Source: Ignavibacteriota bacterium (GTDB lineage: Bacteria; Bacteroidota; Ignavibacteria; UBA10030). Taken from it: a stretch of DNA of 64,000 nt. The translations under genes were made by a program, and so were the position numbers. The notes under the pieces were generated by a model, which saw nothing but the letters and a program-made list of their open reading frames with translations, had not been told where the DNA came from and searched no databases. This document shows positions 1 through 64,000 of the stretch, piece after piece; within the stretch, counting starts at the first letter, position 1, and each line of letters begins with the position of its first letter. The DNA is taken from NCBI GenBank assembly GCA_963701295.1, contig OY969585.1, positions 1,120,001-1,184,000 of the forward strand, given 5' to 3'.

Positions 1-4
1 ACTC

Positions 5-1009
5 CTATTGGATCTGAAAGTCAATAGACAACTGTGTTTTTTCCCAGAAGAGTTTCATCACACCGGATTTATCACTCGTCCGTTCCAATGTCATGGTGAA
101 CTTTTCTGCCACATGCGCAAGCGTCGTCTTCTTCAGCGGAATTCGTGCTATATCAAGCTTTTCATCATACACCGTTCCCCATTGTCCGGTTTGTTTATTG
201 ATAATAAGCTTCCATTGTTTGGATGATGGGAGAGAGTAGAGAGTATAAGATCCGTGTGGTAATTTTACGTTCCCTAAAATCAGATCTGCTTGCGTCGTAA
301 ATCTTGTTGCGGCATTAGCCCCAGTTCGCCAAACTTTGCCATACGGGACAACACTTCCCATGATTTTTCTGCCGCGCATTGATGGGCTGCCATAATCCAC
401 CGATAGGTGTTTCCCGTTTAGTATGAGTTCCGTCGAGTCGCGCGGACTTGGTACTAATGGATTTTTACTGACATGAAAGGGAACCGAAAGAGATCTATTT
501 GCCCACTCGATTCTCAGTATACCGCTATCATTGCCGTTCTTATCTAACTTGAATGTGAGGTCTTCTACCGGGGATTTCAGCTTCTTGATATTCAAATCGA
601 CGCGTGCAAGATCAAGTTGCGGATCATAGTCTATCCCCCATTGTCCTGTCTGTTTGTTGATGATGAGCTTCCAGCGTTCTTCAGCAGGAAGCGTGTAGAG
701 CGAATACGCGCCGCGCGGAACAAGCGCACCGTCTACTTCAAGGTCGAGGTCGGTTATCAAGGTAGTAGCCGCACCGGCACCGGTACGCCAGACTTTGTAA
801 TAGGGTACAAAGGCGCCGAATATTTTCCGTCCGAGAACTGACGGTTTACCATAACTAATCGCGATCTTCCTTCCATTGAATGTCGTCTTAACCGAATCAC
901 GCGGGCTGACAATTGGTTTCTGTGCGTAGGTTTCGACAAAAAAACCAGCGGTGATCAAGAAGAGCCAAAGTACGTTCCTTAATTTCATAAGTCCTTCATT
1001 CTCAAACAT
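5..1009 (-). CDS. Secreted protein with two tandem DUF2911 domains
   Basis: Signal peptide, then two copies of SPRDS...YG.PS..GRKI.G..VPY.KVWRTGA.AAT...W.LIINKQTGQWG. Confidence 0.85.
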   Translation of the reverse strand: MFENEGLMKLRNVLWLFLITAGFFVETYAQKPIVSPRDSVKTTFNGRKIAISYGKPSVLGRKIFGAFVPYYKVWRTGAGAATTLITDLDLEVDGALVPRGAYSLYTLPAEERWKLIINKQTGQWGIDYDPQLDLARVDLNIKKLKSPVEDLTFKLDKNGNDSGILRIEWANRSLSVPFHVSKNPLVPSPRDSTELILNGKHLSVDYGSPSMRGRKIMGSVVPYGKVWRTGANAATRFTTQADLILGNVKLPHGSYTLYSLPSSKQWKLIINKQTGQWGTVYDEKLDIARIPLKKTTLAHVAEKFTMTLERTSDKSGVMKLFWEKTQLSIDFQIQ

Positions 1010-1557
1010 TATTTTATGTCAGATAATTCTTTCTCTACGGATAGATATGTTTCGTATGTTATTCGGTCAAAACATACAATAAGTACACGTTCAAGTTCTA
1101 TATTGGTTTCAAGTTCGCGGAAAATTTCCTTCAGTGCAATGCGAGAAGCCCGTTTCACCGGAAATCGATACACACCTGTACTGATAGATGGAAACGCGAT
1201 AGTTCTGATACCATGTTTACGTGCAAGCGCAAAACAGTTCCGGTAGCAATTTGCCAGAAGGGTCTCTTCATCGCGTGTTCCCTCTTGCCAAATGGGACCG
1301 ACAGTGTGTATAACATAATTTGCTGGAAGATTATAGCCTCTTGTCATTTTCGCATTGCCGGTTTCGCAACCTTTTAGAGTTCGGCATTCTTCTAACAGCA
1401 TCGGCCCGGCCGCTTGATGAATCGCGCCATCAACGCCTCCTCCGCCTAAAAGCGAGTTATTGGCAGCATTGACAATAGCATCGACTATTTGTGTGGTGAT
1501 ATCACCTTGAACAATAGAGACATGGGAGTGTGTGTTTTTTCCTATCTTCATACACAT
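1009..1557 (-). CDS. Macro-domain O-acetyl-ADP-ribose deacetylase (E. coli YmdB-like)
   Basis: GDIT, DAIVNAANNSLLGGGGVDGAIH, IAFPSISTGVY motifs. Confidence 0.92.
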   Translation of the reverse strand: MCMKIGKNTHSHVSIVQGDITTQIVDAIVNAANNSLLGGGGVDGAIHQAAGPMLLEECRTLKGCETGNAKMTRGYNLPANYVIHTVGPIWQEGTRDEETLLANCYRNCFALARKHGIRTIAFPSISTGVYRFPVKRASRIALKEIFRELETNIELERVLIVCFDRITYETYLSVEKELSDIK

Positions 1558-1603
1558 TTCCCTTTCATAGTTCCGACCTACTGTATGAAACCTTTCATCT
1601 GTC

Positions 1604-2485
1604 CTACACTTTTGGTTCCAACGCTCTTGCTACCATTATTCCTGTATCCTTTTTAATCTTCATGAGATATTCCCAAAGTGGTATTTCGGTGATTTGCACT
1701 TTTGAACCAGGAATTGGTGCATGAATCATATGCAATTTTTTGTTCTTCCAGATGGCAATACCAGTATGTGTGCAGTCTAATCCTTCGATGGTTGTCGTGA
1801 TGCCCAGGATGTCACCATCGTTGATCTGAGAAGCGGCATTCTTTACTTTTAATTTAGGAATGTGATACATCGTACGTTTGTTCATCTCTGCTTCCTGTGC
1901 TGCAATCATTTTTACAAATTCCGGATTCTCTCTCAGCTGCAAGTAAGAATCAGTGTGCGTGGACATAAAGTTGATCTTCTTTTTGTATGGCACACCACTG
2001 ATTTCTTTTGTAACATTTTTTAGCACAGACTTTTTTTCGTTATCAAAGAAATAATCCGATGTATAATGTAATCGGCTTGGATACTTGTCGATGATGCCGC
2101 CACGATAGCGAATAAATTGCAATTCCTTCTTGTAGTCTTCAAATGTCATCGTGTTTTTCTTGATGCATCGCGCGAGGACGAGCGAGTTCTCATAGAAGGT
2201 CACACAGTCGAGTGTTTGAAGATTAACAATGAGATGCTCTTCACCCGGCGCTTCGATAGCATTGAGGGCATAATCAACTCCGAGAAACGATTTTGCTATT
2301 TCTATGACTACTTCGTTGATTGGTTTTTCGGTGAGCTTGAGAGAGATGGCAAAACCAAATTTCTTCTTACAGATCAATTCATTTGGATTGGAAAGAGGAT
2401 CGATTGCTGCGCCCTTTTCTTGCAGGAAAAGAGAAGGCAATAAGGCAGCAACGGGAATCGATTGCAGAAATGTTCGACGGTCCAT
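1604..2485 (-). CDS. DUF1460 family amidase-like protein (NlpC/P60 fold), probable Tat signal
   Basis: MDRRTFL twin-Arg; LDCVTFYE, IRYRGG, RLHYTSD, GLDCTHTGIA motifs. Confidence 0.85.
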   Translation of the reverse strand: MDRRTFLQSIPVAALLPSLFLQEKGAAIDPLSNPNELICKKKFGFAISLKLTEKPINEVVIEIAKSFLGVDYALNAIEAPGEEHLIVNLQTLDCVTFYENSLVLARCIKKNTMTFEDYKKELQFIRYRGGIIDKYPSRLHYTSDYFFDNEKKSVLKNVTKEISGVPYKKKINFMSTHTDSYLQLRENPEFVKMIAAQEAEMNKRTMYHIPKLKVKNAASQINDGDILGITTTIEGLDCTHTGIAIWKNKKLHMIHAPIPGSKVQITEIPLWEYLMKIKKDTGIMVARALEPKV

Positions 2486-2521
2486 GATTGCTTTCTTTAC
2501 TTATTCTATCTAAGCTCCAAT

Positions 2522-3955
2522 CTAAAACGGTGTAACCTCTTCTCCAGATTCAGCTGGTAAAAATGTCTCAGGTCTGAATGCAGTTCGGCTTTCGAACCGT
2601 GCATATTGTTTAATGAACTGTAGTTTCACTGTGTCTGTAGGACCGTTACGCTGCTTGCCAATGATAATTTCTGCTAACCCTTCTGTCGCTTCGCCGTCTT
2701 GTTCTTGAATACCGAACATTTCGGGACGATGAACGAACATCACAACGTCAGCATCTTGTTCGATTGCACCGGATTCGCGTAAGTCCGAAAGTGCGGGCCT
2801 CTTGTCATTTCGTGATTCAACTGAACGGTTCAATTGCGATAATGCAATGACAGGGATATTCAATTCTTTAGCGAGCGCTTTCAGTGAACGTGAAATAGCG
2901 GAAATTTCTTGTTCGCGGCTTTGTGCGTTTCTTGGTCCCTGCATAAGTTGAAGATAATCGACAATGATAAGTCCGATATTATGTTCTACCTTTAAACGGC
3001 GGGCTTTCGCCCGCAATTCCAGCACAGCAAGCCCCGGTGTATCGTCGATAAACATTTTCGCTTTATAGAGACGTCCAACACTGGTACTGAGTTTCTTCCA
3101 TTCATCTTCCGGCAAACGCCCTGTGCGGACTTTGTGCGCATCCACGCGAGCTTCGGCGCACATTAATCGCATGACCAATTGCTGTGTGGACATTTCGAGG
3201 CTAAACATACCGATAGGAAAATCGTGTAGCACCGATGCATTGCGCGCAATCGAGAGTGCAAATGCCGTTTTCCCTTGCGACGGCCGTCCGGCAATAATAA
3301 TGAGGTCGGATGATTGGAATCCGCCTGTGAGCGAATCAAGATCGGCAAAGCCGGAAGGCACGCCAGTAACGCCGCTGTGTTTGCCGTGGATGCTCTGAAG
3401 CAAGTCCATCGTTTTGTGCACTGCAGTGTTCATCGAGACGAAGCTCTTCTTCATCCGCTGTTCGGAGATATCGAAGATTTTTTGTTCTGCCTCATCGAGC
3501 AAGCCAAGTGCGTCTTCGGTTTCGCTGTATGCGCGGTTGATGACTTCTGATGATGAATGAATAAGCTGACGCATAAGCGCCCGCTCCAGTACCATATGTG
3601 CATGGTATTCAACGTTCGCGGCGCTGGAAACTTTTGTCGTGAGTTCAGTAAGATAGTATTCACCGCCGATTTTTTCTAAATCGCCGCGGCGGCGAAGTTC
3701 TTCTGTCAATGTAATAAGATCGACCGGTTCGCTTCGTTCGAACAACGACATCATTGCACGGTAGATGCTTTGATGCGCTGGTTTGTAGAAAGCAGTGTCA
3801 TCTAGAACTTCAATCGCTTTAGCGATAGCATCTTTTTCCAAGAGCATCGCCCCGATAACGGCGGCTTCTATATCCATCGCTTGCGGAGGCACACGCCCTT
3901 CGGTCGAAACTGATTGCGGTGAGTTGAAGTCGATTATTTTTCGTGGGTCTGCCAT
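2522..3955 (-). CDS. dnaB: Replicative DNA helicase
   Basis: PPQA..IEAAVIG, GRPSQGKT, IVDYLQLM, LSQLNR, DLRESGAIEQDAD; start set at MADPRK, preceded by AAAGGAG. Confidence 0.97.
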   Translation of the reverse strand: MADPRKIIDFNSPQSVSTEGRVPPQAMDIEAAVIGAMLLEKDAIAKAIEVLDDTAFYKPAHQSIYRAMMSLFERSEPVDLITLTEELRRRGDLEKIGGEYYLTELTTKVSSAANVEYHAHMVLERALMRQLIHSSSEVINRAYSETEDALGLLDEAEQKIFDISEQRMKKSFVSMNTAVHKTMDLLQSIHGKHSGVTGVPSGFADLDSLTGGFQSSDLIIIAGRPSQGKTAFALSIARNASVLHDFPIGMFSLEMSTQQLVMRLMCAEARVDAHKVRTGRLPEDEWKKLSTSVGRLYKAKMFIDDTPGLAVLELRAKARRLKVEHNIGLIIVDYLQLMQGPRNAQSREQEISAISRSLKALAKELNIPVIALSQLNRSVESRNDKRPALSDLRESGAIEQDADVVMFVHRPEMFGIQEQDGEATEGLAEIIIGKQRNGPTDTVKLQFIKQYARFESRTAFRPETFLPAESGEEVTPF

Positions 3956-3995
3956 GCAACATTCTCCTTTCCACGGATTAAAATCCGTGGTTATA

Positions 3996-5156
3996 TCATC
4001 CAATCATCGGCGCGATGAGCAAGCCAATGAGATACGTTGTGATCGCTTCTCCTAATCCGATAAGAGTCATCTCGGTGCCGCTTTTAAGCCACGAGCGGCC
4101 GGTGACGAGTACTTTCGATGCTCCGACAGCGAAATGCGCTGCAGTGCTAATGATAAACGAAATAACGAGCGCTTCCATTCCCGACCAGAAGATAAATGGA
4201 AGCACAGGAATAATTGCACCAATTGCCGTGCTGATTGTTGCGCTGACTGCCGATCTCCACTGGTTAGGAAACGATTTTTCAGAAAGCCCAAGTTCTTCGT
4301 GCGCCAACGTTTTAAGAAATTGTCCCGGTTGTTCTGCAAGTTTTACTGTCATTTTTTTTGCTTCTTCAGGCGAGAACCCCTTAAGTTGATAGAAGAGCTC
4401 CATTTCTTCTTGTTCTTCTTCTGGATGTTCCTCAATCTCACGTCTTTCCTTTTCCATTTCAGCTTCGTACACTTCCCGTTCGGACTTTGTTGCGAGGTAC
4501 GCGCCGCTTCCCATTGACAATGCTGATGCAACTGCTACTGCGAGTCCGCTCAATAAAATATAATTGCCGTTTGCTGCAGTTGCACCTGCCACACCGCTGA
4601 CGACGCCGAACGCTGCGCCGAGTCCATCATTGACACCATAAATTGCCTGTCCGATCCAACCGCCTCCGGTGACATGCCAGCGTTCTCTGCCTAACATTCG
4701 ATCGAGTCTGCTCTGCGGATGCTGTGCAACGCGCGGATGGCTCATTTCTTCCAGCATTTTGCCGTGGGCATTTTCTTCACGTTGAGCTTCCAGGAGTGCT
4801 TGTTTATCCGTTTCTGATTCTGCCGTAATAATCATTTTCTCGTATAATGCATCTGCCTGGCTTTCACCCGCTTCCAAAATTTGTGCGGCTTCTTCGCTTG
4901 AGCTTTTCAGTAATACTGTCCGATGCAATTTCTCTATCGGTGTATCGTGAAATGTGCCAACCTCGACACCCAACTCGCGTAAACGCACTTTCCATCGATC
5001 AGCATGCCGGTCTTCTGCCTCAGCCATGCGAATAAGGATTCCTTTTTTTTCCGGATGCTGCTCATGTTCCGCTAATGCGCGATAGTTGCGTGCACTCAGC
5101 ATTTCATCACGCCAAGCTTTTTTTAAATTCTTGTTGAATTCTTTCTTTCGATCCAT
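3996..5156 (-). CDS. Rubrerythrin/ferritin-like + VIT1/CCC1 iron-export membrane protein
   Basis: N-terminal E..H di-iron motifs (AEAEDRH, REENAH); C-terminal YGVNDGL, SMGSGAYLATKSE; start uncertain (5156 or 5177). Confidence 0.85.
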   Translation of the reverse strand: MDRKKEFNKNLKKAWRDEMLSARNYRALAEHEQHPEKKGILIRMAEAEDRHADRWKVRLRELGVEVGTFHDTPIEKLHRTVLLKSSSEEAAQILEAGESQADALYEKMIITAESETDKQALLEAQREENAHGKMLEEMSHPRVAQHPQSRLDRMLGRERWHVTGGGWIGQAIYGVNDGLGAAFGVVSGVAGATAANGNYILLSGLAVAVASALSMGSGAYLATKSEREVYEAEMEKERREIEEHPEEEQEEMELFYQLKGFSPEEAKKMTVKLAEQPGQFLKTLAHEELGLSEKSFPNQWRSAVSATISTAIGAIIPVLPFIFWSGMEALVISFIISTAAHFAVGASKVLVTGRSWLKSGTEMTLIGLGEAITTYLIGLLIAPMIG

Positions 5157-5188
5157 ATTCAGAATCTCAATATTCAATAATCAAATCA

Positions 5189-5254
5189 CAAACAAATTTC
5201 AAAAAGGAATTTTCAAATTCTTACCGTTGGACATTTACTATTGGAATTTGTTTG
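5189..5254. repeat. Degenerate intergenic inverted repeat (CAAACAAATTTCAA ... TTGGAATTTGTTTG)
   Basis: 14-bp near-perfect inverted arms within AT-rich short-period repeats between udg and the VIT1 gene. Confidence 0.45.
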
Positions 5255-5264
5255 AAGCTCGTGT

Positions 5265-6113
5265 TTAGTGACTTGTGTCATATTTTCCGGCTTTTATTTC
5301 TTCATACAGCTTTCGAAACTTCTGAACATCTTCCCAGCAAGGCCTTTTCCAATTTGGATTGCGCAGCAACGCAGCAGGATGGTACGTAACCATTAGCGGA
5401 ATGCCGCGATAATCATGCACTTTGCCGCGTAAAAGCGTCAATGAGGCATTGGTCTTTAAGAGCGATTGCCCGGCGATACGTCCTACACACAGAATCATTT
5501 TCGGTCTGATCAATTCAAGCTGTTTCCATAAATATGGTTCACAGAGTTCGATCTCTTCCGGCTGCGGATCGCGGTTATTCGGCGGCCTGCATTTAAGAAT
5601 ATTACAAATAAAAACTTCTTCACGTTGAAATTGGATTGATTCGAGAATTTTATTCAATAATTGCCCTCCGCGCCCGACAAACGGTTCGCCTTGTGCATCT
5701 TCATCGGCTCCCGGTGCTTCACCAACAACAACTACTTCCGCCTTGGGGTTGCCGACACCGAAAACAAATTTCGTCCGCGTTTTTCCGAGTTCGCATTTCA
5801 AACAAGTGTTGATTGCCTGATTGAGCGTTGGAATACTTTCGGCAGATGTCCAAGGTTCTGCCGGATAAGCATGAAGAGCCGTGGTTGTTTGAGAAGCGTC
5901 AGGATTTCCAAAAAGGTCTGTTTCAGATTTTCGAGGCATAGATGTCCCGCTCGTGGAAGATATAGTTCGCTCTTCTTGATATATCGGCTGATCCATAGCT
6001 GGTTGAACAGGAGTTTTTTGAATCAGCAGCGAGTCGCCGTAGAGTTCTGCTTGTTGTTTGAGGAACCGTTGAGTATCCGACAGCAAAGTATTGAAATCGT
6101 CGTCAAGAGACAT
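5265..6113 (-). CDS. Uracil-DNA glycosylase family 4 (Fe-S)
   Basis: [40 protein letters not shown]. Confidence 0.93.
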
Positions 6114-6220
6114 AGGTCAGATATTATAATTTACTATTTCGATCACAACGAAAAAAATCTCCCCTTCTCAACAGGAGAGAAAGACGTGATCTATGAATCG
6201 GGATTAATGCGCCTATAAAA

Positions 6221-7429
6221 CTATAAGAGAGTTTTTATTTTATTCAAAATCTTGTTTGCAACATCGAACTTTGGCAATATGGGAAGTTGTTCCACTTTAC
6301 CGCGTTTGTCGATCATCGCGACCGTATTAAGATTAGAACCGAATACGCGGTTCTGTTTGCCATAGGAATTGAGCACAATAAGGTCGAGATTTTTTTTTTG
6401 AAGTTTTTCCTTTGCACCTGCAAGTTCGTCCTTTGTTTCCAGCGCAAAACCTACCAATATCATCGATCGCTTTTTCTTACCGAGCATAGTGAGAATGTCG
6501 GTTGTTTCTTCGAGTTGCAATTCCAGTCCCTTACTGCTGAAATGTTTCTTCATCTTATGCTTCGCTGGATTTGCAGGCCTGTAATCGGCAACAGCCGCCG
6601 CCATTATAACAGCATCTGTTTTTTTTGTATGGGAAAGAACGGTGGTCAGCATTTCCTTTGCCGATTCAACATCAATGCGTGTTACATTGCGTGGTGTTTC
6701 AAGATGCGTTGGTCCTGCAACAAGGGTTACCTCAGCGCCGCGCTGTGCAGCAGCGTTTGCGATTGCAAATCCCATTTTCCCAGACGACCGATTTCCTATA
6801 AACCGCACAGGATCGATTGCTTCATATGTTGGCCCTGCCGTCACAAGAATTCGCTTCTTCTTAAAATCCTGATGTGATTGATCAAGGATTTTTCCAATTG
6901 TTTCAACAATAATTTTAATTTCTGGCAAGCGTCCTGGTCCGCTTAATCCGCTGGCAAGTTCTCCTTCAACCGGAGGGATGACAATATAGCCGCGTTCTTT
7001 CAGCGACGTGAGATTGTTCTGCGTAACGGGGTTCAGATACATTTCTGCATCCATTGTCGGTGCAAGAATAATCGGCCGCGTGGTTGCAAGAGCAACAACA
7101 GCAAGCAGGTTATCGGAAATGCCGTAGGCAAGTTTTGCTATTGTATTGGCCGATGCCGGTGCAATCACTAGTACATCTGCCCAGTTGGCAAGGTCGATGT
7201 GCTGAGTGCTGATGTCGGAATCCGAAGATTGGTTGTTCGTCCAGAGATCAGTGAAAACCGGATTTTTTGAAAGCGCGGAGAACGTAAGCGGCGTAACGAA
7301 ACGTGTTCCCGCTTCCGTCATCATCACTTTTACCTCGGCTCCGGACTTTACAAGGTCACGAACGAGATATCCTGCTTTGTAAGCTGCAATCCCACCTGTG
7401 ACTCCGACTAACACGTGCTTGCCGCGCAT
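6221..7429 (-). CDS. coaBC: Phosphopantothenoylcysteine decarboxylase / ligase
   Basis: GVTGGIAAYKA, APASANTIAK, TAGPT.E.IDPVRFIGNRSSGKMG, AAVADY, VGFALET. Confidence 0.97.
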   Translation of the reverse strand: MRGKHVLVGVTGGIAAYKAGYLVRDLVKSGAEVKVMMTEAGTRFVTPLTFSALSKNPVFTDLWTNNQSSDSDISTQHIDLANWADVLVIAPASANTIAKLAYGISDNLLAVVALATTRPIILAPTMDAEMYLNPVTQNNLTSLKERGYIVIPPVEGELASGLSGPGRLPEIKIIVETIGKILDQSHQDFKKKRILVTAGPTYEAIDPVRFIGNRSSGKMGFAIANAAAQRGAEVTLVAGPTHLETPRNVTRIDVESAKEMLTTVLSHTKKTDAVIMAAAVADYRPANPAKHKMKKHFSSKGLELQLEETTDILTMLGKKKRSMILVGFALETKDELAGAKEKLQKKNLDLIVLNSYGKQNRVFGSNLNTVAMIDKRGKVEQLPILPKFDVANKILNKIKTLL

Positions 7430-7440
7430 CGCAAATTCCG

Positions 7441-7797
7441 TTATTCTTCGGTTGTTGTTTCTTTAGAAGAAGTCTTTGCAAAAAAATCAATATGTTCTTT
7501 GTAGCGATAGGGAATTTTCTTTTCCCGTACCTCATCGATCGCAACTTCTGTTGGCTTCCTGCGTTTCTCAAATTCCAGACTAATTTTGAGTTGATCCGGA
7601 TTAGCAACTGTCACTTCGCTGTCATCTTCCGGTTCCGGTGTCGCATTTAACGCTTTGAGCGTTTCGAGTCGCTGTGATAATTCAATTTTGAGGTCATCAT
7701 GAATTTGCCGCGACCGTTTCGCAGCAACGATGATTGCTTCGTAAATATTGCCGGTTTGTTCTAAGAATTCATGCATTGCAACTGGTTTGACTGCCAC
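7441..7797 (-). CDS. rpoZ: RNA polymerase omega subunit
   Basis: NIYEAIIVAAKRSRQI and KPT..A motifs; gmk-rpoZ-coaBC synteny; GTG start after GGAGG. Confidence 0.88.
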   Translation of the reverse strand: MAVKPVAMHEFLEQTGNIYEAIIVAAKRSRQIHDDLKIELSQRLETLKALNATPEPEDDSEVTVANPDQLKISLEFEKRRKPTEVAIDEVREKKIPYRYKEHIDFFAKTSSKETTTEE

Positions 7798-7838
7798 TGG
7801 TTTTCCTCCATTACGCTATGAGTATATTTATACAGTAT

Positions 7839-8399
7839 TTATATTTTTTTTTGAACGATCTCATCCACCTCAACAACTGCTTTATTGAGATCATCGTTCA
7901 CCACCTGAAAATCAAATTGAGAACCCTGTTCCAGTTCCATTGGTACTCGATCCAATCGTTGTTTGAGAGTTTCGAGATTCTCCGTTTTCCGATTTTCTAA
8001 GCGTTTCTTTAGCACTTCCATACTCGGTGGCTTGATAAAAATTAAAACAGAGTCTTTAGGAAAATGTTGCCGAATCGATAATGCACCGTTCACATCCACA
8101 TCAAATATCATTGAATAACCATGATCGAGTGCTCTGTGAATTTCGCTTTTCATCGTCCCATAATAATTTCCATAAATCTTTTCCCACTCTACCAAATCCC
8201 CAATTCGAATACGATCTTTAAATTCTTGTTTCGTCAGAAAGAAATAATCTCTTCCGTTTACTTCACCGACCCGTATGTGCCGTGTTGTTGCAGAAACAGA
8301 AAAGAGCATCGTCGGATATTTTGCCAGAATCGCTTTCGCGATTGTGGTCTTCCCGCATCCACTGGGTGCCGATATGACAATGAGCTTTCCTTTGGTCAT
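7839..8399 (-). CDS. gmk: Guanylate kinase
   Basis: SAPSGCGKTT, SVSATTR, GEVNGRDYFF, YYGT. Confidence 0.96.
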   Translation of the reverse strand: MTKGKLIVISAPSGCGKTTIAKAILAKYPTMLFSVSATTRHIRVGEVNGRDYFFLTKQEFKDRIRIGDLVEWEKIYGNYYGTMKSEIHRALDHGYSMIFDVDVNGALSIRQHFPKDSVLIFIKPPSMEVLKKRLENRKTENLETLKQRLDRVPMELEQGSQFDFQVVNDDLNKAVVEVDEIVQKKI

Positions 8400-8480
8400 T
8401 GGTGCTATATATTGGTGATTGAGTCGTAGATGAACCTGATGTACTATCTACCAATTAACTATTCACGAATTCACTCATTG

Positions 8481-9362
8481 CTATTCAATATTCTGCAACT
8501 GTTCCCGGATTTTTTCTAGTTCTTCTTTCAACCCAATAATCATATGTGCAATAGCCGCATCATTGGATTTGGAACCGATCGTGTTTGCTTCGCGGTTCAT
8601 TTCTTGCACGAGGAAGTTCAATTTGCGACCAGCTGCTTCATTCTTATTGAGCGCTTCGAGGAAAAACTTGTTATGACTCCTATAGCGGACGCATTCTTCC
8701 GTAATGTCAAGTTTATCGACCATCAATGCTATTTCCAGCTCTAGCCTATTTTGGTCAAGAACGAACTTGTCTTCTACCAACTGCGCGATTCGTTCATACA
8801 AGTTTTTACGTTCTTCTGGGATCCGTTCCTTCGAAAGTTTCTCCACTTCATTCAGAGTCTCCTCCATCGAGTGGATGCGTTTTTCGAGGTCCTTCGCCAA
8901 TTCGCTTCCTTCTTGCGAGCGCATCGCATTGAGATTCTCTAATGCTTGGCGAACTGTTTCCTGCACTTGTTCCCATTCACGTTCGTCGGTTTCTTCTTCT
9001 TCAACTGGTTCGAGTACTTCGGAGAAGGTTAAAAGATGTTCAAGCTTAACCTGCTCGCGAATCTTCACGGACTTACGGATCTCATTGAGAAGCTTAAAGT
9101 ACGACTTTGCTGCTGCTGTATTCACTTTCAAAGGAATAGCACCGTTTGAGTCATAAGCAATCTTGACGGTGATGTTCAAACTGCCCCGATTCAGGAATGT
9201 GCGAACAATATCCTTCAATTCCTTTTCACGCTGGGAAATACTTCGCGGCAGACGCAACGTGACATCGAGATAACGGCTGTTCACACTCCGCACCTCTGCA
9301 CTGATATTGATACCGTTCCTACTGACTTCTGCACGGCCAAAGCCGGTCATGCTTGCTACCAC
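8481..9362 (-). CDS. yicC: YicC/YloC family endoribonuclease
   Basis: SMTGFGR, EVRSVNSRYLD, GRKLNFLVQEMNREANTIGSKS, EKIREQLQNIE. Confidence 0.95.
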   Translation of the reverse strand: MVASMTGFGRAEVSRNGINISAEVRSVNSRYLDVTLRLPRSISQREKELKDIVRTFLNRGSLNITVKIAYDSNGAIPLKVNTAAAKSYFKLLNEIRKSVKIREQVKLEHLLTFSEVLEPVEEEETDEREWEQVQETVRQALENLNAMRSQEGSELAKDLEKRIHSMEETLNEVEKLSKERIPEERKNLYERIAQLVEDKFVLDQNRLELEIALMVDKLDITEECVRYRSHNKFFLEALNKNEAAGRKLNFLVQEMNREANTIGSKSNDAAIAHMIIGLKEELEKIREQLQNIE

Positions 9363-9393
9363 AAAGGCTCCTCGAAATAGAATTTTGCATCAA

Positions 9394-9422
9394 AAGGTAC
9401 GGAAAATTCGATGGGAGGGCAA
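9394..9422 (-). promoter_or_regulatory. Putative sigma70-type promoter for the yicC-gmk-rpoZ-coaBC operon
   Basis: Minus strand TTGCCC-17 nt-TACCTT about 30 nt upstream of the yicC start. Confidence 0.45.
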
Positions 9423-9539
9423 GGTTTACTTTTGCACATCATCTGCACGTTGATATTCACGAGTTATCCACATCGGGATTGCAATTCCTTGCAATTTTAC
9501 TGATTTTGGATGTGAATTGTGGATAACTGACAACCATTA

Positions 9540-11213
9540 ATGATTACCAACTACTATACTTTATTTCACCTGGCGGTTGAATTGAATCAAGAATTTTCCG
9601 GACGAAGAGTAGACGAAATCTTTACTCAATACCGCGGTGAGTTGATTCTGTCGTTTCGGGAAACTCCTGCTGTTATTCTCGCTGGTTGTGAACCAGCGAA
9701 TAATTATATCTATGCGCGAAAAACGTTTGCTCGGGCGCGTCGAAACTCCACAAATCTTTTTTCCGAAGTTCATGGGATGATGATTGAGAGGATTTCCATA
9801 CATCCGACAGATCGGCAAATATTTATTCGATTGAAGGATGGATGTGAACTGATTGTCCAATTATTCGGATCAAAAGCTAATATTCTTTTCGTTGATACAA
9901 GCGATAGAGTGACCGATCTGTTCTTGAAGAAATCAGATCTGAAGAATACGAAACTTGAATTGTTCTCTCAGATTCAACGCTCGGATATTCCAGAACCGCT
10001 CCACAACAACATTGTGGCAACGTACGGAGACCAACCACTCGCAACCGCGCTGAAACGTATGTTCCCATTATTCGGTTCTGTGCTTATCCGGGAATTGCTC
10101 ACTCGTGCTGGTTTGAACGGCGAACAACTGGTTGTCGATTTACTGGAAAATGAAATTGACCGATTGTTCAATGGTGCACAACGATTAAAAGAAGAACTTC
10201 TTTCTCCACCGTCACCGCGTGTGTACTCGAACGGCACATTGCCTATACGCTTCTCTATCATTCCATTGCAGCATCTCAATGAATTTGAGTTTCAAAAATA
10301 CGAATTTGTGTCGGAAGCAATCTACATGTTTCGTGCGCATGTATATCATGAGAAAACCATTCTCCACGAGAAGGAAGGAATCATGAAAGTACTGGAGCGC
10401 GAACGAGACCATATAGAGCGGACACTGCAAAAAATTGCAGTTGAAGCAGAAGTGCCAAATCGGGCAGAACACTACGAGAAATTTGGGAAGCTATTAATAG
10501 CGAACCTCCATCTCATCAAAAAAGGCGATCACATAGCAATAGCTGAAGATTTTGTAAGCGGTTCTCATGACATTCTTGAAATTATGATTGACCCGCATCT
10601 CACACCGGCAAAAAACGCTGAACGATACTTTGAAAAAGCTAAAAAATCCCGGCACGCTGTAGAAGAACAACGTCACCGTGTGGCTGAATTAACAGAGCGG
10701 CAAAAATCGGTTTCTCAGCTTCTCACGCGTATGGAAGACGTTATTACAGCAGATGATCTACATCGCTTTGCAGAAGAAAATCGGATAGAGCTTTCAAAAT
10801 TTGGATTGGAAACAAAAAAATCAGGACGGGTAAAGAAAGAAGAACCATCACCGTTTCGTGTGTTTACAGTTGTGGGCGGATTTCAAGTGTGGGCGGGAAA
10901 AAGCGGTGAGAACAATGATTTGCTCTCAACGCGCCACACGGCAAAGAATGATCTCTGGTTCCATGCCCGTGGTGTGGGCGGTTCGCATGTGGTACTCAAA
11001 GTCGGAACGGGTAAGGGCGAGGTAAGCAGGCAAGCGATCGAACAGGCGGCTGCAATTGCGGCGTACTATAGTAAGATGAAGAATTCAAAATTGGTGCCGG
11101 TAGCGATGTGCGAGGGGAAGTACGTAAGAAAACCAAAAGGAGTTCCGGCGGGCACAGTTGCTTTGGAACGAGAGAAGACATTGTTCGTCGAACCAGCTTT
11201 ACCGCAGCCGTAA
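9540..11213 (+). CDS. rqcH: NFACT/FbpA family ribosome quality-control protein (RqcH/Rqc2)
   Basis: LLIANLH, NAERYFEKAKK, GKS..NND.L, DLWFHARGVGGSHVVL, AAYYSK, YVRKPKG..AG.V. Confidence 0.9.
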   Translation: MITNYYTLFHLAVELNQEFSGRRVDEIFTQYRGELILSFRETPAVILAGCEPANNYIYARKTFARARRNSTNLFSEVHGMMIERISIHPTDRQIFIRLKDGCELIVQLFGSKANILFVDTSDRVTDLFLKKSDLKNTKLELFSQIQRSDIPEPLHNNIVATYGDQPLATALKRMFPLFGSVLIRELLTRAGLNGEQLVVDLLENEIDRLFNGAQRLKEELLSPPSPRVYSNGTLPIRFSIIPLQHLNEFEFQKYEFVSEAIYMFRAHVYHEKTILHEKEGIMKVLERERDHIERTLQKIAVEAEVPNRAEHYEKFGKLLIANLHLIKKGDHIAIAEDFVSGSHDILEIMIDPHLTPAKNAERYFEKAKKSRHAVEEQRHRVAELTERQKSVSQLLTRMEDVITADDLHRFAEENRIELSKFGLETKKSGRVKKEEPSPFRVFTVVGGFQVWAGKSGENNDLLSTRHTAKNDLWFHARGVGGSHVVLKVGTGKGEVSRQAIEQAAAIAAYYSKMKNSKLVPVAMCEGKYVRKPKGVPAGTVALEREKTLFVEPALPQP

Positions 11214-11223
11214 GGATTGAATC

Positions 11224-12036
11224 TTGCTCAAAATAAGACAGATAGAACAATCTGAAATTCCCCAGCTGCAAAATTTTCCTCCTGAAGACTGGAATTTGGA
11301 TCTCCCCAGATTATTCACTTTTCATTTCGGGTATCCCTATTTCTATCCGGTAGTAGCTGAAGTCGATAAAAAAATTATCGGATGCGGAATTGCCATAGTG
11401 CATGGAAATATCAGCTGGCTTGGAACGATTATAGTTCTTCCAGAATTTCGAAGAAGGGGAATTGGAAAAGAAATAACATCCCATCTTGTACAATACTGCA
11501 AAGACAGGGGATGTATCACTCAGCTGCTCACAGCCAGTGCAATGGGTGAATCTGTCTATAGACAGCTTGGCTTTAAAACCAGTGCAGAATATATATCTTA
11601 TAAAAGGGAATCAAATGTTTCAATTCAACGCATTTCAAATATGAGAGAAGTCAGACACAAAGATGTAAAATATATTAAGGAACTTGACAAAGAGATTATC
11701 GGAGAAGAACGATTTACTTTTCTTGAAAGGTTTCTTTCTACCGGATGGGTCTATGTTCCAGAGAGATCAGCTTGTATCAGTGGTGCCTATCTTCCGGATT
11801 TTGGCAGTGGGTTAATGATTGCAAAAGATTCCACGGCAGGGTTAGCACTTATGAAATTGAGATTCAATCGTGGGAAGACAACAGCAGTCGTTCCGTCGTC
11901 GAACACAATTGCTCGAGAGTATTTATTGTCAGAAGGGTTTCAGGAGCATCGCACAGCTCCGAGAATGGTATTAGGGAACGATGTGCAGTGGCATCCCACA
12001 ATGCTTTACAATAGGGCAGCGGGCTATTGTGGGTAG
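11224..12036 (+). CDS. GNAT acetyltransferase (two-domain, YitH-like)
   Basis: IIVLPEFRRRGIGKEI acetyl-CoA motif; LTASAMGESVYRQLGF. Confidence 0.85.
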   Translation: MLKIRQIEQSEIPQLQNFPPEDWNLDLPRLFTFHFGYPYFYPVVAEVDKKIIGCGIAIVHGNISWLGTIIVLPEFRRRGIGKEITSHLVQYCKDRGCITQLLTASAMGESVYRQLGFKTSAEYISYKRESNVSIQRISNMREVRHKDVKYIKELDKEIIGEERFTFLERFLSTGWVYVPERSACISGAYLPDFGSGLMIAKDSTAGLALMKLRFNRGKTTAVVPSSNTIAREYLLSEGFQEHRTAPRMVLGNDVQWHPTMLYNRAAGYCG

Positions 12037-12059
12037 ATAACAATCAATAGAATTATTGA

Positions 12060-13740
12060 CTATTTCTTTTCCTTCTGCTCAATCTTTGCCCATGTATCTT
12101 TCAAAGTCACAATGCGGTTGAATACCGGTGCACTCGGTTTTGAATCTTTCATGTCTGCACAAAAGTATCCTGTTCTTTCGAATTGGAATCGTTCTCCCGG
12201 TGCGGCTAAACCGAGCATCGGTTCCAATTTACTATGTGTAAGCACCTGCAGGGAATTGGGATTAATGTTGGAGAGAAAGTCTTTTCCTTCTTCCACGTCG
12301 TTGGGATCTTCTTTCACAAAGAGACGATCATAGAGTCGAACTTCTGCATTCACTGCATCATGTGCGGAAACCCAATGAATCGTTGATTTCACTTTGCGAT
12401 TGGCTGTTGCAGTACCGCTTTTGGTCGCTGGATCGTATGTGCAATGAAGTTCTGTGATATTCCCTTTTGCATCTTTTATAACTTTTTCGCATTTGATAAT
12501 GTATGCATACCGAAGACGCACTTCTGTTCCCGGTGATAACCGATAATATTTTGGCGGCGGTACTTCGCGGAAATCCTCTTGATCGATGTACAATTCACGG
12601 CTGAACGGAATCATGCGTGAGCCCGCTGACTCATCTTCAGGGTTATTTACAGCACTTAATTCTTCCGCTTTGCCTTCGGGATAATTCGTGAGCACCACTT
12701 TCATTGGGTTCAACACAGCCATTGCCCGCTGCGAGTTCTTGTTAAGATCCTCTCGGATACTCCATTCCAGCATTGCCACATCGATCATGCTGTCTTTCTT
12801 CGAAACGCCGATCTTGTCGCAAAACACTTTAATCGAATCTGCCGTATATCCCCGGCGCCGAAATCCGGCAAGAGTCGGCATACGAGGATCATCCCAGCCG
12901 GAAACATGCTTTTCTTGAACGAGCTGCAGCAGTCTGCGTTTGCTCAGGACCTGTGTACGTAATGTTGAGCCGAGCAAATTCGATTTGCTGCGGATGGTAA
13001 ATTCCTATGTTCTCAAGAAACCAATCATATAACGGACGATGGTTCTCGAATTCAAGTGTGCAGATAGAATGCGTGATGTTCTCAATGGAATCTTCAAGTC
13101 CATGTGCCCAATCATATGTTGGATAGATGCACCATGTATCGCCTTGTCGGTGGTGTCCCTCATGAACAACTCTATACATAATCGGATCGCGCAGGTTGAT
13201 ATTCGGCGATGCCATATCGATCTTGGCACGCAGTGTCTTTGATCCGTCCGGGAATTCCCCCTTGCGCATGCGTTCAAACAAATTGAGATTTTCTTCGATA
13301 CTTCGGTTTCTAAAGGGGCTATCCTTACCAGGCTCTGTGAGTGTGCCACGAGTAGCTCGAATCTCATCTCCATCGAGATCGCAGACGTAAGCTTTCCCCT
13401 TTTTGATCAGATCAACAGCCCACTGATACATCTGCTCAAAATAATCCGATGCATAGAATAAGCGGTCTTCAAAATCACCCCCCAGCCATTTCACATCTTC
13501 AATAATCGAATCAACGTATTCCTGTTCTTCTTTTTCAGGATTTGTGTCATCGAAACGGAGATTGAATTTACCGTTATAGTCTTTAGCTATTCCGTAATTG
13601 AGGCGAATAGATTTTGCATGCCCGATATGGAGATATCCATTAGGTTCAGGAGGGAAACGTGTATGGACGCGTCCTTGAAATTTATTGGTTTTGAGATCCT
13701 CGTCAATAATTTCACGGATAAAATCATTTTTTTCGTTCAT
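12060..13740 (-). CDS. glnS: Glutamine--tRNA ligase, split by a +1 frameshift near 12951 (probably an assembly error)
   Basis: [32 protein letters not shown] in ORF 12889-13764; [28 protein letters not shown] in ORF 12060-12977; junction reads ACA-G-GTC-CTG-AGC-AAA. Confidence 0.93.
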
Positions 13741-13861
13741 TGTTATAATTCTTTCCAAATTCAATATTGAGTGTCAGGTAAAATATAGGGAAAACCGAGC
13801 GATTATCAAAAGAAGTCACCTCAATAAGAATTTAGGCAACGAAGAGAAAAAGGGGGATAAC

Positions 13862-14350
13862 TCAGTTGATTCTCTTATAGAGAGGTAGAGAAAGATTCTT
13901 AGCAACGGAATCAGCCAACTTCTTTCCTTCCACACTGAATCCCCAATAGAAAAGGAATTTGATTGGATGCTGCTTCTGGATAGATTTGATTGCCTTGCAC
14001 ATCAAACGCTTTGCAAGTCCTTTTCTTCTATACTCAGGAAGTACAAGCGCTGAACATAAATAGACAGCATCATACTTAGCTCGAAGAGAAGTTCTCTTCA
14101 ATAATTCCTTCTCATGAATCTTCTTTGTAATAAATTGACTCATTAAGTCCTTCGTCGTTGGGAAAACAAGAATCCATGCAATTGGTCCATTTTTAGTGCT
14201 TTTCTCTGTTATGGTGCTCGGATGGATTTTCCGGAGACGGGTTATAACTTTTGTGTTGACGGAGATTTGTGTCGGATCTTGCTTCATGCCGAAAACTTCA
14301 TCGGCGAGACGAATCATTCTAGCAAGATTTTCTTCAGTTTGAATAGACAT
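13862..14350 (-). CDS. GNAT family protein
   Basis: LVLPEYRRKGLAK motif; start MSIQTEE after AAAGGA. Confidence 0.7.
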   Translation of the reverse strand: MSIQTEENLARMIRLADEVFGMKQDPTQISVNTKVITRLRKIHPSTITEKSTKNGPIAWILVFPTTKDLMSQFITKKIHEKELLKRTSLRAKYDAVYLCSALVLPEYRRKGLAKRLMCKAIKSIQKQHPIKFLFYWGFSVEGKKLADSVAKNLSLPLYKRIN

Positions 14351-14443
14351 ATTCCTTTGGTGAAAGGAAAGAAGATATGTGTTCAATTTCAACTATTGAA
14401 ATTTGTTTGAACAAGCGGTAGATTCATTTCAATGTTATTGTCT

Positions 14444-14491
14444 GTCTCGAATGGAATTCGAGACGAGATCTCGTCCGACAAAATCGGGACG
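14444..14491. repeat. Pair of short REP-like hairpins
   Basis: GTCTCGAAT-gga-ATTCGAGAC (perfect 9 bp) and CGTCCGA-caaaa-TCGGGACG in a divergent intergenic region. Confidence 0.5.
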
Positions 14492-14532
14492 GAAAGTTCG
14501 ATTGTCACACTGTCAACATCGCCGAAAGAGAA

Positions 14533-14937
14533 ATGATTACGGGAATGAAATGCACAAACAATAAGTCTTGGAATTCGAACCTCTATGTGCTCAAACTTGC
14601 ATTGTTGATCACGCACGAAATTGATTCAGCATTCTGGAAAGAATGGAATTTGTTTGGACTGCCAGACGGCGTTCAAGAATTTCTCGTAGTGAATTTTCTT
14701 CTTATGCTGGTTGCACTCGTTGGATTTAGGAATATGATTTCTGGAAAAATGAGCGGATATTATTTTGCCGTTCTCTTAGCAAGTTCAGACATATTTGCTT
14801 TTTGTCTCCATATGTACTTTATCTTAACGGGACATCAGGAATTCACGCTACTCGTTTCTATTGTTATACTCATCGCAACGTTGATTGTTTCGCTGATCCA
14901 AGGTGTGCTTGCACTACAGGCAATACGCGAAAAATAG
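14533..14937 (+). CDS. DUF6713-like membrane protein
   Basis: LLITHEIDSAFWKEW.LFGLP motif plus 4 hydrophobic segments. Confidence 0.7.
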   Translation: MITGMKCTNNKSWNSNLYVLKLALLITHEIDSAFWKEWNLFGLPDGVQEFLVVNFLLMLVALVGFRNMISGKMSGYYFAVLLASSDIFAFCLHMYFILTGHQEFTLLVSIVILIATLIVSLIQGVLALQAIREK

Positions 14938-14952
14938 TAAACTGGAAATTTT

Positions 14953-15315
14953 ATGATAAAGATATTCATGATTCTCATCCACGCGTTCATTGGCTGGGCG
15001 CTTTGTGCGGCAATCATTGGTATCGGGTTTCATATTACTACTGAACAAACTACGCTGATCGTTCACGCTCTGGGTGCCCCGCTCATCTTTGGCGTTATAT
15101 CAAGGTTTTACTTTAAAAAATTCCATCATGTGTCGCCGATGCAGATGGCGTTCATCTGTTCGGGATTTGCATTGTTTTTAGATTTCTTTCTTGTAGCAAT
15201 GATAATTCAGAAGAGTCTCGCGATGTTCAACAGCGTTTTAGGGACATGGATTCCATTTCTCTTGATATTTCTTTCAACATACATTGTTGGGGGAAAAATT
15301 AACAATGGCACATAA
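14953..15315 (+). CDS. Hypothetical 4-TM membrane protein
   Basis: Hydrophobic ORF; LDFFLVA, SVLGTWIPF. Confidence 0.7.
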   Translation: MIKIFMILIHAFIGWALCAAIIGIGFHITTEQTTLIVHALGAPLIFGVISRFYFKKFHHVSPMQMAFICSGFALFLDFFLVAMIIQKSLAMFNSVLGTWIPFLLIFLSTYIVGGKINNGT

Positions 15316-15386
15316 CGACTTTTTCACTATAATTCGCTCTTGAAGAGCGTCTTCAGAAAACAGAATATATTGAAGGTCATGATTGC

Positions 15387-15998
15387 GTGGTATCGTATCT
15401 CGTCCTCGGAATGACATATGCCTTTGCGGCAGCCGTACAACCAGGTCCGCTGCAAAGCTATCTCATCTCTCAAACGTTGAGAAAAGGCTGGCAGCGTACC
15501 TTACCTGCCGCATGTGCTCCGCTTATTAGCGATGGACCGATCATTGTGGTGGTCATATTTCTGTTGAGCCGTGTGCCTGCAGGAATGATCAACATTCTGC
15601 AGTTTGCCGGAGGAATGTTTCTTCTCTACCTTGCCATAGATGCATGGAAAGCATGGAAGAACTTTGATTCTGAGAACATGATACATTCTGCATCGAGCCG
15701 CAAAACTATACTGCAAGCTGTGCTCGTGAATTTCTTGAACCCCGGGCCCTACCTCGGCTGGAGCCTGGTGATGGGCCCGCTACTTCTCAAAGGTTGGAGG
15801 GAAACCTACTTGAATGGAATTGTATTGCTCTTGGGATTTTATACGACGATGGTTCTCAGTCAAATTGGAATCGTTCTGATATTTGCTCGTGCAGGGAAAC
15901 TCGGTCCACAGGTGAACCGGGTGTTCATAGGCCTGTCGGCGGTCGGCTTGGTGTGCTTTGGAATTTATGAATTATGGTCGGGGGCAAAATATTTCTAA
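15387..15998 (+). CDS. LysE/RhtB family exporter
   Basis: AAVQPGP, PLISDGPII, VNFLNPGPYLGW. Confidence 0.85.
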   Translation: MVSYLVLGMTYAFAAAVQPGPLQSYLISQTLRKGWQRTLPAACAPLISDGPIIVVVIFLLSRVPAGMINILQFAGGMFLLYLAIDAWKAWKNFDSENMIHSASSRKTILQAVLVNFLNPGPYLGWSLVMGPLLLKGWRETYLNGIVLLLGFYTTMVLSQIGIVLIFARAGKLGPQVNRVFIGLSAVGLVCFGIYELWSGAKYF

Positions 15999-16028
15999 TT
16001 GCAATTATGCCAAATAACCTTAGCAGCC

Positions 16029-16598
16029 ATGGAAACTGTCGAAGAACGTATGAGAAGAGTTATACAGGAAGAAGTTGAAGTTGTTCCGTACAATCCGGAT
16101 TGGCCCCGGATGTTTGTGCTCGAAAAGAACCATCTTCTCTCCTGCCTGCAGAAAACTGTCCTGAAGAGAATCGAGCACTTCGGCAGCACGGCAATACCGC
16201 TGTTGTCGGCAAAACCCATCATTGATATTCTGGCGGAGGTGACGTCTCTTGAAGAAACAAAGAAGGTCATTGTTCCGATTTTGACAGCTCAGGGGTACGA
16301 ATATTTCTGGAGGCCCTCTTGGGGCGACGATGTTCCTCCGTACTATGCATGGTTCATCAAACGAGATTCACATAAACATCGTACACATCACATCCATATG
16401 GTGGAACATGATTTTGAACATTGGGATAGGCTGCTGTTTCGAGATTATTTAATTGAGCATCCGGATATCGCGAAGGAATATGAAACAATAAAAGTTCACT
16501 TAGCAAAAAACTTTTCAAAAGACAGAGTGGCTTATACTCAAGCGAAAACAGAATTTATTCTAAAGATAACACGGAAAGCAAAGGAACACTATAGATGA
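16029..16598 (+). CDS. GrpB (UPF0157) family protein
   Basis: VVPYNPDWP, IEHFGSTAIP.L.AKPIIDI, HHIH, LFRDYL, YT.AKTEFI. Confidence 0.92.
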   Translation: METVEERMRRVIQEEVEVVPYNPDWPRMFVLEKNHLLSCLQKTVLKRIEHFGSTAIPLLSAKPIIDILAEVTSLEETKKVIVPILTAQGYEYFWRPSWGDDVPPYYAWFIKRDSHKHRTHHIHMVEHDFEHWDRLLFRDYLIEHPDIAKEYETIKVHLAKNFSKDRVAYTQAKTEFILKITRKAKEHYR

Positions 16599-16674
16599 AT
16601 AAATCGCTAGTGATGAGAAAAATAGAAATTACTTTCTCATGGAAGAGCCCAATACTAAAGAGGCGTATGGAGAC

Positions 16675-18676
16675 ATGAAACAAACACTTGTCGTTCTCAC
16701 AGTCATACTTACTATGTTCATTTGTTCTACAAATGCACAACAGGTTATTTTTCAATCGCCATTAAGTCCACGCATTGCGAGTTACAAGATATCCGTAACT
16801 TTGAATGCCCAGAAGAAAAAACTGAGCGGAACGGAGACACTGGTATGGAGAAATACCTCGAGCAACCGGATCAAAGAACTCCGGTTTCACCTATATCTTA
16901 ATGCGTTCAAAAATTCTGCATCGACTTTCATGAAAGAATTGAGAGGCCGCCGAGGCAGCAGGTACTGGAAACATGAAATGGGGATGGATTGATGTCAAGA
17001 AAATGACTCTGCATCAAGGGGAAAATCTGACACAGAAGATGGAATTTATTCATCCCGACGATGAAAACGCGGAGGATCGGACAGTCATTCGTGTGCCGTT
17101 GTCGAAACCTATTCTGCCGGGCCGGACAGCAATTGTGGATGTTGAGTTCGAAGCTCAACTTCCAACTATTGTTGCACGTACCGGATATTACAAAAATTTT
17201 GTGATGGCAGCGCAATGGTTTCCTAAAATTGGTGTGTACGAAAAAAAGGGTGATCGATACGCGACAACCGGACAATGGAATTGTCACCAGTTTCATTCGG
17301 AAACAGAGTTCTTCGCTGACTATGGTGTGTACGATGTTTCCATCACGCTCCCCAAAAACTACGTGACCGGTGCAGTAGGTTTGTTGCAATCGGAAAAAGA
17401 GAATCCAGATAGCACCAAGACGGTAATGTACCACGCAGAAGATGTGCATGATTTCTCTTGGACAGCTTCTCCCGATTTCGTGGCCGTTGAAGATCAATGG
17501 AAGAATGTTAAAATTCGCCTGCTGACGCAAGCATATAAAGTACCATCGGTATCCAATAAGCACATTGAATCGGTGAAAGGAGCGCTTCAAAAATTCAACG
17601 AGCTGGTTGGCGAATATCCGTATCCCAACCTCACCATTGTCGATCCACCGAGGAATGCAGACCACGCCGGCGGCATGGAATATCCTTCCCTCATAACAAC
17701 GCTCTCGATTTGGGGATTGCCCTCCAAGATACATTTGAATGAAGCGGTAACAATTCATGAATTTGGACACCAGTATTTTTATGGAATGCTTGGCAGCAAC
17801 GAATTTGAAGAAGCATGGCTCGATGAGGGATTCACGCAATATTTTGAAACGCGAATCATGAACGCGCTCTATGGGGAAAAAAAATCCATGATCGATCTTC
17901 TTGGGTTTGGTTTCGATGACCTTGAATTTACCCGTTGGGAATATACCGACATGATCAATCCTAAACTTGCGCCGACATTGCAAAATGCGTGGCAGTACAC
18001 TGCCGGAGGATATGATGAGTTCACATATTTTAAGAGCACGATGATCCTCACCACACTGGAACGGATGATCGGGCAGCCGGTGATGGATGAGGTGATCCAT
18101 GTTTATTTTGATCGATGGAAGTTCAAACATCCATGTACACGGGATTTCATTGCTGTAGTGAACGAAGTAGTTCTCAAGAATCATGGAAACAAATTCGGCG
18201 ATAATATGAACTGGTTTTTCGATCAGGTTCTTTCTGGAACCGATATCTGCGATTATGAACTGAGCAGGATTGATGTTCATCCGGTGGCGCGTTCGGCAGG
18301 AATTTTTGATTCTGCAAATATTCAGGAAAAGCCAGATTCCACATTGAGAAGCAAACATAGTACTATGTTTGATTCACGAATCATAGTTAGCCGGTTAGGA
18401 GAAATTAAACTGCCCTTGGATGTGTTGATTCATTTTGAAGATGGCACAGAGGTTCGCGAGTCATGGGATGGACAGGCACGTTGGAAGGAATTCAACTATA
18501 CCGGGAAGGCGAAAGTGGTTTGGGCAAAAGCTGATCCGGATGGGGTTCTTGCTCTTGATATTAACCAGAACAATAATAGTAGGACGTTGGAAGTGAATTC
18601 ACTCCCATTCTGGAAATATACCGCGAAGTTTATGACGTTCGTCCAGTCGATTCTTCAATGGACAGCTCTTTTCTAA
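16675..18676 (+). CDS. Secreted M1 family metallo-aminopeptidase, frameshifted near 16950-16985
   Basis: Signal peptide and LYLNAF in ORF 16639-16992; AQWFPK, GGMEYP, HEFGHQYF...WLDEG in ORF 16973-18676; removing one G from the GGGG at 16980-16983 joins the frames. Confidence 0.88.
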
Positions 18677-18700
18677 GACTCGATACGAAAGGATCTAAAA

Positions 18701-19807
18701 GTGACAGGATCTTTAAGAAAAGCATTGGTGGAAGGGATTCGTCAAACGAACCGTTCCCTCGCAGTTGTGTGGATTCTGTTTGGAGTGAATTTCTTACTGG
18801 CGCTGATTCCTGCCCTGTTATTTCGGTCGGGGATTATTGCAGGCTTCGGCAGTTCGCTTGCACCGGAACAACTCATAAGCAGATTCGACTTCACTGTGTA
18901 TATGGATTTGATGTATAAAAATTCTGGATCGCTGAGCGGCGCATTCGCATTGATCACCTGGTTTGTAATCGTGAATAACCTCCTGAGCACGTTTCTTGAC
19001 GGCGGTATCATTGGCACACTTGGAGAAACCAGCGAACGTTTCACGTTCCCCTCATTCTTCTCGTTATGCGGGAGATTCGCCGGAAGATTCATTCGCTTGT
19101 TCCTTGTCCTCATTCTCGCGATCGTTGCTGTTGGAATGGTGGCGATGATGGTGAGTGGTGCTGTCTATTCTCTTGTTGCGGGGGAAGGAGAAACAGAGAT
19201 CGAAATACTTCGTGCCGCGGCATCGGCTATTACGGTGTTCATTCTTCCAATGTCGATGCTCGCGCTTTCGGCGGATTACGCAAGAGTCATTACTGTTGCC
19301 GTGGATCAGCGGTCGATGTTCAAAGCCTTCTGGCTAGGAGTCCGCTTTACATTCACACATCTTATCAAAACGTATGGACTCTATCTTATTCTGATGATTC
19401 CTGCGCTTGTCTTACTGCTAAGCTGGATATTGATCTCAATTGGACTCAATACGTCTACTATATGGGCAGTATTGGGCGTCTTCCTTTTACAGCAAGTTGT
19501 TGTCATGGCAAGATTATGGGTGAAGGTCGTTTCGGTGGGCAGTCAAGTTGCATTCTATGCATCGTTAAAACCAGTCATGGTTTTTGAACCGCAGCCAGTG
19601 CCTCTTCTTGTCAAACCATCTTTAGCGACAGAACTGTCTTCTCTAGAGCCGGAAACGATAATTCCTTCGAAGGAAAAAAAATCACTATCCAACGCACCAG
19701 CGATGAAAAAGAGAAGAACACCGACGGCACGTACAACAAGAAAACGCGTTGTACCGAAGACAAAAGAAGTTTTCGTAAAAAAGAGAGTTACGAAGAAGAA
19801 AAAATAA
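18701..19807 (+). CDS. Multi-TM membrane protein with Lys/Arg-rich C-terminal tail
   Basis: About 6 TM segments, ADYARV motif; follows the M1 peptidase. Confidence 0.75.
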   Translation: MTGSLRKALVEGIRQTNRSLAVVWILFGVNFLLALIPALLFRSGIIAGFGSSLAPEQLISRFDFTVYMDLMYKNSGSLSGAFALITWFVIVNNLLSTFLDGGIIGTLGETSERFTFPSFFSLCGRFAGRFIRLFLVLILAIVAVGMVAMMVSGAVYSLVAGEGETEIEILRAAASAITVFILPMSMLALSADYARVITVAVDQRSMFKAFWLGVRFTFTHLIKTYGLYLILMIPALVLLLSWILISIGLNTSTIWAVLGVFLLQQVVVMARLWVKVVSVGSQVAFYASLKPVMVFEPQPVPLLVKPSLATELSSLEPETIIPSKEKKSLSNAPAMKKRRTPTARTTRKRVVPKTKEVFVKKRVTKKKK

Positions 19808-19820
19808 TAAAAATGTCACA

Positions 19821-19895
19821 GTCGTTCCCGAAGCCGGAGGCATGAGAATAATACAAGCGAAGCAAGCCCATTATTCTATATCCCCGCGGGAATCT
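19821..19895. repeat. REP-like element (GTCGTTCCCG ... CGGGAATCT) with internal hairpin
   Basis: Inverted ends TTCCCG/CGGGAA; internal AGAATAAT/ATTATTCT; 18-mer AGCCGGAGGCATGAGAAT shared (17/18) with the inserts in attC4 and attC6. Confidence 0.55.
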
Positions 19896-20297
19896 AAAAA
19901 ATAGATTGGACTATCTTGAATATTGTTTTGAGAGGGTTTATTTCTCTGCCGTTCCTAGAGCTTTTTATTTCAGCATACGTTGTGAGAAACGAGAATTGTT
20001 GATGAAAAAAAGAAATGCAGTATGGCATTGGTGCATACGTCGGTAGGGGGTTTGCCGATTTATTAGAAGTGGCTTCATCAAGTCCCGGCACTGCAGCTGA
20101 TGAGTCACCGCATTCTCTGATTCTTTCTTATGATGATCGTTCTGGGAGCACTTTCCAAGGGATTTAGAAGAGAGTGATAAAAATCACCTGGCACGAAAAT
20201 ATGGTTGATATTTGAACTAGCAAAATGTAGATTGAAAGTATTGCATTTCTGAAATCTGTTGGGGTGAAGAGGCGGCCTATCGTAAGGGAAGGCATAG

Positions 20298-20993
20298 ATG
20301 AATATCAAGGATAAAGTTGTACTCATGACCGGCGCTTCCAGCGGTATCGGAAAAGCTACTGCCGAGTTGTTTATCAGGAAAGGTGCGAAAGTTGTGCTAG
20401 CGGCACGATCTCTTGAAGAAGTGAAAGAACTTGCAGCAAAAATGCCGGACTCTCTTGCCGTGGCTGTGGATATGACGAAACCACAGGAAATACAACAAAT
20501 GGTGCAGCAGACCCAAGCATATTACGGCCGAATCGATGTTCTCATTAATACTGCAGGTCAAGAATTGAATACGTCACTTGAACCTATTGACGTGGATGAT
20601 TTCGCCCGGCTTATGACTTCGGATGTTTACGGGCCACTCGTTGCTATGCAGACAACCATTCCGTTAATGAAACAACAGGGCGGTGGAGCGATCGTAAATA
20701 TCAGTTCAGGAGTGTTGCAAACAGCACGATCGACCTCGCAACAAACTGCATCTTCAAAGTCAGTATTGAATATGAATTCGCTGAATACACGAACTGAATA
20801 TACTGATCAAGGTATCAGTGTATCTCTTGTCTATCCTCGGGAGCCGGAAGCAGGTATTCATAAGCCTTCGAAACGGCACAAGGTAACACACACGAAGCGC
20901 CAGACTCATATACATAAGCTTGATTCAGTGGAAGCGATTGCGGCAAAGATCGTCGAAACAATAGAAAAGGGAATAGCTGTAGAATTCTTTTGA
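20298..20993 (+). CDS. Short-chain dehydrogenase/reductase (possibly catalytically degenerate)
   Basis: TGASSGIG, GRIDVLINTAG, IVNISS; no YxxxK. Confidence 0.8.
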   Translation: MNIKDKVVLMTGASSGIGKATAELFIRKGAKVVLAARSLEEVKELAAKMPDSLAVAVDMTKPQEIQQMVQQTQAYYGRIDVLINTAGQELNTSLEPIDVDDFARLMTSDVYGPLVAMQTTIPLMKQQGGGAIVNISSGVLQTARSTSQQTASSKSVLNMNSLNTRTEYTDQGISVSLVYPREPEAGIHKPSKRHKVTHTKRQTHIHKLDSVEAIAAKIVETIEKGIAVEFF

Positions 20994-21043
20994 AACCGCT
21001 GCACTGAATTTCTTACCACGCCCTCTTTACTATAACGAGAAGC

Positions 21044-21072
21044 TTGATATTTGATTGAGCAAAAGGTAGATT
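21044..21072 (+). promoter_or_regulatory. Putative sigma70-type promoter
   Basis: TTGATA-17 nt-TAGATT; near-identical motif at 23188 and 44317. Confidence 0.5.
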
Positions 21073-21151
21073 ATTCTCGTTCGTACACTTCCGATATGTA
21101 TTCTTTGGCGAGATATTAGTATTGCGATAGAGAATATCACCCATCCTTGCA

Positions 21152-23155
21152 ATGGATAGCAAATTGAGATCCTATTATCTCGAGATGATAAATTTCCGAA
21201 TAATTCTTTCCATGATATGGATTATGTATTCAGGGGCGTCTGCACAAACGTCTTCTGATTCCGAATATAAGCAAAAACAGTTTTTACAAAAGCTTGCGAA
21301 TGAAAAGGCCGTCGTACAACGACAACAGTTGTTTGCAGAAACAGCGGCAAGTGTATGGTTTGATGTTACGTATTATCGCCTCGATTTAAATATCAGGACG
21401 TCGTCAAGTTATCTTCAAGGGAAGGTCACCATAACGGGAATATGTCGTACAGACAGCACACGTTCTCTCACGCTCGATCTTGTGGATCAAATGCATGTGG
21501 ATTCGGTGCTCGTGGATGGCCGAATCAGCCTTTTCGCTCAAAACAAAAGTTCCTTTGATATAACGCTCGCTCATTCTTATATGTTCGCGGAAACTCTTTC
21601 GATCGATGTTTTTTACGAAGGTGTACCGATTGCGACAGGACTCGGAAGTTTCTTTTTTGACTCTCATGCAGGCGTACCATGGGTGTATTCGCTGAGCGAA
21701 CCGTATGGAGCAAAAGATTGGTGGCCTTGTAAAGATGATCCAAGTGATAAAGCGGACTCTGCCGATATCATTGTCACATGCGATTCAAATTTGAAAGTTG
21801 GTTCGGAAGGCATTCTTGTCTCGGTAATCGATAATGGCAACGGAACCTCGACATACCATTGGAAAGAGCGATATCCCATCGCTTCCTATCTGATCTCAAT
21901 TGCAATCACGAATTACACTCAGTTTTCCAACTGGTTTCGGTATTCAAAGACGGATTCCATGGAAGTGCTGAACTACGTTCTTCCCGAACATTATAATGAT
22001 GCAATCCAATCTCTTCCGCGAGTGATCGACATGCTGGCAATTTATTCGAACCTTTTCGGCCTGTATCCTTTCATCAAAGAAAAATACGGCCATGCAGAAT
22101 TTGGAAGAGGCGGGGCGATGGAGCATCAAACCATGACTTCTACAACAACATTTGAAGAGAATACCATTGCACATGAACTTGCTCATCAGTGGTTTGGAGA
22201 TATGATTACATGCCGGTCATGGTCGGAACTCTGGTTAAATGAAGGTTTTGCACAATACTCCACAGCGCTCTATCTTGAACGGCGCTACGGCATCGATTCA
22301 TATTGGGCATATATGAATCCGCAATTTGATCAAGCTCAGACCACGCACAGTGTGCTTGGAAATCCCGACACAACCAATGTTCTCAATCTTTTTAATTCAG
22401 CCCTTGTCTATTCGAAAGGGGCTTCTGTATTGCATATGCTTCGCCATGTTTTGGGAGATAGTATTTTTTTCCATTCTCTCCGTGCGTATGCAAACAGTCC
22501 GGCGTTACAATATAGTACAGCGACCACGAGAGATTTTCAATCAATCTGTGAAAACGTTTCAGGAAAAAATCTCAATTACTTCTTTCAGGAATGGATTTAT
22601 GGTGAAGAGTATCCGGTGTATAACTATTCCTGGACTTGGAAATCTTTGGGTGATTCCTCTGTGATCATTTTGGATATCGGACAAATAAGCGGCCGAAGTA
22701 ATCCCGTATTCTTCACTATGCCTATCGATATTCGGATCACGACAGCCGGACGGGATACGACGCTCACCGTGTTGAACGATTTACAGCAACAGAGATTTGT
22801 TATCAAGAGTACTGACAAACCTTCTGCAGTGCTTCTTGATCCCGATAAATGGATTCTGAAGTTTGTAAATTCTGACAACGATCTGCTGCCATCGGAATAT
22901 ATATTGGAACAAAACTATCCCAACCCTTTCAATTCGACAACGAATATTGTTTACTGGCTTCAGCGGCAGGGAGAGGTTACTCTGAAAATCTACGATGTTC
23001 TCGGACGCGAGATCACAACGCTTGTGAACGCTCGACAAACTCCAGGAGTGTACGAGTACCAATGGACGCCTCTCACCTGTGCGAGCGGAATATATTTTTA
23101 TCGCCTCATTGCCGGAAATGTGTACCTGCAGAAAAAGATGATACTTCTTAGATAA
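21152..23155 (+). CDS. M1 aminopeptidase with T9SS-type C-terminal sorting domain
   Basis: WWPCKD.PSDKA, GAMEHQT, HELAHQWFGD...WLNEGFA, YSKG; LEQNYPNPFN...SGIYFYRL...KKMILLR. Confidence 0.93.
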   Translation: MDSKLRSYYLEMINFRIILSMIWIMYSGASAQTSSDSEYKQKQFLQKLANEKAVVQRQQLFAETAASVWFDVTYYRLDLNIRTSSSYLQGKVTITGICRTDSTRSLTLDLVDQMHVDSVLVDGRISLFAQNKSSFDITLAHSYMFAETLSIDVFYEGVPIATGLGSFFFDSHAGVPWVYSLSEPYGAKDWWPCKDDPSDKADSADIIVTCDSNLKVGSEGILVSVIDNGNGTSTYHWKERYPIASYLISIAITNYTQFSNWFRYSKTDSMEVLNYVLPEHYNDAIQSLPRVIDMLAIYSNLFGLYPFIKEKYGHAEFGRGGAMEHQTMTSTTTFEENTIAHELAHQWFGDMITCRSWSELWLNEGFAQYSTALYLERRYGIDSYWAYMNPQFDQAQTTHSVLGNPDTTNVLNLFNSALVYSKGASVLHMLRHVLGDSIFFHSLRAYANSPALQYSTATTRDFQSICENVSGKNLNYFFQEWIYGEEYPVYNYSWTWKSLGDSSVIILDIGQISGRSNPVFFTMPIDIRITTAGRDTTLTVLNDLQQQRFVIKSTDKPSAVLLDPDKWILKFVNSDNDLLPSEYILEQNYPNPFNSTTNIVYWLQRQGEVTLKIYDVLGREITTLVNARQTPGVYEYQWTPLTCASGIYFYRLIAGNVYLQKKMILLR

Positions 23156-23187
23156 GGTTTTATAGAAAGTCAGGCATCTTCTTCAAG

Positions 23188-23216
23188 TTGAAATTTGAAT
23201 GAACAATAAGTAGATT
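23188..23216 (+). promoter_or_regulatory. Putative sigma70-type promoter
   Basis: TTGAAA-17 nt-TAGATT. Confidence 0.5.
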
Positions 23217-23359
23217 GATCTTGGTTCATGGACTTACGCATTCAACAATAAAGGGAATGTTCTGGTTTTACAAAGAATATAGAGAAGAGAAAATATTTGC
23301 AGCAGGTTGTCTGCCCTTGTTTTTAAAGCTGTCACACTGATAAAGAGGAGGGAGTATCT

Positions 23360-24265
23360 ATGAAGATACTACGGCTCATCTTCTGGTCTTTTCTGTTTTC
23401 TGCCTTGGCACTTACTCTGAGCGATCAAGTTCTCTATAGATTTTGGCTTGTTCCTCAGCTTTCATCGCTCCAACAGGTTCCCTTTTATAGTTTTTTACTT
23501 GTTTTTTCCCCGATGGTGCTCGTCGTCATATTCTTTGGATGGATGCTCACATCGTGGAAACAGGTATGTCTTATCGCGTTCATTGTCGCATTGAGCCATC
23601 AGATCCATGATTCTCTCTGTATGTCTCTCGGGTCTCCGGGGTATTTCATGAGTTATGCGCCGGAAAATCCCTACACCTTTTGGCTTCTTCGTTCATTCTT
23701 GATGCTCTGCGTGTATGTGGCTGCGTTCAGTATCGTGTGGTACAGCAAAGTTGTTCTACAAAAAACATTTACCCGTCTTTCTTCTCGTCCTGTCTCACAT
23801 AGTAATCACGAGGAAATGGCGGCGCGTATAAACGATAATAAAAATGAGGATCGTATGCCTGCGAGAATTACATATCATGTTGTACCGGATCCGAGCGGCT
23901 GGCTTGTAAAAAAAGGAAGGGCAAAAAAAGCAAGCAGTGCTCATTCGACAAAAGAGGAAGCTCTGCGCGCTGCGAGCGATGTGGCAAAAAGTCATCCGCT
24001 GTCGCAGGTTGTCGTTCATAAGGCGTCCGGCGTTATTGAATCTGATCGAACCTTTGAATACAGGCACTACAAGAAGAAAAAAAAGAAAAAAGAAATCGGC
24101 AGAAAAATCAAAAAAGGATTGAAGCGAAATAAGCGGAAAGAAAGCGAACAACGCCTGCGGCGGCGAAAGGCGGCGCAGTTAGGAATTGCACGCTTGAAAA
24201 GAAAACGATATCTGCGGCGTCAAGCGGCAAAAAAGGGGGCACAGAAAAGAAAAAATAAGCGATAG
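23360..24265 (+). CDS. Membrane domain + DUF2188 domain + very basic tail
   Basis: 4 TM segments; YHVVP...GW.VK..G..KAS..H.TKEEA...A.....SQVVVH...G.I (DUF2188); K/R-rich last 65 aa. Confidence 0.7.
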   Translation: MKILRLIFWSFLFSALALTLSDQVLYRFWLVPQLSSLQQVPFYSFLLVFSPMVLVVIFFGWMLTSWKQVCLIAFIVALSHQIHDSLCMSLGSPGYFMSYAPENPYTFWLLRSFLMLCVYVAAFSIVWYSKVVLQKTFTRLSSRPVSHSNHEEMAARINDNKNEDRMPARITYHVVPDPSGWLVKKGRAKKASSAHSTKEEALRAASDVAKSHPLSQVVVHKASGVIESDRTFEYRHYKKKKKKKEIGRKIKKGLKRNKRKESEQRLRRRKAAQLGIARLKRKRYLRRQAAKKGAQKRKNKR

Positions 24266-24275
24266 GGATTTCCTT

Positions 24276-25031
24276 ATGTATTCCAATAAATTCTATATGC
24301 CGCACCGTGTGGTTTTGATTTTTGTATGCTGTATCGTATCGTCATGTCTTTTTCAGAGAACGGGGAAAGATCAGGCAAATTCTTCACCGCTGTTGTCTGC
24401 AGGACAATCGGAAGAAGATCATGCCCGGCTTGACACTGTTTTTAAGGCGGCGTACCGCGCATTTGAACAAAAAGAATATATTCGTGCCATTGAATTATTT
24501 AAACGGCACAATGAACTCAATACCGCACTCATGAATTATGAAAGCTATGCATTTATGGCTGAATGCTATCATCGGATGGATCAAAAGGAACAAGGGGAGC
24601 GTATCTACACGGAAGCCCTCCTGAAGAACTCGCAGCGGCCGAAAGATATGAACACAATATATTTTTCAACATTGAGGTCGGAAGAGCTTGACTCATGGAA
24701 ATCGAAGTATCCTTCTTTTCCTGCAGTTCTCAAGAAGGAAAACGGTTTTCTTCCGTATGACGAGTGGCCGGTTGCTGTCTATAAGAAGGCGCCTGTGTAT
24801 CCGGATTCGGCATTACGCAGCGGCATGGAAGGAGATGTTTTTGTCAAAGCGTTAATCGATGAATACGGCAATGTGGTCAGCGTTTCATTTCTGAAATCGA
24901 CTGAAAAAATCTTCGAAGTTCCCGCCCTCAATGCAGTGGAACAATGGAAATTTTCTCCGTTTAAGAAAAAAGGCATGCCAATAAAAATGGAGATTACCGT
25001 ACCGGTGAAATTTAGAATATCACGATCGTAG
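24276..25031 (+). CDS. TPR-like + TonB C-terminal domain protein (possible lipoprotein)
   Basis: PVYPDSALRSGMEGDVFVKALIDEYGNV...AVEQWKFSP...VPVKF. Confidence 0.85.
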   Translation: MYSNKFYMPHRVVLIFVCCIVSSCLFQRTGKDQANSSPLLSAGQSEEDHARLDTVFKAAYRAFEQKEYIRAIELFKRHNELNTALMNYESYAFMAECYHRMDQKEQGERIYTEALLKNSQRPKDMNTIYFSTLRSEELDSWKSKYPSFPAVLKKENGFLPYDEWPVAVYKKAPVYPDSALRSGMEGDVFVKALIDEYGNVVSVSFLKSTEKIFEVPALNAVEQWKFSPFKKKGMPIKMEITVPVKFRISRS

Positions 25032-25458
25032 CAATCTGCGCTTCAATACTTAAGCATACGATTGTACAGGGTATTGACTCATCTCGTTTTTCTTGTTTAC
25101 TGGGGTTACGTAAAGATGAAAAGAACAACTGTCAGTCCCTCGCGTTTTTTAGGAAGAATCTTACAAAAGAAAGTCGCTTGAAAAATATTTTTCATGCCTA
25201 TTGACAAATAAATAAAAAAGTACCATGTTGTTCCAGCAATGGTTATACTATGACGAGATAGTACTATTTGCTGACGCCAAATATTTCATTTTATTTCAAT
25301 TCAATTTACTCTATTTATTATTGGAAGAGAATAGAAAATCCTGAGAGATTTAGATGGGTAAAGTGGTATAACAAATACAGCGCCTTATAACTTCTTGGAT
25401 TTCATATTTGTGATTTTTTGTTCCCTTTGTATAAAAGCAGACCATAAGTATTGTTTTT

Positions 25459-26028
25459 ATGAAAGAATCGTTTCCCAAAGCAATATTCTCGCGAAAACGG
25501 ATCGCTTTAATAATAGTATTTTTAATTATTACAATATTCGTTATAGGCTATTTATACCTTCAAAGCCAATTCGATTTTCCTCCTCCTATCATAGGAGAAA
25601 AAATGTCGCCAGCGATAGTACAAACACTTGATGGTAAAAATGTATCTATTTATTCATTCCTTGTAAAAAAAAGTATCGTAATGTTCTTTTGGACAGATTG
25701 TTCTCATTGTAAGAATGAAATAACCGATATACTTTCGTTGTATCCTGTTTTGAAAGATTCAATGAATATCGTTGGTATTTCATTTAGTGGTAAAGAACAA
25801 ACTGTTGACTTCATTATAACATCGGGAATTAAATTTCCCGTATTCCGTGATGTGAACTGGGAAGCCAAAAATAGTTTTCATGCAAATGTAACTCCATCGA
25901 TATTTTTTGTAGATTCAAGACAGCGATTAGTAAAGTATAAATTTGGAGAGCAAAGTAAAAAGCAATTGGGTGCAATGTTGCTTTGGTTTGCTAATATAAC
26001 TCCGGATTCAACACTTAAACAATTATGA
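25459..26028 (+). CDS. Membrane-anchored TlpA/ResA-type thiol-disulfide oxidoreductase
   Basis: N-terminal TM; FFWTDCSHC (CxxC); FPV..D; VTPSIFFVD. Confidence 0.85.
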   Translation: MKESFPKAIFSRKRIALIIVFLIITIFVIGYLYLQSQFDFPPPIIGEKMSPAIVQTLDGKNVSIYSFLVKKSIVMFFWTDCSHCKNEITDILSLYPVLKDSMNIVGISFSGKEQTVDFIITSGIKFPVFRDVNWEAKNSFHANVTPSIFFVDSRQRLVKYKFGEQSKKQLGAMLLWFANITPDSTLKQL

Positions 26029-26561
26029 AGCAGAAAAAAATAATTGCCGCAATAGTTTTAATCGCAAGTGTTGCCGGGCTCAGTGCAATCTGCTGGTTTT
26101 TACAAAAGCCGCATGCAGATAGAATACTCTCAGCTTGGATGATAAATGCGGAATACATTGGCGACGACGGTATTGTCATGCAAACAAAGCACAATAGCTG
26201 CGGGCCCAGCGCTCTGAAAATGATATTTGATCACTACAATATTTCTTCCTCGCTGAAAGAGATTGAGCAGAGTGTCAATCTTACCCAAAAAGGTTCGTCA
26301 ATGCTTGCATTGAAGGAAATGGCAGAACTGAGAGGATTAAAAGCAGAAGGATGGCGCTTCACGTTGGAAGATTTTCTGCGTTCCTCATTTCCATCGATTC
26401 TCTATGTGAATAAGGATCACTACATCGTTGCGGATAGCGTATCTGTGGATGGTAATGTATATGTTTGCGATCCTGCTATTGGCAAACTTCGGATATCTAA
26501 GGAAAAGCTCAATAAAATTTGGGGGGGGGCGAAACGTTGGTGTTTGAGAAAAAGTAAATAG
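26025..26561 (+). CDS. Stand-alone C39 family cysteine peptidase with N-terminal TM/signal
   Basis: MQTKHNSCGPSALKMI (Q-x5-C), G.SM.ALK..AE..GL.A, DHYIV, DPAIG; not fused to an ABC transporter; G9 run near the C-terminus. Confidence 0.88.
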   Translation: MKQKKIIAAIVLIASVAGLSAICWFLQKPHADRILSAWMINAEYIGDDGIVMQTKHNSCGPSALKMIFDHYNISSSLKEIEQSVNLTQKGSSMLALKEMAELRGLKAEGWRFTLEDFLRSSFPSILYVNKDHYIVADSVSVDGNVYVCDPAIGKLRISKEKLNKIWGGAKRWCLRKSK

Positions 26562-26586
26562 TGAATAGTAAATAGTAAATAGAAAT
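26553..26586 (+). repeat. Heptamer tandem repeat (AGTRAAT) x4-5
   Basis: agtaaat agtgaat agtaaat agtaaat agaaat overlapping the C39 stop. Confidence 0.6.
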
Positions 26587-26642
26587 AGGAGATCTAAAAT
26601 CGTAAATTGGCAATCGTAAGTCGGAAATTAAGTATAACTCCT

Positions 26643-26742
26643 TGCTCACTGGTTTGTTCATTGCGAATGAAGAAGAAGCACTTGGTTGGCCCCCTTAGAG
26701 CTGAATTGGAATTCGCTGTGAAGAAACGGGCCACAGTGAGCA
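26643..26742 (+). other. About 100-nt imperfect stem-loop upstream of the precursor gene
   Basis: TGCTCACTG (26643) pairs with CAGTGAGCA (26734); GTTTGTTCATTGCGAAT (26652) pairs with ATTCGCTGTGAAGAAAC (26711). Confidence 0.55.
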
Positions 26743-26788
26743 GAAAATAATAAACTAACAATAAACAAATAACATAAAGGAGGTACAT

Positions 26789-26935
26789 ATGAGTGCAGGA
26801 TGTTGGTGGGCTGTAGCAGGAATGGGTGTTGCTATGATGGGTGCCTGTGCTATTACAGGTGGCTTGTCAGCAATCGTTTGGGGCGCTAGTTTGTTGACCT
26901 CAACAGGAGGTCTTATTTCTGGTTGCGGTGGTTAA
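26789..26935 (+). CDS. Putative bacteriocin/RiPP precursor, 48 aa: MSAGCWWAVAGMGVAMMGACAITGGLSAIVWGASLLTSTGGLISGCGG
   Basis: Below the ORF-track cutoff; perfect AAAGGAGGT RBS just upstream; followed by a stem-loop; between a C39 peptidase and ABC exporter genes. Confidence 0.8.
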   Translation: MSAGCWWAVAGMGVAMMGACAITGGLSAIVWGASLLTSTGGLISGCGG

Positions 26936-26946
26936 TCTCAATAGTT

Positions 26947-26977
26947 CTGTTGGGCGGGATGAATTCCCGCTCAACAG
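26947..26977 (+). terminator. Stem-loop after the precursor gene (stabiliser or partial terminator)
   Basis: CTGTTGGGCGGGA-tgaat-TCCCGCTCAACAG, 13-bp stem with one G-U pair; no clear U tract. Confidence 0.6.
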
Positions 26978-27005
26978 TTCAAACATCATTTCTAGAGGAA
27001 ATGAA

Positions 27006-27758
27006 ATGTATAATTTTAAAATATTGAAAATTATTTATGAGTTAAACACAACTCTTTCGAAGCGTGTAAAAAAGTTTGAGTGGTTTTATATCACTTTAAT
27101 TGGTTTTGCCTGCCTCTTCCTTGGAGTGATAATTGGAGTTCCGTTATTTACAAAATTGGTGAAATTTCGGGACGAAATGGACTTCAAAAATGCATTAAAT
27201 TTTATCCCAATTTTAGTTCTCCTAATTGATCTCATCCCAACGATATTGCGCTATCAGTATAAAACACTTATCGAGAAACGTCATTTAAGTATTTTCCCTA
27301 TAAAAAGATTGCACACACTTTGGTTTCATTATTTTCTCTGGCTCTCTGATATTAAAAATGCTACTTATATCGTTTGTTTATTATCATTTCAAATATATTT
27401 CCTTGCTCTGTCTATGTTTATTGGTGCTCTTTTGAGTTCATTGTTATGGTTGTTTTTCTTTCTAACAGTAATAACTGGATATCTCATTTTATTTGAATTG
27501 TATAGTGACGTCTTAATGAAATATCGACAACACGCAATAAGCTTTTTTTTTCTTCTGTTAATCTTGGTGAATGCTATAAGAATTATCGGTCGTGAAGACT
27601 TTTATTCCTCTATTCCAATCACTAGCTTTGTGGGAAACGGGCTCTATGCGCTTTCTGTCGGAAACTTTTCTGTTGCTTCATGGAATCTCTTGCTACTATT
27701 ATCCTCGTTTTCTATAGGCGTGTCACTTCTTATCTTCTTAAACCCTAAGAGACGATGA
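27006..27758 (+). CDS. Putative ABC-2-type exporter permease
   Basis: About 6 TM; LSIFPI motif; start MYNFK after AGAGGA; ATGA overlap with the next gene. Confidence 0.65.
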   Translation: MYNFKILKIIYELNTTLSKRVKKFEWFYITLIGFACLFLGVIIGVPLFTKLVKFRDEMDFKNALNFIPILVLLIDLIPTILRYQYKTLIEKRHLSIFPIKRLHTLWFHYFLWLSDIKNATYIVCLLSFQIYFLALSMFIGALLSSLLWLFFFLTVITGYLILFELYSDVLMKYRQHAISFFFLLLILVNAIRIIGREDFYSSIPITSFVGNGLYALSVGNFSVASWNLLLLLSSFSIGVSLLIFLNPKRR

Positions 27759-28426
27759 CTTATTATCGGTTTATTCTTTTGTTAATAACTCAATTCAAAT
27801 TATTGAATCGCTATTTAAGGATTCCGGTGCTATTTATTCTACTTTTTCTTTATACATTTGCTTTTGCTTTTCTAAAACATGCTTTTGGTAAACCTATTCA
27901 TCTTCCATTCGTAACGATGATTATTAATATTTTATTCATCGGTTTTCTTTTCAGTGAATATTTCATAGCAGGTGTTAATGAAAAGATATTCTACGCAATC
28001 TTTTCATCAAAAATAAGAAATATAGTATTAACGAATAATGTCGCTTTAATGATTATTATTTGGATTTTGCCAATACCAATATTTATCATCGAACTTATTT
28101 ATTTCTCATCAACATGGCATGAAATATATGATGCCTTGCAGTATGTAGTTATAACAACGCCTGGTTATGTTTATCTATTAGACATATTTTCTACATCTAT
28201 AAAAAAACCAACACGATATATTTCTACGTTTGTACAAATGTTTCTTCAAGTAATCAATATTCTTCTTGCATCTACTCCGTACGCAATATTGCACTTATGG
28301 AGCACATCTAATATCCTTTATATAATTGTCTGTCTGTTCATATTTTGTTTTTGGTACTTTTATGGAGTTACAAGTATTGTCAACTATTTTCGTCAGAGTA
28401 TAATCGGAGCTATTCAAAACCAATGA
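27755..28426 (+). CDS. Putative ABC exporter permease / immunity membrane protein
   Basis: About 6 TM; translationally coupled to both neighbours. Confidence 0.65.
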   Translation: MTYYRFILLLITQFKLLNRYLRIPVLFILLFLYTFAFAFLKHAFGKPIHLPFVTMIINILFIGFLFSEYFIAGVNEKIFYAIFSSKIRNIVLTNNVALMIIIWILPIPIFIIELIYFSSTWHEIYDALQYVVITTPGYVYLLDIFSTSIKKPTRYISTFVQMFLQVINILLASTPYAILHLWSTSNILYIIVCLFIFCFWYFYGVTSIVNYFRQSIIGAIQNQ

Positions 28427-29208
28427 ATGCGATTGAAATACAAGACCTACAAAAAACCTATAAGAATAAGGTAATTGCATTAAATTCATTGAATCTTAAT
28501 GTTCCAAAATCTTGTATTTTAGGATTGCTTGGTCTAAACGGTGCTGGAAAATCTACAACCATCAACATACTCGCAGGTATTTTACAGAAAACTGATGGAC
28601 GTATTCTCATTTATGACAAAGAGATTAATGATGATGAGTATGAATACAAGAGTTACACTGGATTTGTGCTCGAGCGACCACACTATTTTGAAAAGCTCTC
28701 CGTAGAAGAGTACTTAGAATTTGTCGGTGCGATGTATGGTCTTGATGTTCACGAAATAAAAAAGCGGACAAATGAGTTACTTGAGTTACTTGAACTTCAA
28801 AGTAATAGGAGGCAATGGATTGAAACTTATTCAGCCGGAATGAAGAAAAAAGTTTCGCTTGCCGCTGCGATCATCCACAATCCCCAATTGTTAATTCTTG
28901 ACGAGCCGCTGGAGGGAATAGATCCAATCTCAGTAAAGCGAATTAAAGATATTCTGAAACTAATGGTACAAAACGGTGCAGCGATATTAATAACTTCTCA
29001 TGTTCTTGATACAATAGAAAAAATTTGCGATGAAATTGCAATAATAAATAAAGGAGAAATCATCTTTCGATCAAAAACTGAAGAGATTCGAGCTAGAATT
29101 AAAAACGAATTTACTCATGAAACCTATCAATCATTGGAAGAAATATTCATCGATGTCGTTAATAATAAGAATGGAGAAAAGCCGAAAGGAAGATTATCAT
29201 GGCTATAG
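28423..29208 (+). CDS. ABC transporter ATP-binding protein
   Basis: GLNGAGKSTT, YSAGMKKK, LILDEP, TSH; start MNAIEI overlaps the upstream stop (ATGA). Confidence 0.95.
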   Translation: MNAIEIQDLQKTYKNKVIALNSLNLNVPKSCILGLLGLNGAGKSTTINILAGILQKTDGRILIYDKEINDDEYEYKSYTGFVLERPHYFEKLSVEEYLEFVGAMYGLDVHEIKKRTNELLELLELQSNRRQWIETYSAGMKKKVSLAAAIIHNPQLLILDEPLEGIDPISVKRIKDILKLMVQNGAAILITSHVLDTIEKICDEIAIINKGEIIFRSKTEEIRARIKNEFTHETYQSLEEIFIDVVNNKNGEKPKGRLSWL

Positions 29209-29909
29209 CACTATCCAATATTGTAAATATATTTGCAATCCCGAATGATGTTTTTCAAAACATTAAAACAAGCCCGAAATGGCTTATAGCATTTTTATTT
29301 ATGTTTATTGTAAGCGCAACCTGTGGATATTTTATGGAACCATTCACACAAAAAGTTATGGAACACACTCTTTCCGCTAAAATGAGCGATGAGCAAGTTC
29401 GGCAAACTTTGGATGTGGCTTCAAGATTTCATTTTCTTTTGCTTTTGTTCTCTGCTGTTCCATTATTTGCAAAATGGCTGTTTATTTCGTTATTCCTATA
29501 TTTGGGTGCAATTCTATTGAATGCAGAAAAAACGAATTTTAGAAATATTTATTCAGCCGTAGTTCATTCAGAACTTATTTTATTGCTCATGCTTATGTTG
29601 AATGTCCTTATTTTGCATGTTAAAGGAGTAGAGTCAGTAAATAATATAACAGATCTTAACGCAATTATTGGATTAGAATACTTTCTTGGAGATAAAATAC
29701 ACAATATACCTTTGTACACTTTCCTTAATAACTTCAATGTCTTTTCGATTTGGTATCTTGTCATCCTCATAATCGGCATATCGGTTATTTGCCAAATAGA
29801 AAAATGGAAATCTGCAATATTAGTCTCATCAGTGTTGTTGCTGGGTGTAGGTGTCCAAGTTGCTTTTGTTTCCTTGTCCGAAAATATGCAGCATATGATG
29901 GGGAGTTGA
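29199..29909 (+). CDS. Yip1 family membrane protein
   Basis: IFAIP..VF..IK..PKW, F..IYS.V.HS, NVFSIW..VILIIG; 5 TM. Confidence 0.75.
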   Translation: MAIALSNIVNIFAIPNDVFQNIKTSPKWLIAFLFMFIVSATCGYFMEPFTQKVMEHTLSAKMSDEQVRQTLDVASRFHFLLLLFSAVPLFAKWLFISLFLYLGAILLNAEKTNFRNIYSAVVHSELILLLMLMLNVLILHVKGVESVNNITDLNAIIGLEYFLGDKIHNIPLYTFLNNFNVFSIWYLVILIIGISVICQIEKWKSAILVSSVLLLGVGVQVAFVSLSENMQHMMGS

Positions 29910-30161
29910 ACGTGGGTAATTGAAATTTTCTTCCGAGTTTGTGAACTACCTGTTTATGTTTATTGACACAATACAACGAGCTATTCATAAAGCCAATCCA
30001 AAATATTATTATCTACAATTTTAACAAATTCAGATGAATTAAGTATAACACTACGATATTCCGTTAATTTCCTAGTTCTAAGCAATTGGGCTTTAGCGTT
30101 AATTATAATCTTTAATTTGGGTTTGGGAATATATATAGCGTGTTGTGATAGTGAATACACT

Positions 30162-32651
30162 ATGAAAAATAAAATAGCATCCTTCTTCGATTATTCATTT
30201 ATAGGGATCACTTACGCCTTAATATTTGCGACAATTTATGGATTGTTCAACCTCAGCATTTTATTTTTTATTGTGTTCGTGATCTATTTGGTTAAAAATA
30301 TTTTCCTCGATGATTTTAACTCTGATATATTCCGTTATACGTGGTTTGATTTAGCGATTCTATTGGTTGCTGTTGCAGAGGGAGTAAGCTATATCGCCTC
30401 AACTTATCATGAGAACAGCTTTTACAGTGTTGCCGATATTTCTTTTTTTATTCTTTTCTATTATTGGGTAAGATTTAATCTAAAGTACGATTATCAGCGA
30501 AGAGCAATATTTTTATTTATAACGGTTCTAGGAGTATATTTATTTTTAGACGGCATGTTGACATTTCTTTCGGGTTACTCTCAAATGAAGTCGGCTGGTT
30601 TAAACGACTTTAATGAGTTCAGGCACCTCCTTTCTTTTGGCTCACCAGTTGGCACACCAACTGCAGAATGGAGTACAATTTATCTCGCATGCCTGCCGTT
30701 TTCATTAATACTATTTTTTACAAAATTCAAAAAGGATAAACGGGAATCATTGCTTTTATTGATTCCGGCAATCTTTATTTTAACAATCCCTGTGATTTCG
30801 TGTTTCAGGGGAATGTATTTTGCTATTGCATCTTTTGCACTCTTTGGAAGCGCTTTATTCCTATTGTATAAACTATCTTCCTTTAGGAAAGTTCTTCTGT
30901 TTAATTCGTTATTTTTCTTTTCGATAGGATTGGTTGTTGTCATATCACCTTTCTTCAAACCTGTATTGACAACTATTTCTATGTTTCAAACTATGTCACA
31001 AGTCCGTAGTTTTGAAGGCAGGAAAAGTCTTTGGAAAACAGGTATCGAGATGATAAAGGATCATCCACTCACAGGAATTGGCTCTAACAATTTTCCAATA
31101 AAGTATTTCTCGTATAAAGATCAAAAAGATAACACACCTTATGCAGGCAGAGTTTTTAACACATTTTTGCAGATTACGATCGAAAAAGGATTGATCGGTT
31201 TGTTTGCGTTTGACATTTTAATAATTGCATTCTTCTTTGTTTCTCACCGAAAGATTAAATTATTAACCGATAATTGGGACCAAAAGGCTACTGTCGTTTT
31301 ATTTATGAGCGCGTTTACAGCAATCATTATAAGAGATTTAAGTTATTCTTCTATATTTTATAATAGAGGGGCAGATCTGCTCATTTGGTTTATGTTTGCT
31401 GACAATGCTCAAGTGCCCAATAATAAAATTTCTTCAGATTCTAGTTGTCGCAAAAAAGCAATCTTACTCTTTCCAGTTCTTATTGGCTCAATTATATTCT
31501 TGCCAATTGCGTTGAATTCTATTCAAAAAGGGAAAGCAGAAAGTCAACTTCTTTCATTTATCGAACAATTAAATCATAAAAAATCTGTTGATGCTCAACA
31601 GAACATCGAATCTGCAATTCAGTTATGTCCAGAGAATGCCTATTATAGAGCCTGCCGAGGATTGTTATCGGATAGAATGATAAATAACAAGTTCAATGTC
31701 GAAGAGTATCTTGAAAATAAATCGTTGTTGACCAAGGCAGACAAAGAGCAGATTAAGATAGGGATTACGTCTTATAATAAAGCGTTAGAGTTAAATCCGA
31801 CTGATGATGAATTCTATCATAATCTTGGATGGTTATATATTATCAATCAAGATGAGAAGCAGGCTGAATATTGTTTACATCAATCAATTCAAATAGACAA
31901 TAATGCGGCAATTCCTCATATCAGTTTAGGGATCTTAAAAGAAAGAAATGGCGAGAAGGACAGTGCTCTAACAGAATATAGTACTGCTATTTGTAGGCTT
32001 CCGAGCATTTTGGATTCACAATTTTTTCTAGATTTGAAGAAACGAATGCCATTAGAATCAAAAGAATTGGTTATTCACAATATACAAGATTTGGAAAAGG
32101 AATTTCAAACAAGCCATGATCCCACAATTGCAGCAAAACTTGCTAAATTTTACCTTTTTCAAGGTGAAAAACAAAAAGCGATACAATTGTTTGAGTGGAC
32201 CACAAAGAAATTGCCGAGTCTTTCTCGCCCATGGCTCTATCTTGGCGATCTATATCAATCTTCTAACGAGGATGAAATGTTCCGATGTTATCAAAAAGCA
32301 GCTTTTCTTGATAAATCAGATGTTTATCCCTTGCTACGATTAGGTCAATTCTATGAACAGAAAAATCGAATCAATGATGCAATACAATATTTCAAACGGT
32401 CGATAAGAGCTTCGAATCTTCAATATGCTTTTCATTCAAGTAAAATTGCAGCCATGTATTGTTTAACTTGCAAGGATGAAAGATTGGTTATAAAAGATTA
32501 CCTTGTGCCCAAAGGATTATTAACCTATTGTGCTCCATTATTTGATATTTCATCTGTTTATGATCGTCTTTCAGGTCTCTATACCAGGCAAGGAAACAAC
32601 AAAAAAGCGGAAGAATATACGAGACTTAGTAAAGAATTGATATTTTATTGA
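30162..32651 (+). CDS. O-antigen ligase-like (Wzy_C) membrane protein with C-terminal TPR repeats
   Basis: About 13 TM; S.RG; R..LWKTGIEMIKDHPLTGIG..NF; N.FLQI.IEKGLIG; TPRs (YNKALELNP...YHNLGW). Confidence 0.85.
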   Translation: MKNKIASFFDYSFIGITYALIFATIYGLFNLSILFFIVFVIYLVKNIFLDDFNSDIFRYTWFDLAILLVAVAEGVSYIASTYHENSFYSVADISFFILFYYWVRFNLKYDYQRRAIFLFITVLGVYLFLDGMLTFLSGYSQMKSAGLNDFNEFRHLLSFGSPVGTPTAEWSTIYLACLPFSLILFFTKFKKDKRESLLLLIPAIFILTIPVISCFRGMYFAIASFALFGSALFLLYKLSSFRKVLLFNSLFFFSIGLVVVISPFFKPVLTTISMFQTMSQVRSFEGRKSLWKTGIEMIKDHPLTGIGSNNFPIKYFSYKDQKDNTPYAGRVFNTFLQITIEKGLIGLFAFDILIIAFFFVSHRKIKLLTDNWDQKATVVLFMSAFTAIIIRDLSYSSIFYNRGADLLIWFMFADNAQVPNNKISSDSSCRKKAILLFPVLIGSIIFLPIALNSIQKGKAESQLLSFIEQLNHKKSVDAQQNIESAIQLCPENAYYRACRGLLSDRMINNKFNVEEYLENKSLLTKADKEQIKIGITSYNKALELNPTDDEFYHNLGWLYIINQDEKQAEYCLHQSIQIDNNAAIPHISLGILKERNGEKDSALTEYSTAICRLPSILDSQFFLDLKKRMPLESKELVIHNIQDLEKEFQTSHDPTIAAKLAKFYLFQGEKQKAIQLFEWTTKKLPSLSRPWLYLGDLYQSSNEDEMFRCYQKAAFLDKSDVYPLLRLGQFYEQKNRINDAIQYFKRSIRASNLQYAFHSSKIAAMYCLTCKDERLVIKDYLVPKGLLTYCAPLFDISSVYDRLSGLYTRQGNNKKAEEYTRLSKELIFY

Positions 32652-32682
32652 CTAAAAGGATGATTTTTTTAGAAGAAAACAG

Positions 32683-34758
32683 ATGAAAAGCATTGTATTA
32701 ATATTAAGGATTATTACACTATCTGTTTCTCTATTAAGTTGTAATAGAACGCCAAGCTTAGTTATTCCAAATGATTTTCAAGGGATATTACCGATAAAAG
32801 AGTGGAAAGTCGTTGGTCCATTTGAATTTGATACCCTTAAACAGAATCCGCATAACACATATTACAACAAAGACTTAGAAAGATATGGCATCAGTGAGGA
32901 ACACTTTTCAGAAAGTGATTTTGAAATATTGAATGATTATAAAATCAAAACTTTTAGTATCCAGACCTATAACTCCCCTGTAAACCTATTTGATCATGTT
33001 GACAAAAATCAGATAAATAATAAAAGTAATTTTTATCTATATACTTCTGTCTACAGTGAAGGTGAGGAAGAAGTTGTTTTCATTTTCGATGGCAGTTGTA
33101 ACTATAAAGTGTGGATAAATCAAAGACAGGTTTTGGAAGTTCTTAACAAAAAAAATACTCATAAAATTGGAGACCGTTTTATAAAAGTTAAACTGCAAAA
33201 AGGTAATAACTTTGTTTTCGCTAAAGTCAATAGAGGTAGCAATCAATTAGCGTGGGGGATATTAATGGTCGGTGCATCGTTAAAGGCTGCACAAAAAATA
33301 TATAAAGAAAATTATCTATCAGACTTTATAAGTGATCCCCTCATTTCAGATTCAATAAGCCTCTATTTAGGCCCGTATTCCAATGCCCGGATAAAGATCG
33401 TAGATAGTGATAATAATGTTAAGTTAAATGATAGTTGTTTCAATAAATATCAAAAAATCTTTTTTATTAAATGCGGCGGAATTCATGACGGACTTTACAG
33501 CAGTAAATTATTTCTTGAGGATGATTCTCTTGAAGAATTTATATATAGAGGTAATATATTCAAATTTATACAAGAATTGAAATTAAAGTCTCAACAATTA
33601 AAATGCGATAATTGTACAATGAATGATGTTAACGCTGCAATTGAGAGGCTAGATTTTTTGATAAATAAACTTGATGAAAGTTCCGAATCAGAAGTTAGAT
33701 ATTATCATAGCAACTTGATATACTATTCAATAAATTTGCATAATTTAATAGGTTATGTTAGAAAGAATAAGCATGATAGATTATATTGTGGTACTTCTCT
33801 AAAAACTTATTTTTCTGAGAAAGATAATGCTGTTTATCATTTTATGTTACACGTTAGTAAATGTTTAATAAATACGCCATCCCTGCCATTAATACTTTTT
33901 GTCCCATATTCACTTGTCGATGAAACTATGCCGAGGAGTTGGTATATAGGCACTTTAGATCAAATTGAGATGGACAGTAAGATGGCTGACGACTACGGTT
34001 TTGCGGTAGCTTGGTTATTTATGAGAGGAACCAAATATACTCCAATTAATGCAGTTGAAGAGGCTAAAAATGTAATTAAAAGAATTAAAAGGGATTATAA
34101 TTTAGATACAACAAAAATATATTTGATCGGAGAATGTGTAGGAGGCAAGAGAGCTTTGTTATTGGCAGAGAAATGTCCGGACCTTTTTTCTGGTATAGCA
34201 GTCAAAGAACCTGTAACAATGGGTGGAGACGAAATAGAAAAACCAATATATTTTGTGCAGAATCTATACAACATACCTACTTGCATATTCCATGGTATAT
34301 ACGATAATGAAGTTCCTATTGAGTGGTCAAGAAAGTTTGCATCCGATGCACAAAAAGTTGGTAAATTTATGAAAGTTGTAGAAACAGAAACAGGACATTT
34401 AAAGCTTTCGAGGGACGAAAGAAGAAATTCCTTCCTTTTTTTAGATAGTTTAAAGACCCATCATCAGGCAAAAAGAATCGATACTATTAAATATTGTACC
34501 TGCGATGTGGGATCCAGTTCTTTATACTGGATTGAAATTTGCAAAATAAAACCTCTTGAAAAGGCAGAAATCACAGCAACATATGATTCTTCAAGTCAAA
34601 ATATCCACGTTGACTGTAAAAATATATTGGAATTTAACGTGCTAACTAATTTGCTTGATTTAACAAAGGGGACTGATTTAACAATTTATGCAAATAATAT
34701 AATTTCCTATCGAGGAACGGTAAATAGAAACAAAGTAAATATTCTTTTAAAAGAGTGA
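32683..34758 (+). CDS. Putative lipoprotein with C-terminal alpha/beta-hydrolase (peptidase/esterase-like) domain
   Basis: LLSC lipobox; W..VGPF, KVWIN, VKL.KG.N beta-sandwich; D..KIYLIGECVGG, FHG.YD..VP, TGH. Confidence 0.75.
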   Translation: MKSIVLILRIITLSVSLLSCNRTPSLVIPNDFQGILPIKEWKVVGPFEFDTLKQNPHNTYYNKDLERYGISEEHFSESDFEILNDYKIKTFSIQTYNSPVNLFDHVDKNQINNKSNFYLYTSVYSEGEEEVVFIFDGSCNYKVWINQRQVLEVLNKKNTHKIGDRFIKVKLQKGNNFVFAKVNRGSNQLAWGILMVGASLKAAQKIYKENYLSDFISDPLISDSISLYLGPYSNARIKIVDSDNNVKLNDSCFNKYQKIFFIKCGGIHDGLYSSKLFLEDDSLEEFIYRGNIFKFIQELKLKSQQLKCDNCTMNDVNAAIERLDFLINKLDESSESEVRYYHSNLIYYSINLHNLIGYVRKNKHDRLYCGTSLKTYFSEKDNAVYHFMLHVSKCLINTPSLPLILFVPYSLVDETMPRSWYIGTLDQIEMDSKMADDYGFAVAWLFMRGTKYTPINAVEEAKNVIKRIKRDYNLDTTKIYLIGECVGGKRALLLAEKCPDLFSGIAVKEPVTMGGDEIEKPIYFVQNLYNIPTCIFHGIYDNEVPIEWSRKFASDAQKVGKFMKVVETETGHLKLSRDERRNSFLFLDSLKTHHQAKRIDTIKYCTCDVGSSSLYWIEICKIKPLEKAEITATYDSSSQNIHVDCKNILEFNVLTNLLDLTKGTDLTIYANNIISYRGTVNRNKVNILLKE

Positions 34759-34760
34759 GA

Positions 34761-34809
34761 AGATTCCCGAAGTTTTCCTATCGGTTCTCGTGAGAAACTT
34801 CGGGAATCT
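34761..34809. repeat. Perfect 15-bp inverted repeat (REP-like or terminator) ending the peptide cluster
   Basis: AGATTCCCGAAGTTT ... AAACTTCGGGAATCT. Confidence 0.7.
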
Positions 34810-34971
34810 AACTAACCTGCCTTGCGTTTGATTGATCTCTCACGTACTTTGATTGCAGTTGTTTCACTCGTGGGGCAATTAGTGATACGATGAGGCGCCG
34901 TGGGGATTCCAATTCGAAGAGAAATTTTAAAGAGAAAAGATATTTTGCAGGGCAAATGAAATTTGTTGGGC
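34806..34971 (+). other. Degenerate attC-like (or attI-like) site at the start of the array
   Basis: ATCTAAC/AACTAAC ... GTTGGGC; GTTGGGCTGCGATT matches 11/14 the reverse complement of the end of cassette 1 (AATTGCACCCTAAC). Confidence 0.4.
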
Positions 34972-35010
34972 TGCGATTACTGGTGACAATTCAACAAAGA
35001 TAAATATTTT

Positions 35011-36297
35011 ATGAAAATTAAACTTAGGAATTTAGTCCTGATAGCTTCCATTATTACCAGTACGAACCTCTCATTTGCTCAATGGGTGCAGACCAATGTT
35101 CCTCTTGGCGGAGCAGTTAATGGCATTGCAGTCAACGGCAAAAATATTTTTGTATGCACGGATTTTGGGATCTTTCTTTCGACTGACGATGGAACAAGTT
35201 GGAGTGCCACAAGTCAAGCAAATCTTGGGGCAAATGCAATCGTTGCCGAAGGAGAAAAATTATTCGTTGTGAGAAATGGGGTCAGTCTTTCAACTGACGG
35301 TGGTATTTCCTGGAATGCCGTAAACAATGGATTGCCTTCATATAGCGTCGTTTTCAAAATTGCTATCAGCGGTACAACTCTATTTGCAATGGTTTATGGT
35401 TCAATGATGATGATGGGCGGGTGGGGTATCTTTCGTTCAACTGACGATGGTGCACACTGGACCGCAGTGGGTTTAGGATATCTTAGTGTCTATACTATTG
35501 CAGCTTATTCTAACTCTGCAGGAGATACCGATATTTTTGCTGGGACAGACGGCGGACTGAACAATGGTTATCTCACACCAGGCGTGTTCCTTTCGACCGA
35601 TGATGGTATTTCGTGGGATTCGCTCGGGTTGGTAAATGTGAATGTTCGCGCTATTGCCGCCGTTCATAATGGATCGGGTGATTCAAGTATCTTTGCCGGA
35701 ACGACGAATGGAATTTTTCGTTCGACCAACGGAGGCTTAAGCTGGGACACCGTAAACACAGGAATACCAGACACAATCGTACGTGCTCTTGCCGTCAGCC
35801 CTAATGGGACAGGCGGCAACAATCTATTTGCCGGGACTGATAGCGGCGTCTTTCTTTCTACCAACAACGGCGATAAATGGACATCAGTTAATACTGGTTT
35901 CACAAACACAACTTGTGTGATGGTTTTTTCCGTCTCCGGCACGTATCTTTTTGCTGGGACTAATAACGGTGTCTGGAGACGACCGTTGTCGGAAATGATC
36001 ACAGAAGTAGAAAGGCTCTCGGCCGTTTTGCCGATGCATTTTAGTCTTGACCAGAATTATCCGAATCCATTTAATCCGGCAACGATTATTTCCTTTAGTC
36101 TTCCATCAAAATCTTTTGTTTCGTTGAAGGTATTTGATATTATAGGGAAAGAGGTAGCAACTATTGTATCGGAAGAAATGTCGGCAGGCAACCACTCGCG
36201 GCAATGGAATGCAGCAAATATATCAAGTGGAATTTATTTTTGTCAGATGCAAGCGGGTTCGTTTGTCGAAACAAAGAAACTCGTTTTGCTCAAATAG
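35011..36297 (+). CDS. Cassette 1: BNR/Asp-box beta-propeller protein with T9SS-type C-terminal domain
   Basis: Repeated G.F.STD.G.SW motifs; LDQNYPNPFNP...SGIYF...KKLVLLK. Confidence 0.9.
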   Translation: MKIKLRNLVLIASIITSTNLSFAQWVQTNVPLGGAVNGIAVNGKNIFVCTDFGIFLSTDDGTSWSATSQANLGANAIVAEGEKLFVVRNGVSLSTDGGISWNAVNNGLPSYSVVFKIAISGTTLFAMVYGSMMMMGGWGIFRSTDDGAHWTAVGLGYLSVYTIAAYSNSAGDTDIFAGTDGGLNNGYLTPGVFLSTDDGISWDSLGLVNVNVRAIAAVHNGSGDSSIFAGTTNGIFRSTNGGLSWDTVNTGIPDTIVRALAVSPNGTGGNNLFAGTDSGVFLSTNNGDKWTSVNTGFTNTTCVMVFSVSGTYLFAGTNNGVWRRPLSEMITEVERLSAVLPMHFSLDQNYPNPFNPATIISFSLPSKSFVSLKVFDIIGKEVATIVSEEMSAGNHSRQWNAANISSGIYFCQMQAGSFVETKKLVLLK

Positions 36298-36307
36298 AGC
36301 AATTGCA

Positions 36308-36489
36308 CCCTAACCAGGCGCTCCCGCCCAACAAGACGGCGGGCAAGCAAGCTAACGGTTGCCAGTTGGGTACGTAAATCATGGCGAGCATAGGTTTAGT
36401 GCAAAATTGAAAGTTATCAGCGTGAACTTGTTTCGTTTAGTACAATTTGAAAGTTTTCATTGCCGCAGCTTAGCCGCCATCCGTTAGGT
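36308..36489 (+). other. attC1 (182 bp) with 25-bp hairpin insert at 36324-36348
   Basis: CCCTAAC-CAGGCGCTC[insert]AAGCTAAC ... GCAGCTTAG-CCGCCATCC-GTTAGGT. Confidence 0.85.
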
Positions 36490-36540
36490 GGCATTGTGAC
36501 GGGCAGCGGTGCTGGATTCAATCAAAGGATACAATACATA

Positions 36541-37212
36541 ATGAATTCTAAACTACTAAGTATTACTCGTATCGTTAGTTTCATCATGACAATATATATT
36601 TGGCGGGTGGTGCAATTCGCAGAGTTTTCTCAACTCGCAGAGTACACTCTGACCATCGGACCAATTTTGTTTGTTTTTCCAGTTGTCTGGATCGGACGGA
36701 AGGCGGTCAACCTCAAACCGACTTTTGAGCGTGTTGCCTGGATTACGAGCTTTGTTCATATCGTCTTAATGGTTTTCTTTGGTGTATCGATCATCGAAGC
36801 CATCAGACTGTTTCAAATCTCGCGTGGCATCACAATACCATTACCTGTCGAAATTGGAACGGTACTCCTTTATCTTACCGGTGCGTGTTTGTCATTGACC
36901 GTGGTAAATCTCGCATTAAGCGGACTCGGAGCACCATTTGCTATTGCATTGAGCAAGCGTCTTGCAAATCGCTGGATGTATCGTTGGACGAGAAATCCGA
37001 TGGTTTTATGCTGTCTCGCCATGCTTCTATCGGCTGGCATTTATTTACAGTCTCTTTATTTTGTTTTGTGGGTTGTTTTACTTGTAACACCGGCGTGGAT
37101 TTACTTTTTGAAAGTGTATGAAGAGCGCGAGCTTGAAATCCGTTTCGGTGCATCATACTTGGATTACAAAACTAATACTTCTTTTCTCTGGCCAAGAATA
37201 CCGAGGAATTGA
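36541..37212 (+). CDS. Cassette 2: PEMT/ICMT-like membrane methyltransferase family protein
   Basis: G.GAP, MYRWTRNPM, EEREL..RFG.SY..YK..T. Confidence 0.8.
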   Translation: MNSKLLSITRIVSFIMTIYIWRVVQFAEFSQLAEYTLTIGPILFVFPVVWIGRKAVNLKPTFERVAWITSFVHIVLMVFFGVSIIEAIRLFQISRGITIPLPVEIGTVLLYLTGACLSLTVVNLALSGLGAPFAIALSKRLANRWMYRWTRNPMVLCCLAMLLSAGIYLQSLYFVLWVVLLVTPAWIYFLKVYEERELEIRFGASYLDYKTNTSFLWPRIPRN

Positions 37213-37234
37213 AATATAATTGTATAACAATGCC

Positions 37235-37454
37235 GCTTAACCAGGCGCTCCCGCCCAACAAGACGGCGGGCAAGCAAGCTGACGGAATGAGCTCATTGCA
37301 ATTAGCATGGCTGGTGGTGGGTTTAAGTTATTATAATTAACTTTTTTGTACCTCGTTGGTTGAGACAAATAAATATGGTTATCAGCATGAACTCGTTTCG
37401 TTTTGTGGTTAATTAAACTTGGTCACGCGGCAGCTTAGCCGCCATCCGTTAGGC
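37235..37454 (+). other. attC2 (220 bp) with the identical 25-bp insert at 37251-37275
   Basis: GCTTAAC-CAGGCGCTC[insert]AAGCTGAC ... GCAGCTTAG-CCGCCATCC-GTTAGGC. Confidence 0.85.
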
Positions 37455-37501
37455 GGCTTCCATAAACTATGGCAGTCAATTAATGAAAAGGGGATCAGAT
37501 A

Positions 37502-39562
37502 ATGAAATTCTTGCTAAGATATTTTGAGAAATTCATATTGTATTTGCAAACCGCCTTTGGGGTGAAACATATTCACACAGTAATCATCCTTTTTCTATTG
37601 TTGATTAACCTAGTGCTGATAGTGGTGGTTTTCCTTCTTTCGAATTCACTCGCCTCTATCTTAACGAATATGGCACTAAATTTCCTACAATTCTTCTTTG
37701 TTGTAGTCCTTTTAGGTGTCATCTTGGGGATCACATCTAATTACTTGTACGACAAAGCTATAGCCGCACTAAATAATCCTATCGGAAGAGCTATAAGCGA
37801 AAGCAGATTGATTAATTACTTCCTACCTGACAAAGAAAGTGAGAAGGAGAGAAGAACAAATTTAACAGTTGAGCGTTTGCCCAGCATGAAAGGCGAAGTT
37901 TGCATATTCGCCATTGCAGCAACAAGCTACCTTCCCAAGAAAGATGATGCAACACGTTTCTCCCAATTATTCATCAGCAAGTTAATTAACAAAGAAATTA
38001 ATTTGCGACTATTATTACTCAATCCCTACAGCCAAGCTTCGAAGTTTAGATATGCGCGAGAAGAAGGTATTGATGTGGATGTTATTTGTGAAAGAGAGAG
38101 GAACGAAATGAGATTTGAGAGATCGGCGCTCTATGGTGACATTGTGAACACTATGGATAAAGTCAAAGAGCTAAGAACTAAAGGGGCCAACATAGAATGC
38201 AGACTTACCAACTTCGAGCCTGCAATATCAATGATGTACACCAGTGACTTTGTTTATATTGATATACTTTCCTTGGGAAGGTTAGATGAAACGACTAAGT
38301 TCACAAAGCAACGAACTACTTTGCCAATCACCGAATTCTCCTCAGATTCTGCGTATTATCAAGTCGCCAAAAGCCATTTTGAATACCATTGGAAATATGG
38401 AATCACACCAGATGAATTTGGTTACTATAAACCCGCTTTACAAGAAAGCTTCTTTGGTTTCTCCTATACGGGCTATAGGTTGATCAAACAGCACGATTCT
38501 TGGATTTCTATTGATCCAGTAGTTGGATGCAACGCGGGTTGTAAATACTGTGTTCTTCAAACAACATTTCGGAATGATATTAAACCGAAAGTCTACGCAA
38601 GTCCGGAGACCATTGGTGATCACCTTCGAGAAAGCAAATTCTATCATGAAGACGAAGTCCTTTGCCTATTCAATTACACTGATGCTCTACTAACCGAAAA
38701 CAAAGAGCGTTTGATAAGTTGTCTTGAGACCCTTAAGGAAAAGCAATTTCGAAATTGGGTATGCATTCCCACAAAACACCCATTTGATGTGAAATTCGCT
38801 CACAAAATAATAGACTCGTATCATCATAACAAGTTGATCTTTCTCATTTCCCTTTCGGGCATGCCAGAAGGATATGAGCCGAGTATTAAATCAGCAGAGA
38901 TTGTTGCCACTATGAAAATGTTGAAAGAACTTAAGATACCACTCATTCACTATTGGAGGCCTGTTACCAAATTAAATTCCAGTGATCAGCATATTGAAAG
39001 TATTTTGGACAAAGTCGATGAGTACGCAAATTGTTCTGTGATTGTTGGCTTAAAGGCTAGCGATGCTCTCAATGACTACTATGTAAATGAGGGGCTTATA
39101 AGTAAGAGTGAATTAAAGGTTCATGGAGATTATTTACCAGAAGGATTCATGAAGAAGGTCAAAAATATTCTGAATCAGAAAGGCAAGGTATATCCTATCT
39201 ATCTTCACGCATCCTGTGCCGTAAGCAAGATAACAAGTCAGCCTGACTATAATGGAACTATGCTCAGAAACGATGTGTGTTCATTGTCTGCTACAGGAGC
39301 CTCATTATGTATTTCAGACCAAGAATCGATATGCCAGAACTTCTTAAAACGCACACAGCAAGAATTTGACAAGACCAAATTCTATGAGATTATTAGAGAG
39401 ATTCTTCCCAGAATGGATATGAAGATTGATGGCAATACGATCGAACTATTGGATCCTGTTTATCAAGAAGATCTTATTTATCTCGTACATCGACTCAGGC
39501 AACCAGTAGTGGCGAAACAGATATTGTACACCAATCAGTATGTTGGTTCAATACTTGCCTAG
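37502..39562 (+). CDS. Cassette 3: TM + DUF5919-like + radical SAM fusion protein
   Basis: 2 TM; LRLLLLNPYS...R..E, ECRL..FEP, HFE.HW (DUF5919/PLD-like pattern); DPVVGCNAGCKYC (CxxxCxxC); YEP, IHYWRPV. Confidence 0.75.
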   Translation: MKFLLRYFEKFILYLQTAFGVKHIHTVIILFLLLINLVLIVVVFLLSNSLASILTNMALNFLQFFFVVVLLGVILGITSNYLYDKAIAALNNPIGRAISESRLINYFLPDKESEKERRTNLTVERLPSMKGEVCIFAIAATSYLPKKDDATRFSQLFISKLINKEINLRLLLLNPYSQASKFRYAREEGIDVDVICERERNEMRFERSALYGDIVNTMDKVKELRTKGANIECRLTNFEPAISMMYTSDFVYIDILSLGRLDETTKFTKQRTTLPITEFSSDSAYYQVAKSHFEYHWKYGITPDEFGYYKPALQESFFGFSYTGYRLIKQHDSWISIDPVVGCNAGCKYCVLQTTFRNDIKPKVYASPETIGDHLRESKFYHEDEVLCLFNYTDALLTENKERLISCLETLKEKQFRNWVCIPTKHPFDVKFAHKIIDSYHHNKLIFLISLSGMPEGYEPSIKSAEIVATMKMLKELKIPLIHYWRPVTKLNSSDQHIESILDKVDEYANCSVIVGLKASDALNDYYVNEGLISKSELKVHGDYLPEGFMKKVKNILNQKGKVYPIYLHASCAVSKITSQPDYNGTMLRNDVCSLSATGASLCISDQESICQNFLKRTQQEFDKTKFYEIIREILPRMDMKIDGNTIELLDPVYQEDLIYLVHRLRQPVVAKQILYTNQYVGSILA

Positions 39563-39604
39563 CGAATTGATGGAAAGACAAACTATGTGAATAAGCAAGT
39601 AACC

Positions 39605-39764
39605 ACCTAACAAATCGTTCAAGCTGACCGTATGAGCGTTAGTACCGATAAGCATGGCTTGCATAGGTTTTGGTTCTTAATAATAAACTTATCAGCATGA
39701 ACTTGTTTCGTTTTGTATATTTTGAAAGTTATCAACGTGGCAACTTAGTTGCCATCCGTTAGGC
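39605..39764 (+). other. attC3 (160 bp)
   Basis: ACCTAAC-AAATCGTTCAAGCTGAC ... GCAACTTAG-TTGCCATCC-GTTAGGC. Confidence 0.88.
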
Positions 39765-39799
39765 GGGCAAAAAACAATTACAAATACAGGAGAATGAAA

Positions 39800-40564
39800 A
39801 TGTATATGCAAAGAAAAAGAATGCTATTCCTTTATTTAATCTTGATGTCAGTCACGATTAACTTACAATCGCAAGATACATCATCAGAACGAAATTCTTT
39901 GAAAGCAGGTGCTTGGGCATTGCAGTTTGGGATTTCCAGTAACTTTACGCTCACATCATTTCAAGGAAGTAATATAGCGTTCAAATATCAATTATCCGAC
40001 AAGAGCGCTCTTCGTGGAGGAATAACAATTAACGGTAGCACTAATGATGGAACCACTTCAAATTCTGGATCAATCGATGATACCAGCTATGGTACTGCTC
40101 CGGGAAGCAGCTCAACGGAATCCGCAACTGCCTCTTTTGTTCTCCAATACTTATGGTATATGAATCCAAACGGCCCCGTACATTTCTACACTGGACTTGG
40201 TCCATTAGTTTCATACAGCTATTCCAAGTATTCCACAAATAATCCTTATTCATCTACTGTATATGATAGCGGAAGTTATCGCGGGTATTGAAATCGAAAT
40301 ATAAGTACTTCAAACTCTACCCAATGGGGATTTGGTGTATCGTGTGTTATTGGCGTCGAATGGTTTGCTTGCCAATGGTTATCCTTGCATGCAGATTACA
40401 ATGAAAGCATCCAATATCGATGGGGTTCGAATTCATCGAATCAAGAATGGTCTTCTTCGACCAGTCCAAATTTTATACCTTCTCAAACTAATAATTCTGG
40501 AACAAGCAAAGGATGGTCTTTAAGCAGTTCTAGCGTTGCATTCGGGCTAAATATATATTTGTAA
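39800..40564 (+). pseudogene. Cassette 4: outer-membrane beta-barrel protein interrupted by an in-frame TGA (40289-40291)
   Basis: Frame continues past TGA: NRNISTSNSTQWGFGVSCVIGVEWF...SSSSVAFGLNIYL*, ending 9 nt before attC4. Confidence 0.75.
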
Positions 40565-40572
40565 ATTTGCCC

Positions 40573-40789
40573 GCCTAACCAGGCGCTCAAGCTCTGCTTG
40601 TCCAGAAGAATGAATCACAGCCGGAGGCCTGAGAATGTCATTGCACGAAGTGCAATACAAATTTATTGGATGCAAAATTCATGGCGAGCAAAGGTTGAGT
40701 ACAAATTTGAAAGTTATCAGCATGAACTTGTTTCGTTTAGTGTATTTTGAAAATTATCAGCGCCGCAGCTTAGTTGCCAATCGTTAGGC
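40573..40789 (+). other. attC4 (217 bp) with internal replacement segment at about 40594-40667
   Basis: GCCTAAC-CAGGCGCTCAAGCT ... GCAGCTTAG-TTGCCAATC-GTTAGGC. Confidence 0.85.
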
Positions 40790-40830
40790 AGCAACACAAA
40801 GTATCTTACTAATATAACTAGGAGAAAATA

Positions 40831-41142
40831 ATGACAAACAATCTTACCCCACAGGAAGAAAAGCAACTTCTTGAGATGCTAAAAAACCAGCCGCGAGATA
40901 TTCGTTCTATCAATATTACTGCAAATCTTTTTCTGGTATTTGGTGGTTGTTTTATAGTTGGCACGGCGTTTTATTTACTCAAACACTTTACGGATAATGT
41001 AGCATATTTTGTAGGTCTACCAAATTTCGTTGGAGGGATGATATTGATCGTTAGTTATATTTTGCTTTCGAGGAGAGTAATCCGAATGAAACAGTTAAAC
41101 TCAATATTATCAAAGCTGCATAAAATGATTATTGCTGCCTAA
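40831..41142 (+). CDS. Cassette 5: hypothetical 2-TM protein
   Basis: AGGAG RBS; stop codon lies inside the attC R'' box (GCCTAAC). Confidence 0.8.
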   Translation: MTNNLTPQEEKQLLEMLKNQPRDIRSINITANLFLVFGGCFIVGTAFYLLKHFTDNVAYFVGLPNFVGGMILIVSYILLSRRVIRMKQLNSILSKLHKMIIAA

Positions 41143-41290
41143 CCAGGCGCTCAAGCTGACGGAATGAGCTGGGTGCGAAATTCATGGCGAGCATAGGTTA
41201 GTACAAGATTGAGAGAACCAGTATGAACTTGTTTCGTTGGTTGCATTACGAAACTTATAAACGCCGCAGCTTAGTGCCTGTCCGTTAGGG
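41137..41290 (+). other. attC5 (154 bp), uninterrupted reference form
   Basis: GCCTAAC-CAGGCGCT[C]AAGCTG[A]C ... GCAGCTTAG-TGCCTGTCC-GTTAGGG; two extrahelical bases at canonical positions. Confidence 0.9.
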
Positions 41291-41313
41291 CTATAATATT
41301 AAAGGAGTTCAAA

Positions 41314-41871
41314 ATGGATAAACATGAATTCTTAAAACAGCAATATATTTCATTACGAGAGGAAATTAAGGAAACTAAGGCACGTATTTTTAAAACCTTA
41401 GGTTTCGGTATTATTGCTGTTCCTGCTGCTAATTTTCTAGGAGAATCCTATCACATTGATGTTGTTATTCTATCGTTACCATTACTTGTCATTGTTCTTG
41501 CATTTCTATATTTATCAGAGAATAATGCTAAGATGAGATGTGGTAGATTTATAAGAATCCATATTGAAAGTTTATTCAAAGATATCCCTGGTTGGGAAAC
41601 CTGGCTTGAAAATCCTGAGGAGGAATATCAAACAAGAATTGTTGATATATATCTTGATGCTTGTTTTTATATCCTATTCTTCATTTACTATGTTGGTTCT
41701 GTTTTTCTTGAAACAAGATTTTCAATTCAAAATTTTCATCTTTTGATTACTGCTATGATACTTGGCTTTTACGTAGCAATTGGTATTTGGTTCTTAATAC
41801 ACTTAATTACACATATTCAAGTCTCTACGACAATTAAAATGGATAAGGACAAATTACAACATAAGCCCTAA
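41314..41871 (+). CDS. Cassette 6: hypothetical 4-TM protein
   Basis: AAAGGAG RBS; QYISLREEIK...R.GRFIR..IE......GWE; stop inside the R'' box. Confidence 0.8.
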   Translation: MDKHEFLKQQYISLREEIKETKARIFKTLGFGIIAVPAANFLGESYHIDVVILSLPLLVIVLAFLYLSENNAKMRCGRFIRIHIESLFKDIPGWETWLENPEEEYQTRIVDIYLDACFYILFFIYYVGSVFLETRFSIQNFHLLITAMILGFYVAIGIWFLIHLITHIQVSTTIKMDKDKLQHKP

Positions 41872-42082
41872 CCAAGTGCTCAAGCTCGGCTTGTCCAGAA
41901 GAATGCATCACAGCCGGAGGCCTGAGAATGTCATTGCACGAAGTGCAATACAAATTTATTGGATGCAAAATTCATGGCGAGCAAAGGTTGAGTACAAATT
42001 TGAAAGTTTTCAGCATAAACTCGTTTCGTTTTCAGCAACTTGAAATTTATCAGCGCCGCAGCTTAGCGCCGATCCGTTATAC
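41866..42082 (+). other. attC6 (217 bp), near-duplicate of attC4
   Basis: CCCTAAC-CAAGTGCTCAAGCT ... GCAGCTTAG-CGCCGATCC-GTTATAC. Confidence 0.85.
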
Positions 42083-42152
42083 CGCTTGCGTTTTAAGGTA
42101 AGTTGGCCGAATTTAGCAACACTATTAATAAAATGAAATAAGGAGATAAACC

Positions 42153-42527
42153 ATGAATATTTTCTTATGGGTTCTTCAAATTCTTCTTGCCTTGCATACC
42201 ATCATGGGTGCAGTTTGGAAGTTTTCCAATTCGGAACAAACCGTACCTTCCTTGAGTACAATTCCTCATGGATTTTGGCTGACGTTGAGCGTCATTGAGC
42301 TGCTTTGTAGTTTGGGTTTGATCCTCCCTGCACTAAATAAGCGACTAGGCGTCCTGGTGCCGGTCGCGGCGGTTTGTATTGCAGCTGAAATGCTGCTCTT
42401 TTCCGGATTGCATATTTACTCCGGTGACACGAATTACAACCAAATGATATATTGGCTCGTCGTGGCTGCCATATGTTCGTTTATTGCTTACGGTAGATTT
42501 GTGTTGAAACCTCTTAGACGTCCTTAA
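42153..42527 (+). CDS. Cassette 7: DoxX family membrane protein
   Basis: MNIFLWVLQILLA....GA.WK, IELL..LGLILP, FIAYGR. Confidence 0.85.
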   Translation: MNIFLWVLQILLALHTIMGAVWKFSNSEQTVPSLSTIPHGFWLTLSVIELLCSLGLILPALNKRLGVLVPVAAVCIAAEMLLFSGLHIYSGDTNYNQMIYWLVVAAICSFIAYGRFVLKPLRRP

Positions 42528-42573
42528 ATAAGAAGTCAATCAATATGAGTTATGCAAAAAAATGTCGCAAGCG

Positions 42574-42761
42574 GTATAACCAGGCGCTCAAGCTGACCGG
42601 ATGAGCGCCCGCCCAAAGATAAACATGGCGGGTAAATGGGCACGTTAAGCATGGCGCGTAGAGGTTCAGATGTTTAATAATAAACTTTTCAGCATGAACT
42701 TGTTTCGTATAGTACATATTGAAAGGTATCAGTGGCGCAGCTTATGCGCCATCTGTTAGGG
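42574..42761 (+). other. attC7 (188 bp) with CCCGCC/GGCGGG hairpin at 42608-42632
   Basis: GTATAAC-CAGGCGCTCAAGCTGAC ... GCAGCTTA-TGCGCCATCT-GTTAGGG. Confidence 0.87.
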
Positions 42762-42786
42762 CGCATTCAAAATAAAGGAGAATTAA

Positions 42787-43203
42787 ATAAAAAGTAGAAA
42801 AAAATATATTCCACTCATATTCATTATTCCAGCACTAATACGCTCAATTAATCATCCTCCTCAATTGACATCGGGTTCTATAGGATTATTTGTAGTTATT
42901 CTTCTTTTAGTTGGTTTGTTCGTTTATTTAGAAAAAAGTATGGAGAAAAGAATTCGTAGGTTCGATAGAATCAAAGATCATCGATTCCTCTATATATTAA
43001 GTTTTAGTTTACTTTGCGGCTTACCTCTATCATTGGTATTAACTTGGTCATGGGAGTCTCAAATAAAATTATTGTACGCCATTCTTTTTATTGTATTGCC
43101 GACAGTCGTAATTTTTGGATGGACTGGATTGATGGATTGGAAAGAATGTCAGAAAAAATATCTCGAATTGAAATATTCACAACACGCAAATAATGCGACC
43201 TAA
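42787..43203 (+). CDS. Cassette 8: hypothetical membrane protein; start codon appears to be ATA
   Basis: AAAGGAG RBS followed 6 nt later by in-frame ATA; open frame to TAA within the R'' box. Confidence 0.65.
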   Translation: MKSRKKYIPLIFIIPALIRSINHPPQLTSGSIGLFVVILLLVGLFVYLEKSMEKRIRRFDRIKDHRFLYILSFSLLCGLPLSLVLTWSWESQIKLLYAILFIVLPTVVIFGWTGLMDWKECQKKYLELKYSQHANNAT

Positions 43204-43260
43204 CCAGGCGCTCCCCGAAAAAAGAATTCGGGGCAGGCAAGCTGTCCGAATGAGCATTGA
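43198..43260 (+). other. attC8, left half only, with 25-bp hairpin insert at 43214-43238
   Basis: ACCTAAC-CAGGCGCTC[insert]AAGCTGTCCGAATGAGC; no right arm found before rarD. Confidence 0.7.
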
Positions 43261-43414
43261 CTCGCCTCTTTTTTCTTATTTATTATAAGAGTGAATTGAT
43301 GGAATGCGGGAGATGTAATAGTCTATCTCACCGATTGTCGTTCGTTGATCATGATTATTCTTCAGGAGAAGATCAAATGAAAGTGAAAAAAGAAAATGGT
43401 TCTCAGGTGAAACT

Positions 43415-44305
43415 ATGAACAAAGGAGTTTGGTACGCTATCGGAGCTTATGGAAGCTGGGGATTATTACCAATATATTGGAAATTGCTCCATCATGTTCC
43501 TGCATTGCAATTAATCAGCCATCGCATTATATGGTCTTTTCTTGCTCTCATCGTAATTATTCTTTGTATCCGTCAGTGGGCGGGTTTCCGTTCAAAAGTG
43601 TTTTCTTGGAATGTTCTTCGCGTGTACTGTTTAGCAGCGGTGCTGATCGGTGTCAACTGGCTGACGTATGTGTGGGCGGTCAATGCAGGTCATATTGTTG
43701 AATCCAGTCTCGGATATTTCATCAATCCTTTGCTCAGTGTATCTATAGGAGTGTTCTTCCTTCATGAGCATCTGCGCCCGAGGCAATGGATCTCTATCGC
43801 ATTAGCCGCGGCAGGGGTTCTCTTCCTTGCGATAGTTCATGGTTCTATCCCGTGGATCGCTCTCACGCTTGCTTTTTCATTTGCGTTCTACGGCCTCGTA
43901 AAAAAAACAGCGCCGCTCGGTTCGCTGTACGGCTTGACACTGGAAACTGGGATTCTACTACTTCCTGCATTGTTCTTTCTGTTTATTTCTGATATGAACG
44001 GTAGGGGAGCGTTTCTCCACACAGGCACAATGGCTGATATCCTCTTAGCTGGCGCGGGAATCGTCACAACCATCCCGCTGCTGATGTTTGCATCGGCAGC
44101 CCGGCGTATTCCGCTTTCGCTGATAGGTATTCTACAATATATCTCCCCGACGCTGCAGTTTCTTATCGGTGTGTTGATTTATCATGAGTCGTTCACGTTC
44201 ATTCAGTTTATCGGATACGCCATTGTCTGGCTCGCATTGATTCTTTTTGGAGCGGAAAGTTTCTTTGCTTATCGAACACAGATTGCTGTTATGGAACCTG
44301 AATAA
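43415..44305 (+). CDS. rarD: EamA family transporter RarD
   Basis: Y..WG.LP.YWK, HRIIWS, NW..YVWAVN.GH.VE.SLGYFINPL, YG..KK, LQYISPT.QF. Confidence 0.95.
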   Translation: MNKGVWYAIGAYGSWGLLPIYWKLLHHVPALQLISHRIIWSFLALIVIILCIRQWAGFRSKVFSWNVLRVYCLAAVLIGVNWLTYVWAVNAGHIVESSLGYFINPLLSVSIGVFFLHEHLRPRQWISIALAAAGVLFLAIVHGSIPWIALTLAFSFAFYGLVKKTAPLGSLYGLTLETGILLLPALFFLFISDMNGRGAFLHTGTMADILLAGAGIVTTIPLLMFASAARRIPLSLIGILQYISPTLQFLIGVLIYHESFTFIQFIGYAIVWLALILFGAESFFAYRTQIAVMEPE

Positions 44306-44316
44306 AAGTATTTATC

Positions 44317-44345
44317 TTGAAATTTGAACGAGTAAAAAGTAAATT
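44317..44345 (+). promoter_or_regulatory. Putative sigma70-type promoter
   Basis: TTGAAA-17 nt-TAAATT upstream of the YfiT-like gene. Confidence 0.5.
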
Positions 44346-44442
44346 AAGTACCATAACTTCTGAAGTGCTTTAATTTTAGATTGACCGATAATAAGTCAAA
44401 TGGTAGAATCATTCCAATTTTTTCTAAAATGAAAGGAGATAA

Positions 44443-44979
44443 ATGACTGTGAGTGAAAATCTTCAATATCCGATTGGCAAATACAAGAAGCCGGAACACA
44501 TCGACGCGGGACAGAGAGAACGTTTCATTCAGGAAATTGCCGCAGTGCCGAAGGAACTCCGCAAAGCGGTTGAAGGATTGAATGAGTTACAGCTCAACAC
44601 ACCGTATCGCGAAGGCGGCTGGACAGTCCGGCAAGTCGTCCATCATCTTCCCGACAGCCATATAAATGCATACGTACGGCTGAAACTCGCACTGACGGAA
44701 CATGAGCCGGATATTAAGACGTACAAAGAAGCATTATGGGCTGAGCTTCCCGATGTGAAGACGGTTCCGATTGAAATCTCATTGGCTCTTCTTGATGCGC
44801 TCCATGCGCGATTGATTGCCTGCCTGCGGGGCCTTGATAGTGATGCATTTGAAAAGAAATTTCGACATCCTGCAATGGGCCTTATGTCCCTGAACGAACA
44901 ACTGGCGCTCTATGCGTGGCATGGGAAGCATCATGTCGCTCATATCACAAGCCTGCGGCAGCGTATGGGATGGAAATGA
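44443..44979 (+). CDS. YfiT/BstA family bacillithiol transferase (DinB superfamily)
   Basis: LQYPIG, TPYREGGWTVRQVVHHLPDSH.N.Y.R.KLALTE, YAWHGKHH.AHI. Confidence 0.92.
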   Translation: MTVSENLQYPIGKYKKPEHIDAGQRERFIQEIAAVPKELRKAVEGLNELQLNTPYREGGWTVRQVVHHLPDSHINAYVRLKLALTEHEPDIKTYKEALWAELPDVKTVPIEISLALLDALHARLIACLRGLDSDAFEKKFRHPAMGLMSLNEQLALYAWHGKHHVAHITSLRQRMGWK

Positions 44980-45006
44980 TTATGGTTTTGAAATTCATTT
45001 TGGGAA

Positions 45007-45447
45007 ATGGCAATGACTGAATTACCGATTACCTATCGCGGTGTTGTCCATCCATGGCAGTGCGATCTGATGGGGCATATGAATGTCGTGTGGTATGTAA
45101 GTAAGTTTGACGACGCAGCGTGGCAGCTTTTTGCGATGATGGGGCTGGATGTCAGCTATTTTAACCGCACGCACTGCGGTGTCGCCGCACTTCAGCAAAA
45201 CATTACATACAAGGCAGAAATCCATCCCGGAAGCACAGTCACCATTCGTTCGGGCATTCTTGAACTCAAAGAGAAAACCGTCCGGTTCGTCCACGAAATG
45301 CGCAATGATGCAACCGGAGAAATCGCCGCTGTGATGGAGTTGACAGCCGTGCATTTCAACATGAAAAAAAGAAAATCATGCCCATTTCCTGCGGCAACGG
45401 CAAAACGCAGTAGGAATCTGATTGTGCAGTACGATGCAGAAACTTAA
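45007..45447 (+). CDS. 4HBT/FcbC-like acyl-CoA thioesterase
   Basis: TYRGVVHPWQCD.MGHMNV.WY. Confidence 0.88.
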   Translation: MAMTELPITYRGVVHPWQCDLMGHMNVVWYVSKFDDAAWQLFAMMGLDVSYFNRTHCGVAALQQNITYKAEIHPGSTVTIRSGILELKEKTVRFVHEMRNDATGEIAAVMELTAVHFNMKKRKSCPFPAATAKRSRNLIVQYDAET

Positions 45448-45633
45448 ACGTTAAAAAAGAAAGCTGGTGCTCACTCTGCCTTTTAAGACTATATAATCTT
45501 CATTTCCATATTTCTCGGCAAGCCGACGTGGAATGCAATTTGAGTTAACAGAATTGTTTAACAAGCCAGATGAGCTCGACATCTTCTAAGTGTGGTGTGA
45601 TAATATATATCGCACAAAAAGAGGGAGTACGTT

Positions 45634-46293
45634 ATGAATTACATGAAGATATTTCTGTATTCACAATTGATCATTTGTTTAGCTCTTCTCAGCTTTTTTG
45701 ATCTCCTTGTCATCGCAAATGGTATTTTTAAAATCGTTTTGAAAACGAATCCCCCAATTGATAAAGACACTAAGATTCTTGGCTCGTCAAATACATCAAA
45801 CAGTAATTCAGAAGTTCATAATTCAACCTTAATATCTATTCTTCTGAAGTATTTGGCAATAGATGCTAACCAATTATCGCAACAAAAAAATAGTATAATT
45901 CAAATTCGCCTTTTCTATGCGGCAATCCTAACGGGGCTTGTGTCATATCTATTTAGCAGTAATAATCCCTTGATCGCATTGTTTATTTTGTTTTTAATTC
46001 TAATAATGTATTTATTAGAAGTACACTTTAATGACTTAATAAATAGGAGTGAGATAGGTTACTTTATCATGCGCAAAGCAGTTGAACGGTTAATTAACTT
46101 GAAGCCGAAAAATAATAAATGGTATATTCTAAATTTTAAATCTCTTCTTAAACAGCAGGAGAATGCTAGTAATCATAGATGGCGGAGAAAATTCTTCTCT
46201 GCTTGTAATCCAAATATCGAGCAAATAATATTCTACTGTATTCCTTGGCTTGGGATAAGTTTATATCTAATTTATTTAATAATAATTAAATGA
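45634..46293 (+). CDS. Hypothetical AT-rich membrane protein (cassette-like)
   Basis: GAGGGAG RBS; 4 TM; followed by a degenerate attC-like sequence. Confidence 0.65.
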   Translation: MNYMKIFLYSQLIICLALLSFFDLLVIANGIFKIVLKTNPPIDKDTKILGSSNTSNSNSEVHNSTLISILLKYLAIDANQLSQQKNSIIQIRLFYAAILTGLVSYLFSSNNPLIALFILFLILIMYLLEVHFNDLINRSEIGYFIMRKAVERLINLKPKNNKWYILNFKSLLKQQENASNHRWRRKFFSACNPNIEQIIFYCIPWLGISLYLIYLIIIK

Positions 46294-46366
46294 CTATCAA
46301 TTGATAGGTCTCTCGGTTGGAGATATACAATCACTAAGTTTGAGTGTATTTAAATAAAAATCGGCA

Positions 46367-46530
46367 GTCCGAACAAGCGTCGGTGTGTTAACCATGGCTT
46401 ACAAACGTGCACTACATAATTGTGAGCCAGAAGCTTATGAGCCTTTTGCCTCAAAAAATGATGTGAATGAACTTGTTTCTGTTAGTACATTATTTGTAAT
46501 TTGTCAGCGGCGCAAGCAACTCAAGCTGAG
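46367..46530 (+). other. Degenerate attC relic
   Basis: Contains ATGAACTTGTTTCTGTTAGTACA...TCAGCGGCGCA, matching the conserved inner/right part of attC1-7; R boxes degraded. Confidence 0.45.
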
Positions 46531-46537
46531 TAATACT

Positions 46538-47296
46538 ATGGATTCTTCGATATCAAGAAAGCTTCGCAGGGCTTTTCGAAACCTCCCTAATCTTTGGAGT
46601 GGCTACAATATCTACGTAAATCGCGACAAGCTTGACCTGATCAAATTGACGTTTAGCAAGCTCAATCCCAAAGCAAGGTCGTTTGCAGATCTCGGAGGTG
46701 TCTGGAAGGTGAATGCGGCTTACTGCCTCTACACCATCAAGAACTTTCAAATCGAAAAGGGAATCTTGGTCGACACGGACTTTCCACCAACGCTTGCCGC
46801 GAAACTGCAACGATACACGAATCTTCAAGTTCTGCAAGGTGATTTTGCAGATCGATCGGTTGTGGACAGGATCGGCCAGGTTGACGTTATCTTCTTCTTC
46901 GATGTTCTTTTGCATCAGGCAAATCCAGATTGGGACCAGATCATTGAGCGCTATGCAAGCAGCTGCTCCTGTTTCATAATTTATAATCAACAGTTTGTTC
47001 GAGGCGAGGAGACCGTCCGCCTTACAAACTTGCCGTTCGAAAAATACATCGAATTAGTTTCGGATCATGGGAAGGATCTGACCCATTACATTTACGAACA
47101 CAGGGAGGAGATTCATCCGAAGTATAGAAAACCGTGGAAGGATATTCACAATATCACGCAATGGGGTATCACTGACCGAGGACTGCGGCAGACCATGGCA
47201 CGATTAGGTTTCAGGGAAGTTTTTTACATGAACTACGGAATGTTTATTAACTTGCCTGCATTCGAGAATCATGCATTTGTTTTTATGCGAGGATGA
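46538..47296 (+). CDS. Class I SAM methyltransferase-like protein
   Basis: SFADLGGVW, LQGDF, FFFDVLLHQ.NP; start set at MDSSI because the upstream extension lies in the attC relic. Confidence 0.65.
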   Translation: MDSSISRKLRRAFRNLPNLWSGYNIYVNRDKLDLIKLTFSKLNPKARSFADLGGVWKVNAAYCLYTIKNFQIEKGILVDTDFPPTLAAKLQRYTNLQVLQGDFADRSVVDRIGQVDVIFFFDVLLHQANPDWDQIIERYASSCSCFIIYNQQFVRGEETVRLTNLPFEKYIELVSDHGKDLTHYIYEHREEIHPKYRKPWKDIHNITQWGITDRGLRQTMARLGFREVFYMNYGMFINLPAFENHAFVFMRG

Positions 47297-47330
47297 CCGT
47301 TCGACCCTCTCGAGTCATTGCAGGCTTGCG

Positions 47331-47441
47331 GTCTATCCAGGCGCTCACTCGGTTTGTCTATGGAAAATATGAATATGGACTGCTTTGTGAAAGAATCTCA
47401 TCGTTCATTGAAGTTACGAGGCAGGCTCGGCATCGTTAGGT
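47331..47441 (+). other. Degenerate attC relic
   Basis: GTCTATCCAGGCGCTCA (cf. GCCTAACCAGGCGCTCA) ... CATCGTTAGGT. Confidence 0.5.
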
Positions 47442-47543
47442 GAGCGCCATCGGAGTATCATGAAACATTGCATGGTATCATCTCGTATAAGAAATCGTTC
47501 CTATAAATCAATTCTCTCCATAACCACATAAGGAGCAATACAA

Positions 47544-47972
47544 ATGGAAAAGCATATTTCACTCGTGGCAATTCTGAATATCGTGTACCGCTCGCTGGCA
47601 ATCATCGGAGCGATTGTTCTCTTCTGCATTGCGTATGGATTCAGCTTTCTTATGAGGTTCATTTCGCATTGCAGCCACAATGAGATACAAGAGATCCCGG
47701 CGGAAGTATTTGGCATCGTACAGATTGTTCTTACAGTTATTGGTATTCTCGTTTTAATTTTTGCTGTCGTCGGAATCATCGGCGCTATCGGCGTAATCAG
47801 GAAAAAGGAATGGGGACGTATTACCTTGCTTATTGTATCATTCTTCAGCTTGCTCAGCATTCCGCTTGGCACTATTCTTGGAGTGTATAGCATTTGGGTC
47901 CTTTTGAACGACGAGACGATTCGGCTCTTTAATCCGGTTCCCAACACTTCGGCCAAGAAAACAGCAAAATAA
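47544..47972 (+). CDS. Hypothetical membrane protein
   Basis: AAGGAG RBS; WGRI......F..L.IP.GT.LG.Y..WVL. Confidence 0.75.
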   Translation: MEKHISLVAILNIVYRSLAIIGAIVLFCIAYGFSFLMRFISHCSHNEIQEIPAEVFGIVQIVLTVIGILVLIFAVVGIIGAIGVIRKKEWGRITLLIVSFFSLLSIPLGTILGVYSIWVLLNDETIRLFNPVPNTSAKKTAK

Positions 47973-47991
47973 TTTCCGGATATTTTCTTTT

Positions 47992-48291
47992 ATGAAAATT
48001 CTGGCACTTGAAAAAGAAATCCCCGGTATAACCGATAACCGGTTTACTCCTGAGATTCTTCGCAAGGAATCTGCGCGGGCGTGGGAACTGCAACAGGAAG
48101 GAATAATCCGCGAATTATATTTCCGCTATGATCGTCAGGAAGCGGTACTCATACTCGAATGTAAGAACGCTGAAGAAGCTCGATCGGTGCTTGCATCGCT
48201 GCCGTTAGTCAAAGAAGGCCTGATCACATTTGACATTATCCCTTTGACAGCATACCCGGGGTTTGCCAGGCTTTTTGAAAAGAAGAAATAA
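47992..48291 (+). CDS. Muconolactone isomerase-like small protein
   Basis: E...AWEL...G.IRE.YFR, AVLILEC....EA...L..LPLV..GLI.FD.IPL..YP. Confidence 0.7.
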   Translation: MKILALEKEIPGITDNRFTPEILRKESARAWELQQEGIIRELYFRYDRQEAVLILECKNAEEARSVLASLPLVKEGLITFDIIPLTAYPGFARLFEKKK

Positions 48292-48503
48292 CAAGGCTGT
48301 AAAAAATAGGCAAGAGAACGGTGTTCGTCAATGAATGCTGCTTGATGCAATAAAACATTTTTTTATACATAGCCCTGCGTGCATGTGTTCAGCTATCGGC
48401 TTCGGGTCGACACCTGTCGATCAGGATACTCTAGACCTGAAAAAGGATGCAGGTGCATTTCACTTATCGTGAGTGTTCTTCTCAATCATCGCTATTTTTC
48501 TTG

Positions 48504-49130
48504 TCAAGACTCTCCGGATACAAAATCCTTCGCACAATCCGGGCAGAGGCCATGACTGAGTGTTGCATCGGAGTGCTCCAATAAATATTTTTCCAATTGA
48601 TTCCAATATCCCTTATCGTCTCGAATTTTTTTACAGGATGAACAGATTGGAATAAGCCCGCTGAGTTTTTTTACGTTCGCGAGCGCTTCTTGGAGTTCAC
48701 GAATCAGTTTTTCCCGTTCTTTCTCTGCCTGTCTGCGTTCTTGAATAAGACGCCATTCACGCAACGTGCGCTCCACGGTATGAGGCATCGAGTCAAATGC
48801 TTCAGGGGATTTCACAACGTAATCCATCGCTCCCGATTTGAGCGCTTGGACAGCTAATTCTTCGCCGCCATGTGATGTGAGTATGACGACAGGGAAACGA
48901 TCTTTGCACATCGGCACTAAAGCTACACCTTGTCCATCCGGTAAACCATTATCGATCAATGCTAAATGAGGTGGATGGCTTTCGATTTCTGTTTTGGCTT
49001 CACGCAGAGTTCGAGCGACGATCACAGAATATTCTTCTGCCGAATCTGCAAAGGCACGGCAGATCAGCTCGGCGTGACCGGATTCGTCTTCCACAAGTAA
49101 AATCCGTCGATCAGAATTATTCTTGGACAT
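48504..49130 (-). CDS. Response regulator with coiled-coil and C-terminal Cys-rich module
   Basis: ILLVEDE, LID..LPD, GAMDYVVK; LIPICSSCKKIRDDKGYW...SHGLCPDC. Confidence 0.88.
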   Translation of the reverse strand: MSKNNSDRRILLVEDESGHAELICRAFADSAEEYSVIVARTLREAKTEIESHPPHLALIDNGLPDGQGVALVPMCKDRFPVVILTSHGGEELAVQALKSGAMDYVVKSPEAFDSMPHTVERTLREWRLIQERRQAEKEREKLIRELQEALANVKKLSGLIPICSSCKKIRDDKGYWNQLEKYLLEHSDATLSHGLCPDCAKDFVSGES

Positions 49131-49150
49131 TCACCCCATCCTTTCTTTCT

Positions 49151-49591
49151 TCACCAAGGGCGTTTGTTCCATGCCAGCCAGTAATAACCTAAATCGCGCA
49201 AAAGGCGTGAGAAGTTATCAAAATTGACCGGCTTGGTCACATAGCTGTTTGCATGGTATTCATACGCTTGGGCCAAATCTTTTTCAGCGTCGGATGTCGT
49301 AAGGACGACAATCGGAATCGCTTGCAGTGTTAAATCACGCTTTATTTGTTTAAGTACTTCCAAACCATCAATCCGCGGTAAACGCAAGTCCAATAATATG
49401 AGATCCGGACGCGGAAATTTCTTATGATCGGAATATGTGCCTCGTCTATACACATAGTCGAGTGCAGCTTCACCGTCTTCAACATGATTAATATGGTTAG
49501 CAACCTGAAATTCTTCCAGATTGCGTTTGACAAGTTCCGCATGATCGGGGTTATCTTCTACTAGTAATATTGTCATTGGCCTGCCAATCAT
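49151..49591 (-). CDS. Single-domain response regulator (Rcp1-like)
   Basis: ILLVEDNPDH, PDLILLDLRLPRIDG, VLTTS, ANSY.TKP, YWL. Confidence 0.92.
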   Translation of the reverse strand: MIGRPMTILLVEDNPDHAELVKRNLEEFQVANHINHVEDGEAALDYVYRRGTYSDHKKFPRPDLILLDLRLPRIDGLEVLKQIKRDLTLQAIPIVVLTTSDAEKDLAQAYEYHANSYVTKPVNFDNFSRLLRDLGYYWLAWNKRPW

Positions 49592-51915
49592 TGTTCAAGT
49601 TCCTTTCGTGTTATGTGGTTTGAGGAGAGTGTAAAGCAGAACGTTGCACCAAAACCTTTGCCTTGTGATTCAACCCAGACTCTTCCGCCGTGAATTTCTA
49701 CAATGCGGTGTACGAGAGCCAATCCAATACCGGTGCCATGGGTGCTGGTATCGAGCTTGTTAAATAATCCAAACACTGTTTCGTGATAGTGCGGATCCAC
49801 ACCGATGCCATTGTCTTGGACATAGATCACCTGTTCTTCATGGTCTTTCCGCGTACCGATTTCAATACATGGATTCGGCTGGTTCCCCATAAACTTGACG
49901 GCATTTTCTATCAAATTTTGCAGCACTTGTGCCAAACGCCGTTGATCGCCATAGACCATCGGTAAACCTGGTTGAATAACTACTTCAACTTTACGTTCTG
50001 TAATCGCTCCGGCGAGCAGCCCCACAACTTCTTGCACTAGTTCAGCCAGATTCACATCCGATGGCGGGTTCATGGTGCGCCCAATGCGGGAAAGCTCCAG
50101 AAGATTTCCAAGGAGCCCTCCCATTTTATCGGCAGCGTCAGCAATCCTCCGCAGATCGCTTTCCAATCGTTGATATCGCCCAGCGATGACATCATGCAGC
50201 AATGCACCTGCAAATCCTTTAATGGTAATCAGCGGACTTTTCAAGTCGTGCGATACCGTGTAAGTAAAGCGTTCTAACTCTGCGTTCTTATCCTGCAATT
50301 CCTTTTGCTTTTGCCTGCGTTCAGTAATGTCTTCAAACACCGTTGCGAAAGTGCCTTGCTTCGGCGAAATAACACCAATACGAAAGTGCCTTTCCAGCGG
50401 TAAAAAATATGTTTCGAAAGTATATGGTTCTCCGGTGCGCGCTACGCGTTCGAATTCTTCAAAGTATGGCGGTGTCTCTGTGCCGTAGAGAACACTCGCC
50501 AATAATCCTTTTGCTTTCTTATGGAGAAGGCCTGTATGCTTTTCATAAGACGGATTAATATCGAGGATGCGATAATCAACCGCCTTGCCGTTCTCATCGT
50601 AGACCATTTCATGTAGTGCAACACCTTCTGTCAAATTCTCGAACAAAGTACGGAATTTATGTTCGCTATCGCTGAGATTGGCTAATAATTTTTCGCGTTC
50701 TTGCTGCAACAATTTCCATTCAGTGATATCGCGTGCGAACGTGCAGACCAACTGCTTTCCGCCGAATGTCACTGTATTTGCTGAAATAACGACATCAATG
50801 ATAGAACCATCTTTTCTTCGAAATCGCCACTCATCTGAGAGCGATTGACGAGTTGTTATAATGGTTATTACGCTTTTTCTGATTTCTTCAAAAGGTGCAA
50901 GTACTATTTTTTCTACCGGGAGCAGATGTGATTCTTCCGGCGAATATCCCAGCATTTTTTGAAAAGCGTGGTTTGAATTTATGATGTGCAAAGACTCGGG
51001 ATCAGTAATATAAATTGCATCGGCAGATTGTTCCACAACGGCGCGGAAACGCTCTTCGCTCTGACGCAATGCTTCTTCCTCTTGCTTGAGTATTATCTCC
51101 GCAAGCTTGCGTTCAGTGATATCCCTGCTTACCCCGACAATGCCGATAATCTTTCCGTGGTCATCTCTGATGGGAACTTTCGTCGTGACATGCCAGTTCA
51201 TCTTTCCCGTCTCTACATCTAAAACTTCTTCTTCGTGGTTAACAAGCGGTTCACCTGTTTCAACAATTTTCTGTTCATCTGCAGTGTATTGTCTTGCAAA
51301 TTGCGCCGGAAAAAAATCAAACGAAGTCTTACTCAATGCATCTTCTTGCTTGGACAAGCCTATTGAATGTAAATGAGCCGTATTATTGATGACATAATGA
51401 CCCTTCGCATCTGTGACATGCACTTTATCCGGTAAGGTATCAATCAGCGTACGGAGAAGGTTCCGTTCGCGAGCGATCATTTCCTTCGTTCTTTTTCGTA
51501 CCAGGTCGGCAATTTTATGCCCGCTCGCATTGGCAGAGAGGTTGACACCGAAGAGAAGTGAGCTTATTCTCAACTCACTGAATCTTCCCGTTACCCATCC
51601 AATGATGATACCAATAATACCGCTGAAAACGACAAAGACGAATTCCATGGAACCATACTGGAGAGTATATCCGTGCAGAAAGAAGTTTACGAAACCTACA
51701 ATCAATCCTGCCAACATTCCACTTCTTGCTCCCAACGCCCAAGCTGAGAGAACCACCGGAATTAAGACGATGATACCTCCGGTTTCACCCATATACGGAT
51801 GAATGCGAGAAAATATAGAGACATACAAAACGAGCAGCAAAATTGAAAGAGTCACTAAAGTTATTTGAAGAATATAACTTCGTAAATTACTTTCTTTTTT
51901 AATACGTTCTGTCAT
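49588..51915 (-). CDS. Membrane PAS-domain sensor histidine kinase
   Basis: 3-4 TM, three PAS/PAC (DITE motifs), SHDLKSPL, NLIENAVKF, DNGIG, GTGIGL. Confidence 0.93.
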   Translation of the reverse strand: MTERIKKESNLRSYILQITLVTLSILLLVLYVSIFSRIHPYMGETGGIIVLIPVVLSAWALGARSGMLAGLIVGFVNFFLHGYTLQYGSMEFVFVVFSGIIGIIIGWVTGRFSELRISSLLFGVNLSANASGHKIADLVRKRTKEMIARERNLLRTLIDTLPDKVHVTDAKGHYVINNTAHLHSIGLSKQEDALSKTSFDFFPAQFARQYTADEQKIVETGEPLVNHEEEVLDVETGKMNWHVTTKVPIRDDHGKIIGIVGVSRDITERKLAEIILKQEEEALRQSEERFRAVVEQSADAIYITDPESLHIINSNHAFQKMLGYSPEESHLLPVEKIVLAPFEEIRKSVITIITTRQSLSDEWRFRRKDGSIIDVVISANTVTFGGKQLVCTFARDITEWKLLQQEREKLLANLSDSEHKFRTLFENLTEGVALHEMVYDENGKAVDYRILDINPSYEKHTGLLHKKAKGLLASVLYGTETPPYFEEFERVARTGEPYTFETYFLPLERHFRIGVISPKQGTFATVFEDITERRQKQKELQDKNAELERFTYTVSHDLKSPLITIKGFAGALLHDVIAGRYQRLESDLRRIADAADKMGGLLGNLLELSRIGRTMNPPSDVNLAELVQEVVGLLAGAITERKVEVVIQPGLPMVYGDQRRLAQVLQNLIENAVKFMGNQPNPCIEIGTRKDHEEQVIYVQDNGIGVDPHYHETVFGLFNKLDTSTHGTGIGLALVHRIVEIHGGRVWVESQGKGFGATFCFTLSSNHITRKELEQ

Positions 51916-51969
51916 TCTCTCGAATCCTTTTCGCTTCCTCTTGCTTCTTTTCTTGCATGATGCCTTGTG

Positions 51970-52848
51970 TTACGACAGTTGCTTCGCTGCTTTCAGCGTA
52001 TTCCTCAGAAGCATTGCAATGGTCATGAGACCAACACCGCCGGGAACAGGAGTGATGGCTTTTGCAATTTTCGCTGCAGATTCAAAATGCACATCGCCGA
52101 CAATTCGATATCCTTTCGGCAATGAAAGATCCTCCACGCGGTTGATGCCGACATCGATGACGACAACACCTTCTTTCAACATCGCACCGGTAATGAATTC
52201 AGGTCTACCAATTGCGGCTATCAAAATATCCGCGGACTTGAGGTAGGAGGTAAGATCAGAAGCACCTGTGTGTGCAACGGTGACAACCGCATTTGCACCG
52301 GATTGTTTCTGGAGAAGGATGTTCGCTATCGGCTTGCCCACAATATTACTCCGTCCAACAACAACAACATGTTTTCCAGCAGGATCATTTCCGCTGCGAA
52401 TGAGTAATTCCTGTATTCCCGCCGGTGTACATGATTTGAAGGTATCCTGACCGATGACTAACTTTCCAATATTCATCGGATGAAACCCATCGACATCCTT
52501 TCGCGGGTCGATTGCTCGGATTACTTCTTCCTCGCTGATATGTTTCGGCAGCGGCAGTTGGACGAGAAGTCCGTGGATGTTGGGATCGGCATTGAATTCA
52601 GCAATCTTTGTCAGTAATACATATTCCGGCGTGTCCATCGGCATTCGTTCGGTAACCGAATAGATGCCTGCTTCTTCGCACGCTTTTCCCTTTGATCGGA
52701 CATACGATTGTGAAGAGGGATTTTCGCCCACAAGGATAAACGCTAATCCCGGAACAATCCCTTTCGTCGTGCGCATACGGACGACTTCTTGTTTCACTTC
52801 ACGCTTGATATCTTCTGCTATTTTCTTCCCGTCAATAATTTCTGCCAT
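51970..52848 (-). CDS. folD: Methylenetetrahydrofolate dehydrogenase/cyclohydrolase
   Basis: IIDGK, LVQLPLP, KDVDGFHP.N, GRSNIVGKP, DVGINR, TPVPGGVG.MT. Confidence 0.97.
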   Translation of the reverse strand: MAEIIDGKKIAEDIKREVKQEVVRMRTTKGIVPGLAFILVGENPSSQSYVRSKGKACEEAGIYSVTERMPMDTPEYVLLTKIAEFNADPNIHGLLVQLPLPKHISEEEVIRAIDPRKDVDGFHPMNIGKLVIGQDTFKSCTPAGIQELLIRSGNDPAGKHVVVVGRSNIVGKPIANILLQKQSGANAVVTVAHTGASDLTSYLKSADILIAAIGRPEFITGAMLKEGVVVIDVGINRVEDLSLPKGYRIVGDVHFESAAKIAKAITPVPGGVGLMTIAMLLRNTLKAAKQLS

Positions 52849-52917
52849 TATGATTTCTCCAACCCTGCTGATTGATCACAGATTATGAATTCGCAGATAA
52901 TGATTTGAGACTATTCT

Positions 52918-53826
52918 CTATCTGTTTTTTCTACGAATGTTAATCTGTTTCGCCTTTTCACAATCCATCGTAACAAACGGTACTCTCATAGCGAATCCTT
53001 GGTTTCTTTTTGCTCTACGATTTAGCTTGTCTTCGATCCGTTGAAAAATCTCATCCTGAAGACTTGACGGCACAATTCCCTTCCACGCTTCCATGAAGGC
53101 TACCTTCATAAAAAAATGATTGAACATCGATGTGCCATCCGAAAAACGATAGGTAAATTCATCTTTATAAATTGCTCGAACCAGAAAACCTGCTTCACCC
53201 AGCACATTTTTGAACTCGGAGAGCGGCTTGCGTTTGGAATAGATATGAGCATCAATTTTTTCTTCACATTCCCGCAATCCGTGTTCCCTCAGTACTTCAC
53301 GGAACGCATCGTACAATTCTATAAATGTGCGATTCGTATTGAATGTAAAAACAAACTGTGCGGTCATTTTGGAAACACGATTGCATTCTGCCAGTACTTT
53401 GGTTAAATCCTGCACATTATTTAAACCATTATTTGAGACAATCAGATCAAAAAAATTGTTTTCAAACGGCATTGTTTCGGCAGCACCTTCGATCAATTCA
53501 ATGTTCTGTACGTCAGTATATTTGAGCTTGAGTCGAGTCCGCTCCATTCCTGCTTTCCCGGGATCTATGCCATAGATTTTCGATGTAGAACCGAGGCGCA
53601 TCGCAAGTTCTATGAGGGGAAATCCAAATCCGAAACCAATATCGAGAGCGCGTATATTTTTCTTATAGCGGACTTTGTCCAATAATTTTATACCAAATGG
53701 AGCAGACCAGAAAGGCAAATCATCAATGATGGATATACAAGCAGGATCGTTAAGATTGTATTGAGCTCGCAAATACTGTGTCATTGTACCAGTTTCATAG
53801 ATCGTGTTTTGCTTCCACGTGAACAC
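52918..53826 (-). CDS. Class I SAM-dependent methyltransferase
   Basis: LDIGFGFGFP, GIDP, FDLIVSNNG.NN; real start may be 53784. Confidence 0.85.
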   Translation of the reverse strand: MFTWKQNTIYETGTMTQYLRAQYNLNDPACISIIDDLPFWSAPFGIKLLDKVRYKKNIRALDIGFGFGFPLIELAMRLGSTSKIYGIDPGKAGMERTRLKLKYTDVQNIELIEGAAETMPFENNFFDLIVSNNGLNNVQDLTKVLAECNRVSKMTAQFVFTFNTNRTFIELYDAFREVLREHGLRECEEKIDAHIYSKRKPLSEFKNVLGEAGFLVRAIYKDEFTYRFSDGTSMFNHFFMKVAFMEAWKGIVPSSLQDEIFQRIEDKLNRRAKRNQGFAMRVPFVTMDCEKAKQINIRRKNR

Positions 53827-53829
53827 AAA

Positions 53830-54630
53830 CTACTGAAAACTTGGGAAAATCACTTGTTCAATCTTTGTCGCTTTCCCCGTTTCAACATCCACCTGAATAT
53901 AGACCGCGCACATTCGCACATCATGTTCGGCTATTTCAAACTTGAACGGTGTCTGGAACATGAATCGACGAATCGCAATTTCCTTCTTCATTCCGATGAC
54001 CGAGTCGTACGGCCCGCTCATTCCTACATCGGTAATGTATGCAGTGCCGTTTGGAAGAATCCGTGCATCTGATGTCGGAATGTGTGTGTGTGTGCCGACG
54101 ATTGCGCTTACACGTCCGTCAAGGTGCCACGCAAGCGCCATTTTTTCCGCGGTCGCTTCGGCGTGCATATCGATCAGTGCTACCTTCGTATCATTTGCTA
54201 TCCTGCTCAATGCCCAATCTGCCGCCTTAAACGGATCGTCAATCGTTTGCATGAATGTCCGCCCCTGTAAATTTATGACGCCAACACGCCCCTTTTCTTT
54301 TAAATCGTATATGACGAAACCGCTACCAGGATTTTCTTTTGGATAATTCAACGGGCGCAGAATGTTGCGCTCTTTTGAAAGCAGTGCTTTGGCTTGCCAT
54401 CGATCCCACAAATGATTGCCGGTGGTTATAACATGAACTCCTAATCCAAACAACGTCTTCGCATCTGCCTCATCAATCCCTTTTCCTTCAGTGACATTCT
54501 CGCCATTGACGATACAAAAATCGATTTCGTACTTTTTGATATACTGTTTAAGCAATGAAGAGATGAGCGTAAATCCCGGTTTGCCGTTAATATCACCGAC
54601 AAAGAAGATGTTCAAAGATTTCGCCATCAA
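53830..54630 (-). CDS. TIGR00282 family metallophosphoesterase (B. subtilis YmdB-like)
   Basis: GDI.G.PG, NGEN, TTGNH.WD, RPLNYP, HAEATAEK, GTHTH, TDVGM.GP. Confidence 0.95.
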   Translation of the reverse strand: MMAKSLNIFFVGDINGKPGFTLISSLLKQYIKKYEIDFCIVNGENVTEGKGIDEADAKTLFGLGVHVITTGNHLWDRWQAKALLSKERNILRPLNYPKENPGSGFVIYDLKEKGRVGVINLQGRTFMQTIDDPFKAADWALSRIANDTKVALIDMHAEATAEKMALAWHLDGRVSAIVGTHTHIPTSDARILPNGTAYITDVGMSGPYDSVIGMKKEIAIRRFMFQTPFKFEIAEHDVRMCAVYIQVDVETGKATKIEQVIFPSFQ

Positions 54631-54703
54631 AACCTCTCATGTGTGCACTGCTCGTCCGATCTGCAGTGCAATATACAAAAAATGTCGGTAGATGAAAAGG
54701 TGA

Positions 54704-55741
54704 TCAAGCCAATCCTAATACATGTTCATACACCTGCTTCGTCTTCTCTCCCACCTTGTTCCAGATAAATTCTTTTCTGATACGCTCCTGCAACTCTGTA
54801 TCTTTTCCTTTCCTTAACGCCGTTTGAATTCCTTTTACGATGTCTTTCACAGAGGTTGGATCAACGTAGGTGGCATTATTCCCAAAATAATCTCGTGTTC
54901 CTCCAAAAGGGGTAATGACAATCTTAGCGCCTGCCAGCGCTGCTTCCAACGCGGAAATGCCCGGTGTTTCATACTGTGACGGCAAGACGAACACATCACA
55001 CGCGCTGTATGCAGAAGCAAGCAGCATGGAATCATGCGAAAGTTCGTTGATAACGAGCAGCCGTGGATTGTGTTTCGCCAGTTCAAGACAACTGCGGCCT
55101 GATGGAGAGTCATCAAAAGATCCAATGATGACCGCGGTGTGATTGACCTGTTCCAGTGCCTTCAGCAATTGGTACACATTTTTCCGATGCGGACCAATCT
55201 GCCCAACATAGAGAATAAAATCCTTCATTTCATACTGACGCACAAACAAGTCAGAAGAAGCTTTGGCAAATCGTTCTTCTACTCCATTAGCAGTGATAAA
55301 AAGATTTTTCGATGGGATATTCATGGCATACTGCATAAGATGCGCTTCGGCTTGCGTGTTCGGTAGAACGGCATTTGCCCATCCGCACATTTCAGAAATG
55401 AGGCCATAGTCTGTCCAAAATCCACGTATCAATTGATTGAGGAATGTATCAATACGGATAACAGAACGAACAACACTATCTGATCGACGGGTGAAGAACA
55501 CAGGTGATACTACAAACGGCATATTCCGAAGTCGTAACGCCCTAGCAAAATGATACGTTGCCATGTTCGCTGAAAAGATATGGACAAGGTCATAGTCCGC
55601 TGGATCGAAATCCCTCCACATTTCATAGAGCGTCACTGTCACACCAAGCTCTTCGAGCGCTGCTTTTGTCTGTCGCATTTGCGTCCGCACTCCACCTTGG
55701 TGCAGCCCAACAGCTTGATGAGTCGCAAATAACACGCGCAT
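54704..55741 (-). CDS. Glycosyltransferase family 4
   Basis: NGV, KN...L..A, FVLPS.YETPG..ALEA. Confidence 0.9.
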   Translation of the reverse strand: MRVLFATHQAVGLHQGGVRTQMRQTKAALEELGVTVTLYEMWRDFDPADYDLVHIFSANMATYHFARALRLRNMPFVVSPVFFTRRSDSVVRSVIRIDTFLNQLIRGFWTDYGLISEMCGWANAVLPNTQAEAHLMQYAMNIPSKNLFITANGVEERFAKASSDLFVRQYEMKDFILYVGQIGPHRKNVYQLLKALEQVNHTAVIIGSFDDSPSGRSCLELAKHNPRLLVINELSHDSMLLASAYSACDVFVLPSQYETPGISALEAALAGAKIVITPFGGTRDYFGNNATYVDPTSVKDIVKGIQTALRKGKDTELQERIRKEFIWNKVGEKTKQVYEHVLGLA

Positions 55742-55750
55742 ACGATTCCT

Positions 55751-57307
55751 TTATGTTTTCTTTCGCCGAATGAAATTCGTTACTGCATCAAGACCGCGTA
55801 CAAGCTGGACGCGATAATTCAATCGCCGTTCACGCAAATACTCATTGGGCATCATCCATGGTGCAGGTTTCGAGCCCCAGCGAATTGCTTCCAGCACTAT
55901 TTGCTTCGATGTCGGAATGATAGCTTCTGTTCCATTCGGCCGTGTGATACGCACATACAACGACCGATCTCGTTGAACTCCGCGTAAATGTACATTTCCT
56001 TTTGTATATCGAAATTCAGGAATAGATGCTGCACGCATCTTCCACCATTGCGCATACTCATGCATCGTCTTGATCGGCACGTGATTTTGGCGCATCTCCT
56101 GAAACAACCAATCCAGCACTGTATGATGCCCATCTCTGGGATGATGATAAAATATCATCGGCTCTCGGGTTGCAAGTCTTCGTTGCATCACACTTTCAAA
56201 ATAGTGTATCATGCGTGAGTCGTTATAGCCATGCCGTTTCAAACTGCCGATGCAAATTGGGTGAATCGGAACTTGAAGTGCGCCCTGACCGTGTTCGAGC
56301 CTGGGCATAACCGGCACATCATCATAATCATACGAAAACTCTGATGAATATTCAAAGCCGCACTCAAGAATTGCACGGCCAAGTTCTTCGTTCCATATGC
56401 CGAACGGCGCCGCAAATCCTTTCGCCTCAAGTTTAGCATGATGCAATATTGCCTGCGCTTTTCGTATGTTCTGAATATTTCGCTCATAATCCGGAAATGT
56501 TTGATGCTCGTAACAATGCACACCTATTTCTTGTTTATGCATTTCTTTGTAGAATTTAATCGACTTTTCTTGACTCTTTACGTCAACAAACCATGTTGCG
56601 GAAATACCGTTCCGATGGATCGTAGAAGACAGCTCTTCCATTTGTTCATCTGTTCCATAGTCTGTATCAATACGAAAACAGAAGATGGATCGTGCACCAT
56701 TGGGAAAGTGCCATATATGCACATAGGGCAGCCCGCGGCGATGATGGAGGAATTCAAGACAGCATGAAACAAGCTCCCGGATTTCCCCTTTTGAAACAAG
56801 CGAGACTGTTTCAAACGGTAGCCGGCGCTCCGGTGAATAAAATGATTTAATCGCTGTGCGGCGATCAAACACTAACGAAGCCGGATCAAACGGAAGCGCA
56901 ATAACAAGGTCTTTCGAACGTGTCCCGACATGAGCCCCTAAACTGCCCCTGTTCGTCCTTAAATCGTTGGCATTCCATGCAAGTTGACATTCTGCATAAA
57001 CGTCGATGACACCAACTGATCGAAAGGGCGAATCATTCGCCGGATAGAGATAGTTGACATTCATCGATTGAACAGTCGTTTGTCGAATTCGAGCGTACAC
57101 TTTGGCCGAGCAGAGCACAGCTCCACCCAGTGTAAGGTATTGACGCAGCATTTCCGATTCGCGGTCGTTGATATCATCACTCACCACTGCAACACTGAAT
57201 TCATCCGGAAGCAATGTGTTCGTGATGCCGACATGAGGAATGCCGATTTGCTGAAGCAGCAATTTCCATCCATCTTGTTCACCTAGTATTCCGATTTTCA
57301 AATGCAT
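55751..57307 (-). CDS. Polysaccharide deacetylase family protein
   Basis: FRIDTD, ATWF, EIGVHCYEH, GFAAPFG, YSSEF, YHHP; start set at MHLKIG. Confidence 0.75.
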   Translation of the reverse strand: MHLKIGILGEQDGWKLLLQQIGIPHVGITNTLLPDEFSVAVVSDDINDRESEMLRQYLTLGGAVLCSAKVYARIRQTTVQSMNVNYLYPANDSPFRSVGVIDVYAECQLAWNANDLRTNRGSLGAHVGTRSKDLVIALPFDPASLVFDRRTAIKSFYSPERRLPFETVSLVSKGEIRELVSCCLEFLHHRRGLPYVHIWHFPNGARSIFCFRIDTDYGTDEQMEELSSTIHRNGISATWFVDVKSQEKSIKFYKEMHKQEIGVHCYEHQTFPDYERNIQNIRKAQAILHHAKLEAKGFAAPFGIWNEELGRAILECGFEYSSEFSYDYDDVPVMPRLEHGQGALQVPIHPICIGSLKRHGYNDSRMIHYFESVMQRRLATREPMIFYHHPRDGHHTVLDWLFQEMRQNHVPIKTMHEYAQWWKMRAASIPEFRYTKGNVHLRGVQRDRSLYVRITRPNGTEAIIPTSKQIVLEAIRWGSKPAPWMMPNEYLRERRLNYRVQLVRGLDAVTNFIRRKKT

Positions 57308-58695
57308 TAGAACCTCGCCATAAATGTTTTTACATCGTTCCACGCAATCGCTCGAAGAAGAATTATGAAAAAACAATAACTCCCTACTCCCATAAGAACC
57401 GCCCATAGGAACCCATACTGCACAACAGAGGCAATAGCGATAGCCATCAATACAACTGAAAGAACCACACGCAATATTTTTTCTGGCGGAGCCAGCGGCA
57501 CTAAGAGGCGCAATGCACGACTAATCAGTACAACACTCAATCCTTCGGCTACGACCACACCGAATGCTGCGCCGAGAGGACCAAACCAAAAAGCACCGGC
57601 ACTTACAGCGAAGAAGTATGCAAGCGCTGTAATAATCATGATTTTCCCGTAAGACTTTTCACCTCCTGCGCCAATTAATCCGGAAGTGAATACCGTGTGC
57701 AGCATTGTTAAGAAAAAATACCAGATGAACACTTGCAACACGTGTGCAGATGCACCGTATTCTGCCCCAAAGACAATCCGAATCAAGTCATCTGCGATCA
57801 ACATTCCACCAACTGCAAGAGGCAGACTGATAAGAAGGATCCATCGCACTGCATCACGCAACAGTCCTTGGAACATCTCGGGTGAGTCATGAAATTTACG
57901 CGCGGAGGCTGGGAGAAGCAGCAGCACGAGGATACGGTCACCCATCATCAGGAAGTACACTAATTTGCCCGCCGCACTATAGACACCAATATCAGAGGAT
58001 GTCTTCAAGATTCCAAGTGCGAGAACCGGATAGTTTGTTATAAGCGTTGTAAGAATTATTCCAATTGCGAGCGGAGCAGATTGCTTGAATAAGCTCAGCG
58101 ACGGCGTAAAACGAATGTGAATATTGTGATATTTTTTGCGAAATTGAGTAAACAGAAGCGTCGATGCAGCACATTCTCCGCATATACTTCCAACCGCAAC
58201 CCACAAGACATTGTCGACTGTTCGCACAAAGATGAGAACGACGGCAAGATAGACAACCGATTGCAGTATTCTCGCTGCACTGACAACTCCCATCGTCTCC
58301 TTTCCCTGGAAGAACCAATCGACAAAAAAGATTTGAGGAAGAAGTGAAAATAGAAAGAGAATAATCAGCCATGAAATTATTCTATTCTGAACTCCGGCTA
58401 TCACTGTAAGAACAATTACTGCGAGCACGAGAATAGTAGAGATCAATCTGCTACCAATCACTTGTCCTACTACTTCAAGCGATGCTCCTTGAGCAATTTT
58501 CTTTGTCCCAATCGTTGGAAAACCAGCCGCACTTAAAACCATACCATATGCCAGTACTGCAAAGCCAAGATTGACGGCACCGAAATCTTCCTTTCCCAGT
58601 ACTCGTGCAAGATACGCCACAGAAATAAAACCTAGCAGACGACGTACTATATCTGCAGTAAAGAGTGAGAGAAGATTTTGAGAAAGTCGTTTCAC
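57307..58695 (-). CDS. Wzx-type polysaccharide flippase
   Basis: YLARVLG.EDFG, WFFQGKE.M, GVYSAA; about 12-14 TM; probable GTG start overlapping the upstream stop. Confidence 0.9.
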   Translation of the reverse strand: MKRLSQNLLSLFTADIVRRLLGFISVAYLARVLGKEDFGAVNLGFAVLAYGMVLSAAGFPTIGTKKIAQGASLEVVGQVIGSRLISTILVLAVIVLTVIAGVQNRIISWLIILFLFSLLPQIFFVDWFFQGKETMGVVSAARILQSVVYLAVVLIFVRTVDNVLWVAVGSICGECAASTLLFTQFRKKYHNIHIRFTPSLSLFKQSAPLAIGIILTTLITNYPVLALGILKTSSDIGVYSAAGKLVYFLMMGDRILVLLLLPASARKFHDSPEMFQGLLRDAVRWILLISLPLAVGGMLIADDLIRIVFGAEYGASAHVLQVFIWYFFLTMLHTVFTSGLIGAGGEKSYGKIMIITALAYFFAVSAGAFWFGPLGAAFGVVVAEGLSVVLISRALRLLVPLAPPEKILRVVLSVVLMAIAIASVVQYGFLWAVLMGVGSYCFFIILLRAIAWNDVKTFMARF

Positions 58696-59867
58696 CGGCG
58701 TTTTGTTACATCCGTGTAGACTTCGTATGTTTGCCTGCCGATATCCGTCCATGAATATTTTTTTTCGGCAAGCTCAACGATAAATGCGCGTGTTTCTTCA
58801 CGCTGATGGAAGAGCGTGCTGTCAAAATATTTCCGCAATTGTGCTGCCATGTCTTTAGCATCATCGGGTTTGCAAATGAATCCCGTTACTCCGTCAATGA
58901 CATCCTCTGAAAAACTTCCAACATCTGTCGCAATAAGAGGAACACCAAACCGGTATGCAAGAAATAGAACTCCACTCTGAAAGATTCGTTTATAAGGAAG
59001 CACGGCACAATCGGCAGCAGAGAAATATGTTTCCACTTCATTATCCGGAATGAAATGCAGCCGGAGCAGTACATTCTTCTCTGGAAGACTTTTCCCAACT
59101 TGTGTTTTCAATTTCAAGATGTAGTCAGATTGGCGTTTCGGCTTACCTGCGACAACCAGTATGATCGATGGATCCTGTTGGACAAGTAATGCCGCTGCAT
59201 CAATTAATGTCTCGATACCCTTGTATTCATCGATCTGACCGAAAAAGAGAACAACGTGAGCTGTAGGAACAATACCAAGTTCCCGGCGTGCATCTTCCGG
59301 TGTTATACCCTTCTTTTGCACCCGGTTATTAATGCCGTGCGGAATAACAATGACTTTCTCCGAAGAAACGCGAAAGAGCGAGCAGAGTTCTTCTTTCATT
59401 TTCGGTGTATGAACGATGATTCGATCGACGAGATGATACATCACTGTGAGTGAAAACCACCGTAGAGGAGTTGCTGTGTTATCGCGCGCTTCTCGATAGA
59501 CATTATGTGCGGTAAAGACAATTTTTTTCCCGAGAAGCTTATAATAGAGATTCATCAACGTGCGATCGAATAAAGCAATGCTATTTTCCCATTGTATATG
59601 AAAAATATCAGAGCGGGTGGAAGCTGTGTAGTAAAGAAGACGAATATCGTACTTACTGATCCGCCACATTTTTGTGGAAATTGATTGCGGCGAGATATTG
59701 TCACCACGAAGATTGAAGAGTGTTACATGATGGAAAGCTTTAAACACTCCCACCGAACTATCAGAATCTATAACTTCTATCTCCAGCGTTGGTATTTCGG
59801 CAAGGCCAGAGACCAGTCCGTACAAGTAATCAGTTTGTTGACCGGCATTGAGGATGGAAATTCTCAT
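58692..59867 (-). CDS. Glycosyltransferase family 4
   Basis: HIQW, TAHN, IPHG, FFGQI..YKG, LPY....QSGV, TDVG. Confidence 0.9.
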   Translation of the reverse strand: MRISILNAGQQTDYLYGLVSGLAEIPTLEIEVIDSDSSVGVFKAFHHVTLFNLRGDNISPQSISTKMWRISKYDIRLLYYTASTRSDIFHIQWENSIALFDRTLMNLYYKLLGKKIVFTAHNVYREARDNTATPLRWFSLTVMYHLVDRIIVHTPKMKEELCSLFRVSSEKVIVIPHGINNRVQKKGITPEDARRELGIVPTAHVVLFFGQIDEYKGIETLIDAAALLVQQDPSIILVVAGKPKRQSDYILKLKTQVGKSLPEKNVLLRLHFIPDNEVETYFSAADCAVLPYKRIFQSGVLFLAYRFGVPLIATDVGSFSEDVIDGVTGFICKPDDAKDMAAQLRKYFDSTLFHQREETRAFIVELAEKKYSWTDIGRQTYEVYTDVTKRR

Positions 59868-59879
59868 AAGAGGAACACG

Positions 59880-60371
59880 TTATTCGTCTACTTGCACCTC
59901 AAACTTGACGATATTGTAGCCTTTCATTGTATCGAGCACTCCAAAAATGACACCAATAAACACGACAATCATTCCTAAAAGAAATGCGCCAAGAATAATG
60001 TACCGAAGCTGCAGAATCGATGCGAAATAATCTATTCCGATACACAGTGATGTTGCGACGAAAAGGCCTACGGCAAGGAGGTAACAAAACACTGCGTTCC
60101 GAATCAATCGGGCACGAGCAAGAAGATCCGAAACCTGTCGTGCAATACTTACGACCCGTTGATTTTCTATAGGGTGAAATTCTCGTTGTGATGCGTTAAG
60201 CATGAATTTGCGTTTCTCTTCCGTTAATGCACGGATACGATTGAGAACGCTTGTAAACTTATTGCTGATACCAAGCAGCAGCAGGCCGCATGCATTAATC
60301 ATGACACCGGGCGCAAGAATCAACTGAATAACTTGGATAACGGAGAGACTCTCTGAAAGATTGGGATTCAT
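59880..60371 (-). CDS. DUF2721 family membrane protein
   Basis: IQ..LAP.VMI.A.GLLLL...N....V..RIR.L. Confidence 0.8.
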   Translation of the reverse strand: MNPNLSESLSVIQVIQLILAPGVMINACGLLLLGISNKFTSVLNRIRALTEEKRKFMLNASQREFHPIENQRVVSIARQVSDLLARARLIRNAVFCYLLAVGLFVATSLCIGIDYFASILQLRYIILGAFLLGMIVVFIGVIFGVLDTMKGYNIVKFEVQVDE

Positions 60372-60392
60372 AAATTTATGATCCTCGAATTC

Positions 60393-61406
60393 TTAATGAT
60401 TATTACGTACAACTTCACCCATAATAAACGGTTTCTCATTCTTCTTCTTCAATGCGGTTATGATTGTATCGGTGTTTTTACAATCGACGATCAGAATTAA
60501 ACCGACTCCAAGATTGAATGTGCGGCGCATGTCTTCTTCCGGGACATTGCCGACATGCTGGATAAGATTAAAAATAGCCGGACGATCCCATGAATCCCAA
60601 TCCACACTGAGTCTGAATTTTTTCGGAACGACACGCATCGTGTTGCTTTCGATACCGCCGCCGGTAATATGGGAAAGCCCATGAATACTGTGTGCAATGG
60701 CTTGCTCGAGCAGTGGATGAAGAGACGGTTGGTAGGACCGATGGACAGCAAGCAGCGCATCGCCGATTGTTTTATTCAATTCATCGATATAGGTGGTCAA
60801 CGAAAACTTATTCAGTAAAGCATGCCGGGCAAGCGAGTATCCGTTGGTGTGCAGCCCGGTCGATGGCAAACCAATAAGGACATCGCCTTTCACTACTTTC
60901 TTGCCGTTCAGAACTTTTGATTCATCCACAACACCGACAATGGTACCGGCAATGTCATAATCGTTTGTTTCGTACATTCCAGGCATTTCCGCTGTCTCGC
61001 CGCCGATGAGCGCGCATCCATTTTCTTTGCAGGCTTTCACAAACCCAAGGATGACCCTTTCTGCGACAACTGGCGAGAGTTTTCCTGTCGCATAGTAATC
61101 GAGGAAAAACAATGGTTTCGCTCCGCACACAAGAATATCGTTCACGCAATGGTTCACCAGGTCCTGTCCAACAGTATCGTGGCGATTCATTGCAATAGCG
61201 ATTTTGAGTTTAGTGCCAACGCCGTCAACGCTTGAAACGAGAATCGGCTTTTTATAGCCTTTAAAATTCGCACGATAGAATGCACCAAACATGCCGATAT
61301 CAGCGAGAACATTTTTATTGAATGTGGAGCGAATAGGTTTCTTAATACGGCGGACGAGGTCTTCTCCTGCCTCAATATCAACACCGGAGTCTTTGTATGT
61401 AGTCAT
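60393..61406 (-). CDS. purM: Phosphoribosylformylglycinamidine cyclo-ligase
   Basis: Y..SGVDI.AG, DGVGTK, PLFFLDY, GGETAEMPG, GLHTNGYSL, HITGGG, TFNLG. Confidence 0.97.
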   Translation of the reverse strand: MTTYKDSGVDIEAGEDLVRRIKKPIRSTFNKNVLADIGMFGAFYRANFKGYKKPILVSSVDGVGTKLKIAIAMNRHDTVGQDLVNHCVNDILVCGAKPLFFLDYYATGKLSPVVAERVILGFVKACKENGCALIGGETAEMPGMYETNDYDIAGTIVGVVDESKVLNGKKVVKGDVLIGLPSTGLHTNGYSLARHALLNKFSLTTYIDELNKTIGDALLAVHRSYQPSLHPLLEQAIAHSIHGLSHITGGGIESNTMRVVPKKFRLSVDWDSWDRPAIFNLIQHVGNVPEEDMRRTFNLGVGLILIVDCKNTDTIITALKKKNEKPFIMGEVVRNNH

Positions 61407-61439
61407 GTGTGTTTCGTCATCTGAAATTAAGTTTGGGAT

Positions 61440-61535
61440 AAGATAGGTGATTTTTTAACGTTGAACAAGGAAAGAACGATTCTTCGAAAATCCCGCTTAG
61501 ATTTACTTGTTCTTTTTTTACAGCTTCCCTATATT
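61440..61535. promoter_or_regulatory. Divergent putative promoters (purM on minus; protease operon on plus)
   Basis: Minus strand TTGTTC-17-TATCTT (61468-61440); plus strand TTGTTC-17-TATATT (61507-61535). Confidence 0.45.
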
Positions 61536-61571
61536 GTAGAAAGATTATTATCATGCTCATAGAGAGGGACA

Positions 61572-61943
61572 ATGGTCATAAGTCGGTTTCCCTTAGGAAT
61601 ATTATTATTTTCAGTTCTCGCCCTGTATTGTTCATCAACGAAATCTCTTTCGGAGGCAGAAAAAGCCAAATTAGACCTACCATTGCTGCATTTGCTTACC
61701 GATAAACATGTAGAAGAAAACCGACTTGATATCTTAACACGATCCGATGGAACCAAGGAGTATGCTGTCATTGTTCAATCAGTACATCCAGAAGATATTC
61801 GTACACTAGGGATCACCATAAGCAGTGTTTTTGGAGATATCATTGTGGTACATGCCTCTCTTGAGGAGTTAAAAAATATCGTATCATTACCTTCAGTCCG
61901 GGCTGTACGAACCGGATCAAGAAGAACTATCCAACAGCATTAA
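61572..61943 (+). CDS. Small exported/lipoprotein resembling the propeptide of the downstream S8 protease
   Basis: Signal ending LALYC; colinear similarity to the protease N-terminus (see findings). Confidence 0.75.
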   Translation: MVISRFPLGILLFSVLALYCSSTKSLSEAEKAKLDLPLLHLLTDKHVEENRLDILTRSDGTKEYAVIVQSVHPEDIRTLGITISSVFGDIIVVHASLEELKNIVSLPSVRAVRTGSRRTIQQH

Positions 61944-61953
61944 AAAGGATCCT

Positions 61954-64000
61954 ATGCCCACTTTGACGCGACATACCAGAATAGTCATCCTCCTGTTGAT
62001 TGTTATTTGTGCAGCTTTCGGTACAGATCTCACGGAAAAGCAAAGGTCAAAATTGCATCCGTTGTTTCGATCTTTAATAACAAATTCGTCACAGCCATTG
62101 TTAAAAACATCAAGCAGGTCGCACCGCATCACATCAACGGTTTCCAGCGATGGCACTGTTCGTTATGGTGCCATTGTGTATACTCACAACGTTGAAATGC
62201 TTCGCTCAATGGGAATACATGTTAATTCTGTACTTCCAGAGTTTGTCACTGCACAACTCACACCATCGGATATGGTGAGAGTTGCTGATCTTGAAAGCGT
62301 GAAGTTCCTTGATCCAGGCAAAGTACATCATCCACTGCTCGATGTCAGCGTCCCCGAAACTGGAGCAACACTTTTGCATTCTGGTTTTATCAACAATACT
62401 CCCTATAAAGGAGGCGGTGCGATTGTCTTGATCTATGATACTGGAATTGACTGGAAGCATTTAGATTTTCGCAATCCAACCGATACTACAAAGTCACGGA
62501 TACTTTTTATTTGGGATCAAACTTTAACACCGATTGGTAGTGAATTATCTCCATCTCCATCTGATGTTCCATCTCCATATGGTGTAGAATACACAAAAGC
62601 TCAAATCGAAAACGAATTCAAAGGCAATGCACCAGGTTTTGTGCGTGAAAAGGATACTCATGGGCATGGAACACACGTAGCAAGCACAGCCGCCGGAAAC
62701 GGATTCTCTTTCAACAATAAATATGTTGGGATGGCATCGGAAGCAGATATCATCGTCGTAAAAGGCGGAGATGGGACATTCTCCTCAACCTGGGAGATCG
62801 ATGGCCTGACGTATGCAAAAAATAAGGCAGCGGCATTGGGGAAACCCATTGTTGTTAATATGAGTCTCGGAGGTCAAGTCGGCTCACACGACGGAACAGA
62901 TCCAGATGAAGTTGCAGTGAACAATTTTGTTCAGAACGCCGGGCGCGTGGTGTGTATTGCAGCCGGTAATGATGGTGCAAATCCAATCCATATGAATGAC
63001 AGCGTAAGCAATGGATCGTCAACAACAATCTCTATCAGCGTTCCTTCTTATACTCCATACCCTTCTGGGAAAGATAACAATTATTTCGTTTTGGACATAT
63101 GGCTGCAAAACAATAAAGCATTAAGTGCAACAGTGACATCGCCAACAAATATTATTTTTTCCAGCCAATTGAATAAAGAAGTATACGGACCAAATCAATC
63201 AGACGGAACAATTGATATTTATGACAAAATTGATCCTCAAAATTCACATCGTCATTTACAAATTTATATTTACGATGCAACTTCTTCTGTACCTAAAACT
63301 GGTACATGGACTATTGCTTTAAATACAACCGATACCTCAGTTGCCTATGATGCATGGATAGATAGCGATCTTAACGGGCCATCGGCAGCTCTTCCAAACG
63401 GCAATACGAATAAGACAGTTGCTATACCCGGCACTGCAAACGGTGCAATCACAATCGCTTCATATGTAACAAAGTGGAGTTGGACGAGTTCAGATGGAAA
63501 CAGTTGGTGGTACGGCTCGACAGACCGAACCGGCAATATTTCAACATTCAGCAGTATCGGACCGACAGCTGATAACAGACAGAAACCAGACATCGCTGCT
63601 CCAGGCCAAGGTATTGTTGCTGCATTCTCTAGCAATGATACAACTGAATCGACATCAGACATAATTATTAATAATAAATATCTCCTTATGCAGGGCACCA
63701 GCATGGCAACTCCTCATGTGACAGGAGGTGCAGCATTGCTGCTCAGTGCAAAACCTTCGTTGACCGCTGATCAAATCAAGAATTACTTAATGAGTACTGC
63801 CCGCACTGATGCCTTTACTTCCAATGTTTGGAATTCATCATGGGGATTCGGCAAGATGGACATCTATAAAGCAATGGCGAGTGCAGTCGGTGCATCGGGC
63901 GCTAACCGTACATTGCTTTCTTATTATAGTGGAACAACAAATGGCTCCCTTCCCTTACCAAGCCCGGGTGGTAACCAGAAACTATCTATGCGTTTCACGC
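61954..64000 (+). CDS. S8 (subtilisin-like) serine peptidase, runs off the window end
   Basis: Absent from the ORF track because it has no stop; manual translation gives signal peptide, YDTGID, HGHGTHVA, AAGN, KPDIAAPG, QGTSMATPHV. Confidence 0.93.
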   Translation, partial: MPTLTRHTRIVILLLIVICAAFGTDLTEKQRSKLHPLFRSLITNSSQPLLKTSSRSHRITSTVSSDGTVRYGAIVYTHNVEMLRSMGIHVNSVLPEFVTAQLTPSDMVRVADLESVKFLDPGKVHHPLLDVSVPETGATLLHSGFINNTPYKGGGAIVLIYDTGIDWKHLDFRNPTDTTKSRILFIWDQTLTPIGSELSPSPSDVPSPYGVEYTKAQIENEFKGNAPGFVREKDTHGHGTHVASTAAGNGFSFNNKYVGMASEADIIVVKGGDGTFSSTWEIDGLTYAKNKAAALGKPIVVNMSLGGQVGSHDGTDPDEVAVNNFVQNAGRVVCIAAGNDGANPIHMNDSVSNGSSTTISISVPSYTPYPSGKDNNYFVLDIWLQNNKALSATVTSPTNIIFSSQLNKEVYGPNQSDGTIDIYDKIDPQNSHRHLQIYIYDATSSVPKTGTWTIALNTTDTSVAYDAWIDSDLNGPSAALPNGNTNKTVAIPGTANGAITIASYVTKWSWTSSDGNSWWYGSTDRTGNISTFSSIGPTADNRQKPDIAAPGQGIVAAFSSNDTTESTSDIIINNKYLLMQGTSMATPHVTGGAALLLSAKPSLTADQIKNYLMSTARTDAFTSNVWNSSWGFGKMDIYKAMASAVGASGANRTLLSYYSGTTNGSLPLPSPGGNQKLSMRFT

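Follow-up and report, generated by a model that had tools for sequence, protein, structure and literature searches.

In the textbook picture, double-glycine leaders and C39 peptidases go together with cytoplasmic PCAT transporters, a link on which mining tools depend. Phenol-soluble modulins are leaderless substrates that are exported by PmtCD. Among described systems, class IIa microcins and class II double-glycine bacteriocins (MccV; CvaB, LahT, ComA) have in common with the family considered here a leader with hydrophobic residues at −12, −7 and −4, the C39 catalytic residues and a hydrophobic, Gly/Ala-rich core with disulfides, as described in PMC10233263 and PMC6363468. SdpC of Bacillus subtilis is reported to carry a Sec signal and a pro-region and to yield SDP, a hydrophobic disulfide peptide of ~42 aa, while YknW is reported as the Yip1 protein of a protective ABC system (PMC6818787, PMC4887032). 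Stand-alone C39 peptidases outside the cytoplasm, with Sec-exported substrates, are represented by FapD of the Fap amyloid system, where a periplasmic C39 is described as active (PMC5557850), and, going by an NCBIfam model name, by FilB of the Fil system.

Organisation and conservation of the cassette

The window analysed here is a 64,000-nucleotide stretch of an Ignavibacteriota genome, and all features below lie on its + strand. An ORF check recovered the nine co-oriented genes that the original prediction had placed at 25459–34758. Their AT-richness was likewise borne out, as the GC content of the span is 33.3% against 42.4% for the genome and lies below that of all 391 same-size genome bins; the C39 gene alone is at 42%. 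Profile searches returned the expected domains (AhpC/TSA, Peptidase_C39, ABC_tran, Yip1, and Wzy_C with TPR), the match to an alpha/beta-hydrolase being weak. Translational coupling stood for only some of the genes: overlaps join the oxidoreductase and C39 genes, two membrane protein genes (m1 and m2), and m2 and the ATPase gene (−4 each), as well as the ATPase and Yip1 genes (−10), whereas the small ORF is not coupled to m1, since m1 most likely starts at 27006 (the public collection contains m1 as a protein of 250 aa and lacks the 276-aa form), and a hairpin lies between the two. Scans for promoters and terminators were at chance level (43 versus 43.6, and 5 versus 4.5, respectively).

The first gene (25459–26028) encodes a membrane-anchored thioredoxin-fold oxidoreductase with a CSHC active site and one N-terminal transmembrane segment (PF00578, E 3e-13; ResA, E 4e-16, below cutoff). 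A CxHC motif is present in 44 of 67 family oxidoreductases, and the protein is predicted to be a periplasmic disulfide catalyst. Charge indicates its orientation only weakly (35 of 56 are positive-inside and 11 reversed), and topology calls throughout derive solely from hydropathy and charge. The second gene (26025–26561) encodes a stand-alone C39 cysteine peptidase of 178 aa with an N-terminal membrane anchor (PF03412, E 3.7e-27; Q53, C59, H132, D149). The genome has no other PF03412 match, and no PCAT transporter was found in it. In relatives, the catalytic Q, C and H are present in 44 of 44 and D in 43, and the anchor is a transmembrane segment in all 44 and positive-inside in 39. The closest solved structure is LahT150 (E 5e-20), and in a phylogenetic tree the C39 branches apart from 21 PCAT-fused domains (support 100/100). 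By model score it is nearer to PCAT (67 bits) than to FilB (43 bits, cutoff 475) or FapD (38 bits, cutoff 330). The family thus differs from MccV-type systems, as its C39 is a separate membrane-anchored protein rather than a PCAT-fused domain and no MFP is found among conserved neighbours. Where leader-bearing precursors have no adjacent C39, a stand-alone C39 is encoded elsewhere in four of five genomes.

The synteny comparison showed that these genes co-occur elsewhere, the cassette being conserved among 83 non-redundant related loci. The oxidoreductase precedes the C39 in 52 of 53 loci and the order C39, small ORF, Yip1 gene holds in 31 of 32, counts that are not independent because the loci share ancestry. 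The small ORF likewise keeps its place: a candidate precursor lies beside 85 of the 90 C39 copies having at least 1 kb downstream (duplicates included), and of the five copies without an automatic call, four have a precursor by eye and the fifth (L052) has a broken one. The proposed peptide-maturation cassette, with its free membrane-anchored C39, CxxC oxidoreductase, small precursor, Yip1 and, in roughly half of the loci, an ABC-2 exporter, is therefore a member of a widespread, conserved and apparently undescribed family. In agreement with the suggestion that it fits no recognised class, none of 18 precursors matched a curated family in Pfam or NCBIfam at cutoff. A literature search covering mostly the main texts of journals free of subscription returned no account of the cassette or of the RNA described below; supplements of RNA-motif and RiPP-mining studies could hold one.

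Precursor peptides of relatives and the RNA element

The small ORFs of relatives encode 68–116 aa, in which a Sec-type signal is followed by a double-glycine leader and then by a hypervariable hydrophobic core of 21–73 aa with paired cysteines. The signal segment has K/R at positions 2–5 in 62 of 63 precursors and an h-region in all 63, with no lipobox in any of them. Of the 63, 27 have the strict cleavage motif [AVS]xA and 53 a loose version of it; part of the signals may thus stay on as anchors without being cleaved. In all 63 the double-Gly site is at residue 40–67, behind the signal-like segment, unlike the N-terminal leader of MccV-type bacteriocins. The leader score is ≥9.5 in 52 of 77 precursors, compared with a mean of 1.0 and a maximum of 5 in 300 shuffles. 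The leader residues in the 63 relatives, namely L/M at −12 (57), E/D/Q at −8 (50), M/L at −7 (59) and G at −2 (61), match the Leu(−12)-X3-Glu(−8)-Leu(−7) pattern and the −4/−7/−12 groove described for LahT150 (PMC6363468). Against PF10439 and TIGR04149 the leaders score weakly and stay below cutoff. Across 26 core clusters, 21 cores have two cysteines, 33 have four, one has five, seven have six and one has eight, with none at three; a binomial test of even against odd counts overstates this bias, since the requirement for at least two copies pushes any residue towards even counts, and Trp is likewise even-biased under it (20 of 23). Taken together, signal, leader, paired cysteines and CxHC motif lead us to predict Sec export, periplasmic cleavage and disulfide formation.

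These precursors share with SdpC the Sec signal, the pro-region and the hydrophobic core, and a disulfide as far as cysteine parity indicates. They differ in a second cut, predicted to be made by C39 at the double-Gly, in a dedicated CxHC oxidoreductase, in an ABC-2 rather than a MacB-type permease, and in their diderm hosts. Neither the 18 precursors nor the cluster genes matched SdpC, SdpA or SdpB, and SdpI was not seen. A JUQZ-1/BLB8 model was set aside as the precursor identity, since it matched signal regions only. An AlphaFold model of the L089 precursor was of low confidence (pLDDT 61, pTM 0.30), and the top ESM Atlas matches of a precursor, at 0.80, serve as a lead only.

A conserved structured RNA of ~105 nt, which the original prediction had missed, lies in the 5' region of the precursor gene (26641–26744). 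It forms a long interrupted hairpin with strong covariation, and a pseudoknot is predicted between its apical loop (26687–26692) and a 3' bulge (26728–26733). The element is present in a single copy in the genome. Its model gave 97 hits, and nothing was found in those distant loci that were searched (Acidobacteriota, Aminicenantia, Eubacteriales-labelled and several unlabelled ones). Rfam searches matched no family to the element, either in the window (E up to 10) or in 14 relatives (E up to 5). It is an uncatalogued structured element in front of the peptide gene in the lineage of the window and, given its clear covariation, is directly testable. In c-di-GMP-II and SAM-I riboswitches and the twister ribozyme, the apical loop folds back to a junction near the base of the long arm. 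The likeness to these is in topology only, as the element has no Rfam match and a purine-rich symmetric internal loop that is not a standard kink-turn; a kink-turn assignment was dropped on the consensus of this loop. Two RNA-led loci encode a signal and a six-Cys peptide without a leader, and no C39 was found in either above a marginal match (E 9e-4) on the Yip1 gene.

Downstream of the RNA, a strong Shine-Dalgarno sequence, AAGGAGGT (26777–26784), is orthologous to the RBS of full-length precursors. As had been claimed, it is the strongest of the nine starts (−12.9 kcal/mol versus −6.0 or weaker). It lies ~30 nt outside the RNA structure, so no switching platform is evident. On the 3' side of the precursor is a strong hairpin without a U-tract (26947–26977; the 70 nt that follow the stop codon fold at −31.6 kcal/mol, z −6.9), and z is below −2 in 44 of 68 relatives. 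In the genome RNase E/G was found and the RNase J model was not, which is compatible with 5' protection.

Exporter genes, Yip1 and probable self-protection

The m1 protein (27006–27758) has the transmembrane fold of a type V (ABC-2) exporter, according to structure comparison of its AlphaFold model (pLDDT 94). VIA ranks 1–18 were all of ABCG, ABCA, CcmB, NosY, Wzm or PmtD type, the best of them (Z 13.2, rmsd 4.2, 227 aligned) being at the margin for helical bundles, and the top Foldseek row was PmtCD (E 0.25). The protein has 168 relatives at 50% clustering. The hydrophobic m2 (27755–28426) is likely a second permease subunit; in some loci ~520-aa proteins occupy the m1 and m2 position, and m1–m2 homology was not detected by profile match (probability 0.1). 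The following gene encodes a DrrA/PmtA-like ABC ATPase by profile match (28423–29208), and the modelled m1 together with the coupled ATPase appears to fit a type V (ABC-2) exporter. PmtABCD shares the fold of m1, and the ATPase matches PmtA below cutoff, but m1 is only ~12–14% identical and ABCG-type chains score higher by Z.

Of 32 loci, 14 have an ABC gene no more than 6.5 kb from C39 and 17 have none. Given this and the Sec-type signal of the precursors, the proposal that the ABC transporter exports the precursor was not supported. The YknW-like Yip1 membrane protein (29199–29909; PF04893, E 1e-14; NF052650, the YknW model, E 2e-19, below cutoff) is present in 31 of 32 loci. An exported protein of ~170 aa (f5/f6) occurs in 16 loci and never alongside ABC (14 loci); a search of the ESM Atlas with f5 returned unnamed look-alikes only. 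Further, a MauE/DoxX protein is found in 14 of 32 loci and DUF5686 in 8 of 32, and no outer-membrane channel is conserved. By analogy, self-protection is the likely role of the ABC-2 exporter and Yip1.

Probable products and the state of the window copy

On sequence evidence, we slightly favour a reading in which the small precursors are Sec-exported, cut and disulfide-locked in the periplasm to become likely membrane-active antibacterials, with the window precursor likely a non-producing remnant. The RNA, the 3' hairpin and the strong RBS would stabilise the mRNA segment so that precursor is made in excess of the enzymes. The signal peptide would take the precursor across the inner membrane by Sec. 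Judging by motif and topology, the N-anchored, outward-facing C39 would bind the L/M(−12), M/L(−7), I/V/L(−4) leader and cut after Gly-Gly/Ala, and the anchored oxidoreductase would, from cysteine parity and the CxHC motif, form one to four disulfides and be recycled by MauE/DoxX (14 of 32 loci). Yip1, with either the ABC-2 exporter or the ~170-aa exported protein, would protect the producer. The wider proposal, a new Gram-negative class of disulfide bacteriocins that bypasses PCAT, in which the RNA sets output and marks exported Cys-rich peptides and the module is swappable across phyla, is plausible but put forward tentatively; here the lineage-specific pseudoknotted RNA would act as a stabiliser, a switch or a self-cleaving element. 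Such a family would move the double-glycine recognition code across the membrane and apply it there to small disulfide peptides. From diderm bacteria that have been little studied, it provides no fewer than 26 unrelated core types, along with a small free-standing C39 whose predicted substrate is defined.

The same export, cleavage and oxidation could instead supply envelope or fibre subunits or signals, which we regard as rather unlikely. FapD, a periplasmic C39, is described as serving an amyloid fibre system (PMC5557850), and the closer score of our C39 to the PCAT model than to FilB or FapD speaks against that parallel, as does a scan of conserved neighbour families, in which no FapF/Fil-type barrel was found. 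Substrates and partners also differ from Fap and Fil, being Cys-paired cores of 21–73 aa and the oxidoreductase, Yip1, ABC-2 and MauE. Bulk production is suggested by the strong RBS and flanking RNA structures, and some loci have two to four tandem precursors; the cores, however, are hypervariable, and when they are exchanged the downstream module changes with them. A signalling role is disfavoured by the lack of a sensor kinase among conserved neighbour families, an AraC gene being upstream in 4 loci. The cores are mostly neutral or anionic, which agrees with the structural reading and was counted against the antibacterial one, as cationic bacteriocins differ in charge; class IIa microcins are described as sometimes anionic (PMC10233263).

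The window's own ORF (26789–26935) encodes a hydrophobic, uncharged peptide of 48 aa with three Cys (GRAVY 1.19), 74% identical to residues ~44–90 of a 90-aa precursor (L089, relatives P0055–P0057). It had been taken for a typical precursor and proved to be the core only. The signal and the double-glycine leader of the 90-aa relative, the latter characteristic of class IIa and class II bacteriocins and present in all relatives, are missing through an in-frame loss of ~130 bp that ends at the Met of L089-type core position +2. The core follows the start codon immediately, and the product would hence neither enter Sec nor be a C39 substrate. Upstream, a nine-G run (26521–26529), the only G9 run of the genome, is two bases longer than in relatives (the extra pair is absent from all 14 that were aligned); past it the C39 frame departs from the family consensus, and the last ~10 residues are out of frame. 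The protection genes are intact. The window copy is probably damaged or misassembled and its precursor is likely a non-producing remnant, making it a poor choice for expression, for which full-length L089, L054, L074 and L057 are better suited.

Both the deletion and the G-run could be assembly errors in a locus that is intact in the living cell, an explanation we consider improbable. Homopolymer errors are common in long-read assemblies, the genome is a single contig whose other core genes look intact, and P0004 shares the Trp-Gly-Gly context at the C39 end in the consensus frame. To our knowledge, however, a clean in-frame loss of ~130 bp without a repeat is an atypical long-read error. The third Cys is a separate departure, and broken precursors recur in other assemblies (L052, L204, L213). 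Contigs of one DNA run (9% of sampled words) cover seven short window pieces, and the precursor and G-run are outside them.

It is quite improbable that the 48-aa ORF is a working leaderless derivative, translated from a Met within the core, that exits via the ABC-2 exporter in the manner of phenol-soluble modulins through PmtCD, with the C39 and the disulfide pattern decaying because they are no longer needed. The in-frame loss ending at the +2 Met would suit such a derivative, but a short-homology deletion would equally give an ATG-to-ATG deletion. Intact RNA, RBS, hairpin and exporter genes, the type V fold of m1 with PmtCD among the matches, the shifted C39 end and the unpaired third Cys of the core are in its favour, while no second leaderless, signal-less copy was found among the 97 RNA hits or the core's homologs and the ORF is absent from the public protein collection. 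Leaderless bacteriocins are described as cationic (PMC6131525); the window ORF has no charged residue.

The two last genes encode a Wzy_C (O-antigen-ligase-like) and TPR protein (30162–32651), an optional neighbour, and an exported alpha/beta-hydrolase whose nucleophile elbow reads G-E-C-V-G-G (32683–34758), which travels with it. The originally predicted circular or glycosylated bacteriocin tailored by these two proteins is most improbable: both full-length Wzy/TPR homologs found directly follow the cassette's Yip1 (L054, L099), but among the 37 informative loci, those with room after Yip1, they are the only 2 and their core types are unrelated, 252 nt separate Yip1 from Wzy in the window, and no DUF95/SpoIIM Pfam match (nine genes, 108 m1 relatives, 21 neighbour representatives) or GT2 glycosyltransferase (window genes and conserved neighbours scanned) was found, so that the pair is not core and glycosylation and cyclisation are unsupported. 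The first residues of the cores are varied and often charged. Among 85 family genomes, Wzy/TPR has a full-length match in one and a fragment in another. At L099, a different precursor and protection module occupy the same chromosomal site as in the window (M1 peptidase 76%, hydrolase 87%, C39 52%).

The cassette and its relatives

The window cluster represents a real, conserved variation on double-glycine peptide maturation whose hallmark is a new structured RNA. The nine co-oriented, AT-rich ORFs of the original prediction held at 25459-34758, where GC content (33.3%, compared with 42.4% for the 3.64-Mb genome) is below that of all 391 same-size bins. Domain scans supported the calls of a thioredoxin-fold protein (the oxidoreductase, 25459-26028), C39 peptidase (26025-26561), ABC ATPase (28423-29208), Yip1 (29199-29909) and Wzy_C+TPR protein (30162-32651); the alpha/beta-hydrolase match (32683-34758) was weak, and the small ORF (26789-26935) and the two membrane proteins, m1 (to 27758, its start most likely at 27006) and m2 (27755-28426), had no match in these scans. 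Overlaps at four gene junctions agree with the proposed translational coupling, and the small ORF indeed has the strongest ribosome-binding site (RBS) among the nine genes.

The protein collection held 53 C39 relatives of similar length; 44 were aligned and used to retrieve 30 genome and 80 metagenome loci, which gave 83 loci after near-identical C39s were merged. The relatives with names are MAGs carrying the label Bacteroidetes or Ignavibacteria. The oxidoreductase lies immediately upstream of C39 in 52 of the 53 loci with room. In the 32 loci with at least 6 kb after C39, we found Yip1 (31 loci), an exported ~170-aa protein of families f5/f6 (16), an ABC ATPase (15), MauE/DoxX (14) and a DUF5686 protein (8), and 17 had no ABC gene. 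There was zero overlap between loci with an ATPase within 6.5 kb (14) and those with f5/f6 (16).

C39 was found in 22 of 86 host-family genomes (E up to 1e-20), in two of the 15 other host-genus genomes, in two genomes from another family of the host phylum, and in loci with the labels Acidobacteriota, Aminicenantia and Eubacteriales. The cassette C39s separated from 21 PCAT-fused domains (support 100/100) in a 52-domain tree that included neither FapD nor FilB. A literature search, with supplements outside its scope, found no published description of the cassette or the RNA, and the family is apparently undescribed. Tandem cassettes with differing cores, a C39 duplication, and runs of two to four precursors, one of them Pro-rich, were seen in L047 (633-6112), L149 (10001-10983), L066, L067, L146 and L147.

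Precursors and their predicted maturation

The predicted conserved small ORF was recovered as an RBS-bearing candidate for 85 of the 90 C39 copies followed by 1 kb or more of sequence, duplicates included; inspection of the five filter misses found a precursor in four and a broken one in the fifth. Of 77 non-redundant candidates, 63 were kept; the rest were set aside for a low site score (11), truncation (two) or misplacement (one). The N-terminus is basic in 62 and a hydrophobic stretch is present in all 63, none of which has a lipobox. Cleavage is predicted at residue 40-67, after a leader with L/M(-12) in 57, E/D/Q(-8) in 50, M/L(-7) in 59, I/V/L(-4) in 42, G(-2) in 61 and G/A(-1) in 54. 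As the sites were chosen by these very residues, shuffling serves as the test: 52 of the 77 candidates scored at least 9.5, whereas 300 shuffles averaged 1.0 and never exceeded 5. This motif is the one that PCAT C39 domains recognise (PMC6363468).

The cores (21-73 aa, 26 clusters) are hydrophobic (median GRAVY 1.05) and mostly neutral or anionic. Two Cys occur in 21, four in 33, five in one, six in seven and eight in one; since the filter required two Cys, which favours even counts for any residue, the informative part is zero cores with three against 33 with four. Precursors of L042, L043 and L072, with differing cores, share a conserved polar tail of ~20 aa past the last Cys, a possible follower peptide.

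An N-terminal transmembrane segment and three catalytic residues (Gln, Cys and His) are found in all 44 aligned C39s, Asp in 43, and 39 satisfy the positive-inside rule for an outward-facing domain. Among solved structures LahT150 is the closest (E 5e-20). Of 67 oxidoreductases, 44 have a CxHC motif (CPHC 22, CSHC 15), and CPHC is linked to DsbA-type oxidases. FapD, as described in PMC5557850, is a precedent for a C39 active in the periplasm. Precursor cleavage and disulfide formation are predicted, with good confidence, to occur in the periplasm; an antibacterial role is a candidate that we consider somewhat likely. Two natural checks are consistent with this maturation: L206 and L207, whose RNA-preceded six-Cys peptides have a signal and no leader, have no credible C39 within the retrieved stretch, and in one genus with leader-bearing precursors and no adjacent C39, a stand-alone C39 occurs elsewhere in four of five genomes.

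The structured RNA

The RNA lies at 26641-26744; across 15 aligned intergenic regions the conserved block ends ~30-45 nt ahead of the precursor start. A profile search gave 97 hits in 92 loci and a single copy in the window's genome, and the RNA stays with the precursor where other DNA parts the latter from C39 (L045, L077, L089 and L100). In a structure-blind alignment of 50 non-redundant sequences, 90.4% of cells paired, compared with 78.1% for shuffles and 37-47% for slid controls, and 34 of 40 pairs showed two-sided changes. Bases of the apical loop can pair with those of a 3' bulge: 260 of 300 cells are Watson-Crick, compared with 210 +/- 4 for 5000 shuffles, kinship ignored, and pairs swap among C-G, G-C and U-A. 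Neither the window element nor 14 relatives matched Rfam.

Covariance-model matches occurred in 27 of 86 host-family genomes, covering, at E below 1e-9, 20 of the 22 with C39, and in 3 of 151 phylum-sample and 5 of 151 class-sample genomes; the distant cassettes searched had none. Fifteen whole-genome hits, all outside the training set, were inspected: nine precede a leader-bearing precursor, two a signal-plus-six-Cys peptide, one a frameshifted copy of such a peptide and two a larger exported protein, and one is truncated without such a gene. A strong hairpin also lies 3' of the precursor in 44 of 68 relatives. Because the RBS lies outside the RNA structure, we favour stabilisation of the segment as the putative role, at slightly better than even chances, over a switch or ribozyme.

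The RNA precedes the 66-aa peptides of L206 (~7467-7667) and L207 (upstream of 7139, minus strand), which lie near ABC, Yip1 or MauE genes and are a second peptide family. It stands ahead of a 254-aa exported protein in L209 (7037-7155, minus strand) and, as a partial copy, of a 360-aa lipoprotein-like protein in L215. Between the C39 stop and the RNA, window 26562-26625 consists of low-complexity GTAAATA-like units absent from 14 aligned relatives.

Putative protection genes, the window copy and flanking DNA

The m1 model (108 sequences, pLDDT 94) resembles type V exporters: the 18 top-ranked VIA rows belong to the ABCG, ABCA, CcmB, NosY, Wzm and PmtD types, with Z reaching 13.2, and the Foldseek top row is PmtCD (E 0.25). 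Complete precursors carry a Sec-type signal, and an ABC gene is missing from 17 of 32 loci; export of the precursor by this ABC system, as originally predicted, is therefore not supported, and we infer a protective function instead. PMC4887032 and PMC6818787 describe YknW as a Yip1 protein in the transporter protecting Bacillus from SDP, a Sec-exported disulfide peptide; a Yip1 protein is likewise present here. L099, from a close relative, occupies the same chromosomal site (M1 peptidase 76%, hydrolase 87%) with another precursor type, f5 replacing the ABC genes, and a C39 and oxidoreductase at 52% and 29%, a module exchange that fits toxin-protection modules. The related families f5/f6 (L115 2584-3105; L056 10967-11500) follow the precursor where ABC genes are absent, had no match in Pfam or NCBIfam, and are candidate immunity proteins.

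Over its 48 residues the window peptide shares 74% identity with the core of a 90-aa precursor found in L089 and in three other clusters. Its DNA is collinear with 14 relatives across RNA, RBS and start codon, after which the relatives encode a signal peptide and the window passes directly to the core, at a junction corresponding to Met at core position +2. Where its relatives have Val, the core carries a third Cys. The G9 run in the C39 gene, the sole one in the genome, includes two extra G, and the conserved C-terminal residues are replaced as a result. The window copy is probably damaged, and it is likely non-producing with the putative protection genes retained; broken precursors also occur in L052, L204 and L213. 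The signal/leader loss and the extra G, at places that the one sequencing run compared does not cover, may instead be assembly errors. The copy may also be a working leaderless form, although no signal-less core was found after RNA hits other than the window's.

The Wzy/TPR gene, predicted to belong to the system, proved to be present in just 2 of the 37 loci whose sequence extends far enough beyond Yip1, with one full match and one fragment among 85 host-family genomes; an optional role is possible because both full copies come after Yip1. In the hydrolases of the window, L099 and L054 (12233-14389, a distant homolog), Cys replaces Ser at the G-x-X-x-G-G elbow. A short inverted repeat at the end of the window hydrolase gene (34760-34813) resembles two copies upstream of the L099 cassette (3620-3670 and 4990-5043). 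Just downstream of the cluster, 36300-43260 holds seven to eight copies of a 120-180-nt repeat, beginning near TAAC and ending near CCGTTAGG, with one gene between copies and spacings of 965, 2310, 1025, 501, 792 and 679 nt, which looks like an integron-type attC cassette array. Within it, 37502-39562 encodes a 686-aa protein that begins with a membrane segment and weakly matches radical SAM (E 0.0014).

Follow-up and report, generated by a model that had tools for sequence, protein, structure and literature searches.

Several described systems come close to the locus analyzed here. In PCAT/AMS systems for class II double-glycine bacteriocins (the LahT147 protease domain, 6MPZ, and ComA), the C39 peptidase is fused to a transporter; double-glycine leaders carry hydrophobic residues at positions -4, -7 and -12 (PMC10885120). 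A precedent for a periplasmic C39 comes from the Fap system, in which FapD is a stand-alone, exported C39 peptidase and the substrates are exported by Sec; the same source describes periplasmic C39 peptidases as uncharacterised and their targets as unclear (PMC5557850). Clusters for circular bacteriocins are described as containing a SpoIIM/DUF95 protein (PMC8659200), and the leaderless class, with aureocin A53 as its prototype, as cationic and composed of four to five helices (PMC11580447). The mining tool IIBacFinder, as presented, treats Sec and double-glycine leaders as alternatives (bioRxiv 2024.07.15.603639).

We analyzed a 64,000-nucleotide stretch of an Ignavibacteriota genome (GenBank GCA_963701295.1, contig OY969585.1, positions 1,120,001 to 1,184,000; hereafter, the window) around an ORF of 48 codons. 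This ORF lies in a same-strand run of genes encoding an anchored thioredoxin, a stand-alone C39 peptidase, the peptide, two membrane proteins, an ABC ATPase and a Yip1 protein (Table 1).

Table 1. Features of the peptide locus, in window coordinates.
Feature	Position	Strand	Remarks
Membrane-anchored thioredoxin-fold oxidoreductase, ResA/TlpA-like, CSHC	25459..26028	+	Pfam AhpC-TSA E 3e-13; NCBIfam ResA E 4e-16, below cut-off
Stand-alone C39 peptidase	26025..26561	+	N-terminal hydrophobic anchor (hydropathy); Pfam Peptidase_C39 E 4e-27
G9 run	26521..26529	+	After it, the conserved WxGETLVF-type strand lies in another frame (three-frame reading)
Structured RNA, 100 nt	26643..26742	+	Between C39 and precursor; long rod in precursor 5' UTR
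Shine-Dalgarno AAGGAGG	26777-26783	+	5 nt before ATG of 48-aa ORF
Core-only ORF, 48 aa	26789..26935	+	Corresponds to 44-90 of the 90-aa orthologs, with one additional Gly; lacks signal peptide and leader
13-bp hairpin	26947..26977	+	3' of 48-aa ORF stop; z -6.5, 0/200 shuffles
Membrane protein	27006..27758	+	No Pfam/NCBIfam match; 16-30% identical to same-slot proteins
Second membrane protein	27755..28426	+	Hydrophobic, no family match; slot also filled in L044, L049, L053 and L060
ABC transporter ATPase	28345..29208, likely start 28426	+	Pfam ABC_tran E 2e-27
Yip1/YknW-family membrane protein	29199..29909	+	Pfam Yip1 E 1e-14; NCBIfam YknW E 2e-19, below cut-off

Compared with PCAT systems, the locus has the same C39 fold and catalytic residues, and full-length members of the peptide family have the same hydrophobic -4/-7/-12 leader ending in G-G/A/S and a Gly/Ala-rich hydrophobic core. 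Unlike PCATs, the window C39 has no ABC transporter fused to it and carries an N-terminal anchor, and family precursors place a predicted Sec signal ahead of the double-glycine leader, so that the C39 cut would be periplasmic; the 48-residue allele has neither signal nor leader. As in Fap (FapD) and Fil (FilB), the C39 is stand-alone with an export signal or anchor, its orientation at the window locus being predicted only, but it scores far under the cut-offs of the NCBIfam FapD (37.5 bits versus 330) and FilB (43.2 bits versus 475) models. Where Fap has amyloid subunits, the family has small and variable cores bracketed by Cys, behind a canonical leader; thioredoxin, Yip1, ABC and RNA are absent from the Fap parts as described in PMC5557850.

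Circular and leaderless clusters, as far as they are described in these sources, resemble the locus in having a small hydrophobic peptide gene followed by membrane proteins, an ABC ATPase and Yip1, and, as in circular clusters, there are transporter genes (the ATPase and two membrane ORFs). Unlike circular clusters, the locus has no SpoIIM/DUF95 protein, and neither membrane ORF has a Pfam match; unlike both types, it has a peptide that is not cationic, a dedicated C39 and thioredoxin, and a predicted closure by disulfide rather than backbone. The 48-residue ORF shares the lack of a leader with leaderless bacteriocins, whereas all seven of its orthologs have one. Family precursors also resemble Sec-dependent class II bacteriocins in size and in their heuristically predicted Sec signal, but carry Sec and double-glycine leaders in tandem, unlike the classes IIBacFinder is described as using.

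Translation of the ORF agreed with the composition reported in a first-pass annotation: there are no D, E, K, R or H residues, cysteines stand at 5, 20 and 46, and GG motifs stand at 24-25, 40-41 and 47-48. Counting nested starts, the genome contains 26,601 ORFs of 30-70 aa that begin with ATG; 18 of these were uncharged, including four nested starts of this same ORF, and it was the only one without a charged residue among the 75 ORFs of that size with a strong Shine-Dalgarno sequence. Absence of charge is nonetheless normal for the Gly-rich core class described below and not special to this ORF; its glycine content (21%) and cysteine span (42) are equally ordinary for that class. The AAGGAGG motif occupies the position of the Shine-Dalgarno sequence before signal-bearing precursors in relatives, and the hairpin after the stop codon is likely a 3' stabiliser or partial terminator; we rejected a mobile repeat as its identity, given its single copy in the genome. 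A promoter scan returned 6 sites versus 8.7 expected, and its sole terminator-like site, at chance level, fell within the ORF. Upstream of the thioredoxin gene, a non-coding segment (25178-25338) is 91% identical in the related locus L075 compared to 71-82% for nearby genes, and is likely the promoter or regulatory region of a predicted operon. No paralogs of the 48-mer were found elsewhere in the genome by tblastn. Because 33 of its 48 positions are invariant across seven full-length orthologs, the ORF is, by conservation, a real gene slot, with translation in the source genome predicted only.

Those orthologs were all longer than the query. A near-length search returned no homologs of 26-84 aa, while a search of longer proteins returned two of 90 aa (74% identity over 98% of the query) whose clusters held four further orthologs; phmmer over 1.84 billion representatives had a sole match, one more ortholog of 90 aa. 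All seven distinct proteins, 74-77% identical over the core, have 43 extra N-terminal residues that end in IIGA or VIGA plus one residue and are predicted to comprise a Sec signal and a canonical double-glycine-type leader. The initiator Met of the 48-residue ORF aligns to internal Met44 in 7/7. Cys5, Cys46 and GG24-25 are kept throughout, whereas every ortholog has Val for Cys20, Ser for Gly41 (turning GG40-41 into GS) and one G in place of the terminal GG. The first-pass annotation had looked to homologs with conserved Cys and Gly residues, which exist for the first group of positions and not for the second. It had also stated that there is no acidic ELxxxEL leader and no Sec n-region; a signal peptide and leader are indeed absent from the ORF, and are predicted in its orthologs.

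The 43-residue head was not found elsewhere in the genome by tblastn, and the 5' UTR, structured RNA and Shine-Dalgarno sequence align with same-genus loci right up to the ATG; together, these results place the gap just after the start codon. Ortholog DNA was present in none of 85 family genomes and none of 400 class genomes, and we infer the junction, its microhomology and a slippage deletion between the two ATGs. In 46 of the 47 loci that carry the RNA, it is followed by a signal-like ORF (basic-then-hydrophobic start; 42 by script parsing and 4 by visual inspection, some truncated at contig ends); only the window locus departs from this.

An AlphaFold model of the 48-mer (pLDDT 73, pTM 0.41) has helices at 3-23 and 26-46 with a turn at GG24-25. 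The earlier suggestion that Cys5 and Cys46 close a helical hairpin fits this prediction, as well as the invariance of both cysteines in 7/7 orthologs. Foldseek returned no match to the model in the PDB at E<=10, and ESM similarity of the peptide to class IIc bacteriocin clusters reached only 0.77-0.78, which is a lead.

The proposed association of the peptide with a C39 and an oxidoreductase holds. A thioredoxin homolog lies directly upstream of the C39 in 48 of the 50 loci with enough upstream DNA. The active-site motif was CxHC in 39/57 thioredoxin motif calls, which we take to have an oxidising character by analogy with DsbA. The window C39 (178 aa) has Gln53, Cys59, His132 and Asp149, has 6MPZ as its closest solved structure (E 8e-19) and, used as a query, found no second C39 in the genome. 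Of 66 distinct C39 tails, all others have the last strand (55 match the strict motif and 10 are near variants identified by eye), and the window C39 alone lacks it. The frame shift falls at the G9 run, which is exceeded in length by one only of the genome's 147 G/C runs of >=6, and could be a homopolymer read error.

Matches to the C39 were found in 9/61 relative genomes and, using a profile, in 27/86 family genomes. Further scanning contributed 17 loci from genomes and, from metagenomes, the best 80 of 106; family counts are based on 69 distinct C39 loci, and the named records are labelled Bacteroidota/Ignavibacteria, Aminicenantia, Thermoanaerobaculia and Holophagales. Signal peptides and membrane topology across the family were called by a hydropathy heuristic, not SignalP. 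In relatives, the peptide slot holds precursors of ~70-140 aa with a basic-hydrophobic N-terminus, a short leader ending in G-G/A/S/N and a Cys-bracketed core. A leader rule based on positions -7, -3, -2 and -1 parsed 40 of 41 distinct full precursors, with 3/40 mis-parsed on inspection. Position -12, which is outside the rule, was aliphatic in 38/40 parsed precursors, in agreement with the -4/-7/-12 pattern as given in PMC10885120, and position -8 was E/Q/D in 33/40. Pfam and NCBIfam searches with nine precursors returned nothing above cut-off; weak BLB8/JUQZ-1 matches covered the signal/leader region only, and JUQZ-1 is not linked to a C39 in the account of PMC11747845. A match of L003 to HblD (19 of 650 bits) was dismissed as Gly/Ala bias.

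Yip1 was found downstream in all 23 loci with 4.5 kb of downstream DNA, and an ABC ATPase in 13 of these 23. All 13 ABC loci encode long, Gly/Ala/Ser-rich, mostly uncharged cores (Gly 12-29%, span 30-51), with an additional Pro-rich core in L056, and all 10 loci without ABC encode short four-Cys cores (Gly 0-12%, span 19-33); because the loci are kin, this association is a pattern, not a statistical test. At the window locus, the first membrane protein is likely an ABC-type permease and the second likely its partner; ESM look-alikes of the first (0.92-0.96) include DUF5687/ABC_tran_2/ABC_export clusters, a lead only. The flanks of L075 are 82% and 76% identical to those of the window while the core and accessory genes between them are different, a cassette swap that would resemble polymorphic toxin-immunity cassettes.

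Several further features were observed around these loci. A Wzy_C (O-antigen ligase-like) and TPR protein (30117-32651) follows Yip1 in the window and likewise in L053 and L075, and could glycosylate exported proteins or could merely be a flank. Five repeats in 36380-42781 match L044 9008-9140, which is downstream of Yip1 there. The cores of L002, L003 and L010 have a polar tail after the second Cys, ending in Y-x-F-x-R-V-N, possibly a signal for outer-membrane export or recognition. Loci that have short four-Cys cores and no ABC (L063 5151-7523, L064 7361-9685 and L051 2113-4485) often encode a DUF5686 + CarboxypepD_reg protein and a protein of ~170 aa that begins like a signal peptide and matches no Pfam family; these are candidates for an outer-membrane channel and periplasmic immunity. 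Distant loci L097, L100, L103, L107 and L110 carry two or three different signal-plus-GG precursors in tandem, with no RNA match.

The region between the C39 and the precursor gene encodes a structured RNA in which 26643-26651 pairs with 26734-26742 to form an outer helix, and an apical loop (26687-26692) pairs with a 3' bulge (26728-26733) to form a pseudoknot. In an alignment of 46 distinct sequences, 94.2% of 1607 cells were paired and compensatory changes on both sides were found at 29/35 pairs, a level reached by 0/500 shuffles; slid controls were 37-46% paired, in a comparison favoured by derivation of the structure from the same alignment. At least four Watson-Crick pairs of the pseudoknot form in 46/46 sequences and at least five in 43/46, and over nine distinct bulge types the mean was 5.4 pairs versus 3.5 when permuted (0/5000). 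G-U (259 cells) outnumbered A-C (17), indicating that the + strand is the one that folds; on these counts, and with one strong copy in the genome, we rejected an attC-like or minus-strand element. The window RNA has 3/30 pairs broken versus a median of 1, and 10/46 sequences have at least three broken.

The start codon lies 27-55 nt downstream of the RNA in 42 of 43 script-parsed loci and at 112 in the other. A covariance model matched 25/86 family genomes, with the C39 present in 23 of them (partly by construction), one of 31 further loci (L054), 0/143 other genomes of the phylum sampled beyond family f1, and none of the Aminicenantia, Thermoanaerobaculia or Holophagales loci; no sequencing runs were listed as carrying the RNA. 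Among the genomes searched, it was restricted to f1. Of the 11 matches that had not been used for training, 8 stand before an intact Cys peptide with a signal, the GG leader being missing in at least two, and the others precede a frameshifted Cys peptide, a transposase-like ORF and a 254-aa protein with a hydrophobic N-terminus. The RNA also stands before Cys peptides that have a signal peptide but lack a GG leader in L144 (1619-1860), L171 (G070:C5) and L165, where no neighbouring C39 was seen; these point to a Sec-only sub-family. In L163 and L164 (genus g43), a thioredoxin-like ORF, the RNA and the precursor are adjacent while the C39 match is on another contig.

No Rfam family matched 26643-26742 at E<=10. 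The c-di-GMP-II riboswitch is a bent rod in the 5' UTR, contains a kink-turn and has an apical loop that pairs with a 3' junction near the base. The RNA described here has a similar topology, with a pseudoknot from apical loop to 3' junction, but differs in its lack of an Rfam match, its longer rod and a junction fully used by the pseudoknot; any ligand pocket would be hypothetical. It has a purine-rich internal loop, with no fixed tandem G-A pattern by eye among 16 rows. With its 100-nt length, strong covariation and fixed place 5' of secreted-peptide genes, it is a candidate new class of cis-regulatory RNA.

In intact loci, the pseudoknotted RNA would stabilise or regulate the precursor transcript from its 5' UTR. 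Based on the basic-hydrophobic N-terminus, Sec would then export the precursor and a signal of ~20 aa would be removed. The inner-membrane-anchored C39, predicted to face the periplasm, would cut after the L(-12)...M(-7)...G-G/A leader, and the anchored CxHC thioredoxin would form or shuffle an end-to-end disulfide that locks the hydrophobic helical hairpin. The peptide may target competitor membranes, and the ABC module together with Yip1 would either move it or protect the producer.

The 48-residue ORF is probably a head-deleted, non-producing allele of such a precursor, in which an in-frame deletion between the start ATG and the internal ATG removed the first 43 residues. In the source genome, the peptide would be neither exported nor cleaved by the C39, which itself lacks its last strand through a separate change; a non-producer that retains its genes for protection would be expected to show this combination. 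Loss of the precursor recurs in the family: in L005, the core is interrupted by an insertion that occurs 11 more times in that genome, L165 has a frameshift in an A run, and in L170 a transposase-like ORF directly follows the RNA. The window locus retains an intact Shine-Dalgarno sequence, RNA, hairpin and core frame, as well as intact copies of all the genes downstream, and the core substitutions look conservative, so the loss would be recent or tolerated; the intact parts suit a recent deletion and, equally, a peptide still in use. In the latter case, the uncharged hairpin would be a working leaderless variant, made directly and inserted or exported by ABC/Yip1, and the frameshifted tail of the C39 would be consistent with a dispensable enzyme. 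The ORF begins one residue after the predicted mature N-terminus, and Yip1 occurs in leaderless-bacteriocin clusters as described in PMC11580447, yet we consider this improbable: the short form is a singleton (1/47 RNA-bearing loci), its three cysteines are at odds with the even counts in correctly parsed family cores, a peptide that does not reach the periplasm would be unlikely to form the conserved disulfide, and aureocin A53 is described as highly cationic and its class as having four to five helices, compared to an uncharged peptide with two. An assembly or consensus artefact, with the missing 129 nt and the G9 shift as long-read errors in a genome that has an intact 90-aa precursor and C39, is quite improbable. 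The genome is a single contig from a long-read assembly, G9 is an extreme homopolymer, and the junction has no read coverage, the contigs of X1-X3 missing the peptide, junction and G9; however, the deletion keeps the reading frame, with a Met-to-Met register, Logan and NCBI/ENA (possibly the same sample) have identical versions of the shifted C39 (178 aa) and the flanking proteins, and a near-identical intact precursor should top the longer-protein search, where the best matches reached only 74%. The first-pass annotation had instead taken the 48-mer as a complete precursor with non-canonical C39 recognition (an internal cut at ITGG, tail trimming or cyclisation) and a free, reactive Cys20. 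The C39 and oxidoreductase are indeed adjacent and GG24-25 is invariant, but the latter is a predicted helix turn, the canonical site of the orthologs lies upstream in the missing head within a leader of the canonical pattern, and there is no SpoIIM/DUF95 match in the locus; with Val for Cys20, GS for GG40-41 and a single terminal G, internal cutting, trimming, cyclisation and a conserved free Cys are not supported, and we regard this account as extremely improbable.

For intact products of the family, a bacteriocin-like function is, by analogy, the most likely role, and on balance we lean towards an antibacterial one. They may alternatively be signals or surface/structural subunits, as in the Fap amyloid or Fil pilus, which would be compatible with the deletion and is possible, if rather unlikely. 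The weak scores of the C39 to the FapD and FilB models, the DUF5686 + CarboxypepD_reg protein at several ABC-less loci and the non-cationic cores are consistent with such a role, while the high variability of the cores, swapped at one site together with downstream genes, the frequent inactivation of precursors and the lack of any two-component or LuxR-type gene among the ORFs of 20 long loci (by eye) argue against it. A broader proposal, which we consider doubtful as a whole, is that Sec export, a periplasmic double-glycine cut and disulfide locking form a distinct route for a polymorphic antibacterial arsenal in Ignavibacteria-like Bacteroidota and Acidobacteriota-type lineages, controlled in one family by a new pseudoknotted cis-regulatory RNA (a riboswitch or nuclease-resistant cap), with the window allele as a core escaping to a leaderless state.

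Taken alone, the 48-residue ORF is an ordinary feature, most likely a damaged allele. The family to which it belongs (an anchored thioredoxin, a stand-alone membrane-anchored C39, a signal-plus-GG precursor with a Cys-bracketed, swappable core, and Yip1) looks undescribed: we found no description of the system or the RNA in a literature search covering the main text of mostly open-access papers, and the bioRxiv supplements of IIBacFinder could list such precursors. Because tandem Sec and double-glycine leaders fall between the classes of mining tools, such peptides would likely be missed. The family unites a free membrane-anchored C39, a canonical substrate motif and a redox partner at one locus, and dozens of diverse, predicted disulfide-closed cores from poorly cultured bacteria become testable by synthesis.

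Follow-up and report, generated by a model that had tools for sequence, protein, structure and literature searches.

What kind of element is a hairpin of 25 nucleotides that interrupts the recombination sites of integron cassettes at one exact point and comes in more than one sequence? The question is raised by a cassette array within the window (i.e., the whole stretch of 64,000 nucleotides analysed here), where the initial annotation had noticed three such inserts in the L'' boxes of attC sites and had suggested that they were independent, structure-guided insertions, handled by HUH/RAYT enzymes and possibly able to lock cassettes in place. The explanation favoured here, to which we assign a probability of about 0.5 as a whole, is that these are non-coding hairpins of ~19-45 nt, inserted repeatedly and without target duplication at fixed points of attC sites and in other folded DNA, which are likely moved by a GIY-YIG nuclease, likely copied between attC sites and likely crippling for those sites that they hit in an L box. 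The inserts belong to a real and wider family of tiny mobile hairpins, present in the host genome (G000, a single contig of 3.64 Mb) and in its relatives.

The cassette array and its attC sites

The window array (35011-43255) is composed of seven complete attC sites and one half site. Two insertion points are distinguished in what follows: site A, in L'' beside the extrahelical base, and site B, in the variable terminal structure.

35011..36297, plus strand: cassette gene closed by attC1, encoding a repeat protein that ends in a C-terminal sorting domain for type IX secretion (PF18962)
36308..36489, plus strand: attC1, complete (R'', L'', long variable terminal structure, L', R'), closing the 428-aa cassette gene
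36323..36347, minus strand: 25-nt footed hairpin element at site A, in L'' of attC1, with its foot at 36344-36347
36348..36348, plus strand: extrahelical L'' base (top-strand C, bottom-strand G), retained and abutting the insert, according to the fold of the uninterrupted attC5 and the constrained folds
36541..37212, plus strand: cassette gene closed by attC2, encoding a phospholipid methyltransferase-like membrane protein (PF04191)
37235..37454, plus strand: attC2, complete site, long form
37250..37274, minus strand: footed hairpin element of 25 nt in attC2 (site A), with the same sequence as the attC1 copy
39605..39764, plus strand: attC3, uninterrupted
40573..40789, plus strand: attC4, site A empty, with nested hairpin inserts (~60 nt) just behind L''
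41137..41290, plus strand: attC5, uninterrupted reference, whose bottom strand folds as a canonical attC hairpin
41866..42082, plus strand: attC6, near copy of attC4, nested inserts included
42574..42761, plus strand: attC7, site A empty
42608..42636, minus strand: 29-nt hairpin element at site B (variable terminal structure) of attC7, with a stem of the same type and another kind of foot
42865..43203, plus strand: cassette gene closed by attC8, encoding a small membrane protein
43198..43255, plus strand: attC8, left half alone, no L' or R' being found behind it
43213..43237, minus strand: footed hairpin element of 25 nt in attC8 (site A), representing the second allele

The host sites are integron attC sites, with the imperfect R''-L''-L'-R' repeat and a bottom strand that folds with extrahelical bases (as seen in attC5), and the median predicted folding probability of the uninterrupted ones is 0.27 (n = 82). 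Left arms of this one attC family number around 140 in the genome and are spread over at least nine arrays. Its single integron integrase above the TIGR02249 cut-off is encoded 2.4 Mb away from the window, and no integrase gene adjoins the window array.

Boundaries and structure of the inserts

The three 25-nt inserts at L'' are real. Read on the bottom strand, each of them folds into a stem of 6-7 bp with an unpaired foot of 4 nt (fold z of -3.1, -3.1 and -3.9, with none of 200 shuffles as good), and they have no coding capacity; no Rfam match was found between 35000 and 48000. Their coordinates had originally been given in one of two equivalent registers, but the true junction lies one base further left, which places the inserts at 36323-36347, 37250-37274 and 43213-43237. 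The register is settled by a class of footless hairpins that share the junction with the window inserts in G000, G005, G009 and G024: since these are unable to slide, they fix the junction on the 5' side of the extrahelical C (top strand), which on the bottom strand is immediately 3' of the extrahelical G. The insertion falls beside the extrahelical base, and the bulged base of L'' is thus kept.

The element is a foot plus a hairpin, as first described, and it generates no target duplication. A duplication of the foot is apparent at site A, since the foot resembles L'', and is ruled out by site B, by the other feet and by a tRNA copy. A classical (DDE-derived) MITE was also rejected, as the asymmetric foot and the exact junctions without duplication rule out terminal inverted repeats with a target-site duplication. 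As for attC8, its insert at L'' is present, but the site around it lacks L' and R' and is only half of an attC. The first reading had overlooked further hairpins, namely the 29-nt site-B element of attC7 and the nested inserts of attC4 and attC6.

Distribution in the host genome

Site A is filled in 8 of the 140 attC sites of G000. Five of these inserts are identical 25-mers (the allele of attC1 and attC2, which recurs at three further attC sites); the others are a relative of 24 nt, borne on a different type of left arm, the allele of attC8 and a footless 22-mer. The five identical alleles are all found on the commonest left-arm type, in different attC bodies. Hairpins at site B occur in 18 attC sites, and in one site the mirror position in L' holds the same subfamily. 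When relaxed matches to the footed-hairpin family are counted, 24 out of 47 are located inside attC sites (21 flagged by script and three recognised by eye), which make up ~0.8% of the genome, and some of the other 23 are probably due to chance; the exact subfamily is confined to attC in G000 (nine copies out of nine). A separate element of 1.4 kb, which we take to be of the IS110 type, interrupts 11 attC sites of the same genome.

Such a strong enrichment, together with the nine out of nine copies of the exact subfamily, could speak for the integron integrase IntI, or the machinery that builds cassettes, as the very agent that writes the hairpins into attC. The junctions, however, lie in the L box and in the variable terminal structure and not at the IntI crossover in R, and the family is common outside attC, also in genomes that gave no match to this attC pattern, which makes this origin highly improbable.

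A hotspot for insertion among relatives

The spot of L'' beside the extrahelical base is a true insertion hotspot. A pattern that forces the foot at site A matched in 17 of 121 genomes (32 matches, three of which are not convincing hairpins), and its reversed control had no match in the same 121 genomes. Without the forced foot, 27 matches were obtained in 8 of 74 genomes, all of them hairpins, distributed among the window's foot (11), a second foot (4) and the footless class (12). The loci of relatives contain 25 distinct site-A alleles of 21-52 nt, as well as tandem pairs of elements and elements nested in the loop of another one. Nineteen filled sites were counted in G010, and in G228, a member of another family, the hairpin found at site B in G000 occupies site A. 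In terms of breadth, a strict pattern applied phylum-wide was matched in 4 of 301 genomes, so the site-A form is mainly found in the taxonomic family of the host. Among metagenome contigs, a loose pattern gave 116 matches from 3 of 64 parts, of which two had a stem and one was attC-like, a result dominated by chance and from which no breadth can be read.

Are these fillings separate events? The original proposal of independent insertions is borne out in that repeated separate hits have taken place at the exact junction, as shown by the unrelated alleles and by the relatives, but it need not extend to attC1 and attC2, which carry the same allele. Moreover, in G005 site A holds both window hairpin bodies, attached to another foot, so the alleles of the window were probably inherited; one of these bodies is also found at site A in G001 and G006. 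These shared bodies, and the five identical alleles in different attC bodies with the commonest left-arm type, are what would be expected if an ancient insertion, or two, had drifted and been copied along with the attC template, mobility having since ceased. The presence of unrelated hairpin classes at one junction, the tandem and nested hits and the occurrence of the same element elsewhere and outside attC contradict this as a full account: it explains the identical copies but not the hotspot, and is the least probable of the explanations considered.

Targets outside attC and the junction motif

The elements are not specific to the extrahelical base, nor to attC, as had been supposed, given that two other attC positions and many sites outside attC are also occupied. 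The exact subfamily is present in 54 of 101 genomes (178 matches, none for the reversed control). A set of 72 of its copies (30 loci returned by the search, 40 picked by hand from the listing and two viral) includes 13 in attC as classified by script (at least five more are attC by eye), two with a GIY-YIG gene and a tRNA copy, seven near tRNA genes, three near genes of Y1 (HUH) transposases and 47 others, many of which sit within other hairpin repeats. The two matches in viral contigs are both outside attC. In a half copy of a tRNA-Leu gene, the insertion junction is exact and free of duplication.

The junctions share a weak motif. A purine is found 5' of the foot in 48 of 54 distinct junctions (38 of 44 when the attC junctions are removed) and in 25 of 33 junctions of a second set, and G is favoured five bases upstream (26 of 44). 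Both L arms match this motif, and both of their junctions lie within one base of a bulge in the fold of their own strand, so a preference for sequence and one for structure are inseparable here. Junctions in hairpin loops were weakly in excess (8 of 54 against 3.4 expected, with a shuffle maximum of 11).

Candidate mobilising enzymes

Since the elements encode nothing, which enzyme could move them? The architecture (a foot of 4 nt located 5' of a palindrome, with no target duplication) is that of REPs and of IS200/IS605 ends (PMC8266576), which suggests a REP-type element moved by a HUH (Y1, RAYT-like) transposase with the foot acting as guide tetranucleotide. HUH enzymes cut and rejoin single strands, something that a GIY-YIG nuclease is not known to do, and a base-pair-guided targeting would suit the tendency of the closing stem pair to match the purine of the target (p 0.0009 in 54 junctions). 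This match, however, is weaker without the attC junctions (p 0.04) and was not repeated in the independent junction set (p 0.40). The only Y1 gene found in G000 is flanked by repeats of the canonical REP type, unrelated in sequence to the element. In the relatives, 30 of ~200 Y1 matches were scanned and six of their loci inspected: three carried the end hairpins of the Y1 element itself and three a different double-footed palindrome, and none of the six was bracketed by the attC subfamily. The search for RAYT/IS200-like genes flanked by these hairpins, which the initial annotation had recommended, was hence negative in this sample.

The small stand-alone GIY-YIG proteins offer a different picture. 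Six GIY-YIG matches were obtained in G000, four of which are small stand-alone genes. Three of these adjoin tRNA-Ala, tRNA-Cys and tRNA-Leu, each with a partial tRNA duplicate interrupted by hairpins, and the hairpins in the tRNA-Cys and tRNA-Leu duplicates are footed; the fourth is set in repeats of the type associated with Ssn nucleases. Among relatives, footed hairpins are located within 250 nt of GIY-YIG homologues in 16 of 29 loci, compared to 8 of 30 Y1 loci (p 0.035); the background was 1 in 20 for distant windows and 14 in 300 for random ones. Across GTDB, an enrichment near GIY-YIG genes is again seen on the upstream side (7 of 40 windows, compared to 2 of 71 distant windows and 12 of 800 after shuffling), the downstream windows showing none (1 of 39). 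Both the attC subfamily and the footless class are found within tRNA copies upstream of GIY-YIG genes (loci L119, L393, L112, L102 and L103). Against this link, just 2 of 72 copies of the exact subfamily are located within 450 nt of a GIY-YIG gene, with 3 of 72 near a Y1 gene, and neither of the two window alleles was found in the 70 GIY-YIG loci examined. The mere co-occurrence of the hairpins with either enzyme is uninformative, as both gene families are near ubiquitous in these genomes (53 of 61 for GIY-YIG, 36 of 41 for Y1).

Two candidate proteins of this type, P0001 and P0002, are encoded on the minus strand of G000 at C1:3414936-3415190 and C1:3297514-3297753, respectively. They are 47% identical to each other, and P0001 is 27% identical to the Ssn-type protein of G000. 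Both fall outside the supported clade that holds the latter, in a tree of 76 columns with many forks open, and are probably a sister group to the Ssn (cd10448) clade. No NCBIfam name applies to the GIY-YIG proteins, and the best matches of P0002 among solved structures are those of UPF0213 proteins (PDB 1ywl and 1zg2, E 5e-7 and 2e-5). SsnA, a related single-domain GIY-YIG protein, has been described to bind a footed hairpin as single-stranded DNA and to cut a few bases upstream; what is available of that report mentions no strand-transfer activity of Ssn (PMC11893778).

In light of the above, a relative of the Ssn nucleases is, at about even odds, the best candidate mobiliser. The hairpins beside GIY-YIG genes may nonetheless be passengers in structured, unselected DNA. 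A RAYT is not the evident partner that it had seemed to be, as the Y1 gene of G000 carries other repeats and the hairpins are commoner at small GIY-YIG genes, although Y1 loci stand above background; mobilisation by a HUH transposase is accordingly considered unlikely.

Predicted consequences for attC recombination and cassette ageing

In folds constrained to keep the pairs of the R and L boxes, the insert protrudes as a lateral hairpin next to the bulged G (unconstrained folding of such long sites was uninformative). The predicted folding probability, computed following PMC5371416, drops from 0.43 to 0.023, from 0.03 to 0.0022, from 0.0055 to 0.00014 and from 0.012 to 0.0038 when empty and filled versions are compared, that is, 3- to 40-fold in four out of five filled sites, the fifth remaining unchanged (0.27-0.28). 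It is known that IntI contacts the extrahelical G and that excision is sensitive to the identity, the spacing and the side of the bulged bases (PMC3053210). Because of this contact and this dependence on the bulge, filled sites are predicted to be poor IntI substrates.

Does the host take advantage of this? A selected lock, in which L-box hairpins are kept to freeze useful cassettes, or in which a double hit on the L arms works as a deliberate off switch, would be in line with the role of the extrahelical G, and also with a coupling observed in the arrays of relatives, where L' is interrupted as well in 21 of 23 sites filled at site A, compared to 14 of 110 unfilled ones, in loci partly picked for their inserts. 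With a looser end rule the figures are 23 of 28 and 30 of 117, most of these 30 being miscalls. This seems far beyond what ageing alone would give, and it may be that a first insert frees the site from selection or creates a junction that attracts the second one. The coupling is nevertheless absent from G000, whose five complete filled sites all have an intact L', and the lock is further opposed by the fact that most copies of the element lie outside the L box or outside attC altogether. Half sites are found among the filled ones, and when the first two filled-site cassettes of the window were searched for in 15 genomes of the genus, none was found conserved or duplicated.

The position and the state of the filled sites point in another direction. 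In G000, breakage other than the insert itself affects 4 of the 8 filled sites, compared to 16 of the 103 unfilled ones (p 0.034), a count in which the 16 included, on inspection, four intact sites and one with an insert in L'. Inserts of all kinds are nearer the distal ends of arrays (mean rank of 0.64 against 0.46, 31 and 108 sites, respectively; p 0.0035), in a census that keeps one double count and whose earlier version, lacking most site-A inserts, gave p 0.07. Passive accumulation in old cassettes fits this position and this decay better than a regulated lock, which is regarded as improbable. Runs of neighbouring cassettes share one allele (five out of six in G023), and this requires that the allele was converted in place or that filled sites remain functional. 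No duplicates of filled-site cassettes were detected within G000 (the best match, of 81%, corresponds to shared secretion tails), and three DNA sequencing runs (of five, with shares of 0.06-0.10) contained no reads spanning the filled junctions.

Relation to known systems

The IS1111-attC elements and the group IIC-attC introns are kb-sized parasites that encode their own enzyme and enter at or near the R boxes. The hairpins described here resemble them in using attC as a landing pad, but they are ~25 nt long, have no coding content and land in the L box and in the variable terminal structure. REPs, BIMEs and REPINs, associated with TnpA-REP (RAYT), are likewise non-coding palindromes of 20-50 nt after a conserved tetranucleotide, in many copies (PMC8266576), and the foot of 4 nt plus stem of 6-7 bp conserved in 54 of 101 genomes agrees with that description. 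Unlike them, the foot is not the canonical tetranucleotide, there are at least two foot states and a footless class, the copies stand singly, inserted at set points within other structured elements, and do not form paired BIME arrays, and no RAYT gene was found bracketed by these hairpins.

A close parallel is Ssn with its NTS/SRM hairpin repeats (Chenal et al. 2025, PMC11893778), which also combines a small single-domain GIY-YIG gene with short, oriented, footed hairpin repeats and has been proposed to resemble a domesticated mobile element. A single-domain GIY-YIG gene flanked by hairpin repeats is found here as well, yet the foot and the stem are, by eye, unlike the published NTS, P0001 and P0002 fall outside the supported clade of the Ssn-type protein of G000 and are inside tRNA duplications, and attC is not reported as an Ssn target in the available part of that work. 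The stand-alone bacterial Slx1-like/UPF0213 proteins (PDB 1ywl, 1zg2) share the minimal domain of P0002, whereas no link to hairpin repeats or tRNA duplications is described for them in the accessible portion of PMC1564403. A search of mainly open-access literature turned up no account of micro-hairpins within attC, nor of tRNA copies studded with hairpins next to small GIY-YIG genes.

A proposed route and its significance

According to the favoured explanation, a small stand-alone GIY-YIG nuclease from the tRNA-linked cassettes would nick folded single-stranded DNA 3' of a purine, its substrates being attC arms next to a bulge, copies of tRNA genes and other repeats, and host repair would then write a copy of the hairpin into the nick. 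Identical alleles in different attC bodies could have spread through recombination or conversion between attC sites. Once in place, the insert is predicted to form a three-way junction inside the IntI binding site, and the filled cassette would recombine poorly, age in place and gather further damage. In a bolder version, the sister family of Ssn would drive the smallest class of bacterial mobile elements, made of hairpins of 20-45 nt pasted without duplication by bulges or junctions of folded single-stranded DNA, which would hit both L arms, switch off cassette recombination and barcode the copying of attC halves; this stronger proposal is tentative and, for now, rather doubtful.

Provided that the GIY-YIG link holds, a nuclease of 80 residues and unknown function could be assigned both its substrate and its footprint in genomes, and oligonucleotides could be used to test a new way of inserting DNA into folded single strands. 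As regards integrons, the hairpins constitute a third and far smaller class of attC parasite, and attC-detection models probably miss sites hidden by such inserts. Filled sites are natural alleles with which the tolerance of the L box can be gauged, and the inserts are heritable marks of how large chromosomal arrays make and homogenise their attC sites. Within those arrays, the likely effect of the hairpins is to disable old cassettes, not to hold useful ones in place.

Modular attC sites and their cassettes

Throughout the arrays of the source genome (G000, with the single contig C1), the attC sites are mosaics built from a few interchangeable modules, namely a left arm, a spacer, an optional 38-nt block and a right arm. 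Type IX secretion tails are carried by the proteins of many of the cassettes, and short cassettes of ~350-430 bp recur in tandem and between arrays, with 86-98% identity:

C1:230641-232374, repeated short cassettes
C1:2478541-2479112, repeated short cassettes
C1:2485941-2486377, repeated short cassettes
C1:3166213-3167583, repeated short cassettes

Within the window, the cassette gene at 37502-39562 encodes a 686-aa protein that has no Pfam match and contains, in its C-terminal half, a CxxxCxxC motif of the kind seen in radical SAM proteins. Between attC3 and attC4, the cassette gene at 39770-40565 is broken by a stop at 40289-40291, the last position of which is a G in a contig from a different sample. 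Behind the array lie two more degenerate attC-like remnants (46380-46530 and 47333-47443), the first holding a hairpin insert from a different family.

Other insertions in attC sites

The R'' box of 11 attC sites on C1 is occupied by a 1.4-kb element encoding a transposase of 340-370 aa, which we take, by its motifs, to be of the IS110/IS1111 type; nine copies are near-identical and two represent a second variant (83% identity).

C1:226045-227425, example copy
C1:2396470-2397727, example copy

The L' box is broken by longer nested hairpins of a different family at seven positions (C1:261282, 1406137, 1810147, 3135132, 3336575, 3337441 and 3533651), and additional hairpin families are housed in the variable terminal structure of the sites. 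As for the foot, adjacent attC sites of one genome can share a hairpin body yet have one or the other of two feet, which differ at two positions (loci L022 in G015, L147 in G009 and L152-L153 in G005); the two states intermediate between both feet are rare or were not seen.

GIY-YIG genes and tRNA duplicates

Small GIY-YIG genes, candidate mobilisers of the hairpins, adjoin three tRNA genes of G000, each locus having a partial tRNA duplicate interrupted by hairpins:

C1:3414936-3415230, at tRNA-Cys
C1:3297500-3297830, at tRNA-Leu
C1:2356095-2356520, at tRNA-Ala

An Ssn-type GIY-YIG gene is flanked on both sides by SRM-like repeat arrays (C1:2938600-2939500). Separately, another genome has a small GIY-YIG gene repeated 13 times in tandem at a spacing of ~299 bp (G002, C2:365051-368823). 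The clades of the small tRNA-linked GIY-YIG proteins appear to track tRNA identity.
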